Shown piece by piece: positions 1 through 54,015 of a DNA stretch of 54,015 bases. The notes beneath the pieces were generated by a model, which saw only the letters and a list, made by a program, of their open reading frames with translations, was not told where the DNA came from and ran no database searches. The stretch lies in sequence record DRR723986_9408. One strand, given 5' to 3'. The position numbers were made by a program, and so were the translations under genes. The stretch's first letter is position 1, and the number at the start of each line of letters is the position of its first letter.

Positions 1-172
1 CCTGTCCCGCCACTGCGGGAGTCTTCGGTCTTCCAACCAGATAAGCAAAGAATCTAAGGAGACTGGCATCTTTGCGGATAATCATGAAAAATATAATAGC
101 CGAGAGATATTGCAGCTAGTAATTCAAGAAGCTTTGATAAAGCGATAAGTTAATTTTTACCTAATTTCCCCA

Positions 173-1312
173 ATGACTTGGATTCATGACCCTATGTATG
201 TCAGTGGCATGCTGTGTATAATTGTGTTACTGTCAGTTTGGCTAGCAAAATTCAAAGGATGGAAGACACTGGGAACTCCTATTTTGGTGATCTTATTTGC
301 GGCTTTGGCAGCTAATGTTGGTATCATTCCAACTGCTGCAACTGGAAATCCTGTTTATACTGGTGTTTTTATATACTTGGCCCCCATGGGGATTTTTATC
401 GCCTTGTTGGAAGTTGACCTTAAAAGCCTTAGAAAAGCAGGTGCTACGATGTTGTTAATGTTTGGTTTGGGGGGGCTAGGAACCATCATTGGAGTGCTCG
501 TTGCTTGGTTTTTAGTAAGCCCGGCTGAGGCAATTGGACCAATGGCGAATGCTGTGGCGGGAATGTTTACAGGTACCTACATCGGTGGAAGTATTAATTT
601 CAATGCCATAGCACTTAGCTATCATGTAAATGAAAATGCGGATTTGTATGCAGCTACCACTGTAGTGGATAGCCTGATTGGAACAGTTTGGATTATTGCT
701 ACACTAATTTTACCCAAATATTTGCAATCCTTTTTTCCCAGAAAAAAACTGTCACCTACAACAGGTGAAACTCAAAAGATCAAGCAAGCAGAGTCTATTA
801 GCATTGCGGGCTTAGCGTCAGTGCTGGGGATTGCATTTTTAGCTATGGCAGTATCAAAGCTTGTGAGTCAGTTTTTTCCTGAAATGCCGGAGATCATTAC
901 CTTGACTAGTATAGCTTTGATGTTGGCACAAATACCCTTTGTGAAAAGACTATCCGGGACGCATACCCTCGGTTTTTTTCTCATTTTACTTTTTCTAGCT
1001 GCTATCGGGACCCTGTGTGACTTGAGCACACTTTATGGGCTAGGCGACTTGGCTGGCACTCTCTTTCTATTTGTCGGGTTACTTGTACTGGTTCACGGGG
1101 CAGTGATCTTTGGTATCGGTGCGCTTTTCAAAGTAGATTGGGATGTGATTGCCGTAGCTTCTCAAGCAAATGTTGGGGGTAATACTACCGCACTTGCTTC
1201 AGCAGAGAGTCTCAATCGTCCGGACTTATTAATTCCTGGTGTTCTGGTAGGAAGCCTTGGTAATGCTTTAGGTACCTATGCTGGATTTTTTATAGCTGGG
1301 GTACTTATGTAA
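173..1312 (+). CDS. DUF819-family integral membrane protein
   Basis: 379 aa, highly hydrophobic with about 11 TM segments. Motifs GTYIGGSINF and ASQANVGG are typical of DUF819. Confidence 0.8.
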   Translation: MTWIHDPMYVSGMLCIIVLLSVWLAKFKGWKTLGTPILVILFAALAANVGIIPTAATGNPVYTGVFIYLAPMGIFIALLEVDLKSLRKAGATMLLMFGLGGLGTIIGVLVAWFLVSPAEAIGPMANAVAGMFTGTYIGGSINFNAIALSYHVNENADLYAATTVVDSLIGTVWIIATLILPKYLQSFFPRKKLSPTTGETQKIKQAESISIAGLASVLGIAFLAMAVSKLVSQFFPEMPEIITLTSIALMLAQIPFVKRLSGTHTLGFFLILLFLAAIGTLCDLSTLYGLGDLAGTLFLFVGLLVLVHGAVIFGIGALFKVDWDVIAVASQANVGGNTTALASAESLNRPDLLIPGVLVGSLGNALGTYAGFFIAGVLM

Positions 1313-1431
1313 TTGTAAACTGGCTATTAGTTGGTTTTTCATTCATTTTGCAATACAAAAAGTAAGTTTTTGATATATGATAAAAAACTTATTACCTTGA
1401 TTAGGAGTTTTACAGAAATAAAATTTCGAAC

Positions 1432-2064
1432 ATGAGTAGTCCGGTTAACTTATTTATTTCCAGAAGCCCAAAAACCGACCGAAAAACTCAATCTGACGAT
1501 AGAGCCTTGTGGCAAAGTGTCAGAAAGGGCAATGACCTCGCTTTTTCTAATCTCTATCAGAGGTTTTCTAACTTGCTTTTTAATTACGGCATGCATTTTT
1601 GCTATAACCGTGAGCTGGTTAAAGACTGTATCCAGGAGCTTTTTACAAACATCTGGAATAGGCGCGAAGGCCTTTCTGAGGTTGACTCTGTTAAATATTA
1701 CCTTTTTAAATCATTTCGAAATTTACTCATACAGCACATTACACGCGATCGAAAACTTTATTCAGACATGAATGAAGATTGCCAATTAAGTGAATGTGAA
1801 TCATCCGTCGAAGAAGAGTTGATTTCCCAAGATTATTTGAAGGATAATAAAAGCAAGGTTACTACTGCATTAACTAAAATCTCAAAAAGGCAGCGAGAAA
1901 TCATTGTTCTCAAATATTTCAATGACCTCAGTTATGCTGAAATATCCAGTATAATGTCTATCACGCCTGCTTCTGCCCATAATCTACTTTCAAAGGCCTT
2001 GCAATGCTTGAGAGTTGTGCTCAAAGCACTATTATTTGGCTCATACTTAAACTACCTAGCATAG
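1432..2064 (+). CDS. ECF-type RNA polymerase sigma-70 factor
   Basis: Region 2 (AFSNLYQRF...DCIQELFTNIW) and region 4 HTH (ISKRQREIIVLKYFNDLSYAEISSIM). Directly upstream of FecR and SusC. Confidence 0.92.
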   Translation: MSSPVNLFISRSPKTDRKTQSDDRALWQSVRKGNDLAFSNLYQRFSNLLFNYGMHFCYNRELVKDCIQELFTNIWNRREGLSEVDSVKYYLFKSFRNLLIQHITRDRKLYSDMNEDCQLSECESSVEEELISQDYLKDNKSKVTTALTKISKRQREIIVLKYFNDLSYAEISSIMSITPASAHNLLSKALQCLRVVLKALLFGSYLNYLA

Positions 2065-2152
2065 TTTTTTTTTGTTTTTGAATTTTTTTTATAAAAAATG
2101 ATGAGGTTTTATCACTTCTACACTCTTATAGGTATCAACCAAAAGAGACATA

Positions 2153-3172
2153 GTGAATCATCAGCTTTCAGATTACTCCAATTTTTCAGTAAATGACTTT
2201 GTCATAGACCCATTTTTTAAGGAATGGGTGCTTTATTCTGACCCTATACACGATGAGTTTTGGATGGATTGGAAGGATTCCAATCCATCCAAAACAGAGT
2301 TGATTGAGGAAGCGAGAAGGTTGGTTTTGAGTTTGGAGCATTCAAAGATTGAGATGAATCGAAGTGAAATGGTATTGGTGTGGGGCGCCATTCAAAGCGA
2401 GGTCAAACCGCCCCCAAAGTTTTCTAAGCCAACTCCAGACAGGAGCTCTTTCTGGCCTTTTGCCTATGCTGTTGCATCTTTTGCATTGGTCTTTCTAGCT
2501 TGGTATTGGTATGATTTGCCACAAGAAATCGAATACCAAACAGCATTTGGAGAGACGAAAGAATTCATACTTCCAGATAGTTCCAAGGTGATTTTGAATT
2601 CAAATTCCAAACTGACATTTAAAGACAATTGGGAAGGTCAGATGTCTAGAGATGTATGGATCGAGGGTGAGGCATTTTTTAACGTAGTCCACAAAAAAAA
2701 TCATCAGCCTTTTAAAGTTCTTAGTTCCCAAAACGTGGCTATAGAAGTCTTAGGGACAGAATTTAATGTATATAACCGATCTCAAGAGACGGAGGTAGTA
2801 TTGACCTCAGGAGCTGTAACGCTAAGTTTCCCTGTTAAGGATAAGGAAGGGAAAATCTTGATGAATCCGGGTGATTTGGTAGAGTTTAAACAGAGTAAGT
2901 TTCAACGTAAAAAAGTGAATACATCGCTCTATACCTCCTGGAAAGATAAGGTTCTAAACTTGGATGAAACCAGTTTAGGTGAAATCATCACCATGGCAAA
3001 AAATAACTATGGAATTGAGATTGAATTTGAAGATGAGGAAATACTGAAGCAAACAGCATCTGGCTCAATGCCACTAGGTAATGCTGCCAATTTCATGGAT
3101 CAAATTTCCAGAATCTTCAACATTGAAATAGTAAACGAGAAAAATAAGTACCTGATTAAAAACCCAAAATGA
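2153..3172 (+). CDS. FecR-family anti-sigma factor
   Basis: GTG start, single TM segment (FWPFAYAVASFALVFLAWYW), FecR motifs LPDSSKVILNSNS, EGEAFF and VLGTEFNV. Confidence 0.92.
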   Translation: MNHQLSDYSNFSVNDFVIDPFFKEWVLYSDPIHDEFWMDWKDSNPSKTELIEEARRLVLSLEHSKIEMNRSEMVLVWGAIQSEVKPPPKFSKPTPDRSSFWPFAYAVASFALVFLAWYWYDLPQEIEYQTAFGETKEFILPDSSKVILNSNSKLTFKDNWEGQMSRDVWIEGEAFFNVVHKKNHQPFKVLSSQNVAIEVLGTEFNVYNRSQETEVVLTSGAVTLSFPVKDKEGKILMNPGDLVEFKQSKFQRKKVNTSLYTSWKDKVLNLDETSLGEIITMAKNNYGIEIEFEDEEILKQTASGSMPLGNAANFMDQISRIFNIEIVNEKNKYLIKNPK

Positions 3173-3205
3173 AGTATTCCCCAAATAACCTGAAACCTGT
3201 TTACA

Positions 3206-6200
3206 ATGAGAAAGTTTGTACTATTATTATGTATGAGCTATTCGATTTCTTGGTTTGCATCAGCGCAAGTCGAGGATTTGATAGCTTCGGAAAAGAACCT
3301 AGATACCTTTTCGTCTAGGAGTGAAAACAGATACCTCAAAGAGGTACTGACACAGTTCGAGAATAAGTTTAAAGTCTCGATAGCGTATAAGGATGAGCTG
3401 GTTCAATCAAAAAGAATCAAATCGTCAAAATCTTCATTTAGTTCTGTAGAAGAGGGATTGAAAGTAATCCTGAGAGAAACAGGACTCAGCTATGAAAAAG
3501 CTGGTGAGAATTTTTATGTGATATTCCAAAGCAGATCAAGCCCAAGCGCTAAAGGAGAGGATTTGAAGAATATCCTCACATCAACCCAGTCACCCTCATC
3601 AGCAGGCAGAGGGTCCGATTTAAATTCAAGAATTTCAAGAAACTCCATTTCAGCAATCGAGCGACGGAGGATAGAAATTACCGGTAGAGTGACTGATGAA
3701 AATGGTATGGGTTTTCCCGGTGTTAATATTCTTCTTAAAGGAACCTCCACAGGTACCGTTTCTGGGAACAATGGAAACTATACCATTAATGTAGAAAGCG
3801 AAACATCTGTTCTAGTTTTTTCTTTTGTAGGATATCTCAATCAAGAAGAAGTGGTTGGCAATCGGTCTGTAGTCAACATCAGCATGCAAGTGGATGCTAG
3901 CGACTTGGAAGAAGTAGTAGTAACTGCCTTGGGAATCGAGAAATCAGCAAAAAGTCTTGGGTATGCTACCTCAACAGTTAAATCTGATGAGTTGACTATT
4001 AACAGAACTCCTAACGTTATGAACGCGCTACAAGGCAAAGTAGCGGGTGTAAGTATTTCAGCACTAGGCTCTGGTCCTGGAGGCACATCTAAAATCCGTA
4101 TTCGTGGTCAGTCCTCAATATCCGGACAAAATAATCCGCTGATTGTAGTAAATGGTGTCCCTATCGACAATACAAACTTCGGTTCAAATCCCGGGAATAA
4201 TGCTTCGGATAGTAGTATCGGCGTACGTGGAGGAGGTAACACTTCTGATGGAGGTGATGGATTGTCCAGTATTAACCCAGATGATGTGCAATCTATGACC
4301 ATCCTCAAAGGAGCTGCAGCTGCAGCCTTGTACGGTTCTCGAGCCAAAGACGGGGTAGTGATGATTACCACCAAAACAAAAAATGATAGTCGCGGCATGG
4401 GAGTTACTTATAACCTGAACTATACGAACGAAGCCCCGCTAGATTTCACTGACTACCAATATGAATATGGGCAAGGCGAGCAAGGTATTCGGCCTACTAC
4501 CCCAAACCCAACCTCTGGACAATGGTCATTCGGAGAGAAATTTGCTCCTGGCATGACCCAAATGCTTTTTGACGGAATTACAGTTCCTTATGAACCAGTA
4601 AAAGGCATTATCAATGATTTCTTTCGCAATGGTCAGAATGTGACTAATTCTATTACCCTCGCTACTTCTACCGAAAAGGGTGGTATGAGTTTGTCTTTTT
4701 CAGATCTGAATAGTAAGGGTATTGTGCCAAACAATGTTTACAATCGAAAGACTATCAATTTGGGCTTTGCTTATGATTTGAGCCCAAAGTTCAGTTTCCG
4801 GGGAAACTTTAATTATTCTCATGAAGAGAATGAAAATCCACCAAATATTGGTCAGCAGGATAATACGATTCCAGTAGCGCTTTACAATATGGCTAACTCC
4901 ATGCCACTGGATGTCCTTCGTGACAACCGGTATGATGCAAATGGAAACGAGGCAGTTTATTCCAGGTTTAGAAATCGTACCAATCCATATTTCACACTTT
5001 CTGATCAGTTTCAGAACATCCGCAGAGATAGGATATTCGGGAATATAGCAGTTAAATATCAATTTACTGACTGGTTATTTGTCCAAGGTAGAGTTGGTCA
5101 GGACTTCTGGACTAGAGACCAGGATTACAACAACTTTCCGACGGGACAAGCGTCGAGGGCACCAGCGCCAGCAGGATTCGTAAATGGAGTGTATACGCAA
5201 GAGCAAAGAAGATTCCGTGAGATAAATACAGACTTTTTAATCAATGCGAATAAGGAATTTGGCGACTTTGGAATCAATGCAAATATTGGAGGTAATCATA
5301 TGCAGAGAAGGTCAGACCTAAATAGTGTACAGGTCACTGACTTCGTGGTCAGAGACCTTTATACCGTTCAAAATGGTAGAGCTAAAGATCCAATATATGA
5401 TTTGAATGAGCGTGCAGTTAATTCATTGTATGGTTCTGCAGAAGTATCCTATAAGGATATGCTGTTCCTTACAGGTACTATTAGAAACGATTGGTTTTCA
5501 ACTCTTTCTAGAGAAAATAGGAGCATCCTTTATCCTTCTTTGTCAGCTAGCTGGGTATTCACTGAGAATTTTGCACAAAACAGCTGGTTGAATTTTGGAA
5601 AATTAAGAGTAGCATACGCTGAAGTGGGTAGTGATGCTGACGTAGGAGCGTATTCCAATGTGCTATTTTATGGCATAAACAACAACTTGTTTGGAGGTCA
5701 GCCAGTAGGAGGGCCTAACGGAACCAATCTTCCAAATCCAAATTTGAGACCAATGCGAATTGGTGAAGCAGAAGTTGGATTTGAGCTGAGAATGTTTCAA
5801 GGCAAAGTGAGTTTGGATATGGCAGCTTATAGAAAACTCACTACTGATCAGATTGTAAGCGCTCAGATTTCAGACGCTTCTGGTTTTGTCAATACTTCTA
5901 TTAACAGTGGTCAAAGTGAAAATAAGGGGATTGAAATGCTCTTAACGATTGTCCCTATTGAGAACAAGAATTTCACTTGGGAATTTTCAGCAAACTCAGC
6001 CTACAATAAAACAAAAGTTCTAAGCCTACTGACTGATAATCCCGGTGAACGGATTACTGTCGGAACCCACGTATTCAATGGTGAATTGAGACAAATCGTT
6101 GGAATGGAAATGGGACAGGTTGCAGGATTTGGCTACAGAAGGGATGATCAGGGGAGAAAAATCTTTGGAGCAAATGGTCTTCCACTCAGAACCACTGATC

Positions 6201-6745
6201 TAGTTAATTTCGGAAGTGCGCTACCAAATTGGGTTGGAGGATTTAATAACTCACTCAATTATAAAGGAGTAATGCTTTCTTTCTTGATTGACTACAAGTT
6301 GGGCAATATTATGCTTTCGGGTACGAATTTTAACGCTACCAGACATGGTTTACATAAGATGACATTGGAAGGAAGAGAAGGTGGGGTCGTAGGAGTTGGT
6401 GTGAACGAAGCTGGTGAGATAAACACCGCAGTAGCTCCAGTGCAGTCCTACTGGGAAGTGGTTAGATCACAAGCTTTAGTAGAGCCCATAATCTACGATG
6501 GAGGATATGTCAAACTTCGGCAAATCACTTTAGGGTATGATTTCACCAAACATTTACCTGAAAACCAACCATTCAAATCAGTGAAGCTGAATTTCGTAGC
6601 AAACAACGTATTCATGATAAAGAAATGGGTTGATAATATTGATCCAGAATCATTCGGGTATTCTTCTGATAATTTGGTTGGTATGGAGTCCACTGGTCTT
6701 CCTTCTACCAGAGGTTTAGGTTTCAATCTTAACGTCAAATTCTAA
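3206..6745 (+). CDS. SusC/RagA TonB-dependent transporter with N-terminal STN signalling domain
   Basis: Signal peptide, STN-like segment (LKEVLTQFENKFKVSIAY...LRETGLSYE), carboxypeptidase-regulatory-like domain, SusC plug signature LKGAAAAALYGSRAKDGVVMITTK, C-terminal Phe. Confidence 0.95.
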   Translation: MRKFVLLLCMSYSISWFASAQVEDLIASEKNLDTFSSRSENRYLKEVLTQFENKFKVSIAYKDELVQSKRIKSSKSSFSSVEEGLKVILRETGLSYEKAGENFYVIFQSRSSPSAKGEDLKNILTSTQSPSSAGRGSDLNSRISRNSISAIERRRIEITGRVTDENGMGFPGVNILLKGTSTGTVSGNNGNYTINVESETSVLVFSFVGYLNQEEVVGNRSVVNISMQVDASDLEEVVVTALGIEKSAKSLGYATSTVKSDELTINRTPNVMNALQGKVAGVSISALGSGPGGTSKIRIRGQSSISGQNNPLIVVNGVPIDNTNFGSNPGNNASDSSIGVRGGGNTSDGGDGLSSINPDDVQSMTILKGAAAAALYGSRAKDGVVMITTKTKNDSRGMGVTYNLNYTNEAPLDFTDYQYEYGQGEQGIRPTTPNPTSGQWSFGEKFAPGMTQMLFDGITVPYEPVKGIINDFFRNGQNVTNSITLATSTEKGGMSLSFSDLNSKGIVPNNVYNRKTINLGFAYDLSPKFSFRGNFNYSHEENENPPNIGQQDNTIPVALYNMANSMPLDVLRDNRYDANGNEAVYSRFRNRTNPYFTLSDQFQNIRRDRIFGNIAVKYQFTDWLFVQGRVGQDFWTRDQDYNNFPTGQASRAPAPAGFVNGVYTQEQRRFREINTDFLINANKEFGDFGINANIGGNHMQRRSDLNSVQVTDFVVRDLYTVQNGRAKDPIYDLNERAVNSLYGSAEVSYKDMLFLTGTIRNDWFSTLSRENRSILYPSLSASWVFTENFAQNSWLNFGKLRVAYAEVGSDADVGAYSNVLFYGINNNLFGGQPVGGPNGTNLPNPNLRPMRIGEAEVGFELRMFQGKVSLDMAAYRKLTTDQIVSAQISDASGFVNTSINSGQSENKGIEMLLTIVPIENKNFTWEFSANSAYNKTKVLSLLTDNPGERITVGTHVFNGELRQIVGMEMGQVAGFGYRRDDQGRKIFGANGLPLRTTDLVNFGSALPNWVGGFNNSLNYKGVMLSFLIDYKLGNIMLSGTNFNATRHGLHKMTLEGREGGVVGVGVNEAGEINTAVAPVQSYWEVVRSQALVEPIIYDGGYVKLRQITLGYDFTKHLPENQPFKSVKLNFVANNVFMIKKWVDNIDPESFGYSSDNLVGMESTGLPSTRGLGFNLNVKF

Positions 6746-6756
6746 GTTTTATACAC

Positions 6757-8274
6757 ATGAAAAAGATCTTAAATTATATATTCTTAGCGTCCATTCTGAT
6801 GTATGCATCAGCATGTGACAATAACTTCGACGAGCTCAATACTAATAAAGTCAGTGCCACAGCTATTGACCCTGCGTTTCAACTGAATGCAGCCATAGTA
6901 GGCTGTGCCTATCCCAATGGTACCTTGGTTTATGACATAGGCATTGTTCAGCAGATAATTTCGCCAAATTCAGGTGTCCTTACAGGAGCCAATTATAACC
7001 AGGATAATAGAAACTCAACTCAGGAACTTTGGCAGCGATACTATCGGGATGTGATTAAGAATACCAAGGATGTGATAAGTCAAGTTCAAGATGATCCGAG
7101 CAGAGCTAACCTGCTTAATATGACACGGATTCTTCAGGCATTTGCATTTATGGTTTTGACGGATGACTATGGAAGTATCCCGTATTTCGAAGGCGGAGTA
7201 GGCTATTCTCAACAGGTGTTTTTTCCAAAATATGATTCCCAAGAAGTCATTTATGAGGACATAATCAAAGAATTGACTGAGGCTACTGCAGCGTTGAATC
7301 TATCCGGAAAAATTGAAAGTGCAGATATTCTGTATGGGGGCGATTTGAATAAATGGAAAAGCTTTGGCAACTCGATATTGTTGAGAGCTGGAATGAGGCT
7401 GAGTGCAGTGAATGCAACGAAGGCACAACAGGTAGTTCAGGCAGCATTTCAAGGTGGAGTGATTCTTTCAAATGTTAATAATGCAAAAATTGCCCATGAT
7501 GCTAACTATTTGAATACGATAGGAAACTTACTTAATTCCACAGAGGCGTCTAATTTTTATTTAACTGCTCCATTTGTGGATTATTTGCGAAGTAAAAATG
7601 ACCCTCGTCTATCTGCAATAGCAATCACCTATGTAGATGCTAAATCAGGTCCTGAGCAAACAGTAGCCTCAGGGACATATGAAGCTAGTGTGCACGTGGG
7701 AATGCCAATGGGAAATGACAATGCGGGAGCTGTAAAAGCAGCTGCGGATTTAGGATTGACCAGCTTTTATGAATTTGCGCAAGCAGATAGAAGAAGACTT
7801 GCGAAAAATACAGCACCAACTTTCTTGGTTACAGCTTCCCAAAACTACCTCCTGTTAGCTGAGGCTAGACAGAGGGGGTGGATCAGCTCAGGAGACGTTG
7901 AAACGTATTATAACGCAGGAGTAAGAGCTCACATGGAGCAGTTGGGCACGGTAGATGCCGCCTCTTCAATACCACTAGCAGCTGTAGATGCCTATTTGTC
8001 AGCAAATCCACTTGATGCTTCAAAAGCAATAGAAATGATCAATACTCAATATTGGGTATCATCCTTTATGAATGGACCAGAGGCATTTGCCAATTTCCGA
8101 AGATCTGGATTCCCTATGCTCACCACCAATCCATTCCCTGGAAAAGAAGTTGATTTTATTAATAGAATTACTTATCCGAATTCTGAGATATCAGTAAACT
8201 CTGAAAACGTGCAAGCGGCCATTTCAGCTAGTGGGGCTGATAATCTCGCAACGAAAGTTTGGTGGGATAAATAA
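6757..8274 (+). CDS. SusD/RagB-family surface lipoprotein
   Basis: Lipoprotein Cys20 (ASAC), motifs LTDDYGSIPY, EAFANFRRSGFP and C-terminal KVWWDK. Starts 11 nt after susC. Confidence 0.93.
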   Translation: MKKILNYIFLASILMYASACDNNFDELNTNKVSATAIDPAFQLNAAIVGCAYPNGTLVYDIGIVQQIISPNSGVLTGANYNQDNRNSTQELWQRYYRDVIKNTKDVISQVQDDPSRANLLNMTRILQAFAFMVLTDDYGSIPYFEGGVGYSQQVFFPKYDSQEVIYEDIIKELTEATAALNLSGKIESADILYGGDLNKWKSFGNSILLRAGMRLSAVNATKAQQVVQAAFQGGVILSNVNNAKIAHDANYLNTIGNLLNSTEASNFYLTAPFVDYLRSKNDPRLSAIAITYVDAKSGPEQTVASGTYEASVHVGMPMGNDNAGAVKAAADLGLTSFYEFAQADRRRLAKNTAPTFLVTASQNYLLLAEARQRGWISSGDVETYYNAGVRAHMEQLGTVDAASSIPLAAVDAYLSANPLDASKAIEMINTQYWVSSFMNGPEAFANFRRSGFPMLTTNPFPGKEVDFINRITYPNSEISVNSENVQAAISASGADNLATKVWWDK

Positions 8275-8280
8275 GAATAG

Positions 8281-8309
8281 AACCGAGTTTGGAAAATCCA
8301 AACTCGGTT
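8281..8309 (+). terminator. 13-bp stem-loop after susD (terminator or mRNA-stabilising hairpin)
   Basis: AACCGAGTTTGGA-AAA-TCCAAACTCGGTT is a perfect inverted repeat with only a weak T-rich tail. Confidence 0.65.
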
Positions 8310-8335
8310 TAATTTGATTTTAGTTATATTCCAAA

Positions 8336-9268
8336 ATGTACAAAACCTATATAACCCTATTGTTTCTATTCTTTTTTGGAATAGATTCTTTTGCGCAACA
8401 GATTTCCAAAGAGGAAATGCTCTTTCTTACCCAAGAATGGAAAGGAGAAAGATTTGAAGATGGTCGCCCTAAAGTGTCCGATGACCTATTGAGGCGTATG
8501 AAAATCGTGACCCATGATGAAGCCTGGGCCGTGATGAAAAATGCAGGCTACAAATATCAATATGCTGAAGGCTGGGAAATGATCAACCCGGATAGCATTA
8601 TGGTCGGAAGAGCACTTACGGCTACTTTTATGCCGGGTAGACCTGATATCCACGGAGCGATAGATGCCCGCGGAAAAGCCGAAGGAAAGAAAGGACAGAA
8701 TGTTTGGCCGGTGGATTTACTGGTAAAAGGGGATGTCTATGTCGCCGACCAATTCGGAATCCACGATGGGGGACCTACCATTGGCGATAATGTTGGAAAT
8801 GCGATTTTTGCCAATTCAGGCAATGGAATCGTTTACAATGGTGCGATCAGAGACATCGCCGGTCTGAAGGAAATCGGTGGTTTTACCTCCTATTACCGAA
8901 GCTATCACCCATCACACCATAATCAACCTAGAGATTTGAATACCATGCTGATCGGTATCAATAAACCTACAAAAATCGGCCAAGCTACAGTGATGGCAGG
9001 TGATGTAGTATTGGGACGTGACGGTGCAGTGTCATTTATTCCTGCCCATTTAGTAGAGCAGGTGGTAGTTACTTCAGAAGTAGTAAGGTTGAGAGATATG
9101 TTTGGCCATGAGCGAATCCGGGAGGGAAAATACACAGCTGGTGATATAGATACTAGATGGTCTGATGACATAGAAAAAGACTTTTCCCAGTGGCTCGAAT
9201 CCCATATCGATGAATTACCAATAGCTCGAGAACAAATCCAAGAAATTCTAAAAAACAGAACTTGGTAA
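8336..9268 (+). CDS. RraA/HMG-aldolase-like protein with Sec signal peptide (paralog 1)
   Basis: N-terminal MYKTYITLLFLFFFGIDSFAQ signal. Contains GDN-...-GAIRD with exact D-X20-R-D spacing and a GDVVLG motif. Confidence 0.85.
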   Translation: MYKTYITLLFLFFFGIDSFAQQISKEEMLFLTQEWKGERFEDGRPKVSDDLLRRMKIVTHDEAWAVMKNAGYKYQYAEGWEMINPDSIMVGRALTATFMPGRPDIHGAIDARGKAEGKKGQNVWPVDLLVKGDVYVADQFGIHDGGPTIGDNVGNAIFANSGNGIVYNGAIRDIAGLKEIGGFTSYYRSYHPSHHNQPRDLNTMLIGINKPTKIGQATVMAGDVVLGRDGAVSFIPAHLVEQVVVTSEVVRLRDMFGHERIREGKYTAGDIDTRWSDDIEKDFSQWLESHIDELPIAREQIQEILKNRTW

Positions 9269-9292
9269 TTATACATACAACCCTTAAAACCT

Positions 9293-10567
9293 ATGAAATC
9301 TAAGAATTCAAGAAGATCATTTTTACAAAAAAGTGCTGTTGCTGGTTTGACAGGAGCTGGCTTAATGGGCGGCTTTGGCGGCTTAAATGAAGCTGTAGCA
9401 AGGCAAAACCCCCACTCAAATCCCTCAGATCTGAAAATAACAGATGTAAAATGCGGCTATGTACGTGGGGCAGTTTATGTAAAAATATATACTAATCAGG
9501 ATGTTTGGGGCTGTGGAGAAGCAGTTGATGCGATTCAAGGCACGTATTACATGATCCAGAGGATGGGTAATCAGCTAAAAGGGCAAAATCCATTAAATCC
9601 CAATCGTCTGGCAGAACAAATCCGTAAGGGAGCATTTTTTGGTGGTGCTCAGTCTGGAGTTTTTGTTGCCGTTCTCACAGCCATTGAGACTGCACTTTGG
9701 GATATCACTGGAAAAGTTTTTAACGTTCCCGTTTACCAATTATTGGGAGGCAAATTCAGAGATAAAATCCGGGTCTATTGTGATACAGCCCTATATACAT
9801 CCACAAATCCTACTCCAAATGATTATGCTTTAGCGGCAAGAAATGCAGTGTCCAAAGGTTATAATGCGGTGAAATTTGATGTGGATGATGCAAGAGATCC
9901 AAATAAATATGATCGTTTTAACTGGACTGCAAGCCCCGCTGAAATAGAGAGAATGTACAATGCCATCGCCGCAGTGCGGGAAGAAGTGGGCCCCAACATT
10001 GATATCTGTGTGGATATGCACGGACGATATGATGCAATCACTGGGATGAAGATGGCCAAAGCCTACGAGCCGTTAAACCTGATGTTTCTGGAGGAACCAA
10101 TTCCAGCGGATAATCCAGAAATGTATAAGCACATCACCCAAGAAACAAGTACGCCCATCTGTGCCGGTGAAAATATCTACTTAGCCTACGGTTTTACAAA
10201 ACTACTTTCTGATGGTGCTTTAAATATCATTATGCCTGATCTGCAAAAAGCGGGTGGACTGGGAGAAGCCCAACGAATAGCAAACTTGGCAAATCTTTAT
10301 TACGTGCCTTTTTCTCCTCACATGGTTGCCTCTTTTCTAGGAGCGATGGCGAGTTGTCATGTCTGCGCTTCCGTACCCAACTTTCAGATTATGGAATGGC
10401 AAATCTATATGGATACAGATGACTTATGGAAAGACATAGTTACCTATGACGGTCCTAGAACAGAAAATAGCTTTATCACACTATCCGAAAAACCTGGAAT
10501 AGGTGTGGAAATCAATGAGGAAGGTATGAGAAAACATGCCGTTCCTGGAATCCCATTCTTCGAATAA
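9293..10567 (+). CDS. Mandelate racemase/muconate lactonizing (enolase superfamily) enzyme, galactonate-dehydratase-like, with Tat signal (paralog 1)
   Basis: SRRSFLQK twin-arginine motif, ALWDITGK...PVYQLLGG signature, KFD, metal ligands in VDMH/FLEEP/AGEN, and a His in SPHM. Confidence 0.88.
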   Translation: MKSKNSRRSFLQKSAVAGLTGAGLMGGFGGLNEAVARQNPHSNPSDLKITDVKCGYVRGAVYVKIYTNQDVWGCGEAVDAIQGTYYMIQRMGNQLKGQNPLNPNRLAEQIRKGAFFGGAQSGVFVAVLTAIETALWDITGKVFNVPVYQLLGGKFRDKIRVYCDTALYTSTNPTPNDYALAARNAVSKGYNAVKFDVDDARDPNKYDRFNWTASPAEIERMYNAIAAVREEVGPNIDICVDMHGRYDAITGMKMAKAYEPLNLMFLEEPIPADNPEMYKHITQETSTPICAGENIYLAYGFTKLLSDGALNIIMPDLQKAGGLGEAQRIANLANLYYVPFSPHMVASFLGAMASCHVCASVPNFQIMEWQIYMDTDDLWKDIVTYDGPRTENSFITLSEKPGIGVEINEEGMRKHAVPGIPFFE

Positions 10568-10577
10568 TCAGCAATTA

Positions 10578-10614
10578 GGTTTTTTCTTCACGCTTATCAA
10601 GTGAAGAAAAAACC
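10578..10614. terminator. 14-bp intergenic stem-loop between the two enzyme modules
   Basis: GGTTTTTTCTTCAC-N9-GTGAAGAAAAAACC is a perfect inverted repeat with no downstream U-tract on +. Confidence 0.5.
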
Positions 10615-10629
10615 CTAACCCCTATACCA

Positions 10630-11604
10630 ATGAACCCGATTTCAACACCCCAAAGAAAGATCAGGATGTCCATCTTGATTGGCGCTTTTTCATGCTTCTT
10701 ATTATTGCCAAAAATAGAAGCACAAGCCCAAAACGTTGGCGCTTCCCCTGAATACATCAAAGCCCTTACTGTCGATTGGCAGGGAGAACGCTTTGCAGAT
10801 GGGAGACCGAAAGTTTCTGATTCTATTTTAGAACGCCTGAAAAAAATCTCCATTGAAGAGGCATGGGGCGTTCTGCGCAATAAGGGCTACCAAAACCAAT
10901 ATGAAGGTGAGTGGCAAATCATGCTGCCAGATGAAACCATGACAGGCCGGGTGGTGACAGCTCAATACATGCCACTACGTCCTGATCTCGAAAAGCAGGT
11001 GAAGGACCAAGGCGTAGGTAAAGAAGGAAGATCTGATAAAGGAGGTACAAACTCCTGGCCTATCGATATTCTTACCAACGGAGATGTCTATGTAGCAGAT
11101 GGCTATGGGAAAATCGTGGATGGAACGCTGATCGGAGATAATCTCGGAAATGCGATCTATGCCAAATCCCAACGTGGAGTGATCTTCAATGGATCTGTGA
11201 GGGATCAGGAAGGACTATCCGAGATCGAAGGCTTCAATGCCTGGATGAAAGGGCAAGATCCATCTTATATTCAGCAAATGATGCTGACCTCTATCAATGC
11301 ACCAATTCGAGTTGGACGTGCTACTGTACTTCCAGGTGATGTGGTCTTAGCAAAGAAATATGGGGTGATTTTCATTCCAGCATACTTAGTGGAAGAGCTT
11401 GTTTTGACTTCTGAGGTCACTGGATTGCGAGATGAATTTGGCCACCAAAGATTGCGAGAAGGTAAATATCTAGCTGGACAGATTGATAGCCAGTGGACAG
11501 AAGAGATCAAAAAGGATTTCTTGGATTGGCTAAACAATTATCCAGGAAAGCTTCCGATGACCAAGACTGAGCTGGATAATTACCTTAAAGAACGTAATTA
11601 CTAA
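10630..11604 (+). CDS. RraA/HMG-aldolase-like protein with Sec signal peptide (paralog 2)
   Basis: Basic n-region plus hydrophobic ILIGAFSCFLLL...AQAQ. GDN-...-GSVRD has exact D-X20-R-D spacing. Clear homology to 8336..9268. Confidence 0.85.
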   Translation: MNPISTPQRKIRMSILIGAFSCFLLLPKIEAQAQNVGASPEYIKALTVDWQGERFADGRPKVSDSILERLKKISIEEAWGVLRNKGYQNQYEGEWQIMLPDETMTGRVVTAQYMPLRPDLEKQVKDQGVGKEGRSDKGGTNSWPIDILTNGDVYVADGYGKIVDGTLIGDNLGNAIYAKSQRGVIFNGSVRDQEGLSEIEGFNAWMKGQDPSYIQQMMLTSINAPIRVGRATVLPGDVVLAKKYGVIFIPAYLVEELVLTSEVTGLRDEFGHQRLREGKYLAGQIDSQWTEEIKKDFLDWLNNYPGKLPMTKTELDNYLKERNY

Positions 11605-11657
11605 TTCTGGATCAGGCTAAAGACAAATTACACAATAACCCAAAAACCCTATTTAAG

Positions 11658-13142
11658 ATGAAAAGCACATTACAACACCTTATTCAAAAGAGTAAGGAGC
11701 AGGAGCGGACTTATACAGCCCAACGTCAAGCAGAAATCGATAATCCCTTTACAAAAGATAACAGAAGAGATTTCTTGAAAAAAACTGCCTTAGGCGGGTT
11801 AAGTTTGACAGCACTCATGGGACTTAGTATAGAAGATACCATGGCTGAAACGACTAAGAATGTACGTCGGGCGTCAGCTCCTTCAGACTTGAAAATCACG
11901 GATCTCCGCTATGCTCATACCAATGTAATGGGGGGAACCGCAATCCTTAGAATCGATACAAACCAAGGGATTTATGGTTTGGGTGAGGTAAGGGATGGGG
12001 CTGATCCTAGGTATGCATTGATGCTGAAAAGTAGGATTCTAGGCGAAAACCCCTGCAACGTTGAAAAACTGTTTAAAATCATCAAACAATTCGGTGGGCA
12101 ATCCCGACAGGCTGGTGGTGTTTGTGGGGTTGAAATGGCACTCTGGGACCTATGTGGCAAAGCTTACAATGTACCGGCCTGGCAACTACTTGGCGGAAGG
12201 TATCGCGATTCTGTACGTCTGTACGCTGATACTCCGGAAGCCAAATCTCCTGAAGAGCAGCTGAAGCTCATCAAATACCGAACTGAGGAGCAGGGGTATA
12301 CTTGGCTGAAAATGGATGTTTCTATTGGAGAAATCATGGATATCCCGGGTTGTATTGTGAATCCAGAGATTTTCAAAATGGGTAAAAGTCAGTGGCAGGG
12401 CGGATACATGTCTTATGCCAACACAGCCCATCCATTTACGGGAGTACAGATCACTGAGAAGGGACTGGATGAGCTCGCCAAAATCGTAGATCATGTGCGT
12501 AGTATGGTGGGTTATGATATTCCTATTTCGACGGACCATTATGGCCATTTTGATTTGAATAACTGCATCAGGCTGGGGCAGGCACTCGATAAATATAGAT
12601 TGGCTTGGTTAGAAGATATGGTGCCGTGGCAGATGTGGCAGCAGCATAAGACAATCACAGATTCTCTGAATACTCCTACCACCACAGGCGAGGATATTTA
12701 TTTATTGGAATATTTCAAAGACCTGATAGATAATCATGCCGTGGACATTGTGCATCCTGATTTGGCATCCTCGGGTGGACTTTTGGAAACCAAAAGAATT
12801 GCAGATTATGCAGAAGAAAAGGGGATAGGGATGGCCATGCATCAGGCTGGCACTCCTGTTTCATTTATGGCAAATGTACATTGCGCGGCAGCTACGCAAA
12901 ATTTTCTGGCACTGGAACATCACTCAGTGGATGTGCCTTGGTGGGAGGATTTGGTTACTATGACCGGCGGAGGCAAAATGATAGACAAAGGTTATGCGCC
13001 GGTACCTTTGGAGGCACCGGGCTTAGGAATTGAGCTGAATGAAGAAGTAGTAAAGGCACATTTACATCCATCGGACAGCTCATTTTTTGCACCTACGGAT
13101 ATGTGGAATGAAAAGCGTTCGCACGATAGAATCTATAGTTAA
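11658..13142 (+). CDS. Mandelate racemase/muconate lactonizing (enolase superfamily) enzyme with Tat-like signal (paralog 2)
   Basis: NRRDFLKK at residues 35-42, ALWDLCGK...PAWQLLGG, KMD, metal-ligand positions TDHY/WLEDM/TGED, and a His in AMHQ. Confidence 0.86.
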   Translation: MKSTLQHLIQKSKEQERTYTAQRQAEIDNPFTKDNRRDFLKKTALGGLSLTALMGLSIEDTMAETTKNVRRASAPSDLKITDLRYAHTNVMGGTAILRIDTNQGIYGLGEVRDGADPRYALMLKSRILGENPCNVEKLFKIIKQFGGQSRQAGGVCGVEMALWDLCGKAYNVPAWQLLGGRYRDSVRLYADTPEAKSPEEQLKLIKYRTEEQGYTWLKMDVSIGEIMDIPGCIVNPEIFKMGKSQWQGGYMSYANTAHPFTGVQITEKGLDELAKIVDHVRSMVGYDIPISTDHYGHFDLNNCIRLGQALDKYRLAWLEDMVPWQMWQQHKTITDSLNTPTTTGEDIYLLEYFKDLIDNHAVDIVHPDLASSGGLLETKRIADYAEEKGIGMAMHQAGTPVSFMANVHCAAATQNFLALEHHSVDVPWWEDLVTMTGGGKMIDKGYAPVPLEAPGLGIELNEEVVKAHLHPSDSSFFAPTDMWNEKRSHDRIYS

Positions 13143-13168
13143 GAACACCTTTTTACTTATTGCCAAAA

Positions 13169-13209
13169 GACCCGAAGACTTGCTTTATAACTGGTTTTCG
13201 GGTCATTTT
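13169..13209 (+). terminator. Stem-loop after the second enolase gene
   Basis: GACCCGAAGAC...GTTTTCGGGTC (one G-U pair) followed by ATTTT. Confidence 0.5.
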
Positions 13210-13239
13210 CAAAAAGCTCTCACCTAAAAATATTTTATT

Positions 13240-14334
13240 TTGAACCCAAAAATCACCAAAGCTCTTTCTATTCTCAGCGGCTTATTATTGTTAGCAGCAA
13301 TCGCTATCACGCTCTTTACGGGCATTGCAAAGGCAGGCTTCCTATGGATTGGCTTTTTCTTTATCTGTGCGATAGCATTTTTAGGTATTCCCAAACTTCG
13401 TGGATACGCCTACTCCATGATGATCTTCGGATCGGTTGCAATTGCCCTGTATTTTCCACAATACTTCATCGAATACAAAGGTTATAAGTTCAGTGCATCG
13501 ATTGTCCCGCTGATTCAGATAATTATGTTTGGAATGGGGACTTCCATGAGCATCAAAGACTTTTTGGGTGTGGTCAAAATGCCCAAAGGAGTGCTGATTG
13601 GCGTTCTATGCCAATTTTCAATTATGCCTTTCATAGGCTATACGCTAGCAAAAACAAGTGGTTTTCCTCCTGAAATAGCTGCCGGGATGATTTTAATCGG
13701 TTGTTCTCCAAGTGGTATGGCTTCGAATGTGATGGCATTCCTTGCCAGAGCTAATCTCGCACTATCAATTACTGTTACTTCGGTTACGACTTTATTAGCT
13801 CCTTTCGTTACCCCGTTTTTGATGGGCTGGTTAGCTGGCGAATTTGTAGCAATCGATGTTGTCGAAATGATGTTCAGCATTGTGAAAATGGTCATTATCC
13901 CAATTGGAGCAGGACTACTCTTTAATTATTTCCTTCGTGGAAAAGCCAAGTGGCTGGATGATCTTATGCCAATAATTTCTATGGCTGCCATAGCGTTGAT
14001 TTTGGTGGTGATTGTAGCTGCGGGAAGAGACAGTTTGCTGGATATTGGACCTCTTTTAATAATCCTTGTTGTGGTTCATAATCTCTTCGGATATGTGCTT
14101 GGCTATTGGGCGAGTAGATTGTTTAGACTCAGCGAAAAAGATTGTAGAACCATTGCAATAGAAGTGGGAATGCAAAATGGAGGTCTTGCCTCTGGTATAG
14201 CAAAGGAAATGGGAAAGATCGCCACAGTTGGTCTTGCACCCGCGGTATTTGGGCCTTTTATGAATGTGAGTGGTTCTATACTAGCTTCTTATTGGCATAA
14301 AAAGCCGATAGAACCTGAGGAAGAAAATTCTTGA
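13240..14334 (+). CDS. Bile acid:sodium symporter (BASS/SBF) family transporter
   Basis: TTG start. Motifs IMFGMG, CSPSGMASNV and RTIAIEVGMQNGGLA. Extra N-terminal hydrophobic segments. Confidence 0.9.
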   Translation: MNPKITKALSILSGLLLLAAIAITLFTGIAKAGFLWIGFFFICAIAFLGIPKLRGYAYSMMIFGSVAIALYFPQYFIEYKGYKFSASIVPLIQIIMFGMGTSMSIKDFLGVVKMPKGVLIGVLCQFSIMPFIGYTLAKTSGFPPEIAAGMILIGCSPSGMASNVMAFLARANLALSITVTSVTTLLAPFVTPFLMGWLAGEFVAIDVVEMMFSIVKMVIIPIGAGLLFNYFLRGKAKWLDDLMPIISMAAIALILVVIVAAGRDSLLDIGPLLIILVVVHNLFGYVLGYWASRLFRLSEKDCRTIAIEVGMQNGGLASGIAKEMGKIATVGLAPAVFGPFMNVSGSILASYWHKKPIEPEEENS

Positions 14335-14338
14335 TGAT

Positions 14339-14758
14339 TTAAGGCAATTTATATGCCTGTCGGACCAGTAATTTCCACTGGCCCTTTTCTTTCTGCCAAA
14401 CTAGAATAACGCCGATTTTTATGGAGTTTGATTTTCCTCCGTCTAAGACATCAGCTACTAAATTATGGCGAACTATCGCTACGTCTTTTTCTACGTGTAT
14501 AGTTTGGTCTTCAAAGGAAACCTTGGCAAAATCAGAAGCTCCACTTACTAAAGCATCTATAAACTGAGCTTGGTTTTCGAGTTTGCCGCTAGAGTGACCG
14601 TAGCTTAAATGAATGGAACTTAGCTCGCTCAGATTAGCTACCGTAGGATCAATCAAGGCTAATCGTAGTTTTTCTACTTGAGATGCTACGTCCTTATCAG
14701 CTTGCGCAAAAGCTAAAGTTACTGTGAGAAAAAGGGCAAAGGTTAATAGGGTTTTCAT
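14339..14758 (-). CDS. Secreted NTF2-like / DUF4440 protein
   Basis: Signal peptide (…LAFAQ), LSYGHSSG motif and C-terminal VWQKEKGQWKLLVRQA strand typical of the NTF2 fold. Confidence 0.8.
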   Translation of the reverse strand: MKTLLTFALFLTVTLAFAQADKDVASQVEKLRLALIDPTVANLSELSSIHLSYGHSSGKLENQAQFIDALVSGASDFAKVSFEDQTIHVEKDVAIVRHNLVADVLDGGKSNSIKIGVILVWQKEKGQWKLLVRQAYKLP

Positions 14759-14787
14759 GGGTTTTTGAGTTAATCTTATTTTTGATA

Positions 14788-14811
14788 ATTAATGATTAAG
14801 TAATCATTAAT
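14788..14811. promoter_or_regulatory. Perfect AT-rich palindrome, candidate operator
   Basis: ATTAATGATTA-AG-TAATCATTAAT, about 30 nt upstream of the DUF4440 start. Confidence 0.4.
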
Positions 14812-14874
14812 CGATGGTGTTAAGGTACAAAAAATGGTTTTTGGATTGGTTTTTAGATTAGTAATATATGGACA

Positions 14875-15372
14875 TCAAACCGCAGAAATATAGGCGTAGT
14901 ACAGCTTGCATGCGTAAGCTGAATAGATGGCCAATTCTTCCATAGGTATATTCTCATCATGGACAAATACATCAAAGTTCAATTTATTAAATGAGTTTGT
15001 TGGGCTTAATGTCATTACACTCTCTCCGGCTTCTAAAGCAAGGTCAAATTTTAATTTCCATTTCCCTGAATTTTTTAGGATATAAGTTTCTTCTATCCCA
15101 TCCTCATTTTCTCTCGATATTTTCAAATGAAGTTTTGAATTATGACTGATTTCGCCAACTTTTCTACGATTCTTTAGAATCTCAATTTTATCTGACCACC
15201 AGTTTTTAGGTTTGAGTTGTATTTTCTCACGATCTAGGTAGGTTTCAGCGACTCCGGAATACCAATTTATGTATTTCAAGTCCACTAGTTTTCTCCCGTT
15301 AACACTCAGTTTAAAGCAACCTCTCATCGAAGTGGATTCTATTTTGAAGGTAGGTTTCTGTAATGTTTGCAT
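14875..15372 (-). CDS. Hypothetical protein (beta-strand-rich with C-terminal helix)
   Basis: Open frame; the likely ATG start is 15372 (MQTLQK) rather than TTG 15408. No recognised motif. Confidence 0.6.
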   Translation of the reverse strand: MQTLQKPTFKIESTSMRGCFKLSVNGRKLVDLKYINWYSGVAETYLDREKIQLKPKNWWSDKIEILKNRRKVGEISHNSKLHLKISRENEDGIEETYILKNSGKWKLKFDLALEAGESVMTLSPTNSFNKLNFDVFVHDENIPMEELAIYSAYACKLYYAYISAV

Positions 15373-15440
15373 ACTCCTAGAGCTAATTTTGAGGTGAAAT
15401 CTGATCAATTTGAGTGTAGATCCAGGTTTATATTGGCCTG

Positions 15441-15737
15441 CTATTTTTCCTGAACTATCGTAAAAATGTTTTTGTCCCTTATACCTTTTACTTCATGCTC
15501 TACCAATACAGGAATGTCATACGTGTCAAATTCCTTGAGTTGAATTACTTTTCCGTTAATGAAGAATTCAAGTTCACCCTTCAGTACTGTAAGTAACGAT
15601 GGACTATTTGCAGTGTGCTTTTTCAGAATTTGGTCGTGGAGCAATCCAATTGCGAAATAATTAGTTTTCTCGGTCCTCTGAATAGGACAGACGGAGGGTC
15701 TCTCATGGCCAAAGGCCAGATTTTCATAGATATTCAT
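15441..15737 (-). CDS. Cupin-domain protein
   Basis: LKKHTA...LTVLKGELEF...IPVLVEHEV matches the two-motif cupin pattern. Confidence 0.75.
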   Translation of the reverse strand: MNIYENLAFGHERPSVCPIQRTEKTNYFAIGLLHDQILKKHTANSPSLLTVLKGELEFFINGKVIQLKEFDTYDIPVLVEHEVKGIRDKNIFTIVQEK

Positions 15738-15992
15738 AGGAAAATGGGTTTATTGAAAAAGTTATAATACTCTATAATTTAGGTATTATTTCCCGGAATG
15801 ACCCAACTTCCTTGTTCAGTCCCTTCTAGTTGGAAATGAATTTCCATCCTTAGATAAAGCGGCTGTACAGGCTTTGTTCAAGAGAATAGGCTAGCAATAG
15901 TGTACCGAAATAAGTTACTGTATGTATTGTGCTTTTGTTGAATTCTACCACATTTTCTAGTCCAATCAATTTAAAACCAAGAGTGTGAAGTA

Positions 15993-16859
15993 TTAAAAAG
16001 GCTCGATATGGATTAGCACATTACCCAATTCAGGTATCTCAGCACATAGTTTGTCTTTGAGCAGATGAGAAATTTTGTGCCCTTCTGTTACTGTCAAATC
16101 ACCGATTACTAGGGCATGAAGATCTACATGATATTCCATTCCTGCCTTCCTGATAAAACATTTTTCGGTCCCTTTTACACCCGGAACAGTCAAGGATACA
16201 GTGCGGATATGCTCGGTCAATTCTTCGTAGTTGTTTTCATCCATCACCTCACCAAGTGCCGGCCGGAAGATTTTGTAGCAGTTGAAAAGGATAAAAGCCA
16301 CAGCAAAAAGCGCAGCGTAGTCATCAGCGACTTCATAGCCATCTCCTCCGAAGAGCGCTATTGTAATTCCGATAAATGCCGCAACAGAAGTTATCGCATC
16401 GCTTCGATGATGCCAAGCCTCAGCTTTGAGCGAACTACTTTTCAATCTTTTACTCCTTCTCATCACTACATGAAAAGAGGATTCTTTCCAGATAATAATT
16501 CCTGCCAACACGAAGAGTGTAAAGGTTTCGGGCGACTGGTGCGGAGTGATGATATGCTGATAGGCCTGCCAGGCGATTGTACCTGCAGAAACAATCAGAA
16601 AAACTACAACCAAAAACGTAATCAGGGGTTCAGCTTTTCCATGCCCATAGGGATGATTTTCATCTGCTGGTCTTGAAGAGTACTTTAACCCAAAAAGGAC
16701 TAGTATAGAAGAAAAAACATCAACTACTGACTCTATTCCATCAGCTATCAGCGCATAGGAGTTTCCAAAGATGCCAGCCAGAAATTTTATTGCAGCCAGA
16801 GCAATATTTCCAAGCATACTAAAAATTACTGTTCTTACTGCAAGGTTTGAGTTGCTCAT
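15993..16859 (-). CDS. Cation diffusion facilitator (FieF-like) transporter
   Basis: SYALIADGIES, PADENHPYGHGKAE, AEAWHHRSD and C-terminal IHIEP. Confidence 0.92.
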   Translation of the reverse strand: MSNSNLAVRTVIFSMLGNIALAAIKFLAGIFGNSYALIADGIESVVDVFSSILVLFGLKYSSRPADENHPYGHGKAEPLITFLVVVFLIVSAGTIAWQAYQHIITPHQSPETFTLFVLAGIIIWKESSFHVVMRRSKRLKSSSLKAEAWHHRSDAITSVAAFIGITIALFGGDGYEVADDYAALFAVAFILFNCYKIFRPALGEVMDENNYEELTEHIRTVSLTVPGVKGTEKCFIRKAGMEYHVDLHALVIGDLTVTEGHKISHLLKDKLCAEIPELGNVLIHIEPF

Positions 16860-16882
16860 GAGGTGTACTGGTAATAGAATCG

Positions 16883-16890
16883 CAAAAGTA
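16883..16890 (-). promoter_or_regulatory. Bacteroidota sigma-A -7 element for the CDF gene
   Basis: TACTTTTG on the minus strand (TAnnTTTG consensus), about 24 nt upstream of the start. No clear -33 element. Confidence 0.5.
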
Positions 16891-17042
16891 GGGATTATTC
16901 CTTTGCTTAAAGAATAGGAATAAACAAGGTTTTCAATATGCTAGTGCAAGCGTTAATAACAAATGAATCCCTTTTCGCTAACATTTACCCCCCTTCGTAG
17001 AGTACAGGATTGAATAGTTTTGGAAGGATGAAACTAAACCCT

Positions 17043-18452
17043 ATGAATAACCCATTTAAGTTTTTGGCAAGACTGTTCGTTCTTTCACTTATACTTTTCT
17101 CCTGCGGGGAGAAAGAAGACCCCGTCACTTTTCTAGTATCTATCACTGAGCTCCAATTTGGGCCGGCTGAAGAAACTTTGGAGGTTACTTTGACAAGTAA
17201 TCAACAATGGCAAGTGGAGATGAATGCATCATGGATTACCGTGATCCCAAACCAGGGCAACGGAAATGCTAAAATTTCCATAACAACAGCAGCAAACTAT
17301 GCGAATGAAATACGAACGACGGTCCTAAATATAAGGTCTGGAGTCATCATCCAGCCAATTAAAATAACACAGGAGGCAGGTGAACCTCAATTTCCTGATT
17401 ATTACATCCCGGCAGATAATACAGGCATGCGTGAAATTTCCAGTTTGGAATTGGCAGCTGAAATGGGAAAAGGATGGAATTTGGGTAATTCCCTCGAAGC
17501 AATAGGAGGGGAAACAGCGTGGGGAAATCCAAAAGTGACTAAAGAATTAATAGATGCTGTAAAAGCAGCTGGCTTTAATTCTGTAAGAATTCCAGTGGCT
17601 TGGAGTAAATTTTCAAATGCTACGGAATTTACAATTGATCCGGAATGGATGGCTAGAGTGCAGGAAGTGGTCGATTATGTGATAGATAATGACATGTACG
17701 CCTTGATGAATATCCACTGGGACGAAGGCTGGATGCAGCCGACTTTTGCGGAGCAGGAGTATGTGAATAATCGCTTGGAGAAAATGTGGGTTCAGATTGC
17801 GCTGAATTTCAGAGATTATAACGATCACTTATTATTTGCAGGCACCAATGAGGTGATGATAGAAGGGGATTATGGTACTCCAAAACCTGAATATTATCAA
17901 GTGCAAAATTCCTTCAATCAGACTTTTGTGAATGCCGTACGATCCACTGGCGGTAGAAATGCTTACAGAAATTTAGTCGTTCAGACGTTCAATACGAACA
18001 TTGACCATGGGGTGAATTTCTTTGAATTGCCACTAGATGAAACTGAGGATCGTTTGATGGTCGAAGCACATTATTACGACCCGTATGAGTTTGCCTTGAG
18101 AGAGGATGAAATCATCACCCAATGGGGAGCCAACGCCACTGACCCTTCAAAAACCGCACCTTGGGGTGGTGAGGCACATGTCGACGCACAGTTTCAAAAG
18201 ATGAAAATCAAATTCATCGACCAAGGCATTCCTGTTTTGATAGGAGAATATGGGGCTATCCAGAAGAAAGCTGCGGAGAATTACAGCTTTCTGATTGATT
18301 ATCATAGCTACGTGACTAAAAGTATGACAGCCCATGGATTGGTGCCCTTCTATTGGGATAATGGATATGCTGGCGATTATGGGTTTGCACTATTTGACCG
18401 GAATAGCAGAGAGCAGATTTATCCTGATTTGATAAAAGCTATAACAAACTAG
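17043..18452 (+). CDS. Glycoside hydrolase family 5 lipoprotein with N-terminal BACON domain
   Basis: Lipobox LFSC, BACON-like segment (W...WITV.P..GNG...N....R...ITQEAG), GH5 motifs GWNLGNSLE, RIPVAW, NIHWD, GTNE (acid/base) and IGEYG (nucleophile). Start could be 17028 or 17043. Confidence 0.9.
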   Translation: MNNPFKFLARLFVLSLILFSCGEKEDPVTFLVSITELQFGPAEETLEVTLTSNQQWQVEMNASWITVIPNQGNGNAKISITTAANYANEIRTTVLNIRSGVIIQPIKITQEAGEPQFPDYYIPADNTGMREISSLELAAEMGKGWNLGNSLEAIGGETAWGNPKVTKELIDAVKAAGFNSVRIPVAWSKFSNATEFTIDPEWMARVQEVVDYVIDNDMYALMNIHWDEGWMQPTFAEQEYVNNRLEKMWVQIALNFRDYNDHLLFAGTNEVMIEGDYGTPKPEYYQVQNSFNQTFVNAVRSTGGRNAYRNLVVQTFNTNIDHGVNFFELPLDETEDRLMVEAHYYDPYEFALREDEIITQWGANATDPSKTAPWGGEAHVDAQFQKMKIKFIDQGIPVLIGEYGAIQKKAAENYSFLIDYHSYVTKSMTAHGLVPFYWDNGYAGDYGFALFDRNSREQIYPDLIKAITN

Positions 18453-18458
18453 AAGTAA

Positions 18459-18489
18459 AAAGCCGGAATTCATTACGAACACCGGCTTT
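18459..18489. terminator. Bidirectional terminator between convergent GH5 and MFS genes
   Basis: AAAGCCGG...CCGGCTTT stem with A/T flanks. Confidence 0.6.
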
Positions 18490-18503
18490 AGGTTTTATAG
18501 GCT

Positions 18504-19739
18504 TCAAGATGCAAAAGCTTCTTTATTGCGTTCCCTACTTATTGTTCCTGGAATAGTTTGGTCCATTTTTAAAACTATGAATCCGCCAACTGCACAAATT
18601 GCCATGCCCATCACCATGGGGAATGCTGTGCTAGCATGAAATAGGCTTACTATCGCTGTCACAATTCCACCTATTGCCATTCGCATACTTCCCAGCATCG
18701 CCGAAGCAGAGCCTGCAGCCTTAGCAAATGGAGCCATAGAAAGTGCGGTAGTATTTGGGCCATTTAATCCGTGGGCTGTTAGGAATACAAACATTAGGGC
18801 GATCAGCGTAAAGACGTTAAACCAATTAAAATAGACACCTATTACCAAAATCAGCCCCACTGTCACTTGATAGTGTAAGGAGAAATTAATGATCTGCTGA
18901 CTCGAGTATTTTCGAAGCAAAATATGGTTTAGCTGAGTAGACCCTATCATTGCAAAAGCCAGAATAGCGAAGATCCAACCGAATTGATGCTCGCTCAAGC
19001 CGTATAAATTCATAAATACATCTGCTGAACTAGCGATGTAGGCAAAAGGTGCAGCTCCGGCTATCCCGCCCGCAAGCATGTACACCAAGAACTGGCGGTT
19101 TTCAAGAACTTTTATGTAGCCTTTCCAGACCTGCTTAGGTTTTAGAGAGATCTCTTTGTCCGGAAGGGCACCCGCAGGAAGTACAACTACAGTTGCAATC
19201 CAAATAATAGCTGTAAGTACTGCAAGGATGATAAATACCCAGTGCCAATCGTAGGCTGCCGTCACAAAGCCTCCCAAGGTAGGTGCGATCATAGGAGAAA
19301 CTGCGATCACCAAAACGAGCAAAGACATCGCTTGTGCAATTTTCTTCACTGGGAATATGTCTCGCACAATTGCCTGTGCTGATACCATTCCTGCACAACC
19401 GCCGATAGCCTGGAGAAAGCGCATGAAAATCAAGTTTTCTACAGACTGGGACATAGCACATCCGATAGAGGCTAAAATATAAATAGCCAAACCTGCATAA
19501 AGAGGTTTTTTGCGTCCGTATTTATCCAATAAAGGGCCATAAAACAACTGGCCAATTGCGATACCTACAAGGTATGCAGTTAAGGAAAGCTGAATATTTG
19601 AAATAGGGGTATTCAGATCCCTTGCCATTTCAGGAAAACCTGGAAGGTACATGTCAATAGAAAATGGGCTGATTGTACACAAGGCACCTAGTACCAGGAC
19701 AATTTTAAAGTATTCCGTTTTGCTATATTTCTTTTCCAC
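18504..19739 (-). CDS. Bcr/CflA-family MFS drug efflux transporter
   Basis: GTG start, IDMYLPGFP, MFS motif A (GPLLDKYGRKK), about 12 TM segments. Confidence 0.92.
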   Translation of the reverse strand: MEKKYSKTEYFKIVLVLGALCTISPFSIDMYLPGFPEMARDLNTPISNIQLSLTAYLVGIAIGQLFYGPLLDKYGRKKPLYAGLAIYILASIGCAMSQSVENLIFMRFLQAIGGCAGMVSAQAIVRDIFPVKKIAQAMSLLVLVIAVSPMIAPTLGGFVTAAYDWHWVFIILAVLTAIIWIATVVVLPAGALPDKEISLKPKQVWKGYIKVLENRQFLVYMLAGGIAGAAPFAYIASSADVFMNLYGLSEHQFGWIFAILAFAMIGSTQLNHILLRKYSSQQIINFSLHYQVTVGLILVIGVYFNWFNVFTLIALMFVFLTAHGLNGPNTTALSMAPFAKAAGSASAMLGSMRMAIGGIVTAIVSLFHASTAFPMVMGMAICAVGGFIVLKMDQTIPGTISRERNKEAFAS

Positions 19740-20098
19740 CCTAAAAATTATTTGATCTTAAAACTCGGAGTATCTGAGGTAAACAGGGGTAGATGTTAAT
19801 GAGTTCGTAAATATCTGGTTATTTTTTTATGGAATAATCAGGGTAAATTGTAGTGTGTTGAAAAATCATTAATCTGAATAGATTTTGTTAACATGTAACT
19901 GGATTCAATTGGATTATTCTGAATGTTTACAAATTCACCAAAGAATGCATGTTGAGTTAATTTGATCCTTTTCTGTAATTTTCATTTTTTCTATGCTAAA
20001 CTGAGAAATAAATCAACTCAAGGCTAAGGAGATAAATCAGCGGAGATAGCTAATCTTTAATGTTCTTGCAAGTAGGCCTCTTATTGTATTTGGGTTAG

Positions 20099-21853
20099 TT
20101 ATTTTTTCTCAAGTTCAACCCAAAAAGGGAAATATCGTTGCCCATCCACTTCATAAAAAGGCAGTAACTGCCCTTCGGTAGCTTGGAGAGAGACTCCTTT
20201 CATTTCAAATATGTCCACGTCTTCGCTTGATTTATCAATAGCGATGTTGGCATAGTTGGAAGTTTCAATGGTCATTCTTCCTTGGGGCGGAACTGGTTTG
20301 ATAAATTTCACGCGTATGTCATATACGCCAGGCTCGACCTTTACATTCCAATAACCAAATACATCCTCCTGCGCCCAAATTCCCCGCTCACCTGCAGCAT
20401 CATTTCTATTTAGAAAAATTGGGTTTTCGGCTGTACTTCCAACATGTATGAGTGGAGGATTTTTTTGGTTTTTCTCATTGATTAGCTCCAAGTAGAGCGC
20501 ATCCATTTCGGATTTTAATTCCTTTGCTTTTGATGAATTTTTTGAGGAAAGATTATTTAGCTCATAGGGGTCTTCATAAAGGTTGTATAAGTTGAATTTT
20601 TCGCTTTCTGAGTTGTATTCCGTATTCCCCACTAACTTCCAGCCCGCTTTTTGGATGGAAATATTTTGGTAAAGCTCAGGATATTTTCTAGTCCAATACG
20701 TAAAATAACTTCGATCGTTGATTGAAGTATTTTCGCCATTAATCAAGGGCACCATATTTTGACCATCTATTTTCCGGTCTTTTGGCAACTCAAATCCACA
20801 GAGATCCGCTAGAGTCGGTAACACGTCCAAATGTGCTGAAAGGTTAGTGACTTCTTTGTTGCCACTAAATCCTTCAGGATATCGGATGAAAAAGGGAGCT
20901 TTCACACCACCTTGAAAAACACTGCCTTTACGGCCTTTAAGCCCTGCTACATATCGCTGCTGCTGTGGGCCATTATCAGTCATAAAAATGACAATAGTAT
21001 TTTTCTCAATTCCCAGATCCTCTAGCTTTTGAAAAAGCTTTTTTAGATTATCATCGATATTTTCCACCATAGCATAGACCTTTCGAGCATCCTCTTTGTC
21101 TTTTTCAGACATGGGATAGAAGGGCTTGCCGTCAGTTCCAAAGCCAGCTGAAGGATCGACGTCCATATACTTTTGATAATACTCATCAGGGACCTGGAGT
21201 GGGGTATGTGGGGCGTTAAAGGCCAAATAGGTGAAAAAAGGAGTATCCTTGTTTTTCTCAATAAACTTAATCGCTTCGGCTGCGAAAATATCTGAGCAGT
21301 AACCTACATAACTTTCTTGCTCGTTATTATGCCAAAGCACCGGATCAAAATAGCTTCGATCGCCTTGGTAATAAGTGGTAAAATCTCCGACTTGCCCCAT
21401 TCCGCCCGAAAGATGAATCAAGGATTCATCAAAGCCCTGGTCGCTCGGTCGCATAGGATAATTATCTCCCAAATGCCATTTTCCAAAGATTCCAGTTTTA
21501 TAATTATTTGATTTCAACAGCTCCGCAATGGTGATTTCACTGCTTGCCATCATCGCACCTCCATTATAAGTGTCCCGAACACCGGTTCGCAAGGAATATC
21601 TTCCAGTCATCAAGCTCGCCCGGGTAGGAGCACAAACTGGAGATACATAGAAATTGGTAAACCTTACACTCTCAGCCGCAAAAGCATCAATTGCAGGTGT
21701 ATTGATATGTGGATTGCCATTTACAGCCAAATCCCCATAGCCCTGATCATCGGTGATAATTAGGATGACATTTGGAGCATGCGAGTTTTGCTGGGCAAAG
21801 CTGAGCTGTGAAGCGAAAAGTAAAAGTATAAAAAAGGTACGTTGGATATTCAT
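20099..21853 (-). CDS. Formylglycine-dependent (S1) sulfatase, secreted
   Basis: Signal peptide, PNVILIITDDQG, CAPTRASLMTG (CxPxR), GKWHLG and TDNG. Confidence 0.93.
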   Translation of the reverse strand: MNIQRTFFILLLFASQLSFAQQNSHAPNVILIITDDQGYGDLAVNGNPHINTPAIDAFAAESVRFTNFYVSPVCAPTRASLMTGRYSLRTGVRDTYNGGAMMASSEITIAELLKSNNYKTGIFGKWHLGDNYPMRPSDQGFDESLIHLSGGMGQVGDFTTYYQGDRSYFDPVLWHNNEQESYVGYCSDIFAAEAIKFIEKNKDTPFFTYLAFNAPHTPLQVPDEYYQKYMDVDPSAGFGTDGKPFYPMSEKDKEDARKVYAMVENIDDNLKKLFQKLEDLGIEKNTIVIFMTDNGPQQQRYVAGLKGRKGSVFQGGVKAPFFIRYPEGFSGNKEVTNLSAHLDVLPTLADLCGFELPKDRKIDGQNMVPLINGENTSINDRSYFTYWTRKYPELYQNISIQKAGWKLVGNTEYNSESEKFNLYNLYEDPYELNNLSSKNSSKAKELKSEMDALYLELINEKNQKNPPLIHVGSTAENPIFLNRNDAAGERGIWAQEDVFGYWNVKVEPGVYDIRVKFIKPVPPQGRMTIETSNYANIAIDKSSEDVDIFEMKGVSLQATEGQLLPFYEVDGQRYFPFWVELEKK

Positions 21854-21940
21854 TAGACTTTAGTTAATGCTTGATGATAGTCTAAAGTAGGTTATCTAAG
21901 TCGAAAAGCTATGCTGTGAATCGAATTCGTTTTAAATATA

Positions 21941-22175
21941 GATCGTGCCTTTGGCACAAATTATCATGGAAAAATTGGGCATCATACCTACTGACAGGTT
22001 TGAAGTGATCATTGCCAAAAATAGATAAGGCACCAGTAAATGATGAGCCATTTTTTTGAGTTGGTACTCTCAAATAAGTTGAGCCCCTTGCCATCGGCAA
22101 GGTCAATAGAAGCATAGAATGAAATTCTGGGTTGAAATAGAGTTGGATGATTTTATGAGTGCCAAAGGCACGATC
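21941..22175. mobile_element. Non-autonomous MITE/REPIN-like element, about 235 bp, with 17-bp terminal inverted repeats
   Basis: GATCGTGCCTTTGGCAC (21941-21957) and its exact reverse complement (22159-22175). Internal palindrome CCTTGCC-ATC-GGCAAGG (22086-22102). Confidence 0.6.
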
Positions 22176-22249
22176 AATAACCATAAAACTCTACTATTCT
22201 ACGACGACCTTCAAATCTTCTTACGTCATTGCTAGGGGAAATTGTCAGC

Positions 22250-23383
22250 CTAAAAATCAATCTCATCTATACTTCTCAGCTGCACATGCTTTTTCATCTT
22301 CTTTTGGATGATTTTGAAGTGGTGCAAATCTTCTTCAGCTATCAAGGAAATAGCCTCTCCAGTTGCTCCTGCACGACCTGTTCTCCCGATTCTATGCACA
22401 TAATCCTTCGGTGACCGCGGTAATTCATAATTGATGACCAGGGGCAAAAACTTGATATCAATTCCCCTGGCTGCCAAATCTGTCGCAACAAGAATCCTGG
22501 TTTTTCCGGATTTGAAACGGTGCAGAGCTTCAGTTCTAGCGCCTTGGCTTTTGTCTCCATGAAAAGCTAAAGCATCGATTCCGTTTTTGTTGAGTTTGGT
22601 GACGATGTTATTCGCTGCTCTGATGGAGGAAGCAAAAACCAAAATCTGTGACCAATCACCAGAATTGATCAAATATCGGAGAAAAGGGCCTTTTTGCTCC
22701 ATCGGAACTCGGTAAGCATACTGCTCGATAAGATCAGGAGAAACGGTATCTGGCTCAGCAGCAATCCGAACAGGATCATGAAGCATTTCGTCGATCAGTC
22801 CTTCTACAGATTCTTCAGTAGTTGCAGAGAAAAGTATGTTCTGGCGCTTCTTTGGTAGTTTTTCTAAAATCAGATCCACTTCCTCTTTGAATCCCATATT
22901 CAACACCTTGTCCGCTTCATCCAATACCAGAATTTCAACTTGATTCAGATTTAGAGAATTTTTAGAAAGCAAATCAAGCAATCGTCCGGGAGTAGCAACC
23001 AGGATATCTGTTCCGTAGATTTTCATCATCTGCGGATTGATAGAAACACCTCCGAAAACGGCCAGTGCCTTGACAGGTCGAGATAAAAATCTAGCGAAAT
23101 TCTCAGTCACTTCTGCCACCTGACTTGCTAGTTCACGGGTTGGGACAAGCACTAAAATCGGGATCATTCTACCCTTGTTAATAGGCTTTTCCTGAAGTCT
23201 TTGGAGAATGGGGAGGATGTAAGAAGCTGTCTTTCCAGATCCTGTTGGGGCTATTCCTAGTACATCCTTTTTTTGCAAAATAGCCGGAATAGCTTCTATC
23301 TGAATAGGATAGGGGCTATCATAGTTGGCTTTAGTGATTGCTTCAAGTATCTGCTTGGAAAGTCCTAAATCTGAAAAGTTCAT
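22250..23383 (-). CDS. DEAD-box RNA helicase (RhlE-like, core only)
   Basis: Q motif, APTGSGKT, PTREL, DEAD, SAT, ARGID and HRIGRTGR. Confidence 0.95.
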   Translation of the reverse strand: MNFSDLGLSKQILEAITKANYDSPYPIQIEAIPAILQKKDVLGIAPTGSGKTASYILPILQRLQEKPINKGRMIPILVLVPTRELASQVAEVTENFARFLSRPVKALAVFGGVSINPQMMKIYGTDILVATPGRLLDLLSKNSLNLNQVEILVLDEADKVLNMGFKEEVDLILEKLPKKRQNILFSATTEESVEGLIDEMLHDPVRIAAEPDTVSPDLIEQYAYRVPMEQKGPFLRYLINSGDWSQILVFASSIRAANNIVTKLNKNGIDALAFHGDKSQGARTEALHRFKSGKTRILVATDLAARGIDIKFLPLVINYELPRSPKDYVHRIGRTGRAGATGEAISLIAEEDLHHFKIIQKKMKKHVQLRSIDEIDF

Positions 23384-23399
23384 GAATTTATATTTTGGT

Positions 23400-23407
23400 C
23401 AAAGTTA
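23400..23407 (-). promoter_or_regulatory. Bacteroidota -7 promoter element for the helicase gene
   Basis: TAACTTTG on the minus strand, about 17 nt upstream of the ATG. Confidence 0.5.
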
Positions 23408-23421
23408 AGGCTTGGAAGTTA

Positions 23422-23850
23422 CTATTGCACTTTTTCAGTAATCTTCATCCCTGCACTTCCAGCATAAAAGACAATTATCTCTGCATCTTCATCGCCTAGA
23501 TTTCTACCTAAATGCTTTTTGTTCACTACTTCCACAATTGGGTCGCCTGCTTTCATTGTCAGCTCATTTCCATCTTCATCGATTACAAAAAGCTCTCCTT
23601 TCAGAAGTACACCCGCATTGATGACTGGATGAAAATGAAGAGGAAGTTCAGAATGTGCTGGAATGGTGATTTTTAGAATAGAAATTTCTGGCTTAGAGGT
23701 TGGGTATTGGGGTAAGGAATCTCCATTCCAAGAAAGTTCTGATTTGATGAGTGTTACCGAAGTTGGAGCGCGCTTTTCCCAAACTTCTTTTTTGATAACA
23801 TAAAATGAAAACAGAAATAGGATTGCAACTAGTAGTATGTTTTTCTTCAT
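23422..23850 (-). CDS. Cupin-domain protein with N-terminal signal/anchor
   Basis: LPLHFHPVINAGVLLKGEL...EVVNKKHLG cupin motifs. Confidence 0.82.
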   Translation of the reverse strand: MKKNILLVAILFLFSFYVIKKEVWEKRAPTSVTLIKSELSWNGDSLPQYPTSKPEISILKITIPAHSELPLHFHPVINAGVLLKGELFVIDEDGNELTMKAGDPIVEVVNKKHLGRNLGDEDAEIIVFYAGSAGMKITEKVQ

Positions 23851-24065
23851 TTTGACGTTTTAAAAGTTGAAAATGAATATACCAATTATGTCTGTTAAAA
23901 TTTTCATTGGGTCAGCAATGAATAATCAAGCCATTGAATTAATTCTTTCTTGCGTAAGTAAGTAATATGTTTAAAATTGTATCTGTCTTAAGTTGACTAG
24001 CCAAGATATTAGAGGTTAGCGACTTTAAGCGCTCTCAGCTCAAACCCAAAATACCAATTTGTAGT

Positions 24066-26618
24066 ATGTCGATTATTCGTATTGCTTCGTCTTTTTTGAT
24101 AGCAATAACCTTGTTTTCTTGTTCCAAATCAGTACAAGAAGACCCTTCAAACCCTTCTCCTGCCCAGTCTGCTGAAGAAGAATTAGAGACTTTCCAATTA
24201 GAAGAGGGATTTCAAATCCAGTTAGTTGCCGCCGAACCTATGGTTGAGGATCCGGTTTTTATCACATTTGATGAAGATTCGCGTCTTTGGGTAATTGAGA
24301 TGCGTGGATTCATGACTGACACGCTTGGATCGGAGGAAGATAAACCTATCGGGAGGATTTCGGTGCTGGAAGATGAGGATGGAGATGGGGTGATGGATAA
24401 AAGCACAATTTATCTTGATAGTTTGATCATGCCTCGTGCACTCGGTTTTTTTGCAGATGGGGTTTTGGTGTCTGAAAACACAGCACTTTGGGTTACCAAA
24501 GATCTGGATGGCGACCTGAAAGCTGATACAAAAGTTTTACTGGATTCAACTTATGCATCTTCTGGTAATCCTGAGCATTCGGATAATGGCTTGCTAAGAA
24601 ATGTTGATAATTGGTATTACAACGCTAAATCCAGGCTGAGATATAAATACCAGGATGGCGAATGGATTAGAGATACTACGGAGTTTCGTGGTCAGTGGGG
24701 CATCAGTCATGACGATCAAGGCCGCTTATTTTATAATTACAATTGGTCGCCGTTACATGTGGATCTGGTTCCACCAAACTACCTTTCTCGCAATCCCAAT
24801 CATTCTCCAACTATAGGAATTGATTACGGCGTCAGCAAGGAGCGTAGTGTTTTCCCTATTCGTCAGACGCCAGCAGTCAATCGAGGCTATATTCCTGGAG
24901 TCCTAAGCGATGACCAGCGCTTGATGGAGTTTACTGCAGCCTGTTCTCCATGGATTTATAGAGCTGGACTTTTTCCTCAGGAGTATTACGGAAATGCCTT
25001 CGTCGCTGAACCTGCCGGTAATTTGGTGAAGCGAAACATCATCAGCCAAACCGGCAATGTTTTGGAAGGAAAAGATCCACACTCGGGAGTTGAATTTTTA
25101 GCATCAACTGATGAGCGTTTTAGACCTGTTGACTTTGCAACTGGGCCGGATGGTGCACTTTACATCGCAGATATGTACCGTGGTTTGATTCAGCACGGAG
25201 AATATTTGACGCCTTATTTACGGGAGCAAACAATCGGGAGAGGATTGGAGATACCAGTTCATCTAGGTCGAATTTGGAAAATAGTGCCCAAGGGTAAAAG
25301 TAAAGTAGTACAGCCTAAGCTTTCAAAGAATAGCAATGATGAATTGATCGCATTTCTTTCAAATAGTGATGGCTGGTATAGAGATATGGCTCAGAGACTC
25401 TTGGTGGAGCGGAGTGATACAAGTGTAAAAGCGAAGTTAATGGAGCTCGTGGCTGATTCAAAGTCCACCGAACTAGGAAGATTTCATGCATTGTGGACCT
25501 TGGAAGGACTAAACCTGCTCTCAGCAGATTTCCTTTTATCAATCTTCGAAAATTCTTCAGGATTGATTCAAAGTACAGCTCTTAGATTATTGGAGCCATT
25601 TGCATTGCAGTCTAATGCAACCAAAGTTAGACTTACTGAGGCTATGGAAAAGGTAGCTGATTCTTCCACCTCACAGGAAGCACTGCAACTTTCGCTGAGT
25701 AGTTATGTATTGGAGTCTTCGGAATATGAACATGTGCTTTCTGTTATTTTCACCAAATACGGTGATGATCCTTTAATTCGCGATGCGATGATGAGTAGTT
25801 TGGGCGGAAGGGAATATGATTTCCTACAGAAGCTTTGGCAATCCGAAGACTGGAAAGTTAAAGGTCAGACCAAAGAGATTTTTCTTGAAACACTAGCCAG
25901 TGCAATTATTAAAAATGGAGATCAAAAAGAAGTAAAAGGTTTATTGGCTTTGGCAGACGAAAAAGAACTAGGCTGGAAGGAAAATATCCTGATCTCAGGA
26001 ATGTCCATTCAGGCGGCCAGCCTCAAAGATCGGAAGCCTATTCTGTTATCTTCAGAGCCGACATTTTTCAATAGAACTGATCTGCCGATTGATCAAAGTC
26101 GAGTGGAGATGCTGAAGCGAATGTTTGCTTGGCCTGGCTATACTCCTTCCGAAGTGAAGCTTGTTGCTAATCAGTTGGATGAGAAAGCACTTGAGCAATT
26201 TGCTGATGGTCGACAGAAATTCCTGATGACTTGCGCAGGATGCCATGGTTCAGATGGAGCAGGTGCTCCTAGAATGGGACCTCCTTTGGTTGGATCTGAG
26301 TGGGTTTTAGGTAACGAAGCTAGGCTCGCGATGATCTTGTTACATGGGTTGGAAGGTCCAGTGGAAGTAGCTGGCAAAACCTATGATGCTCCGGATATTC
26401 TCCCAGTTATGCCTGCACATTCCACCATGGATGATGGAAGTATTGCAGCGATTTTGACTTATATTAGGAATGAGTGGGGCAACAAAGCTTCACCCATTTC
26501 GAGTCGTACCATTGGTAAAACCCGGGTGTCTACTCAAGGAAGAGTTTACCCGTGGAAAGCGGACGAACTAGATGAGTACATAGAGTCATTACCTCCTGTG
26601 CAAGCTCCAAATCCGTAA
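24066..26618 (+). CDS. Lipoprotein with putative sugar-dehydrogenase-like beta-propeller, HEAT-like repeats and C-terminal cytochrome c (PVC-type heme-binding protein family)
   Basis: Lipobox LFSC, LVAAEPMVEDP, FRPVDFATGPDGALYIADMY, helical RFHALWTL repeat, CAGCH heme motif and a distal Met in VMPAH. Confidence 0.85.
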   Translation: MSIIRIASSFLIAITLFSCSKSVQEDPSNPSPAQSAEEELETFQLEEGFQIQLVAAEPMVEDPVFITFDEDSRLWVIEMRGFMTDTLGSEEDKPIGRISVLEDEDGDGVMDKSTIYLDSLIMPRALGFFADGVLVSENTALWVTKDLDGDLKADTKVLLDSTYASSGNPEHSDNGLLRNVDNWYYNAKSRLRYKYQDGEWIRDTTEFRGQWGISHDDQGRLFYNYNWSPLHVDLVPPNYLSRNPNHSPTIGIDYGVSKERSVFPIRQTPAVNRGYIPGVLSDDQRLMEFTAACSPWIYRAGLFPQEYYGNAFVAEPAGNLVKRNIISQTGNVLEGKDPHSGVEFLASTDERFRPVDFATGPDGALYIADMYRGLIQHGEYLTPYLREQTIGRGLEIPVHLGRIWKIVPKGKSKVVQPKLSKNSNDELIAFLSNSDGWYRDMAQRLLVERSDTSVKAKLMELVADSKSTELGRFHALWTLEGLNLLSADFLLSIFENSSGLIQSTALRLLEPFALQSNATKVRLTEAMEKVADSSTSQEALQLSLSSYVLESSEYEHVLSVIFTKYGDDPLIRDAMMSSLGGREYDFLQKLWQSEDWKVKGQTKEIFLETLASAIIKNGDQKEVKGLLALADEKELGWKENILISGMSIQAASLKDRKPILLSSEPTFFNRTDLPIDQSRVEMLKRMFAWPGYTPSEVKLVANQLDEKALEQFADGRQKFLMTCAGCHGSDGAGAPRMGPPLVGSEWVLGNEARLAMILLHGLEGPVEVAGKTYDAPDILPVMPAHSTMDDGSIAAILTYIRNEWGNKASPISSRTIGKTRVSTQGRVYPWKADELDEYIESLPPVQAPNP

Positions 26619-26621
26619 GTT

Positions 26622-27722
26622 ATGATCAGTTCTAACCCCAGCCTTTCGAGCTACAATTCAGACCGAAGGAATTTCATAAAGACTGCTGGGCTTGGGGCAA
26701 TGGCACTGACTTTTTCTCTACCAGCTATGCCAGATGACTTAAAGGTTGTACCAATGGGAGTGGTAGTGCATTCCTATGGAGCTAGGTGGCATTCGAAGGA
26801 TGGCAGTCAAAAGTATCCGGGTTTTGCCGATGCGATAGAAATGATGGAGCATTGTAAGCAAATCGGTGCTGGTGGCGTACAAGTTATAGTAAGTGGTTGG
26901 GCACAGGATTTTGCTAAAAAAGTAAGAGATAGAAGAGAAAAGCTAGACTTATATCTGGAAGGAAGTATTGGGCTTCCTAAGTCAGGTGATGAAATTTCAA
27001 AATTTGAGTCTGAGGTATTAGCTGCCAAAGAAGCTGGAGCTACTGTTCTTCGTACGGCATGCCTTAGTGGTAGGAGATATGTGGATTTTGAAACTGCTGA
27101 GGAGTTTATAGCCTTCAAAGAAAAGGCGCTGAAGTCTATAGAATTAGCTGAACCCATTGTGCGAAAGCATAAAATGAAGCTGGCTATAGAAAATCATAAG
27201 GACTGGCATGCTAAGGAACTCGAAGCGATCATCCAAACTCTTGGCAGCGAATGGGTGGGAGTTACCTTAGATTTTGGAAATAACATATCTTTTCTGGAAG
27301 ATCCGTTGGAAGTCATAAAGACCTTGGCTCCCTATACCTTTTCCACTCATGTGAAAGATATGGGGGTGAAAAACTATAAGGATGGATTTCTACTTTCCGA
27401 AGTGCCACTTGGCGAAGGAATTGTTGATTTGAAAGCTGGAGTCGACTGGTGCAGGAAATTCAATCCTTCGCTTACCTTTTCATTGGAGATGATTACCAGA
27501 AACCCTTTGGAAATCCCTTATTTGACTGATGAGTATTGGGCTACTTTTGAAGATGTTTCTGCAAAGAATACTGCAAAAGTACTTCGTAAGATAAATGAAA
27601 ACCTCTATTCTGGAGAGCTTCCAAATGTAAGGGGCCTAAGTGCCGAAGAGAAGTTGGCCTACGAAGAACAAAACGTGGTGTCTTGTCTGAATTATAGCCG
27701 AAATATCTTAGGCTTGGTTTAG
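26622..27722 (+). CDS. Sugar phosphate isomerase/epimerase (xylose isomerase-like TIM barrel) with Tat signal
   Basis: DRRNFIK twin-arginine motif. Metal motifs AIENH, LDFGN, THVKD and SLE. Confidence 0.85.
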   Translation: MISSNPSLSSYNSDRRNFIKTAGLGAMALTFSLPAMPDDLKVVPMGVVVHSYGARWHSKDGSQKYPGFADAIEMMEHCKQIGAGGVQVIVSGWAQDFAKKVRDRREKLDLYLEGSIGLPKSGDEISKFESEVLAAKEAGATVLRTACLSGRRYVDFETAEEFIAFKEKALKSIELAEPIVRKHKMKLAIENHKDWHAKELEAIIQTLGSEWVGVTLDFGNNISFLEDPLEVIKTLAPYTFSTHVKDMGVKNYKDGFLLSEVPLGEGIVDLKAGVDWCRKFNPSLTFSLEMITRNPLEIPYLTDEYWATFEDVSAKNTAKVLRKINENLYSGELPNVRGLSAEEKLAYEEQNVVSCLNYSRNILGLV

Positions 27723-27790
27723 TGAATTAGAATTTATGAGTGAAAGTATAATCGATAATTGACCGTTAACCTATATACCACATCAACATC

Positions 27791-28573
27791 ATGTCACAGA
27801 AATTACCCGGAATTAAACTTTTTGACCTAACAGGAAAAGCAGCAATTATCACAGGAGGCTCGAAAGGTCTTGGCTTAGCGATGGCCGAAGGGCTGGCTTC
27901 GGCTGGCGCACATGTGATGTTGGTTAGTAGAACGCTGAAAGAGGGAGAGGAATCAGCTCAGAGAATTTCCGAACTGTATGGCGTGAAGGCTATAGCTTTT
28001 GAAGCAGATGTAGTGAATAAAGAGCAGACAGAAGCGATGGCTAAAGCTGCTTTTGAGGCTTTTGGGAAAATAGATGTCTTGATTAACTCCGCTGGAATCA
28101 ATATTCGAGGTGCAATAGATGAATTAACCTTGGAAGATTTTCAGAAAGTGATGGACATCAATGTGACCGGAACTTGGCTTTGCTGTAGGGCTGTAACACC
28201 TCACATGAAAAAAGCCGGCAAGGGAAGTATTATCAACCTAGCAAGTACTTTGGGATTGGTCGGTTTATCAAATAGAACTCCCTATACTTCCAGCAAAGGC
28301 GCAGTGGTTCAGATGACTCGGGCGCTTGGATTGGAGTTTGCCCCATTCAATATCAATGTGAATGCAATTTGTCCTGGACCATTTTTGACAGAAATGAATT
28401 TGCCAATTGCAGATACTGAAGAAGGAATGAAGTTCGTCGTCGGAGCTACAGCACTAGGTAGATGGGGTAAGTTGGAAGAAATTCAGGGTGCTGCGATTTA
28501 CTTGGCTTCAGATGCAGCGAGCTACATGGTGGGTTCCATGCTGACTGTGGATGGAGGATGGACGGCGAGGTGA
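27791..28573 (+). CDS. Short-chain dehydrogenase/reductase (gluconate 5-DH/KduD-like)
   Basis: TGGSKGLG, NSAG, YTSSK (YxxxK) and VDGG. Confidence 0.92.
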   Translation: MSQKLPGIKLFDLTGKAAIITGGSKGLGLAMAEGLASAGAHVMLVSRTLKEGEESAQRISELYGVKAIAFEADVVNKEQTEAMAKAAFEAFGKIDVLINSAGINIRGAIDELTLEDFQKVMDINVTGTWLCCRAVTPHMKKAGKGSIINLASTLGLVGLSNRTPYTSSKGAVVQMTRALGLEFAPFNINVNAICPGPFLTEMNLPIADTEEGMKFVVGATALGRWGKLEEIQGAAIYLASDAASYMVGSMLTVDGGWTAR

Positions 28574-28575
28574 TT

Positions 28576-29109
28576 TTATCTTAACCTGACGTAATGGTTC
28601 TGCACGACTTTGTCCATAAACAGCGTTGATTTGACGCATTTAAAAATCAATTGCTTGGGTAAATCAGCAAACAGAGGAACTCCGGATCCTAGTAATACTG
28701 GAATTGTTGTAATAATCATTTCGTCGATTAAGTCTTCTTTCAGAAAGCTCTGAATGGTCTTTCCTCCATCGATGTAAAGGTTTTGAAAGCCTTTGCCGCG
28801 TATTTCTGAAAGTACTTCTGTGATACTTCCCTTGACAAGAAAAGCTTTCCCTTTAAATTTTTCTGGAATCTCGGTCATGGAACTGCTCCACACAAAAACA
28901 GGCTTGGTGTAAAACCATTCTCCCTCAAAGTCTGAAACCACCTTAAAAGTATTTCTTCCCATTAAAAGCGCATCCATGCGGGAAGTGAAGTCATTAAAAC
29001 CTGTGTCGATTTGGTCGATTTCCGGAAAAGTAGAAAGCCAGTCCAACTCATCATTTTTTCCTGCGATGAAGCCATCCAGACTAGTGGCTATAAATACACT
29101 GTTTTTCAT
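28576..29109 (-). CDS. Dihydrofolate reductase / RibD C-terminal family protein
   Basis: IATSLDGFIA, MGRNTF, YIDGG and PVLLGSG. Confidence 0.88.
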   Translation of the reverse strand: MKNSVFIATSLDGFIAGKNDELDWLSTFPEIDQIDTGFNDFTSRMDALLMGRNTFKVVSDFEGEWFYTKPVFVWSSSMTEIPEKFKGKAFLVKGSITEVLSEIRGKGFQNLYIDGGKTIQSFLKEDLIDEMIITTIPVLLGSGVPLFADLPKQLIFKCVKSTLFMDKVVQNHYVRLR

Positions 29110-29121
29110 AATAGGAGTTGA

Positions 29122-30816
29122 TTACCAGCTTCCGCCACCGCCGCCGCCGAAGCCACCTCCAGATGAGCCACCACCACCAGAACCTCCAGAGCTAGATGGG
29201 GAACTGACCATAGTAGATTGAGTGGATTTTATGGAATTGTTGAATGATTTGGAGAAATGATTCATCGTCATCATCCTCCCGGTGGAGGAATAATACCAAG
29301 TTGGTGGTTGCAAAGTCAAGCCTTCAAATTTCTTCGCCCATTTATCAAACATTCCAAATGCTAAGGCATAACTCATCGTAGTTTCGAAATAGGTGGGATC
29401 TTCTTGGAGTAGCATTTTGAGCTTGTTTTCCTCAGCTACTTTGATGAACTGCTTGAAGCCTTTCAGCTCAGACAAAATCATAGTTCCTTCTTTGTTTTTC
29501 TTGATCAAAAACTGGCTCATGATCAATAAAAATAAACCAGACACACCCATTGCTATGGCTGCAAGTATTCCCCAGAAAAATAAGAAAGCGGGGACTAGAA
29601 TGAACATCAATAGTATCAATCCGATAATGGTGTAATTTTTGATTTTACGGGATTTATTGACATAATATATTTGAGCGGCATCTTTCAAACTCCCATTTGC
29701 GGTACTCATGGTAGTGTAGAATTTTTCCTTGAGGCTGCTGACGAGAACTTCTGTTTTGCTGGCAAATAGACCATTAAATAATTGGCGCTGATATAATGGC
29801 GCATCTGCTTCAATTTCCTTCAACTTGGTGAGCTTGGTGTCATCTTTTGCAAACCAACCCTTTTCATCAATCTCCTCAATAGTCAGGTAACCATGAGATG
29901 CCCAGAATGGAATCAAAGAGATCAAGTCAACAGTATCTCCAGAGTCATCGATCAAGAAACCCACCATAGCTGGATCCATGCCTGGAGGTGGATAATAACT
30001 AGTTGTGGTTGTTACATGATCGTCTTTTCCATGTTTTTTCCAGATGGAATAGAACCCAAAATAGACAAAAGGAAGAATCAGAGTCCAGCCGTAGTCTGTC
30101 CAGAAAGGCCAGAGTGGCTTGATTTCTTTAATGCTTCCCAGTGGTAATTTCAGCAAAATCGTCACTGCTTCTCCTCCCGAGGAAACTATGCCTTCCTTGC
30201 TACTACCCGAGTAAATTCCATTTTCATAGCTGGTTTCAAAGTCATTTGTGGGAACATTTGATCCAATGGTACCTGAATACAAGAAATAATCATCTTTCTG
30301 AAGAGAAACTCCATTGGGAAGGTGAACCTGAAAATCTATTTTATTAAAAGGAGCATACCAATCACTAGGCTTGATATTCCAATAGAATTGGATTGCTTCT
30401 GATTCAAAAAGGAAAGCATTCTCTACTCTATACCGGATTTCATATTGCTGAGGACCTTCCAAGGTCACATTTGCATCACCGATTTTAATTCGGGCGTTAT
30501 CAGAATATTTCTGTCCAAATGCTGAAGGCGCATCAAATTTATATCCTGGGACCTCGATTTTACTGAGTTTTAGTTGACGTTTTTCCAGCTCGCCTTCTTC
30601 AGTTTGCAAGTCATAAGCCAACTGAATATCCCTAAAAATCCCATGCTTTGGCACTTCGAAATTAAGGTTGTATTTCTCTACCACATCGAAGTATCCTTCC
30701 TCGTGAATAGTAATATCCACTGAATAGGAAGTGACACTAAAATCTTGTGAAAAGGCTTCTAGCTGCGCAAAAAATAAGAGAAATAGAAAGGCGGTTTTTT
30801 TCATACTAATGCTCAT
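29122..30816 (-). CDS. DUF2207-family membrane protein
   Basis: Signal peptide, extracellular N-domain (HGIFR, FYWN), TM segments and a C-terminal SGGGFGGGGGGSW tail. Downstream of lemA. Confidence 0.88.
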   Translation of the reverse strand: MSISMKKTAFLFLLFFAQLEAFSQDFSVTSYSVDITIHEEGYFDVVEKYNLNFEVPKHGIFRDIQLAYDLQTEEGELEKRQLKLSKIEVPGYKFDAPSAFGQKYSDNARIKIGDANVTLEGPQQYEIRYRVENAFLFESEAIQFYWNIKPSDWYAPFNKIDFQVHLPNGVSLQKDDYFLYSGTIGSNVPTNDFETSYENGIYSGSSKEGIVSSGGEAVTILLKLPLGSIKEIKPLWPFWTDYGWTLILPFVYFGFYSIWKKHGKDDHVTTTTSYYPPPGMDPAMVGFLIDDSGDTVDLISLIPFWASHGYLTIEEIDEKGWFAKDDTKLTKLKEIEADAPLYQRQLFNGLFASKTEVLVSSLKEKFYTTMSTANGSLKDAAQIYYVNKSRKIKNYTIIGLILLMFILVPAFLFFWGILAAIAMGVSGLFLLIMSQFLIKKNKEGTMILSELKGFKQFIKVAEENKLKMLLQEDPTYFETTMSYALAFGMFDKWAKKFEGLTLQPPTWYYSSTGRMMTMNHFSKSFNNSIKSTQSTMVSSPSSSGGSGGGGSSGGGFGGGGGGSW

Positions 30817-31024
30817 GAACTTGTAAGAATCTCATGGAAAATGGGAAGGAAAGTTGATCAATAATCAATGATTTGGCGCTCCTTCGAATTTGAAAATCTA
30901 TTGCCAATAGCATAAAAACAAAGCTACAAACTGGATTTTGGTGTGCATCGGTCACCCTACTTCGGGCATTTAGCCTGAATAGCAAAGAAAGCAATGCAAC
31001 TTGAATGATTGAGAAAAATATTGG

Positions 31025-31585
31025 TTAATTAAAACTCACTTTCACATTTTCCCGGCTTTCTGGCTCAGCTTCGAAATAGTCAAAATGCTTGTAATTAAAC
31101 ATGCCTGCTACAAGTACTGCAGGAAAGCTTTCGCCATAGGTATTATTCTCCCGAACTGTTCCATTGTAATATCGTCTGGATCTCTCCAGATTTTCTTCGA
31201 TTTCATTGAGTTTATCCTGTAGCTGCAGAAAGTTGGTGTTGGCTTTCAGGTCCGGATAAGCTTCACTTAAAGCAAAGATGCTTCTGAGTGTTTTTTGAAG
31301 CTGATTTTCAGCTTGAATTTGTTTATTAATATCATCTGAAGGAACAGCCATAGCTGCATTTCTTGCTTGGATCACTGCTTCAAGGGTGTCCTTTTCATGG
31401 CTTGCATAGCCTTTTACCGTTTCTACTAAATTTGGAATTAGATCATATCTTCTTTTGAGAGCTACATCTATGTTGCTCCATGCATCCTTCACAGTGTTTT
31501 TGTTTTTTACAAAACGGTTGAAAATTCCGACGAGAATAACTCCCAGCAGTAAGACGATTCCTATAATAATGAGCGGTGTTACCAT
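31025..31585 (-). CDS. lemA: LemA family protein
   Basis: N-terminal TM, AWSNIDVALKRRYDLIPNLVETVKGY, EAYPDLKA and RRYYN. Confidence 0.93.
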   Translation of the reverse strand: MVTPLIIIGIVLLLGVILVGIFNRFVKNKNTVKDAWSNIDVALKRRYDLIPNLVETVKGYASHEKDTLEAVIQARNAAMAVPSDDINKQIQAENQLQKTLRSIFALSEAYPDLKANTNFLQLQDKLNEIEENLERSRRYYNGTVRENNTYGESFPAVLVAGMFNYKHFDYFEAEPESRENVKVSFN

Positions 31586-31821
31586 TTTAGATTGAATTTA
31601 AAATAAATTGAAACAAGAAGACTTAAAAAACTACAAACTATCAAATCCCAAAGATTTAACATTTTCAAAATACTACCTTTTAGCGAAAACTCAACAAAAT
31701 CGGCAAATTGAAGCGGGCTTCAATCACGTTAAAAGTAGCTTGTTTCCAGAATATTTGATAATTTGAAAAGGCACTAACTATGTAAATGTTGAGGGCTTTT
31801 ATAATAGTCCCCATAAGAGTC

Positions 31822-31836
31822 ATAGTTTTTATCAAT
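31822..31836 (+). promoter_or_regulatory. Possible OxyR/LysR half-site upstream of katG
   Basis: ATAG-N7-CAAT, close to the ATAG-N7-CTAT consensus. A second half-site is not evident. Confidence 0.25.
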
Positions 31837-31886
31837 TGAATTTTTTATTACATAAAGAAACCATTGTCTAAATTAGCTCTCGATAA

Positions 31887-34175
<2,289 letters not shown>

Positions 34176-34197
34176 GATGAAATCCTAGAAAAAAGTT

Positions 34198-34227
34198 AAA
34201 GGTGATCTGGAAACGGATCACCTTTTT
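34198..34227 (+). terminator. Rho-independent terminator of katG
   Basis: AAAGGTGATCTG-GAAA-CGGATCACCTTT followed by T residues. Confidence 0.8.
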
Positions 34228-34230
34228 AAT

Positions 34231-34315
34231 TTTAACCGCGTGGTACGCAGAGAATTTCGCAGAGGGCGGAATTAATTTATTTTAGCCGCCCAGTGCACGG
34301 AGGTTCGCAAAGGTT
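34231..34315 (+). repeat. Degenerate AACCGC...CGCA(G/A)AG repeats (two units 50 nt apart)
   Basis: TTTAACCGCGTGGTACGCAGAG...TTCGCAGAG (34231) and TTTAGCCGCCCAGTGCACGGAGGTTCGCAAAG (34281). A similar unit is at 39059. Confidence 0.45.
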
Positions 34316-34420
34316 ATATCTTATAAATCGACTACTGTCACGTTTCGGTCCGATACACATATCAGGAACGAAACATTTTTACTATGAGCAATTTAGCCGA
34401 AATCAAAGTTAGACCTGTTT

Positions 34421-34586
34421 AGCATTTTGTCCCAGCGGGACAGTTGGCCGGTATCCAAATGTCATAAGGTTAGGTTTCTTCGTTCCGTAGGAACGTATGG
34501 TGTCAATTCTTGACCAGTCGTTCCGACGGAACGAATCTCGTTGAAAATATTTTCTTGCTACCATCCACTGGTTCCTACGGAACGGA
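34421..34586. repeat. Four-palindrome REP/REPIN-like element
   Basis: TGTCCC-AGC-GGGACA (34428-34442), CGTTCC-GTA-GGAACG (34481-34495), CGTTCC-GAC-GGAACG (34519-34533) and GTTCC-TAC-GGAAC (34571-34583), arranged as a nested inverted repeat. Confidence 0.75.
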
Positions 34587-34647
34587 ATTTACTAGAAATC
34601 GCTTATTTCTATTCAAGAGATTAAAGCCATTTCTTATGTAGGCTACT

Positions 34648-35436
34648 TTAATTACTAAGCTTTTTCGACAAATCAGGCTTGATTAAGCGCTTTGCTTCTT
34701 TCACATCAATATATTCCTCCAAATCCTTTAGAGAAATCACTGTGAATCCATTTTCTTTTAGATATTCCAAATACTCCTTGAAAAGTTCAGGTGGAGTGTT
34801 CACCCAAGGATGCTCGATGTCCGGAACTCCGTGAATTGTCAGAACAACGATCTTTCCTTCTTTGGCTTGTTCAAAAGCTTTCATGATCTCCACTTTGTTC
34901 TTTTCATCAGTTGCCCAACTAGGTATCAAATACGGATGATCACTCAACGGATCGTAAGCTCTGCTTCCTCCAGCCCGGGCAAAGACATAGTTTTTTGCTT
35001 CCAAATATTCGAGCGCATCAGTGTTTAATCCATAACCTGGATAGGCAAAATTGGTGGGAGTGGGAACTCCTAGTGAGTCACATTTCTGTTCTATGTACCC
35101 AAGTTGCTGATTGAATTCTGCTTGGGATAATTTACTGACATTGGCGTGGGTATGCGTATGATTTGCAATTTCAAAACCCATTCTGTCCAATGCTTGAATC
35201 TGTCGCCAGTTCATGTATAAAGTGCTGTCCGCATAATTCGGTTGAAATTCACAAACAAAGAAAGTCCCACCAAATTCGTATTCCTTGAGTAAAGGAGCGA
35301 CAATGGAATACTGACTTGCTGGCGCATCATCAAAAGTCAAAACGACCAGTTTGTCTGGGATTGGTTGTTTGAGGATTTGGGCTTGGGAAAAGCTTGTAAT
35401 AAGAAATGCGGATATAAGAAGGATAGTAGATCTCAT
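34648..35436 (-). CDS. Polysaccharide deacetylase (CE4/NodB-like), secreted
   Basis: Signal peptide, LTFDD, NHTHTH, FAYPG and LTIHG. Confidence 0.88.
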   Translation of the reverse strand: MRSTILLISAFLITSFSQAQILKQPIPDKLVVLTFDDAPASQYSIVAPLLKEYEFGGTFFVCEFQPNYADSTLYMNWRQIQALDRMGFEIANHTHTHANVSKLSQAEFNQQLGYIEQKCDSLGVPTPTNFAYPGYGLNTDALEYLEAKNYVFARAGGSRAYDPLSDHPYLIPSWATDEKNKVEIMKAFEQAKEGKIVVLTIHGVPDIEHPWVNTPPELFKEYLEYLKENGFTVISLKDLEEYIDVKEAKRLIKPDLSKKLSN

Positions 35437-35449
35437 TAAATTTTGTCTA

Positions 35450-36781
35450 TCAGCCTACTACCAATGTAATCAGGTATATGACACTTATTGCCGTCACAGA
35501 CATAATTAATGTACCTAGGCTATGTGTTTGATTCCCTTGCTTGATAGATAGTCCGGAGAGTTGGGTTACAGCCCAGAAGAAACTGTCATTGGCGTGGGAA
35601 ATCGCCATAGCACCGGCTCCGGTGGCCAAAACTGCAAATACGCGCATGGTTTCAGAGTCTAGCCCAAGAGAACCAAGCAACGGAGCAATAATTGAAGCGG
35701 TTGTGATCATTGCCACAGTTGAGGAGCCTTGGGCTGTCTTTAATGCAAAGGCAATCAGGAATGGAAGGAAAATTCCCCAGCTTGCTCCACTCATACTTGA
35801 GCTCACCAGATCGCCGATTCCTGAGTTTTGCAGCATTTTCCCGAATACTCCTCCTGCGCCCGTAATCAGAATCACAGGCGCTGCGATCAGAATTGCTTCA
35901 CCGATCCAGCCAGAAGAGGAAAGTAACTTCGCGTCGAATTTCTTTGGAAGGGTAAAGGCCATAAAAGAACCCAGAAGCAGGGCGATAACTGGACTTCCAG
36001 CGAATTGGATAAATGTGTAAAAACCACCTTCCCCCAAAGGTTTGGTTGGATACTTGGCGATGGAAGCGATTATAATAAGAATCAGAGGAACGATGATGGG
36101 CAGGAAAGATGCAAATGCTGAAGGTCTTTCTTTTTTATCAATCTCCTCAGTTTTGACAGCCATTTTTGGGATTAAAGGAATTTTATAGGCTACTTTTTTG
36201 ATGAAAATATAGCTTGGAATCAGCGTAGATAGACTCACGATCAGCCCATAAAAAATAATCATTCCCAGATCCGCCTCATAGATTCCTGCAGTGGCAATTG
36301 GCCCGGGAGTCGGTGGGACTAACGAGTGAGAAGCGGTGGCACCGAGAGCCAAAGCTATGGTAGTCGCGGCATAAGGTACTTTTCCTTTCAGTGAAAGAGA
36401 TTTACTGATGGGGTTCATCATGATGAAGGTACTATCTCCGAATACTGGTATGGATAAGATATAGCCCGAAATCATCATCGCAAGTGTGATCGATTTTTCT
36501 CCAATCCAAGAGAGAATCTTCTCCGCAATAACGATTGCTCCCCCGGTTTTTTCTAAAAATGTTCCCATCATCACACCGAGCAAAATCAGCAATCCTATAC
36601 TTCCTAAAACTCCTCCAAAACCTTCGGAGATGGATTTTAAAATCAACTCCCCGGACATTCCGGAGAGAAGCCCATATAAGATGGCTCCGCAAAAAAGGGC
36701 AAGAAATGGATGGATGTCGAATTTGACGATGGCAAGAAGAATCATTGCCAAGGCAAAAAGGATAATCAATAGTGTAAGCAT
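35450..36781 (-). CDS. GntP-family permease (gluconate/sugar-acid or D-serine type)
   Basis: HPFLAL, LVPPTPGP, AQGSSTVA and SHANDSFFW. Confidence 0.92.
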   Translation of the reverse strand: MLTLLIILFALAMILLAIVKFDIHPFLALFCGAILYGLLSGMSGELILKSISEGFGGVLGSIGLLILLGVMMGTFLEKTGGAIVIAEKILSWIGEKSITLAMMISGYILSIPVFGDSTFIMMNPISKSLSLKGKVPYAATTIALALGATASHSLVPPTPGPIATAGIYEADLGMIIFYGLIVSLSTLIPSYIFIKKVAYKIPLIPKMAVKTEEIDKKERPSAFASFLPIIVPLILIIIASIAKYPTKPLGEGGFYTFIQFAGSPVIALLLGSFMAFTLPKKFDAKLLSSSGWIGEAILIAAPVILITGAGGVFGKMLQNSGIGDLVSSSMSGASWGIFLPFLIAFALKTAQGSSTVAMITTASIIAPLLGSLGLDSETMRVFAVLATGAGAMAISHANDSFFWAVTQLSGLSIKQGNQTHSLGTLIMSVTAISVIYLITLVVG

Positions 36782-36980
36782 TATAGGTTAGGTTGGGTTT
36801 GAGAAAAGAGCTTGAACAAAATGAGTTACAAACCTTCAACCTAAAAATTAGATAAAAAAAGGGAATAATAAAGCCATTTGCAGATATAGCTTTCAATTTG
36901 TTTGTTGAATGGGTTCAGTAGCTTTTATTATTTGGTATTTTAGCCAATTCATAATTCTTTGTATCCAATAACCTCTTTTC

Positions 36981-39053
36981 ATGCGTTTATTTTCAATTTT
37001 CAGTCTCCTCTTTACCTTAATGATTTTGGCTTCCTGCCGCTCAACTCCAAAGAAAGAAGGAAGCTATATGATTCTGCCAAGTCCTACTTCTTTAGAAATT
37101 ACAGGCGTTTCTTCACTTTCTGCTACAGAAATTCAAGAATTTGTCAAACAGGCTAAAGCTGATTTCATAGCAGGGAAATCGTTGGCAGGTACAAGTGACG
37201 TTTCGCTTAGTTTAGAGACAACTTCAGGTTTGAAACCTGAGGCTTACATACTGGAGATTACTGAGGAACAGGTGGAAATCAAAGCGGCGACCAAAGTTGG
37301 ACTTTGGTATGGGGTGATCACACTCGGCCAGTTGGTGCAGGATGCTTTGGACCAAGATGCGGCTTTGCCTTTGATCTCAATAAATGATGAGCCTGCGCTA
37401 AACTATCGAGCGATTCAACTCGATGTAAAGCATCACTTGGAAAAGAAAGACTATTACTATGAGCTTATGGATCGCTTGGCAGAATTGAAAATCAATGGGA
37501 TAATTCTGGAGATAGAAGATAAGCTGGCTTTCGAAAAACAACCCAAAGTAGGTTCATCAGATGCATGGTCCATCGCAGAATGGAAAAAGCTCAGTGATTA
37601 TGCTATGGCTAGAAATATTCGGATTTCCCCTTTGGTTCAGGGTCTGGGACATGCTTCATTCATTCTCAAGCATGATGAATATAAAGATCTGCGAGATGAT
37701 CCAGCCAGCGATTGGGCTTTCAACCCACTAGACGACCGAACTTATGAAGTGCAGTTTGACTTGTATTCCGATGCACTCGAAGCTTTTCCACACGCACAAT
37801 ATCTCCATGTAGGGGGAGACGAAGTTCATACAACCGGGAGAGAAAGTGGTAAATCTCCATTAGAGCTGCAGTTGATCTGGCTGAATAGAGTCAGTGAATA
37901 TGCTGATAAAAGAGGGTTGACTCCGATTTTCTGGGATGATATGCCGTTGAAAAACGCAGGAGTGTATAATTCTATATTTAATAGAAATCTTTCTGAGGCA
38001 CAGGTAGATAGTATCTGGACTGCTAATGAGCCCAACCTCAATAAATACGTGGATATGTTTCCGAAAAACTGCGTTTACATGCGTTGGAACTATAGTGCGC
38101 CGGAAACTCCAGGGAATAACAGGGCAATGCAGTGGTTTACCGATCACGGATTCCAAGTGATGGGGGCTACAGCAGGCCAGACACGCTGGAACTTGATGCC
38201 GCTTGAAGAAAGTAACACAGCCAATATTCGGGATTTTGCATTGATATCTATCGATAATAAAGCGGATGGGCTGTTGTTGACGCTTTGGGATGATGATTCC
38301 CCGCACTTTGAATTGTATCAAAGAGGAATTGCGATTTTTGCTGAATACACCTGGTCTGGCAAAAAGCGTAGTTCGGAGGAGTTGCATGCAGCCTTTCGCC
38401 AACGATCTTTTGGTTCTGGATTGGTGTCTGAAGATTTTTCATTTATCAATGACCTGGAGCCTTCGGTAGCTTTTTGGAAAAATGCTTTGCTGGAAAAAGC
38501 TGACAGAAATATATTGAAGGGGATGGGAAACCCTATGCAGGATGCTGTTTTGGCTTTGCCGGAAGCAAATGCTCCGGGACAATGGACTGAACGAAATAAG
38601 AGTAAACTGGAGAAAGCGCAAGCCAGTGAGTTAGTTTTAGACTCTGTTCTCTATAAAATTTCAGAATCCAAGAAAGCTGCTTTAAGAAATTCCTATACAC
38701 TTGAAGTCTATGAGCAAGTTGCCAAAGTCACCCAATTCAACAATAAGTCTCTATTGCTACTGGCGGAATGGGATCTAGCCAAAACGGCTGAGGAAAGAGA
38801 AGCTACAAAGGAAAAACTTTTGAATTTAGAAGGGGAGTGGAAGAAGCAATTAGCTGAATTGGAAACAGTATATGGTAAAACTAGAGAGTTGAATAAACCT
38901 GACGATTACATTTTGGATCAGGACCATCATGTGCATTTAGCGAATCAGGCGATCAAGTTTTCGGATTGGCAGTTTTACGTGGAGGATCTATTTCTCCAAA
39001 AACTCAAGGAAGGAAATAGTTTGGAGATGAAAGGAGATTTGGAGAATAAGTAG
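36981..39053 (+). CDS. GH20-like beta-N-acetylhexosaminidase lipoprotein
   Basis: Lipobox LASC, GH20b-like domain (EAYILEI...GLWYGVITLGQL, INDEP...YRAIQLD) and catalytic HVGGDE. Confidence 0.8.
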   Translation: MRLFSIFSLLFTLMILASCRSTPKKEGSYMILPSPTSLEITGVSSLSATEIQEFVKQAKADFIAGKSLAGTSDVSLSLETTSGLKPEAYILEITEEQVEIKAATKVGLWYGVITLGQLVQDALDQDAALPLISINDEPALNYRAIQLDVKHHLEKKDYYYELMDRLAELKINGIILEIEDKLAFEKQPKVGSSDAWSIAEWKKLSDYAMARNIRISPLVQGLGHASFILKHDEYKDLRDDPASDWAFNPLDDRTYEVQFDLYSDALEAFPHAQYLHVGGDEVHTTGRESGKSPLELQLIWLNRVSEYADKRGLTPIFWDDMPLKNAGVYNSIFNRNLSEAQVDSIWTANEPNLNKYVDMFPKNCVYMRWNYSAPETPGNNRAMQWFTDHGFQVMGATAGQTRWNLMPLEESNTANIRDFALISIDNKADGLLLTLWDDDSPHFELYQRGIAIFAEYTWSGKKRSSEELHAAFRQRSFGSGLVSEDFSFINDLEPSVAFWKNALLEKADRNILKGMGNPMQDAVLALPEANAPGQWTERNKSKLEKAQASELVLDSVLYKISESKKAALRNSYTLEVYEQVAKVTQFNNKSLLLLAEWDLAKTAEEREATKEKLLNLEGEWKKQLAELETVYGKTRELNKPDDYILDQDHHVHLANQAIKFSDWQFYVEDLFLQKLKEGNSLEMKGDLENK

Positions 39054-39121
39054 GTGATTTGAACCGCGAAAGACGCGCAGGTTTGCGCAAAGAGTACAAT
39101 TACTGGTTGGCGTATCAAGAG

Positions 39122-39154
39122 AACTTTTCCAAAGTTTTGAACTTTGGAAAAGTT
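39122..39154. repeat. Perfect 15-bp-arm palindrome (REP-like or bidirectional terminator)
   Basis: AACTTTTCCAAAGTT-TTG-AACTTTGGAAAAGTT between convergent genes. Confidence 0.7.
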
Positions 39155-39167
39155 ACGCTTATTCAAT

Positions 39168-39240
39168 CGTTACGACGGAATGCATTCGACACAAAGCAAT
39201 TCCTTTTCCTCAGACCAATTGTCCGATGGGACAAAATGTT
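39168..39240 (-). repeat. Degenerate half-copy of the 34421-34586 REP element
   Basis: The reverse complement reads AACATTTTGTCCCATCGG-ACAATTGGTC versus AGCATTTTGTCCCAGCGGGACAGTTGGCC at 34421. CGTTACGACGGAATG (39168) differs at 2 nt from CGTTCCGACGGAACG. Confidence 0.65.
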
Positions 39241-39281
39241 ACCTTCGAACTAACCACTTTTTAAAACTTCTTACTTAAAAT

Positions 39282-39758
39282 CTACTCATTAAAAAAAGGC
39301 TTCATCTCGTTATGAATATCTTCTCTGAGTGATTTCAGTCGCGTTGCGTATTCTTCCAACTTCTTTTCTTGATCGGTTTGAGGAACCCAAGGCTTTACTT
39401 TTTTCGGATTGCCATTTTCGTCAACAGATACGAAAATGATGATGCAGTGCGTCTTCTTCTCAAATTCTTTGTGTCCAAAATCTCTGGAATAAACTTCCAC
39501 CATAATGTGTATGCTGGAGCTACCCGTGTAAATCACTGCACATTCCACTTTGATCACATCTCCGATATTGATAGGCTTGTAAAACCGGATACCACCTACA
39601 TAAACTGTTACGCAATAGCTTTCCGACCATGTTCTGGCGCAGGTATAAGCTGCTTGATCTATCCATTTCATCACTACACCTCCGTGTACTTTTCCTCCAA
39701 AATTGATATCTGAGGGTTCGCTGATAAACTGGAATGAGGTTTTGTGTGAGGTATCCAT
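39282..39758 (-). CDS. Acyl-CoA thioesterase (hotdog fold, YciA-like)
   Basis: DINFGGKVHGGVVMKWID, CVTVYV and TGSSS. Confidence 0.9.
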   Translation of the reverse strand: MDTSHKTSFQFISEPSDINFGGKVHGGVVMKWIDQAAYTCARTWSESYCVTVYVGGIRFYKPINIGDVIKVECAVIYTGSSSIHIMVEVYSRDFGHKEFEKKTHCIIIFVSVDENGNPKKVKPWVPQTDQEKKLEEYATRLKSLREDIHNEMKPFFNE

Positions 39759-39867
39759 AGGGTTGATAGGTTTTTAAAAGTTGCTAAGCTAAGGGATATT
39801 TCGGTTTTGTGCAGGATGAAAAGAAATTCAGGAGGTGGTTAATTTGGATTTTGATGAGGTAGCTCAC

Positions 39868-40170
39868 TTACAGTTTTGATCCCTTGATCAGCCAAACTGA
39901 CTTGATGGATTTCTCTTTCAAATGGATATGTTTTTGGCGCTCCTCATCTTTGAAGAAGTCTACTACATCCTGCTCGTTTTCGAATTCCACCAAATGGATT
40001 TCAAAAGGCATTTCCATGTTTTGCTCAATGATGTTGTCAGAACTTGGTCTATATCTGAGCAACAGTTTTCCATTATGTTTAGCAATCAGCGGAATGGCTA
40101 CTGCTTCAAACGCTAGAAAGCTTGCCTCCTGACCGTCGAGAATGTAAATAAGCTGTGTGAAATAGATCAT
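39868..40170 (-). CDS. DUF1330-like dimeric alpha/beta barrel protein
   Basis: Small protein with PLIAKHNGKLL...HLVEF...FFKDEER pattern. Confidence 0.65.
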   Translation of the reverse strand: MIYFTQLIYILDGQEASFLAFEAVAIPLIAKHNGKLLLRYRPSSDNIIEQNMEMPFEIHLVEFENEQDVVDFFKDEERQKHIHLKEKSIKSVWLIKGSKL

Positions 40171-40216
40171 TGCTATTGTTGGTGAATCAATGGTTTACTC
40201 AGATTTCGGCTCCGTT

Positions 40217-40861
40217 CTAGGCTTTAGGTTCAATGTAAGAACTTAGTAAAAACCGCTTCTTTGGAGGAATAGCTTTGCTGCTTGCAGCGATTTTCAAAAG
40301 CTCCTGATTTTTCTCTTTGGCAAAAACTAGTTGGAATAAATCAGCTACTGAGATACTATTCTCTGGGCGTTCAACCAGAATGAATTCATCATCTACGTCC
40401 ACATACCCTTCTTCCAAAATGCTGAGATAAGCTCCACCATATCCGTGCTGGATAAACTGCTTGATTACCTGTTGAGTCCCAAACTTATGCCCGAATTTAT
40501 AGCAAGGTTCACGATACTGAGAAACCTGAACCAGCGTTTCCCCAACTTTATAAATATCACCTAGATATACTTCATTTTCATCAAAACCGGAGACAGTCAG
40601 ATTTTCTCCAAACATGCCCCAAGACCAATCCAACTCTGGATACAAGGCTTTCCAATATGGATATTGCTCTGCCGAAAAGATATAGCAGGCTTTGTAATAA
40701 CCGCCATGATTTAGTCTATTGGAGACTTCATCGTTGATGACATCGTTTTTTGTAAGGTAGATGGGCTGTCCGGTAGGTTTTTTATAAATCCCGGTAGTTT
40801 CTTCTTTTCCGTTCCAGATAAAAGTGGTAGGCTTTCCAATGTTGGTTGAGATGATTTTCAT
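40217..40861 (-). CDS. MOSC-domain protein (YiiM-like)
   Basis: TGIYK, HGGYYKA, FGENLT and QYREPCYK (conserved Cys). Confidence 0.9.
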   Translation of the reverse strand: MKIISTNIGKPTTFIWNGKEETTGIYKKPTGQPIYLTKNDVINDEVSNRLNHGGYYKACYIFSAEQYPYWKALYPELDWSWGMFGENLTVSGFDENEVYLGDIYKVGETLVQVSQYREPCYKFGHKFGTQQVIKQFIQHGYGGAYLSILEEGYVDVDDEFILVERPENSISVADLFQLVFAKEKNQELLKIAASSKAIPPKKRFLLSSYIEPKA

Positions 40862-40948
40862 TCTAAAAATGCGCTTAATTGAATTTCAGACTAATTTATC
40901 ATGATTTTCGGGAAATTCTCAAAGTCTAGAAAGGGAACCAAAAAGCAG

Positions 40949-40956
40949 CAAATTTA
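40949..40956 (-). promoter_or_regulatory. Possible -7 promoter element for the MOSC gene
   Basis: TAAATTTG on the minus strand, about 90 nt upstream of the start. Confidence 0.35.
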
Positions 40957-41002
40957 GCCTTTGAGATTTTCCAAATAGAAGATTCAAAAATCTACCTCTT
41001 CA

Positions 41003-41836
41003 TCACCCCAAAATCTTATCGAACAACTGATGTGCCTGAGCCTCAGCTTGGGCAGAGAGAATTTTCTTTTCAGCTTTGAGCTCCTTCGCCCAATCCAGAT
41101 ACTTTTTAGAAACATCTTCTTTTGCACCCAAAAAATGCATCAACGACTGCAACGAAAGATGATTGGAATACCAAGGTTTCAAATTGTTTTTCAGCACTTC
41201 TATTTCCTCATGGATTCCTGCAATAAAAATAGGGTTGAAGCCCATCTCAATTAATGTGTTTTCCAACATGATGATGGTTCGCAGCCCTTCAAAAGTGTCT
41301 TTCAATGCCTTACTATCCATTGCGCCTTTGTGGTCTAAATTAAAAAACTCCAGTTCATCTTGTATGATCTGGTTGACGGCGGTGTGGATAGCCAACGGCT
41401 TTATGCCTCTGCTTGCCGCTTGGGCTTTATGGTGAAACTCGTCCCAGCTTTTCAGTGTGCTTCCTACGATCAAATCAAAAGCATCCGTATAAAGCTTCTT
41501 CTTGTATTTATCCAGGTGGATTCTATATCCATTGTACTTGATTCCCAGCGCTTGCTCCCGGTTATTCAAACTTTTCTCTGCTAATTTGAAATGATGAATT
41601 TTTCTCAGACTTCGCTTCATTTGCTTGAAATCTGAAAAAATATTGAAATTCAATCCTTCAATATCAAAGTGAACCTTAGCCATTAAGTCAGCATAAAGCT
41701 CCAAAAAATCCATTTTGCCAAGAAGTTCTATGGCTTTTTTAGATTTGATTTGCTTTCCCAAAACCAAGAAAAGCGCTTTAGCTTCCTGGTGTTGGGTTTC
41801 AAAAAGCTGAAAGACAGGGGATATCTTAGCCTGCAT
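41003..41836 (-). CDS. Helical hypothetical protein, possibly CHAD-domain-like
   Basis: 277 aa, Lys/Leu-rich and apparently all-helical with two-lobed repeat character. The family call is tentative. Confidence 0.5.
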   Translation of the reverse strand: MQAKISPVFQLFETQHQEAKALFLVLGKQIKSKKAIELLGKMDFLELYADLMAKVHFDIEGLNFNIFSDFKQMKRSLRKIHHFKLAEKSLNNREQALGIKYNGYRIHLDKYKKKLYTDAFDLIVGSTLKSWDEFHHKAQAASRGIKPLAIHTAVNQIIQDELEFFNLDHKGAMDSKALKDTFEGLRTIIMLENTLIEMGFNPIFIAGIHEEIEVLKNNLKPWYSNHLSLQSLMHFLGAKEDVSKKYLDWAKELKAEKKILSAQAEAQAHQLFDKILG

Positions 41837-41839
41837 AGT

Positions 41840-42790
41840 TTAGGAGATTCTGACAAGTGTTGCTCCATAGCCCCACTGGTCTTTTTGAGTATCCTGAAAA
41901 TACTTAATATTTTGATGCTGACTCAATCGCTTGTGAATTTCTTTGCGGAGCACGCCATTTCCGATGCCATGAATGAACGTGATCTCGTCCATTCCTGAAG
42001 CGATCGCCTGGTCTAAGTTTCTATCAAAAGCTTCCAATTGAACCCGAAGCATCTCCGAATTACTCATTCCTTTTGGATCAGTGGCTAGCTTTTCTATATG
42101 TAAATCAATTGATCTGGATGGTTTTACTGCCTTTGGAGTTTCAGTCTTTGGCCTGATTTCGTCTAGTTCCTGATTCAGCGCACGGATATCCAATTCTTTG
42201 GTTGTCTGCTCCAAGCCAAAAATGTATGCTGTTTTATCCAACCTTGGCGCTTTGCTCAGGTGTTTGAAAAACTGAGTAGGCTTCATCTTCAGCTGACGCT
42301 CGAAAGCTGGGATTGCCTTTTCCAAGGTGTTATGAATCGGAATAAAGCGAAGCAAGAATGCTGGCCATTCGTCCATTTCCTTAAGCATTCTATCGTCAAA
42401 TTTCTTTGCTTCGCCTGGATTTAGGGTAGCAGCAAGTAATGTTCGTTGATTGGTTCCGAAAACTTCTGATGCATGCGCCAAGTAAGGCTGACGACTGTCA
42501 TTGATCAGATAAAGGCTCAGACTTTGGTCATTGATTGGAAGAAAAGCGAGGTAGAGCCCTTGATCTTTTGGACCAGAAATAGGAATTGGAGTTTCGATTT
42601 CTTTCTCTTCTACAGCCTTTTCTCCAAAATGCTGTTTTTCAGTTTCGTGAATTAGTACCAGTTCTGATTTGAGGGCAGGAATGATGAATCCATCCTCGAT
42701 TTCGATTTGCATTCTACCACTAGCCGAAATTTTCCGGATGATTCCTTCTTCATTTCCATGTAGTAATCTTACTCGGTCTCCGATATTCAT
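41840..42790 (-). CDS. Smr-domain protein (Bacteroidota DUF2027-Smr type)
   Basis: N-terminal IGDRVRLL SH3-like start and C-terminal IDLHI...FIHGIGNGVLR...GYGAT. Confidence 0.9.
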   Translation of the reverse strand: MNIGDRVRLLHGNEEGIIRKISASGRMQIEIEDGFIIPALKSELVLIHETEKQHFGEKAVEEKEIETPIPISGPKDQGLYLAFLPINDQSLSLYLINDSRQPYLAHASEVFGTNQRTLLAATLNPGEAKKFDDRMLKEMDEWPAFLLRFIPIHNTLEKAIPAFERQLKMKPTQFFKHLSKAPRLDKTAYIFGLEQTTKELDIRALNQELDEIRPKTETPKAVKPSRSIDLHIEKLATDPKGMSNSEMLRVQLEAFDRNLDQAIASGMDEITFIHGIGNGVLRKEIHKRLSQHQNIKYFQDTQKDQWGYGATLVRIS

Positions 42791-44085
42791 TGATTCAGGG
42801 CTGATTTGTAGGTGTCGATTGCACGTTGCCTTGCAAATTTATGATCTACTATCGGTTTTGGGTACTTATCTGAGTTTATTTCAGGAATCCATTTTTTGAT
42901 GTACTTCCAGTTCTTGTCAAATTTCTCCTGCTGAGAACTCGGATTGAATACCCGGAAGTAAGGCTGCGCATCTGTTCCGGTCCCCGCTGCCCACTGCCAA
43001 CCGCCATTGTTAGAGGCCAATTCAAAGTCCAGTAATTTCTCTGCGAAGTATGCTTCCCCCCAGCGCCAGTCAATTAGGAGATGTTTGGTAAGAAAGGAAG
43101 CAACGACCATTCGCACGCGATTGTGCATGTAGCCAGTAGCATTGAGTTCACGCATACCGGCATCTACGATGGGATAGCCAGTTTTCCCTTCGCACCAAGC
43201 AGCAAATTCTTCTTCATTATTTCTCCATGGAATTTGATCGTAAGCGGGTTTGAAAGCTTTATCAACCACTTCAGGGTTAAATGCCAAAATCATCATGTAA
43301 AACTCCCGCCAGATTAATTCATTCAGATAAGTGGCGTTAAGTTCTTTAGCTTTCGATGCAAGTTGTCGAATAGAAATTGTGCCAAAGCGTAAATGAATAC
43401 CAAGTCTTGATGTGCCGTTTTTGGCAGGGAAATCTCGTGTTTCATTGTAATGTGCGATGATTTCTTCATCTGCAGTTTTGGAAGGAATAGAGATGTCACT
43501 TTTTTCAAAGCCGATTTCCTTCAAAGTTGGGAGTGGGAATTCCTCCATTTGAAGCAGATTTTTCCAATGCATAGGTTTGAATGCCTCGAGCATGGAAGGA
43601 TTTAGCTTACTCAGCCAAACTTTGCTGAAGGGAGTGAAGACCTTATAAAATTCCCCAGACCCGTTCAGAATTTCTCCAGGCTCAAAGATTAATTGGTCTT
43701 TGTATTGATGTAATTCAATATCCTGCTTGTTCAGCAACCTAGCTACTTTCTCATCCCTACTTTTGGCATAGGGCTCATAGTCCCGATTGGTGTATACAGC
43801 TTGTATGTCGTATTCTTGAAGGAGCTCTTTGTAAATGCTCTCAGGGTCACCGTATTTGATTAGCAGAGAAGATCCTTTTTTGCCTAGTTCTCCATGGATT
43901 TTACTAATCTGATCGTAAATGAATTCCACTCGCGCATCGGTCTTATCTTCTAATTTATCAAGTATGTTCTTGTCAAAAATGAATAGTGGTAAGACATGCT
44001 CACCTTCACCTAGGGCTTTAAATAATCCATGGTTATCTTCTAATCTAAGGTCTCTTCTAAACCAGAAAATGCTGACTTTTTTCAT
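42787..44085 (-). CDS. phrB: Deoxyribodipyrimidine photolyase (class I/III CPD photolyase)
   Basis: WFRRDLRLEDN, TSRLG, ELIWREFY, GKTGYPIVDAGMR, MHNRVRM and NNGGWQW. True start is ATG at 44085; the stop overlaps the Smr start by 4 nt. Confidence 0.93.
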   Translation of the reverse strand: MKKVSIFWFRRDLRLEDNHGLFKALGEGEHVLPLFIFDKNILDKLEDKTDARVEFIYDQISKIHGELGKKGSSLLIKYGDPESIYKELLQEYDIQAVYTNRDYEPYAKSRDEKVARLLNKQDIELHQYKDQLIFEPGEILNGSGEFYKVFTPFSKVWLSKLNPSMLEAFKPMHWKNLLQMEEFPLPTLKEIGFEKSDISIPSKTADEEIIAHYNETRDFPAKNGTSRLGIHLRFGTISIRQLASKAKELNATYLNELIWREFYMMILAFNPEVVDKAFKPAYDQIPWRNNEEEFAAWCEGKTGYPIVDAGMRELNATGYMHNRVRMVVASFLTKHLLIDWRWGEAYFAEKLLDFELASNNGGWQWAAGTGTDAQPYFRVFNPSSQQEKFDKNWKYIKKWIPEINSDKYPKPIVDHKFARQRAIDTYKSALNQ

Positions 44086-44146
44086 TGGGATTTTATTAAA
44101 GTAATAGTGTGAATGGGGTGATTGTTTAGAGTTTTTACATTTTGGT

Positions 44147-44241
44147 ATTTCCTGCAGATTTACGTGGATCAAAAATGCGGGTAGCTGCAGATTTCATATA
44201 GTTCTATTTTTAGTGAAAATCAGCGACAATCAGCGGGAAAT
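44147..44241. repeat. Degenerate inverted-repeat element (CCGCAGAT-type)
   Basis: ATTTCCTGCAGATTTACGTGGAT versus ATTTCCCGCTGATTGTCGCTGAT (reverse complement of the right end). An extra GCAGATTT copy lies inside. Confidence 0.45.
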
Positions 44242-44242
44242 T

Positions 44243-47200
44243 TTACTCAAAACTCCCTTCTTTCAATAGCTTAAACCTTCTTTCGCGATTCAGGGAGTCA
44301 AGCCTTTCTTCTATATTATCAAGTTCAATTTTTTCCCATTCTGTTTTATTTTCAAACTGGTAGCGCAAGAAATCATCCTGATCATTTATCATCAATTTTT
44401 CTTTTTTCTTACGGGTGATTTTATTGAACAACTCCGAAAAGGAATTAAAAGAAACACTTTGAGATACAGCAACGCCATAGGTAGAGACGTTTTTCGACAG
44501 AGAAAGCGAGGTAAATGTATTGAAGTTATTTCTGTTGAAAATTCTGATTCTGTACACCCCATCCTCGGTAAGCATGTATTCAGCTTGCCAATCACCAATG
44601 ATGGATGATGCACTGGCATTTCCCTGATTATTGGTAAAACCACCATCTCTAGATACGCGGAGGCGTCCATCTAGGAAAGTGTAGGCAACACTAAGTTGGA
44701 AGGTTTCTAATGCATTTTGATCCAAACTCGCTACATCCAAATCAACTTCGAGATTTTTATCTACCTGGCCAAGAAAACTATTGAGCTGTGAGGATAGCAA
44801 TTGTCCCAAACTGGATGAAATATTGGAAACACCGGAAAATTGTCCCTCTGGGGAGAAAGATCGTGTCATAATTACAGAGAAGACCTGACGGTTCATTTCC
44901 TGCTCATCATTTGCAATCTTATTCTGGAAAGAGGAGATGGTCGTTTGGGTTTCACCGCTGGACGGGAATTCTGAAAAATCAAATCCAAAACTAATGTCAG
45001 GAGATAGTAATTGTCCATCCAGATTCAGCAACACTTTGACTGGGTATCGGCGAGTGGCTGTAGTACTTTGATTAGTCTGAGTGACCGAGCTTAGAAGTAG
45101 AGGCTGCAAAGATACACTTTCAGTATATTCTGCTGAAATGTCCATTATTCCACTATAGGGGTCTCCATACCATGTAATTCTACCGCCAGGTTTGATGCTG
45201 AATTGCTTTTTCACCACATTATAAAGGGAGAAATTATACATGCCCTCCGTGATTTCGTAGGTGCCATTTAGCGTGAAATTCCCTTGTGTGTCCACATTCA
45301 TTGTCAAAACTCCACGCCCTCGCCCGGATATACCTTCCTCTGTTCGGGGATCGATTATTATTTCAGCATAGGCATCAGGGGTTATGTCAAGCACGAAATT
45401 CATCCGTACATTTTCTATTTCCAATCGATTAATCTCCTCGGCGATTTGCTGAATCCGAACAGTGTCTTGGATATTGATCATATGGATAAAATCCTCCTGA
45501 GCCTGTGTGTTACTGCTGGTTAATGGGATATAAATCCTCGTATTTGGCTGGCTGGTAGCTCGTGCATTGATATCCAGGTTTTTAATGGTGCCTACAGCTT
45601 CAAGGGTGCCTGAGACGAATGCTGTACCGTAAAAGGTTTCATTGTCCTCATCTGTAGTATTCATCACCTGGAGATTGTTTAGGTTGGCTCTAATGTCCAA
45701 ACGGATGTTAGAGAAGCCTTGGTGATTTATGCCTCCGGAGAGCGTGGCTTGATTGCCAAAAAGATCTCGCATAGAAACTTGCTGAAGGCTGATTTGATTA
45801 GGTCTGAAAAGTATATCTCCGTTAAGTAAATAGGTGGTTTTAAGATAGTTGACAGTCATTCTTCCATTGTTCAATCTTCCCGTGCCCTCCACTCTAGGTG
45901 TAGCCATCGTCCCTCCCAAGTTTAATTTACCAGAAATACTGCCTCCCATTCCTGATAAGTAGTTGGATAAAAATGGTTCAAGAATTACTAAGCTTGCTTC
46001 ATTCAAAGACGCCTGCATATTCAGTTCTTGATTTTCTGTGAGAATGTATCCACCGATGTTGATCGTTTCTTTTCCTTGATTAACATTAGTAAGGGAAACT
46101 TGCAATCGCTCTAAATCCAAATTAGCCTTTGCACTCATGTCACCTATTGGAAACTGGTTAATAGCGAATTCATTTAGACGGAATTCTCCTTGCATCAAAG
46201 GTCTATCGAATAGTTGTTCAAAAGATATAAGACCATTGGCAATACCGTCGAAGTCCTGCGGGAAAAGTGTGTTGAGTAGATCAATATTTACATTTTCTAC
46301 CAATAGATTCAATCTATCCTCAGCCTTGTTGCTCGCAGTGCCTTGGATGGAAATAGACTGGTTTTCATTGAATATCTTTAGGCTATCAACTTGTATTAAT
46401 CCAGGAGTAATTGTGATTAGATTCAAAGAGTCAAATTTCCATTCCCGATCAAGTACTTTCAGTGAAGAAGGTTCAAATGACAGTTGGGTATTCTGGCTGG
46501 AGAATTTGGCTACCGCATTGACTCTGGCAGCACTCTGAGTAGAATCTTGATCCAATGTAAGATCTATATCCATTTGGTTTTGGTCCCAAATGGCTTCAAA
46601 CCCAAAATTGGTAAATTGTAGGGATTTGCCTAATTCCTGTGATTTTGAATAGACATAAAAGGAGGCTAGAATGTCTGGGCTATTAATGATTTTTGAAGTG
46701 TTAAAATCTATATTAATGTTTTGAGCAGAGTTGGTTTTATACTTCAACGTATCAATGCTTGTAAAAAAATTAAAGACTGTATTCTCAGCTGTTTGATAAA
46801 ATGCCCCCTCGAGAACCATGTTTTTAGACAGACTTAAATCAGGCTCAAAAAGCTGAACAATTGGGTTGATATTGATAAGTCGGAGATTCAAATCCAGGTT
46901 ATAAATCTCAGAGAAATTGCGCTCCAGATCAGCTATTGGCTGCTCCTCGTTCAGCATAATTGCGATGTACTGATTAAGGAGAATGTCTAGATCTCTACTC
47001 ATTTGCTCCAGATTGAATTGTCCCGAAGCTGCAGCAACTAAGTAATCAGAATTTATTGACATGGTTCGAGTGCCTCCTGCAAAAAGAGATTGGAAATTGA
47101 AGCTTCCTAGCTCCAAAAGTCTATCCTCGTAACCGACGACAATATTTCGGAATCTAGCAATTCCCTGAATGTCATCTAGCTCTATTCCTTTTACATCTAT

Positions 47201-48853
47201 ATCTAGATTTCCACTGATGAAGGCTGCCTTTTCGGTAAGATTCAATCGATCCAGAAATGCCGTATCAATTTCCAAGCTCATCCTGACAGAGTCTGTTGAT
47301 TCCCGAAGATTCACCTCACCGTTTGCATTGATTTTGAAATTCGGGTCTTTAACTGCTAGGTTACCTTTGAATAGATCCCTACCATAGGTTGCATCAGTTT
47401 TGATGTTGGTGTATTGGTAGTTTTTGAACCCAAATTTGCTCACATCTGCATCCACATCCAGCAGCAAGTTTGCTATGGAATTACCGGTGGTGGTGATGCG
47501 CCCATTGAGGCTTACTTTTTGAAATAGATCCCGATCTTCGGCAATTATTCCAAGATCTAGATTTTGGGTTGTGATATTTGAAACAGTTTTTGGCAGTCCA
47601 TCTACCATTTCAAAACTCACCCTGCCAGTAATGTCACCAATTGAAGTTTTGAAATCACCATTGGTATCAAAGCGATGCAAATAACCCGCAAAATCAGCTG
47701 TGAGCCGTACAGTATTGAATTTGTTGATTTCTTTGGAAATATTGATCGGCAAATATGGAGCTAAATCTTTAGCTAAAATTGTAGAGTTTTTGAGTGATAA
47801 ATTAATATAGGTATCATCAATATCTGGTAAACCATCTAGTCTAAATGCTCCGAAAATTGCTGTTTTTTCACCAAGCCTAATTAGGAATTCTTCTGATCTT
47901 AGATCTGATACTGGGCCAGCAATTTTTCCGGATAGATAGATTTCATCATCAATATCAGGAAGAGATGGAGCGAAAAGTTTTAAATCACCCAAGTCTAACT
48001 TGGTTTCATCAAAATTAGTGATGACGACAACTTCCTCTTCAAAATTGGAAAATGCTGAAGGTGTGGCGTATTCAAAACGGAGGAAGTTTTTGACATGACT
48101 ATTGATTGATTTTAGGCTTAGCCTGTCAAACTCCATGAATTCAGGCCCATATTTCATATTGGTTTTGAGTTCCATAATCTCAAAACCCGATGTGAGTTCA
48201 GTGCCTGTAAGCATTTTAATATCTGCACCGATCTCCGGACCTTCCAAGTAAAAGTTAGAAGCATTTAAAGTGATGTCTGAAAAACGCAGTCTATTGTAAT
48301 CCAGGCCTTTCGTGATCGCATCGGTGATCTCATTTACAATAAATATTTCAGAGTTTCTGAGCTCTACGCTATTGATTTTAAACTGTGTGGGTCCTGTACT
48401 CGTACTACTCGAACTAAACATGTTTGATAGTTCTTCCACCCATAGATTGATATTCATTGCAGAATCACCATCATGGGTTAGTAGATGCAGCTTTGCATCT
48501 TCCATTCGGACTTCATTAATAGTGGTGATTCCTGGTGGAATTAGCGAAAGCAACTCGAAGTCTGCATTGATCTTTTTGGCACCAATCATCAAACTATCCC
48601 GATGATCTCTAATAATAACATCGTCTAACTCAAGTGCATCCCACCAAGTGAGTCTGATCTTACCGATCTCTGTGTGGAAATTTGAATTATTATTGAGAAT
48701 GCCTGTTACAGAATTAATTGCCACATTTTGAACCCAAGTGATCTGTAAACTCAGAGCCACCACAATAAAAAACATAACTAATGAAAAGACGATCCAAAGT
48801 ATTACCCGAAACGCTTTGTGCAAAAAATCCTTAACTTTCGCGTTCTTTTCCAA
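44243..48853 (-). CDS. tamB: Translocation and assembly module TamB (AsmA-like)
   Basis: 1536 aa, N-terminal anchor helix (…LQITWVQN), repeated beta-strand pattern and C-terminal TamB/DUF490-like region (GRITWYGDP, DEQEMNRQVFS). TTG start. Confidence 0.85.
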   Translation of the reverse strand: MEKNAKVKDFLHKAFRVILWIVFSLVMFFIVVALSLQITWVQNVAINSVTGILNNNSNFHTEIGKIRLTWWDALELDDVIIRDHRDSLMIGAKKINADFELLSLIPPGITTINEVRMEDAKLHLLTHDGDSAMNINLWVEELSNMFSSSSTSTGPTQFKINSVELRNSEIFIVNEITDAITKGLDYNRLRFSDITLNASNFYLEGPEIGADIKMLTGTELTSGFEIMELKTNMKYGPEFMEFDRLSLKSINSHVKNFLRFEYATPSAFSNFEEEVVVITNFDETKLDLGDLKLFAPSLPDIDDEIYLSGKIAGPVSDLRSEEFLIRLGEKTAIFGAFRLDGLPDIDDTYINLSLKNSTILAKDLAPYLPINISKEINKFNTVRLTADFAGYLHRFDTNGDFKTSIGDITGRVSFEMVDGLPKTVSNITTQNLDLGIIAEDRDLFQKVSLNGRITTTGNSIANLLLDVDADVSKFGFKNYQYTNIKTDATYGRDLFKGNLAVKDPNFKINANGEVNLRESTDSVRMSLEIDTAFLDRLNLTEKAAFISGNLDIDVKGIELDDIQGIARFRNIVVGYEDRLLELGSFNFQSLFAGGTRTMSINSDYLVAAASGQFNLEQMSRDLDILLNQYIAIMLNEEQPIADLERNFSEIYNLDLNLRLININPIVQLFEPDLSLSKNMVLEGAFYQTAENTVFNFFTSIDTLKYKTNSAQNINIDFNTSKIINSPDILASFYVYSKSQELGKSLQFTNFGFEAIWDQNQMDIDLTLDQDSTQSAARVNAVAKFSSQNTQLSFEPSSLKVLDREWKFDSLNLITITPGLIQVDSLKIFNENQSISIQGTASNKAEDRLNLLVENVNIDLLNTLFPQDFDGIANGLISFEQLFDRPLMQGEFRLNEFAINQFPIGDMSAKANLDLERLQVSLTNVNQGKETINIGGYILTENQELNMQASLNEASLVILEPFLSNYLSGMGGSISGKLNLGGTMATPRVEGTGRLNNGRMTVNYLKTTYLLNGDILFRPNQISLQQVSMRDLFGNQATLSGGINHQGFSNIRLDIRANLNNLQVMNTTDEDNETFYGTAFVSGTLEAVGTIKNLDINARATSQPNTRIYIPLTSSNTQAQEDFIHMINIQDTVRIQQIAEEINRLEIENVRMNFVLDITPDAYAEIIIDPRTEEGISGRGRGVLTMNVDTQGNFTLNGTYEITEGMYNFSLYNVVKKQFSIKPGGRITWYGDPYSGIMDISAEYTESVSLQPLLLSSVTQTNQSTTATRRYPVKVLLNLDGQLLSPDISFGFDFSEFPSSGETQTTISSFQNKIANDEQEMNRQVFSVIMTRSFSPEGQFSGVSNISSSLGQLLSSQLNSFLGQVDKNLEVDLDVASLDQNALETFQLSVAYTFLDGRLRVSRDGGFTNNQGNASASSIIGDWQAEYMLTEDGVYRIRIFNRNNFNTFTSLSLSKNVSTYGVAVSQSVSFNSFSELFNKITRKKKEKLMINDQDDFLRYQFENKTEWEKIELDNIEERLDSLNRERRFKLLKEGSFE

Positions 48854-49866
48854 TGGGTACCAACGATATCTTTATTCTAGCAATTGAATCCTCGTGTGAC
48901 GAGACCTCTGCGGCTGTTATAGCTGACGGCAAAGTACTTAATAATATTGTCGCTACACAATCTGTTCACGAAAAATATGGGGGGGTAGTTCCGGAGCTTG
49001 CGTCACGCGCACACCAGGAAAACCTGATCCCTGTAGTTCAGGAGGCCATTTTGTCATCTGGGATTTCCAAAGATCAACTTTCAGCCGTAGCATTCACTCG
49101 GGGTCCCGGATTAATGGGTTCCTTACTTGTGGGAGTGAGTTTTGCAAAGGCATTCGCTTTTGCAAAAAGGATCCCACTCATTGAAGTCAACCACATGAAT
49201 GCGCATATTTTGGCGCATTTTATAGAAGATCCCAAGCCGAATTTTCCCTTTATCTGTTTGACTGTGAGTGGTGGCCATACACAATTGGTCCTGGTGAAAG
49301 ATCCACTGGATATGAAAGTGATAGGAGAGACACAGGATGATGCAGTCGGTGAGGCATTTGATAAAACAGCCAAGCTGCTGGGATTGCCTTATCCGGGAGG
49401 TCCACTTATTGACAAATATGCTACTGAAGGCAATCCGAAAGCTTTTCAGTTTCCGATCACCAGAATGCCTGAATTGAATTACTCATTCAGTGGAATTAAG
49501 ACGGCTGTACTTTATTTTCTTCGCGATCAACTGAAAGAAAATCCGAAGTTTATCGAAGAGAATTTAGCAGATCTGTGCGCTAGCATTCAGTATTCATTGG
49601 TAGAGATGCTCTTGATAAAGTTGAAAGCGGCGGTCAAGCAGTATGGGGTGAAGGAAGTAGCAATCGCTGGTGGAGTTTCTGCCAACTCAGGATTGAGGGA
49701 TACGTTGACTAAGTTGGCAGCACAAAAAGGCTGGAACCTGTACATTCCAAAATTTGAATATTGTACAGACAACGCGGCCATGATTGCCATGGCAGCACAT
49801 TACAAATATCTGAAAGGAGAATTTTCATCTATGGATGTAGCTCCTCTCGCAAAAATGAAAATTTAA
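48853..49866 (+). CDS. tsaD: tRNA N6-adenosine threonylcarbamoyltransferase
   Basis: [48 protein letters not shown] and CTDNAAMIA. Confidence 0.98.
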
Positions 49867-49868
49867 GC

Positions 49869-50336
49869 ATGGCTAAGGATAATAAGTTTGACAAAGTCAT
49901 CAACATAAAAAACAGAAAAGCAAGTTTTCAGTTTGAATTTGTAGATACCTACGTGGCTGGTATGGTGCTGAAGGGGACCGAAATTAAGTCTATAAGAGAA
50001 GGGAAAGTGTCCCTGACTGAGGCTTTCTGCATTTTCCTGGATGGAGAGCTTTATGTACGTCAGATGCACATTGCACCTTATTCCATGGCAGCTAGCTATA
50101 ATCATGTGGCTATTCGTGATAGAAAGTTGCTTTTGAGCAAAAAAGAACTGGAAAAACTCGAAACTAAGTCACAGGAAAAAGGGCTGACTATCATTCCTGT
50201 TCGTATATTTATCAACGACCGAGGGATGGCAAAAATGGAGATTGCGCTTGGCCGAGGTAAAAAATCACACGACAAACGACAGGACTTGAAGGAAAAAGAT
50301 GCAAAAAGAGAAATCCAGCGAATGGCCTTTGATTGA
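49869..50336 (+). CDS. smpB: SsrA-binding protein
   Basis: [24 protein letters not shown] and GKKSHDKR. True start is ATG 49869 (MAKDNK), 2 nt after the tsaD stop. Confidence 0.97.
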
Positions 50337-51096
50337 TGCTTTTGGGATCTGCAGGCAAACAATATTACCTCTTTACCGCAGACCTACTTTTGATTCAGCA
50401 CTGGTGACCCAGTTACTTTTTGGAGAATGCTATCAGACGATAGCGATGACTTCTGACCAGCAATGGTTCAAAATTTTGCATGAGGATACCGGGTTAGAAG
50501 GCTGGATCACCACTCATACAATCAAAGAAATTCCGGCAGCTGACTATTACAAGTTTCTAAACACGGACTTTCAGGTGGTCACCAGTCCCATCGCTGCAAT
50601 AGAATACCTTGGTACAAACCTTTATTTACTTCCTGGCAGTAGGCTCCACTTTTCTGACTTGGAGCTTTTTAATTGGCAGGATCATATTGGCTTTACCGGT
50701 TCTGTTCGCAGTCATGCGATAAAAGCAGATAGATCTCAGCTAATCGACGTGGCGGTGAAGTACGTCAATGCTCCCTATCAGGCAGGAGGAAGAAGTATTT
50801 TTGGATTGGATGAGCGACAGGGATTTGAATTAATTTTCAGCATTGCCGGCTATTCGTGGAAGTCGGGAAAAATTCCGGGTAGAAAAATAGATCCTGAGCT
50901 CGTATTGCCGGGTGATTTATTTATTTTCAAGGAGTTAGAGAAGAAGCAAGTCAAATATGCCTTGTATCTTGGAGCTGAAGAAGTATTTTGGATGGACAAT
51001 CGAATAAAAGTATCAGACCTGAGTGAATGGGAAGCCCACTTAAGGAGCAGTAAGGATAAATCGGTGGAGCTAGAAACTCGGTCAATTATAAGTTAA
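50299..51096 (+). CDS. SH3 + NlpC/P60 (C40)-like protein lacking catalytic residues
   Basis: SH3-like LVTQLLFGE...W.KI...EGWI and the NlpC/P60 scaffold [14 protein letters not shown]...PGDLFIF. The DCSG Cys is replaced (DERQG). Confidence 0.75.
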
Positions 51097-51099
51097 ACT

Positions 51100-51609
51100 A
51101 TGGAAAAGCGGGTATTGGTATTGAATTTAGATCATTCTCCCGTTGCGGTAGTATCTCCGCAAAAAGCCATTGTCCTGTTACTCTTGGAAAAGGCGAATTG
51201 CCTATCTGTTTATGATTTGCTTCAAATCCGGACTGTAAGCCGCAGTTTCGCATACCCTGCAGTGATCTGCCTCAATCATTATAAAAATATCCCTTACCGA
51301 GGTGTGCTTCTGAATCGTGTAAATCTATTTCGACGAGATAGGGGAGAGTGCCAATATTGTGGAAGTAAAAGGCAATTGACCATAGATCATGTGATCCCTA
51401 GATCTAAAGGGGGTAAATCCAGCTGGACTAATTTGACTACAGCTTGCCATAGATGCAATGTGCTCAAAGGAGATAAAAGTCCAGAGCAAGTGGGACTCAC
51501 CATGCTAAAAAAGCCCTTTAAGCCATCCTTAGCTTATTTTTTATCAGAATATGCGGAAAGGCAAGCTGAAGAGTGGTTGCCGTTTTTGAATGGTAACTTA
51601 GTACAGTAA
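51100..51609 (+). CDS. HNH endonuclease (McrA-like, Zn-binding)
   Basis: VLVLN, RDRGECQYCG, LTIDHVIPRSKGG, WTNL and ACHRCN..KG. Confidence 0.92.
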   Translation: MEKRVLVLNLDHSPVAVVSPQKAIVLLLLEKANCLSVYDLLQIRTVSRSFAYPAVICLNHYKNIPYRGVLLNRVNLFRRDRGECQYCGSKRQLTIDHVIPRSKGGKSSWTNLTTACHRCNVLKGDKSPEQVGLTMLKKPFKPSLAYFLSEYAERQAEEWLPFLNGNLVQ

Positions 51610-51685
51610 TCCTTCTACTAAAGACAAGAAATGGATAATTAAGAAAGCTTATCCTTTCTGGCAAAATAATTGCCTTATTCCTTTT

Positions 51686-52120
51686 ATGTATTTATCGATT
51701 ATCCCCACTCTTTTATTGGCATTTGTTCTTCAAACCAGTCAGGTCAAATTCGAACAGCTTTTAGGTACTTGGCAATTGGTGCATTTCGATGCAATGGATC
51801 AATTGAGAAACTCAAAGGAGTACCAAAATGCAACAGCAGCTATGAGAGCTGGAATGGAATACAAAATCAATAATAGGCTTGAAAATACTGTTTATGAATT
51901 TATTCCCGGTGACAGTTTAAAATACACAGACTATGTGCGCCAAGAAGTAGTGCAAAAACAGGCAAAAGTAGAAATAAGTAAGGAGGATGTACTTACCATT
52001 CAATCTGGAAAAGAAATCAGAAAAGCCAAAATTGTAGAACTTAGCAATGAAAGAATGGTGCTGGAGCCTATCAGCTCTAATCCAGGTTCAGGAAAACTGA
52101 TTTTTGAAAAAATTAAATAG
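51686..52120 (+). CDS. Exported hypothetical protein, lipocalin-like
   Basis: Hydrophobic N-terminus, LLGTWQLV motif and C-terminal IVELSNERMVL...LIFEK strands. Confidence 0.6.
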   Translation: MYLSIIPTLLLAFVLQTSQVKFEQLLGTWQLVHFDAMDQLRNSKEYQNATAAMRAGMEYKINNRLENTVYEFIPGDSLKYTDYVRQEVVQKQAKVEISKEDVLTIQSGKEIRKAKIVELSNERMVLEPISSNPGSGKLIFEKIK

Positions 52121-52186
52121 AGAATAGGTATATCCACATTTTTGCCTGTAAGATGCCAAAAGCAATGTAGGATAGGTATTACTTGA

Positions 52187-52367
52187 GAATTGAAGCCACT
52201 TCGGCCTTCGTTCACCTGCAATGAGCATAGTCGAATTATCGGTATTCCAATCTGATAAGCAATAATCTAAGGCGACTGTCATCATTGAGGATAATCATAT
52301 TTGATAAAGTTGATATCGATCACCATTTCCAAATAAGCTGTTAGACTTTCTGACAGCTTATTTTTTT
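52187..52367 (+). ncRNA. Candidate structured non-coding RNA (family not recognised)
   Basis: 5' hairpin 52187-52213 and nested stems CAATGA/TCATTG, ATAGTCG/CGACTGT and TTATCGG/CTGATAA (52215-52290). It ends in a strong terminator, with no plausible + strand ORF. Confidence 0.45.
52331..52367 (+). terminator. Rho-independent terminator
   Basis: AAATAAGCTGTTAGA-CTT-TCTGACAGCTTATTT followed by T residues (7-T run in total). Confidence 0.8.
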
Positions 52368-52602
52368 GCCTAGTTTATATTACCACCTAGATGATTTTTA
52401 GAAAGGGCAATAAATCCAGTTTTTTTGATCCAATTGTCAAAGACTATTTATTACTCGCTAAGTTGCTGGTTTTGGGGTTTTTATTCCCCGATGTAACTAT
52501 GATAAAATGAGAGGATGTCTCTTTACTGGCTATTTGAGCCCTTTTTTATCAGTTGGTATGATTATGAATCTTTACAGATCGAACCACTAAACACAAAAAA
52601 CT

Positions 52603-52767
52603 ATGTTACGTTGGATATTAATTTTCTTAGTAATCGCTTTGATTGCTGCCGTTTTAGGATTTGGAGGAATTGCTGCTGGCGCAGCTTCTATTGCTCAAAT
52701 CATTTTCTACATTTTCTTGGTATTGCTTGTCATTTCTTTAATCATGCATTTAGTCAGAAAGGCCTGA
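52603..52767 (+). CDS. DUF1328 (UPF0391/YtjA-like) small membrane protein, 54 aa
   Basis: Translated by hand: [55 protein letters not shown]-rich leader. Absent from the ORF track. Confidence 0.92.
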
Positions 52768-52805
52768 TTAATAGTAAATGAATCACAATTCCAAAATCAA
52801 TTATC

Positions 52806-52842
52806 AGTTTCACGATCCCACTGAAGGGATTGTGAAACTTTT
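52806..52842 (+). terminator. Terminator after DUF1328
   Basis: AGTTTCACGATCCC-ACTGAA-GGGATTGTGAAACT followed by TTT. Confidence 0.65.
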
Positions 52843-52863
52843 GAAAACTTTCATTCAAACCCA

Positions 52864-53580
52864 ATGAATCCTGATCCTAAAAGTCCAATAGTAGTAGAAG
52901 AAAAAACTGGAAGAGGAATAATCCTTGATAGTTTGTTGCAGGGATTTTTGATCCTACTTCCACTTACTATTATTTTGATCATAATATCGATTGTTTTCAA
53001 TTTTATTTTCGGGATAGTGGCGCCCCTAAGTGCTGCTCTCGATCCTGGGTCTGAAGAACCTCATTGGTTGATCAATGTGCTTTCTCTGGCCATTCTTTGT
53101 GTTTTCATCTTCTTAATTGGCCTACTGGTTCGTAATAAGGTAGGTCGTGTGTATTTCAAAAGATTTGAGAGAAAATACCTAACTAAAATTCCACTTTATA
53201 ATTTGATTCACCAGACGGTTTATCAATTTGTGGGACTAAAAAAACTTCCATTTTCTGAGGTAGTATTACTTGATCCTTTCCGCTCAGGAACCATGATGAC
53301 AGGATTTATTACCGATCAGATTGGTGAGGATTTGTACACCATTTTTGTACCCACAGCTCCAAACCCGACGAATGGTAATATTTATCATGTACCTAAGGAG
53401 CTTTTAACCTTTCTAAGTACATCCACACAAGACGCTATGCGGACTGTGATGGGGATGGGTACAGGAACAGGGGATATGCTTTCAGGGATGAATTTGTCGG
53501 AAATACTGCCTAAAGGTTCTGAACGCGAAATTATCAAAGGGAAAATCGTAGACGATAGCTTGGATCCCTTACCGTCCTGA
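52864..53580 (+). CDS. DUF502-family membrane protein
   Basis: GFLILLP, KIPLY..I, GFIT and FVPTAPNPTNG. Confidence 0.9.
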   Translation: MNPDPKSPIVVEEKTGRGIILDSLLQGFLILLPLTIILIIISIVFNFIFGIVAPLSAALDPGSEEPHWLINVLSLAILCVFIFLIGLLVRNKVGRVYFKRFERKYLTKIPLYNLIHQTVYQFVGLKKLPFSEVVLLDPFRSGTMMTGFITDQIGEDLYTIFVPTAPNPTNGNIYHVPKELLTFLSTSTQDAMRTVMGMGTGTGDMLSGMNLSEILPKGSEREIIKGKIVDDSLDPLPS

Positions 53581-53589
53581 TCTGAAGAG

Positions 53590-53919
53590 TTAATGCGGTG
53601 ACACAACTTTTAGCCCAATGATAGACATAATCAAAGTGGCCAGAAAAAATACACGCCAAAATTCTGCGGATTCTTTAAATACAAAAATCCCTACCAAAAC
53701 AGTTCCTACAGCTCCTATTCCAGTCCAAACTGCATATGCTGTGCCAATGGGTAACGTTTGGGTTGCTTTGATGAGAAGTAACATGCTAATGGTAAGACAG
53801 ACAGCAAAGCCCGCGTACCAACCATAAACAGCCATACCAGTTGCAAGTTTTGCTTTGCCTAAGCATGAAGCAAAACCCACTTCAAACAAGCCCCCTATTA
53901 TTAATAAAATCCAATTCAT
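53590..53919 (-). CDS. SMR-family (SugE/Gdx-like) small multidrug transporter
   Basis: MNWILLIIGGLFEVG (conserved Glu), LPIGTAYAVWTGIG, 4 TM segments. Confidence 0.9.
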   Translation of the reverse strand: MNWILLIIGGLFEVGFASCLGKAKLATGMAVYGWYAGFAVCLTISMLLLIKATQTLPIGTAYAVWTGIGAVGTVLVGIFVFKESAEFWRVFFLATLIMSIIGLKVVSPH

Positions 53920-54015
53920 ATTGCTGATATTTTAAGTGAAAAGCTTTGAGCTATCGTGGTATTAAAAGAAGTGTGTAAATCTCTGTTATGTATATCCGCT
54001 TTTCTACCAGTAAAG

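Follow-up and report, generated by a model that had tools for sequence, protein, structure and literature searches.

A Bacteroidota SusC/SusD locus with exported enolase-superfamily and RraA-like enzymes: a probable cassette for periplasmic breakdown of acidic sugars

Gene Content of the Locus

The Algoriphagus uptake locus occupies nt 1432–14334 of the window (the whole stretch of DNA analysed, 54,015 nt of sequence record DRR723986_9408) and consists of nine co-directional genes that run from an ECF sigma factor to a BASS transporter (Table 1). Domain searches across this region bore out the gene order and coordinates given in an earlier note on the same DNA. The intergenic gaps, in order from sigma to BASS, are 88, 33, 11, 61, 24, 62, 53 and 97 bases. 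FecR homologues are found at the same position in several related loci (numbered L; L016, L024, L027, L031, L032, L034 and L041). The note had also called an STN domain on SusC; the gene is present, with Plug and CarboxypepD_reg domains, but the STN call is borderline because its score of 28.2 bits falls under the cut-off of 28.4. No GH, PL or CE family was found by domain search inside nt 1432–14334, and the description of the locus as CAZyme-free holds. The closest CAZyme is a BACON-GH5 gene (nt 17010–18452), with three opposite-strand genes in between.

Table 1. Features of the uptake locus and its downstream neighbour.
Feature	Position (nt)	Strand	Supporting evidence
ECF-type sigma-70 factor	1432–2064	+	Sigma70_r2, r4, r4_2; TIGR02937 85.7 bits (cut-off 42.9)
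FecR-type anti-sigma factor	2153–3172	+	FecR and FecR_C domains
SusC/RagA-type TonB-dependent transporter with N-terminal STN-like signalling extension	3206–6745	+	TIGR04056 631 bits (cut-off 368)
SusD-like outer-membrane lipoprotein	6757–8274	+	SusD-like_2 263 bits; lipoprotein-type leader ending in Cys
Stem-loop of 14 bp followed by T-rich tail, in the gap after susD and ahead of the RraA1 gene	8280–8310	+	Terminator-like site
RraA-like protein 1 (RraA1), Sec-type leader; predicted 2-keto-3-deoxy-acid lyase	8336–9268	+	RraA-like Pfam domain
Enolase-superfamily enzyme 1 (Eno1), acid-sugar-dehydratase-like, Tat leader	9293–10567	+	MR_MLE_N and MR_MLE_C
RraA-like protein 2 (RraA2), Sec-type leader	10630–11604	+	RraA-like Pfam domain
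Enolase-superfamily enzyme 2 (Eno2), Tat leader	11658–13142	+	MR_MLE domains
Sodium-coupled carboxylate symporter of the BASS family; predicted to import the pathway product across the inner membrane	13240–14334	+	SBF 138 bits
Exported DUF4440 (SnoaL/NTF2-like) protein, convergent with BASS	14339–14758	-	DUF4440 Pfam domain; Sec-type leader

The two enzyme pairs are paralogous, RraA1 and RraA2 being 48% identical, and Eno1 and Eno2 32–38% over two aligned pieces. The hairpin that follows susD has a minimum free energy of -22.1 kcal/mol (z = -6.6), and a stem-loop of unrelated sequence lies at the equivalent place in orthologous loci. The DUF4440 protein is a possible accessory component. DUF4440 genes occur inside the cassette in L019, L022, L074 and L081.

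Export Signals

Enolase-superfamily and RraA-like enzymes are normally cytoplasmic, yet export signals are predicted on all four enzymes, as the earlier note had claimed. The N-termini of RraA1 and RraA2 each form a hydrophobic leader ending in A-x-A immediately before the conserved domain; these Sec leaders were called by our own hydrophobicity rule together with their conservation. The leaders of Eno1 and Eno2 each contain an RR-x-F-L motif, and on their own the N-termini reach 23.1 and 21.1 bits, respectively, with the Tat model TIGR01409 (cut-off 16.7). In Eno2 the Tat leader is preceded by an N-terminal extension of about 35 residues, and this pre-RR stretch is conserved in the orthologues of L016, L018, L022, L024, L041, L081, L092 and L093.

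Conservation of the signals in homologues, which the note had set as a test, was found for both enzyme types in a comparison set of 80 loci. Of the 68 related enolase ORFs, 60 have an RR motif with a hydrophobic stretch behind it, and conservation of RR-x-F over 59 Tat-enolases is 97% or higher. Six of the eight ORFs without an RR leader are distant paralogues from loci outside Bacteroidota; the other two, both from L034, are a distant paralogue with a single Arg and an over-extended ORF. A signal-like hydrophobic segment lies ahead of the domain in 83 of 96 RraA-like ORFs, and in 28 of the 38 listed full-length representatives clustered at 50% identity.

Predicted Functions of the Enzymes and Transporter

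An alignment of 59 Tat-enolases shows the K-x-D motif, a D/E/E set of metal ligands and a His/Asp pair retained. The best curated matches of Eno1 and Eno2 are galactonate, gluconate and mannonate dehydratases, with galactonate dehydratase the best family for Eno1 (247.8 bits, under the cut-off of 311), while the glucarate dehydratase model gives just 30.5 and 26.2 bits. Because neither protein reaches any curated equivalog cut-off, and the structure closest to Eno1 (2qq6, E = 5e-95) carries no assigned function, dehydration is predicted only as the likeliest reaction in a superfamily whose members may also catalyse epimerisation or cycloisomerisation. Another structure matched by an enolase, 5olc (E = 1e-36), is labelled galactonate dehydratase in the structure table; we take it to be 3,6-anhydro-D-galactonate cycloisomerase.

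A predicted model of RraA1 (pLDDT 92.8) matches the folds of 3k4i, 3noj and 5x15, and the RraA/aldolase fold can be predicted with confidence. By sequence, the closest solved structure is 5x15, an RraA-family RNase inhibitor. Within the RraA-like family, the GD and RD motifs align to D102 and R123-D124 of the HMG/CHA aldolase 3noj, an enzyme in which Arg-123 is described as essential and Asp-124 as a metal ligand (PMC5065237). Across 102 family members the Arg-Asp and GD motifs show little or no variation, and the family also has an N-terminal motif of its own, W-x-G-E-R-x-x-D-G-R-P. With the LigK aldolase equivalog the two window proteins reach 24 and 51.8 bits, far under the cut-off of 304.5, and the best NCBIfam match of RraA1 and RraA2 is NF006093 (80.5 and 95.3 bits, cut-off 208). 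In a tree of the RraA-like proteins (102 rows), all 27 rows of the RraA1 clade adjoin Eno1-type genes, 9 of 11 in the RraA2 clade adjoin Eno2-type genes, and 10 of 11 in a third clade adjoin DgaE-like genes. On this tree the partner labels require 15 changes; shuffled labels require 48.5 on average, and none of 200 shuffles gave a value as low as 15.

The BASS protein scores 237.7 bits with PanS and 233.7 bits with TIGR00841, each under its own cut-off, and its closest structure is ASBT_NM (3zuy, E = 2e-66). Position 112 is Leu, Val or Met and position 265 is Asn in 37 of 37 orthologues, where Gln and Ser are described for plant pyruvate and keto-acid carriers (PMC10645422); judged from the alignment, the binding-site residues do not match those carriers.

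Distribution and Related Loci

Among the 80 loci, an enolase gene is adjacent in at least 42, BASS is near in at least 36, SusC/SusD in at least 29 and all three in at least 14; these counts are lower bounds because many contigs are truncated. That SusC/SusD is near in just 29 suggests that the enzymes can also function as a module where no dedicated SusC/SusD lies alongside. SusC orthologues adjoining the cassette elsewhere are 44–77% identical, and those of SusD 54–67% in Chitinophagaceae, Spirosomataceae and Flavobacteriaceae loci and 41–42% in Balneolota. BASS orthologues, which occur in enolase-type and DgaE-type loci alike, are mostly 55–68% identical. The association of the enzyme genes with susC and susD, proposed earlier from this one locus, and with BASS is thus conserved across families and in Balneolota. 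The order FecR/sigma-SusC-SusD-RraA-enolase is repeated in L016, L024, L027, L031, L032, L034, L035, L041 and L081, while Chitinophagaceae-type loci have AraC regulation and divergent susCD. The cassette is patchy: of 301 genomes sampled in the class, 5 have it, as does one of four in the genus.

Sixteen of the 80 loci carry, in place of the enolase, an exported DgaE-family PLP ammonia-lyase (match to PDB 7lc0, E = 1e-35), together with RidA and an amidohydrolase; Tat leaders are present on the DgaE-like and RidA proteins. In other loci the RraA-like gene accompanies BASS alone, with no enolase, so that an enolase is not an obligate partner. DgaE chemistry is described as yielding a 2-keto-3-deoxy acid (PMC9529869), and replacement of the enolase by another enzyme forming this type of product supports a periplasmic route of dehydratase followed by RraA-like protein. 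Exported proteins encoded by related loci also include GSDH-cytochrome c, a PQQ dehydrogenase and a lactonase. Some cassettes (L023, L026 and L034) contain genes for cytoplasmic proteins of the FAH-family, IlvD/EDD and aldehyde-dehydrogenase types; such genes fit Weimberg-type pathways converging on alpha-ketoglutarate semialdehyde.

Comparison with Known Systems

In E. coli, D-galactonate (DgoD/DgoA), L-rhamnonate (RhmD/RhmA) and glucarate (GudD/GarL) are degraded by an enolase-superfamily dehydratase that forms a 2-keto-3-deoxy acid and an aldolase that cleaves it with release of pyruvate. These routes are cytoplasmic, their aldolases have KDPG-type or HpcH-type folds, and they are without export signals, SusC/SusD or BASS. 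The window enolases resemble them in scoring best on galactonate, gluconate and mannonate dehydratase models, but lie below every equivalog cut-off, and the lyase candidates are RraA-fold proteins. Canonical Bacteroidota polysaccharide utilisation loci of the ECF-sigma/anti-sigma type combine SusC/SusD, with a signalling extension at the SusC N-terminus, and adjacent sigma and FecR genes; unlike these, the window unit is without a glycoside hydrolase, lyase or esterase, and its cargo-processing genes are of the enolase-superfamily and RraA-fold types. In Pseudomonas, glucose is oxidised in the periplasm to gluconate and 2-ketogluconate by PQQ or cytochrome-linked dehydrogenases, so that sugar catabolism likewise begins outside the cytoplasm. 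That route stops at oxidation, whereas in the window pathway the dehydration and lyase steps would also be periplasmic.

The HMG/CHA aldolase LigK/GalC (3noj), described as a class II pyruvate aldolase and oxaloacetate decarboxylase (PMC5065237), shares the RraA fold and the aligned GD and Arg-Asp catalytic/metal-binding motifs. It differs in being a cytoplasmic enzyme of aromatic-compound degradation; the RraA1 model is only about 16% identical to 3noj, and the window proteins have extra N- and C-terminal segments. Among long-form RraA-like enzymes of Bacteroidota, FlDet, from the oxidative DEHU pathway of Flavobacterium sp. UMI-01, is the only one to have been characterised, and it is the nearest such relative of the window proteins. 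Its activity is that of a keto-deoxy-aldarate dehydratase/decarboxylase rather than an aldolase, and it is reported as inactive on KDG, KDPG, DEHU and 4-hydroxy-2-oxoglutarate (PMC8563752). The window proteins have in common with it the long form, a helical extension at the C-terminus and the RD motif, but FlDet is described as cytoplasmic, 237 residues long and a member of NF006093. The DgaE-type sister loci recall the D-glucosaminate system DgaE/DgaF of Salmonella (PMC9529869; 7lc0) in pairing a DgaE-family ammonia-lyase with an amidohydrolase and a candidate consumer of the keto-deoxy acid. The Salmonella enzymes are described as cytoplasmic and acting on phosphorylated substrates, whereas the sister loci have Tat leaders and an RraA-like protein where the aldolase would be expected. 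Literature searches found no published description of such a system, in line with the earlier note, whose author recognised no characterised equivalent.

Proposed Pathway and Alternatives

The locus is probably a horizontally shared Bacteroidota cassette for the periplasmic breakdown of an acidic sugar or a sugar-acid-bearing compound. Under ECF-sigma/anti-sigma control, SusC/SusD would carry the substrate over the outer membrane, to be processed in the periplasm by two paralogous, presumably co-regulated enzyme pairs. The Tat-exported enolase-superfamily enzyme of each pair would dehydrate a 2-hydroxy acid to a 2-keto-3-deoxy acid, which the Sec-exported, RraA-fold, metal-dependent lyase would then use up, most likely by retro-aldol cleavage to pyruvate and an aldehyde. 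The BASS-family sodium symporter would move a small carboxylate product into the cytoplasm. Export of two normally cytoplasmic enzyme types behind SusC/SusD thus suggests that acidic sugars are broken down between the membranes in a way not described before. The sequential logic of the earlier note is supported by the DgaE-type loci, and by RraA-like clades that follow the partner enzyme, as regards consumption of a keto-deoxy acid by the RraA-fold enzyme, but aldolase chemistry is not established and meets a serious rival in FlDet-type dehydration and decarboxylation. Here the enolases would be glucarate/galactarate-type dehydratases or lactone cycloisomerases producing a 5-keto-4-deoxy-aldarate, and the RraA-like proteins would convert this to alpha-ketoglutarate semialdehyde, to be imported by BASS and oxidised by a cytoplasmic aldehyde dehydrogenase. 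The periplasmic two-step logic is kept, and only the chemistry of step two differs. We consider this rather unlikely, though it deserves real weight, as FlDet is an RraA-like protein with exactly such activity (PMC8563752) and cassettes L023, L026 and L034 contain the FAH-family, IlvD/EDD and aldehyde-dehydrogenase genes. NF006093 tops the NCBIfam list for both window proteins, yet their scores are far below its cut-off. A FlDet-like protein (L096:1495-2202; NF006093 344 bits, cut-off 208) aligns at 25% with RraA1 and 26% with RraA2 over most of its length, including the common C-terminal helical extension, but has GS where the window proteins, like aldolase 3noj, have GD, and the family-specific N-terminal motif is absent from it. 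The enolases, too, favour galactonate, gluconate and mannonate dehydratase models over that of glucarate dehydratase. DgaE-type loci would be expected to give a keto-deoxy-aldonate, which FlDet is described as not accepting; this objection would vanish with an amino-uronic acid as substrate.

So strong a hairpin between susD and the enzyme genes means that the two sides may be separate transcription units. It is improbable, however, that they are mere neighbours, with the terminator-like 14-bp stem ending a separate transport operon and the exported enzymes using small acids that enter through porins, independently of TonB. Many RraA-enolase-BASS modules have no SusC/SusD nearby, and AraC control with divergent susCD in Chitinophagaceae-type loci also fits that reading, but chance adjacency would not explain why cassette-side SusC/SusD are orthologous across families, and the FecR/sigma-to-enolase order recurs in nine loci; a hairpin conserved in position and divergent in sequence fits a regulatory or mRNA-stability element within a single unit. 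We give very little credence to the view that the RraA-like proteins are not pathway enzymes but regulate, inhibit or assemble with the exported enolases, much as RraA binds RNase E, or that the enolases epimerise or cycloisomerise their substrate with no keto-deoxy product. The superfamily does include epimerases and cycloisomerases (5olc is an example), the structure nearest in sequence to the RraA-like proteins is an RNase inhibitor, and physical partnership could also explain the clade-to-clade pairing with enolases. A pure binding protein would, however, need neither the Arg-Asp nor the GD motif, and RraA-like genes also lie beside DgaE-like lyases or BASS alone.

Gene content of the locus

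The DNA comes from an Algoriphagus near A. yeomjeoni, the name attached to identical or 98–99% identical RraA-like copies. The cassette consists of nine plus-strand genes, separated by gaps of 11–97 bases, that specify an ECF sigma factor, FecR, SusC, SusD, a first RraA-like protein and enolase-superfamily protein (RraA1, Eno1), a second such pair (RraA2, Eno2) and a BASS transporter. Both the gene order and the limits set out in the earlier note were correct. SusC scores 631 bits against TIGR04056 (cut-off 368), and its gene is separated by 11 bases from that of a SusD-like lipoprotein (SusD-like_2, 263 bits). The sigma factor and FecR genes are both present and adjoin the SusC gene; the STN domain on SusC (PF07660) is borderline, at 28.2 bits against a gathering cut-off of 28.4 (E = 1.6e-6). 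As had been claimed, a domain search returned no GH, PL or CE family within the cassette, and the nearest CAZyme gene (BACON-GH5) lies beyond three opposite-strand genes. A siderophore-type reading of the sigma/FecR/STN genes was dropped, as the transporter is of the SusC/SusD type and all of the neighbouring families point to sugar-acid chemistry. The nearest genome (G001) was used for a genome-wide look and has one locus only with these families.

Convergent with the BASS gene is a gene for an exported DUF4440 (SnoaL/NTF2-like) protein. DUF4440 genes with leaders are also found inside the cassette in four of the genomic loci used for comparison (L019, L022, L074 and L081; L-numbers denote such loci throughout), and the protein may be an accessory component.

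Positions of the cassette and of other features in the window and in the compared loci
Sequence	Feature	Position (nt)	Strand
Window	Cassette, nine genes	1432–14334	+
Window	RraA1	8336–9268	+
Window	Eno1	9293–10567	+
Window	RraA2	10630–11604	+
Window	Eno2	11658–13142	+
Window	Charged N-terminal stretch of Eno2	11658–11765	+
Window	DUF4440 protein	14339–14758	−
Window	BACON-GH5	17010–18452	
Window	Sulfatase	20099–21853	
Window	DUF7133 cytochrome c protein and xylose-isomerase-like protein	24066–27722	
Window	SDR	27791–28573	
L024	Sulfatase	1752–3422	
L027	Sulfatase and extra Tat-exported enolase	6793–9925	
L032	Sulfatase and extra Tat-exported enolase	6808–9844	
L040	UxuA-like/xylose-isomerase-like TIM-barrel protein	6451–7611	
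L095	UxuA-like/xylose-isomerase-like TIM-barrel proteins (three copies)	6623–12068	

Enolase-superfamily and RraA-like proteins

Eno1 and Eno2 each contain the MR_MLE N-terminal capping and C-terminal barrel domains (C-domain E = 4.6e-59 and 3.9e-45, respectively). Numbered as in Eno1, residues D241, E267, E293, D316 and H343 are conserved to 97% or more over 59 Tat-enolases, and K-x-D is kept in both subfamilies; by analogy with the superfamily, we take the first three residues to be metal ligands and D316/H343 to be the His/Asp acid-base pair. Among the curated families, those of galactonate, gluconate/galactonate and mannonate dehydratases match best, each under its cut-off. Neither protein reached a curated equivalog cut-off, the best score being to galactonate dehydratase (NF010624; Eno1 247.8 bits, Eno2 168.2 bits, cut-off 311). 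The closest structure is 2qq6 (E = 5e-95), which has no function assigned.

RraA1 and RraA2 both carry Pfam PF03737, and at 24 and 51.8 bits they do not reach the LigK/PcmE equivalog cut-off (TIGR02798, 304.5). The AlphaFold model of mature RraA1 (pLDDT 92.8), with helices at residues 216–285, returned 3k4i, 5ir2, 3noj, 5x15 and 2c5q as top Foldseek matches (E = 6e-16 to 1e-11), and yeast YER010Cp was among the structure matches, which gives RraA1 an RraA-like alpha-beta-beta-alpha fold. A profile alignment to the HMG/CHA aldolase 3noj places the family GD on D102, to which a catalytic role is ascribed, and the RD on R123–D124. R172 and D173 of RraA1 are invariant in a 9-sequence alignment and nearly invariant among 102 sequences, D173 being nearly invariant (≥90%) in a 22-sequence alignment as well. 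In HMG/CHA aldolase, Arg-123 is essential and Asp-124 binds metal (PMC5065237). The 3noj alignment ends at residue 199, where Glu-199, the metal ligand from the second subunit, stands opposite a non-acidic residue; the conserved acidic residues E248 and D254 of RraA1 are no more than a few positions away. An N-terminal motif (W-x-G-E-R-x-x-D-G-R-P) is invariant in the RraA-like family, whose members are also extended by helices at the C-terminus. It is large, with more than 7,000 clusters at 90% identity matching at E = 1e-5 among the 8,000 candidates scored, and 1,665 representatives matching at E = 0.001 in a 50%-identity library.

In one metagenomic representative (P0123, 532 aa) a signal peptide and a 3-keto-disaccharide-hydrolase domain (PF06439) are naturally fused to an RraA-like domain. 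Other single fusions join RraA-like domains to an SMP-30 lactonase, an SDR, a GH2 barrel or a weak CE15-like match. As these are single metagenomic gene calls, some possibly chimeric, they were weighted low and are taken as weak hints at a sugar context only.

Export signals

Export signals had been proposed for all four enzymes, and this was borne out. The N-termini of RraA1 and RraA2 are Sec-type leaders, with a short basic stretch and a hydrophobic core that runs to A-x-A, directly followed by the conserved domain. Eno1 and Eno2 show an RR-x-F-L motif and then a hydrophobic stretch, and their isolated N-termini match the Tat profile TIGR01409 at 23.1 and 21.1 bits (curated cut-off 16.7). 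The earlier note had named lack of conservation in homologues as evidence against the proposed system, and the signals proved to be conserved. Leaders of RraA-like proteins were judged by conservation and a hydrophobicity threshold. Among full-length representatives at 50% identity, 28 of 38 (a hand count of the listed rows) have a hydrophobic N-terminal segment and ten begin directly at the domain. In 80 loci fetched by RraA-like alignment, a signal-like segment is present in 83 of 96 RraA-like ORFs. Twelve of the other 13 lie in loci outside the Bacteroidota and start at the domain, and the 13th (L038) has a signal-like stretch that falls below the threshold used. The RR motif and hydrophobic stretch occur in 60 of the 68 enolase ORFs of these loci, the exceptions being six low-scoring non-Bacteroidota paralogues, a paralogue with a single Arg in L034 and an over-extended ORF, also in L034. 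Over the 59 Tat-enolases, RR-x-F is at least 97% conserved. On the strength of these counts, predicted export is stably maintained among the Bacteroidota forms, and elsewhere there is a putatively cytoplasmic form that lacks the signal.

The signal-less RraA-like proteins (L053, L055, L056, L058, L059, L062, L063, L066, L073, L077, L086 and L094) share 51–57% identity with RraA1. Seven of the 12 are labelled Poribacteria, Latescibacterota, Gemmatimonadota or Chloroflexota, one belongs to the Spirochaetales (Spirochaetota), and the rest are from unclassified bacteria. The eleven that are in the tree, together with L061, make up one clade of 12 that is nested in the sister group of the exported RraA1 clade. 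In three loci (L062, L077 and L094) an enolase that is signal-less or unclear in this respect lies within 1.5 kb of the signal-less RraA-like gene, and PhyH dioxygenase and ABC-transporter genes recur close to such genes. A separate feature of Eno2-type proteins is a conserved charged stretch of about 35 residues ahead of the RR motif, an unusually long conserved Tat n-region, which is also present in the orthologues of L016, L018, L022, L024, L041, L081, L092 and L093.

Conservation and phylogeny of the cassette

The nine window proteins were used as phmmer queries against all ORFs of the 80 loci, which had been fetched with the 9-sequence RraA-like alignment; many of the contigs are cut, and the counts are therefore lower bounds. 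An enolase gene is adjacent to the RraA-like gene in at least 42 of the 80 loci, a BASS gene lies within 4.5 kb in at least 36, and SusC or SusD within 6 kb in at least 29. Enolase and SusC/SusD genes occur together with the RraA-like gene in at least 24 loci, and enolase, BASS and SusC/SusD genes are all near it in at least 14. The full order (FecR or sigma, SusC, SusD, RraA1, Eno1, and then RraA2, Eno2 and BASS) was found in L016, L024, L027, L031, L032, L041 and L081, with the last two genes swapped in L041, where no BASS was seen. Two Balneolota loci (L034, L035) have a shorter form in which the RraA1-Eno1 pair alone stands behind SusD. The SusC/SusD proteins beside the cassette are orthologous, SusD identity being 67% in A. 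jejuensis, 54–61% in Chitinophagaceae, Spirosomataceae and Flavobacteriaceae loci, 41–42% in Balneolota and 35–37% in AraC-regulated loci of the Chitinophagaceae type. The co-conservation of the enzyme genes with susCD, on which the earlier proposal depended, holds across families and includes BASS.

In a maximum-likelihood tree built by quick search from 102 RraA-like rows, with SH-aLRT as the sole measure of support, the proteins group by their neighbours. All 27 rows of the RraA1 clade lie beside Eno1-type genes (support 100), 9 of the 11 rows of the RraA2 clade beside Eno2-type genes (support 97), and 10 of the 11 rows of one further clade beside DgaE-like genes (support 98). Partner labels change 15 times on the tree against a shuffled mean of 48.5, and none of 200 shuffles was as low, related rows not being independent in this comparison; labelling by nearest enolase mislabels three RraA2-type rows that lie between both enolase types. 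Branching within the RraA1 clade departs from taxonomy, suggesting lateral spread. The cassette has a patchy distribution, being present in 5 of 301 genomes sampled from the class and in one of four from the genus.

A 14-bp stem-loop with a T-rich tail is predicted between susD and RraA1 (z = −6.6), and the same junction was checked in 12 orthologous loci. Six have a structure with z ≤ −3.8 (L016, L024, L031, L041, L081 and L093). In a further three (L034, L035 and L072) a longer spacer includes a stem of at least about 13 pairs, and no stem-loop was found at this junction in the other three (L017, L022 and L084). The stem-loop sequences are unrelated. With its position conserved, the predicted hairpin would suit a regulatory or stabilising role inside a single system rather than an accidental boundary.

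Several loci differ in accessory genes. Those of the Chitinophagaceae type (L025, L026, L028, L033, L036, L039, L084 and L023) carry an AraC regulator and a cytoplasmic FGGY kinase (best match gluconokinase, 398 bits, cut-off 649) in place of sigma/FecR. The kinase gene directly adjoins BASS-RraA1-Eno1, an arrangement suggesting phosphorylation of the product after import. In L027 and L032 a sulfatase gene is placed between susD and the enzyme genes and is followed by an extra Tat-exported enolase, that of L027 scoring as ManD-type (396 bits); in L024 a sulfatase gene is found upstream of FecR, near the SusC/SusD genes. Twelve loci have sulfatases, a hint that the substrate may be sulfated, and the window also has one. 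In L095 and L040 the RraA-like genes are flanked by UxuA-like/xylose-isomerase-like proteins with Tat leaders, which would be a third kind of exported dehydratase-like partner.

Possible chemistry of the RraA step

In 16 of the 80 loci, mostly from Flavobacteriaceae, the RraA-like gene and an orthologous BASS gene have a different set of neighbours (L043–L048, L050, L052, L054, L057, L065, L068, L069, L074, L080 and L087). These are an amidohydrolase (PRK09237, 432 bits, cut-off 371), RidA and a DgaE-like PLP lyase, often joined by a YjgF-like lipoprotein, a GSDH-cytochrome c protein, a lactonase, CBM9 and sulfatases. Each of these proteins has an export signal, in RidA and the DgaE-like protein a Tat motif, and the locus reads as a candidate for a complete periplasmic oxidative pathway for an amino sugar. 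DgaE itself converts a 2-amino-2-deoxy-aldonate to a 2-keto-3-deoxy acid (PMC9529869). Two unrelated predicted producers of such an acid, the enolases and the DgaE-like proteins, thus alternate beside the same RraA-like family. Of the computational evidence, this argues most strongly that the RraA-like protein would consume a 2-keto-3-deoxy acid.

The earlier note had proposed that this acid undergoes aldol cleavage. We still place that reaction ahead, at somewhat better than an even chance, and the serious rival is the chemistry of FlDet, a cytoplasmic RraA-like protein of 237 residues from Flavobacterium sp. UMI-01 that converts 2-keto-3-deoxy-hexarate to alpha-ketoglutarate semialdehyde by dehydration and decarboxylation (PMC8563752). 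In the same study, FlDet was inactive on KDG, KDPG, DEHU and 4-hydroxy-2-oxoglutarate. A Cyclobacteriaceae genome (L096) encodes an FlDet-like protein (NF006093, 344.5 bits, cut-off 208), with an N-terminus resembling that of published FlDet and an adjoining lyase-like gene, and RraA1 and RraA2 show 25–26% identity to it over most of its length. The long-form architecture with its C-terminal helical extension, to which the BLASTP alignments reach, is common to all three. Cytoplasmic FAH, IlvD/EDD and aldehyde-dehydrogenase genes, which are present in some cassettes (L023, L026 and L034), would suit a route ending in alpha-ketoglutarate semialdehyde. However, RraA1 and RraA2 are far under the NF006093 (FlDet/PRK08245) cut-off, at 80.5 and 95.3 bits, and they retain GD at a site that is GS in the FlDet-like protein. 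Aldonate-derived substrates and aldol cleavage also better suit the DgaE-type loci and the best family matches of the enolases. On balance we regard the FlDet-type reaction as rather unlikely.

Under either reaction, the BASS transporter is the predicted importer. It has the SBF domain (PF01758, 137.9 bits), matches ASBT_NM (E = 2e-66), to which its G-x-A-S-N and E-V-G-M-Q-N motifs align, and at 237.7 bits does not reach the PanS subfamily cut-off of 400. Known cargoes of the family include pantoate, pyruvate, glycolate and 2-keto acids; positions 112 and 265 are noted as Thr/Asn in proteins that bind pantoate and as Gln/Ser in plant carriers of the other three cargoes (PMC10645422). Met/Asn in the window protein is neither pair, and all 37 orthologues have Leu, Val or Met at 112 and Asn at 265. 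A role as pyruvate carrier, for which Gln/Ser would be expected, is not favoured by this criterion because of the hydrophobic/Asn pair. The BASS proteins of the enolase-type and DgaE-type loci are orthologous, which argues for a product common to both.

A possible periplasmic route for sugar acids

Dehydration followed by lyase cleavage of a keto-deoxy acid is classical (DgoD/DgoA, RhmD/RhmA, GudD/GarL), and periplasmic sugar oxidation is already known. Enolase-superfamily dehydratases and RraA-fold lyases are textbook cytoplasmic enzymes, and SusC/SusD loci are at present read almost entirely through CAZymes. New here are the predicted export of both types of enzyme, a second step that would be carried out by an RraA-fold protein, a dedicated clade of BASS transporters, and the CAZyme-free linkage to an orthologous SusC/SusD pair. 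The earlier note had left room for the pathway having been characterised already; a full-text literature search, with coverage that excludes subscription journals and supplements, turned up no account of RraA-like or enolase enzymes that are exported, or of loci of this type. Two papers considered as possible descriptions (PMC5507952, PMC11036162) do not, in their available parts, concern this system.

A wider reading, which we hold to be doubtful, is that in many Bacteroidota the periplasm houses an entire oxidative pathway for sugars, ATP-independent and non-phosphorylative. An aldose or amino sugar would be converted to a lactone, an aldonate, a 2-keto-3-deoxy acid and finally pyruvate plus an aldehyde. 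Cytochrome c would receive the electrons of the first step, and only small carboxylates would enter the cell, through the dedicated BASS clade. The cassette in the window would form the lower half of the route and be supplied through its own SusC/SusD. In a bolder version, the substrates of the dehydratase and RraA pair could be oligosaccharides with an acid terminus, for example oxidised chain ends. The remainder of the chain would then be released by elimination, which would amount to glycan processing without any CAZyme.

If the reading of the locus as a conserved, CAZyme-free SusC/SusD system with exported enzymes holds, many Bacteroidota of soil and sea would have shifted part of central sugar-acid catabolism to the periplasm, and there would be an added class of nutrient-uptake loci that is missed by CAZyme-based PUL prediction. 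The very large uncharacterised RraA-like family would gain a function, and distinct clades of Tat-exported enolases and of BASS transporters an assignment. It would also explain the use of oxidised sugars (aldonic, aldaric and amino-sugar acids) that arise from oxidative polysaccharide breakdown.

Elsewhere in the window is a gene pair for two more proteins with export signals, namely a haem-binding cytochrome c protein of the DUF7133/PVC type whose leader is lipoprotein-like (TIGR02604, 198.6 bits, cut-off 122) and a xylose-isomerase-like TIM-barrel protein with a Tat leader (TIGR01409, 20.1 bits, cut-off 16.7). An SDR gene follows, and together they may form another periplasmic module for sugar oxidation or isomerisation.
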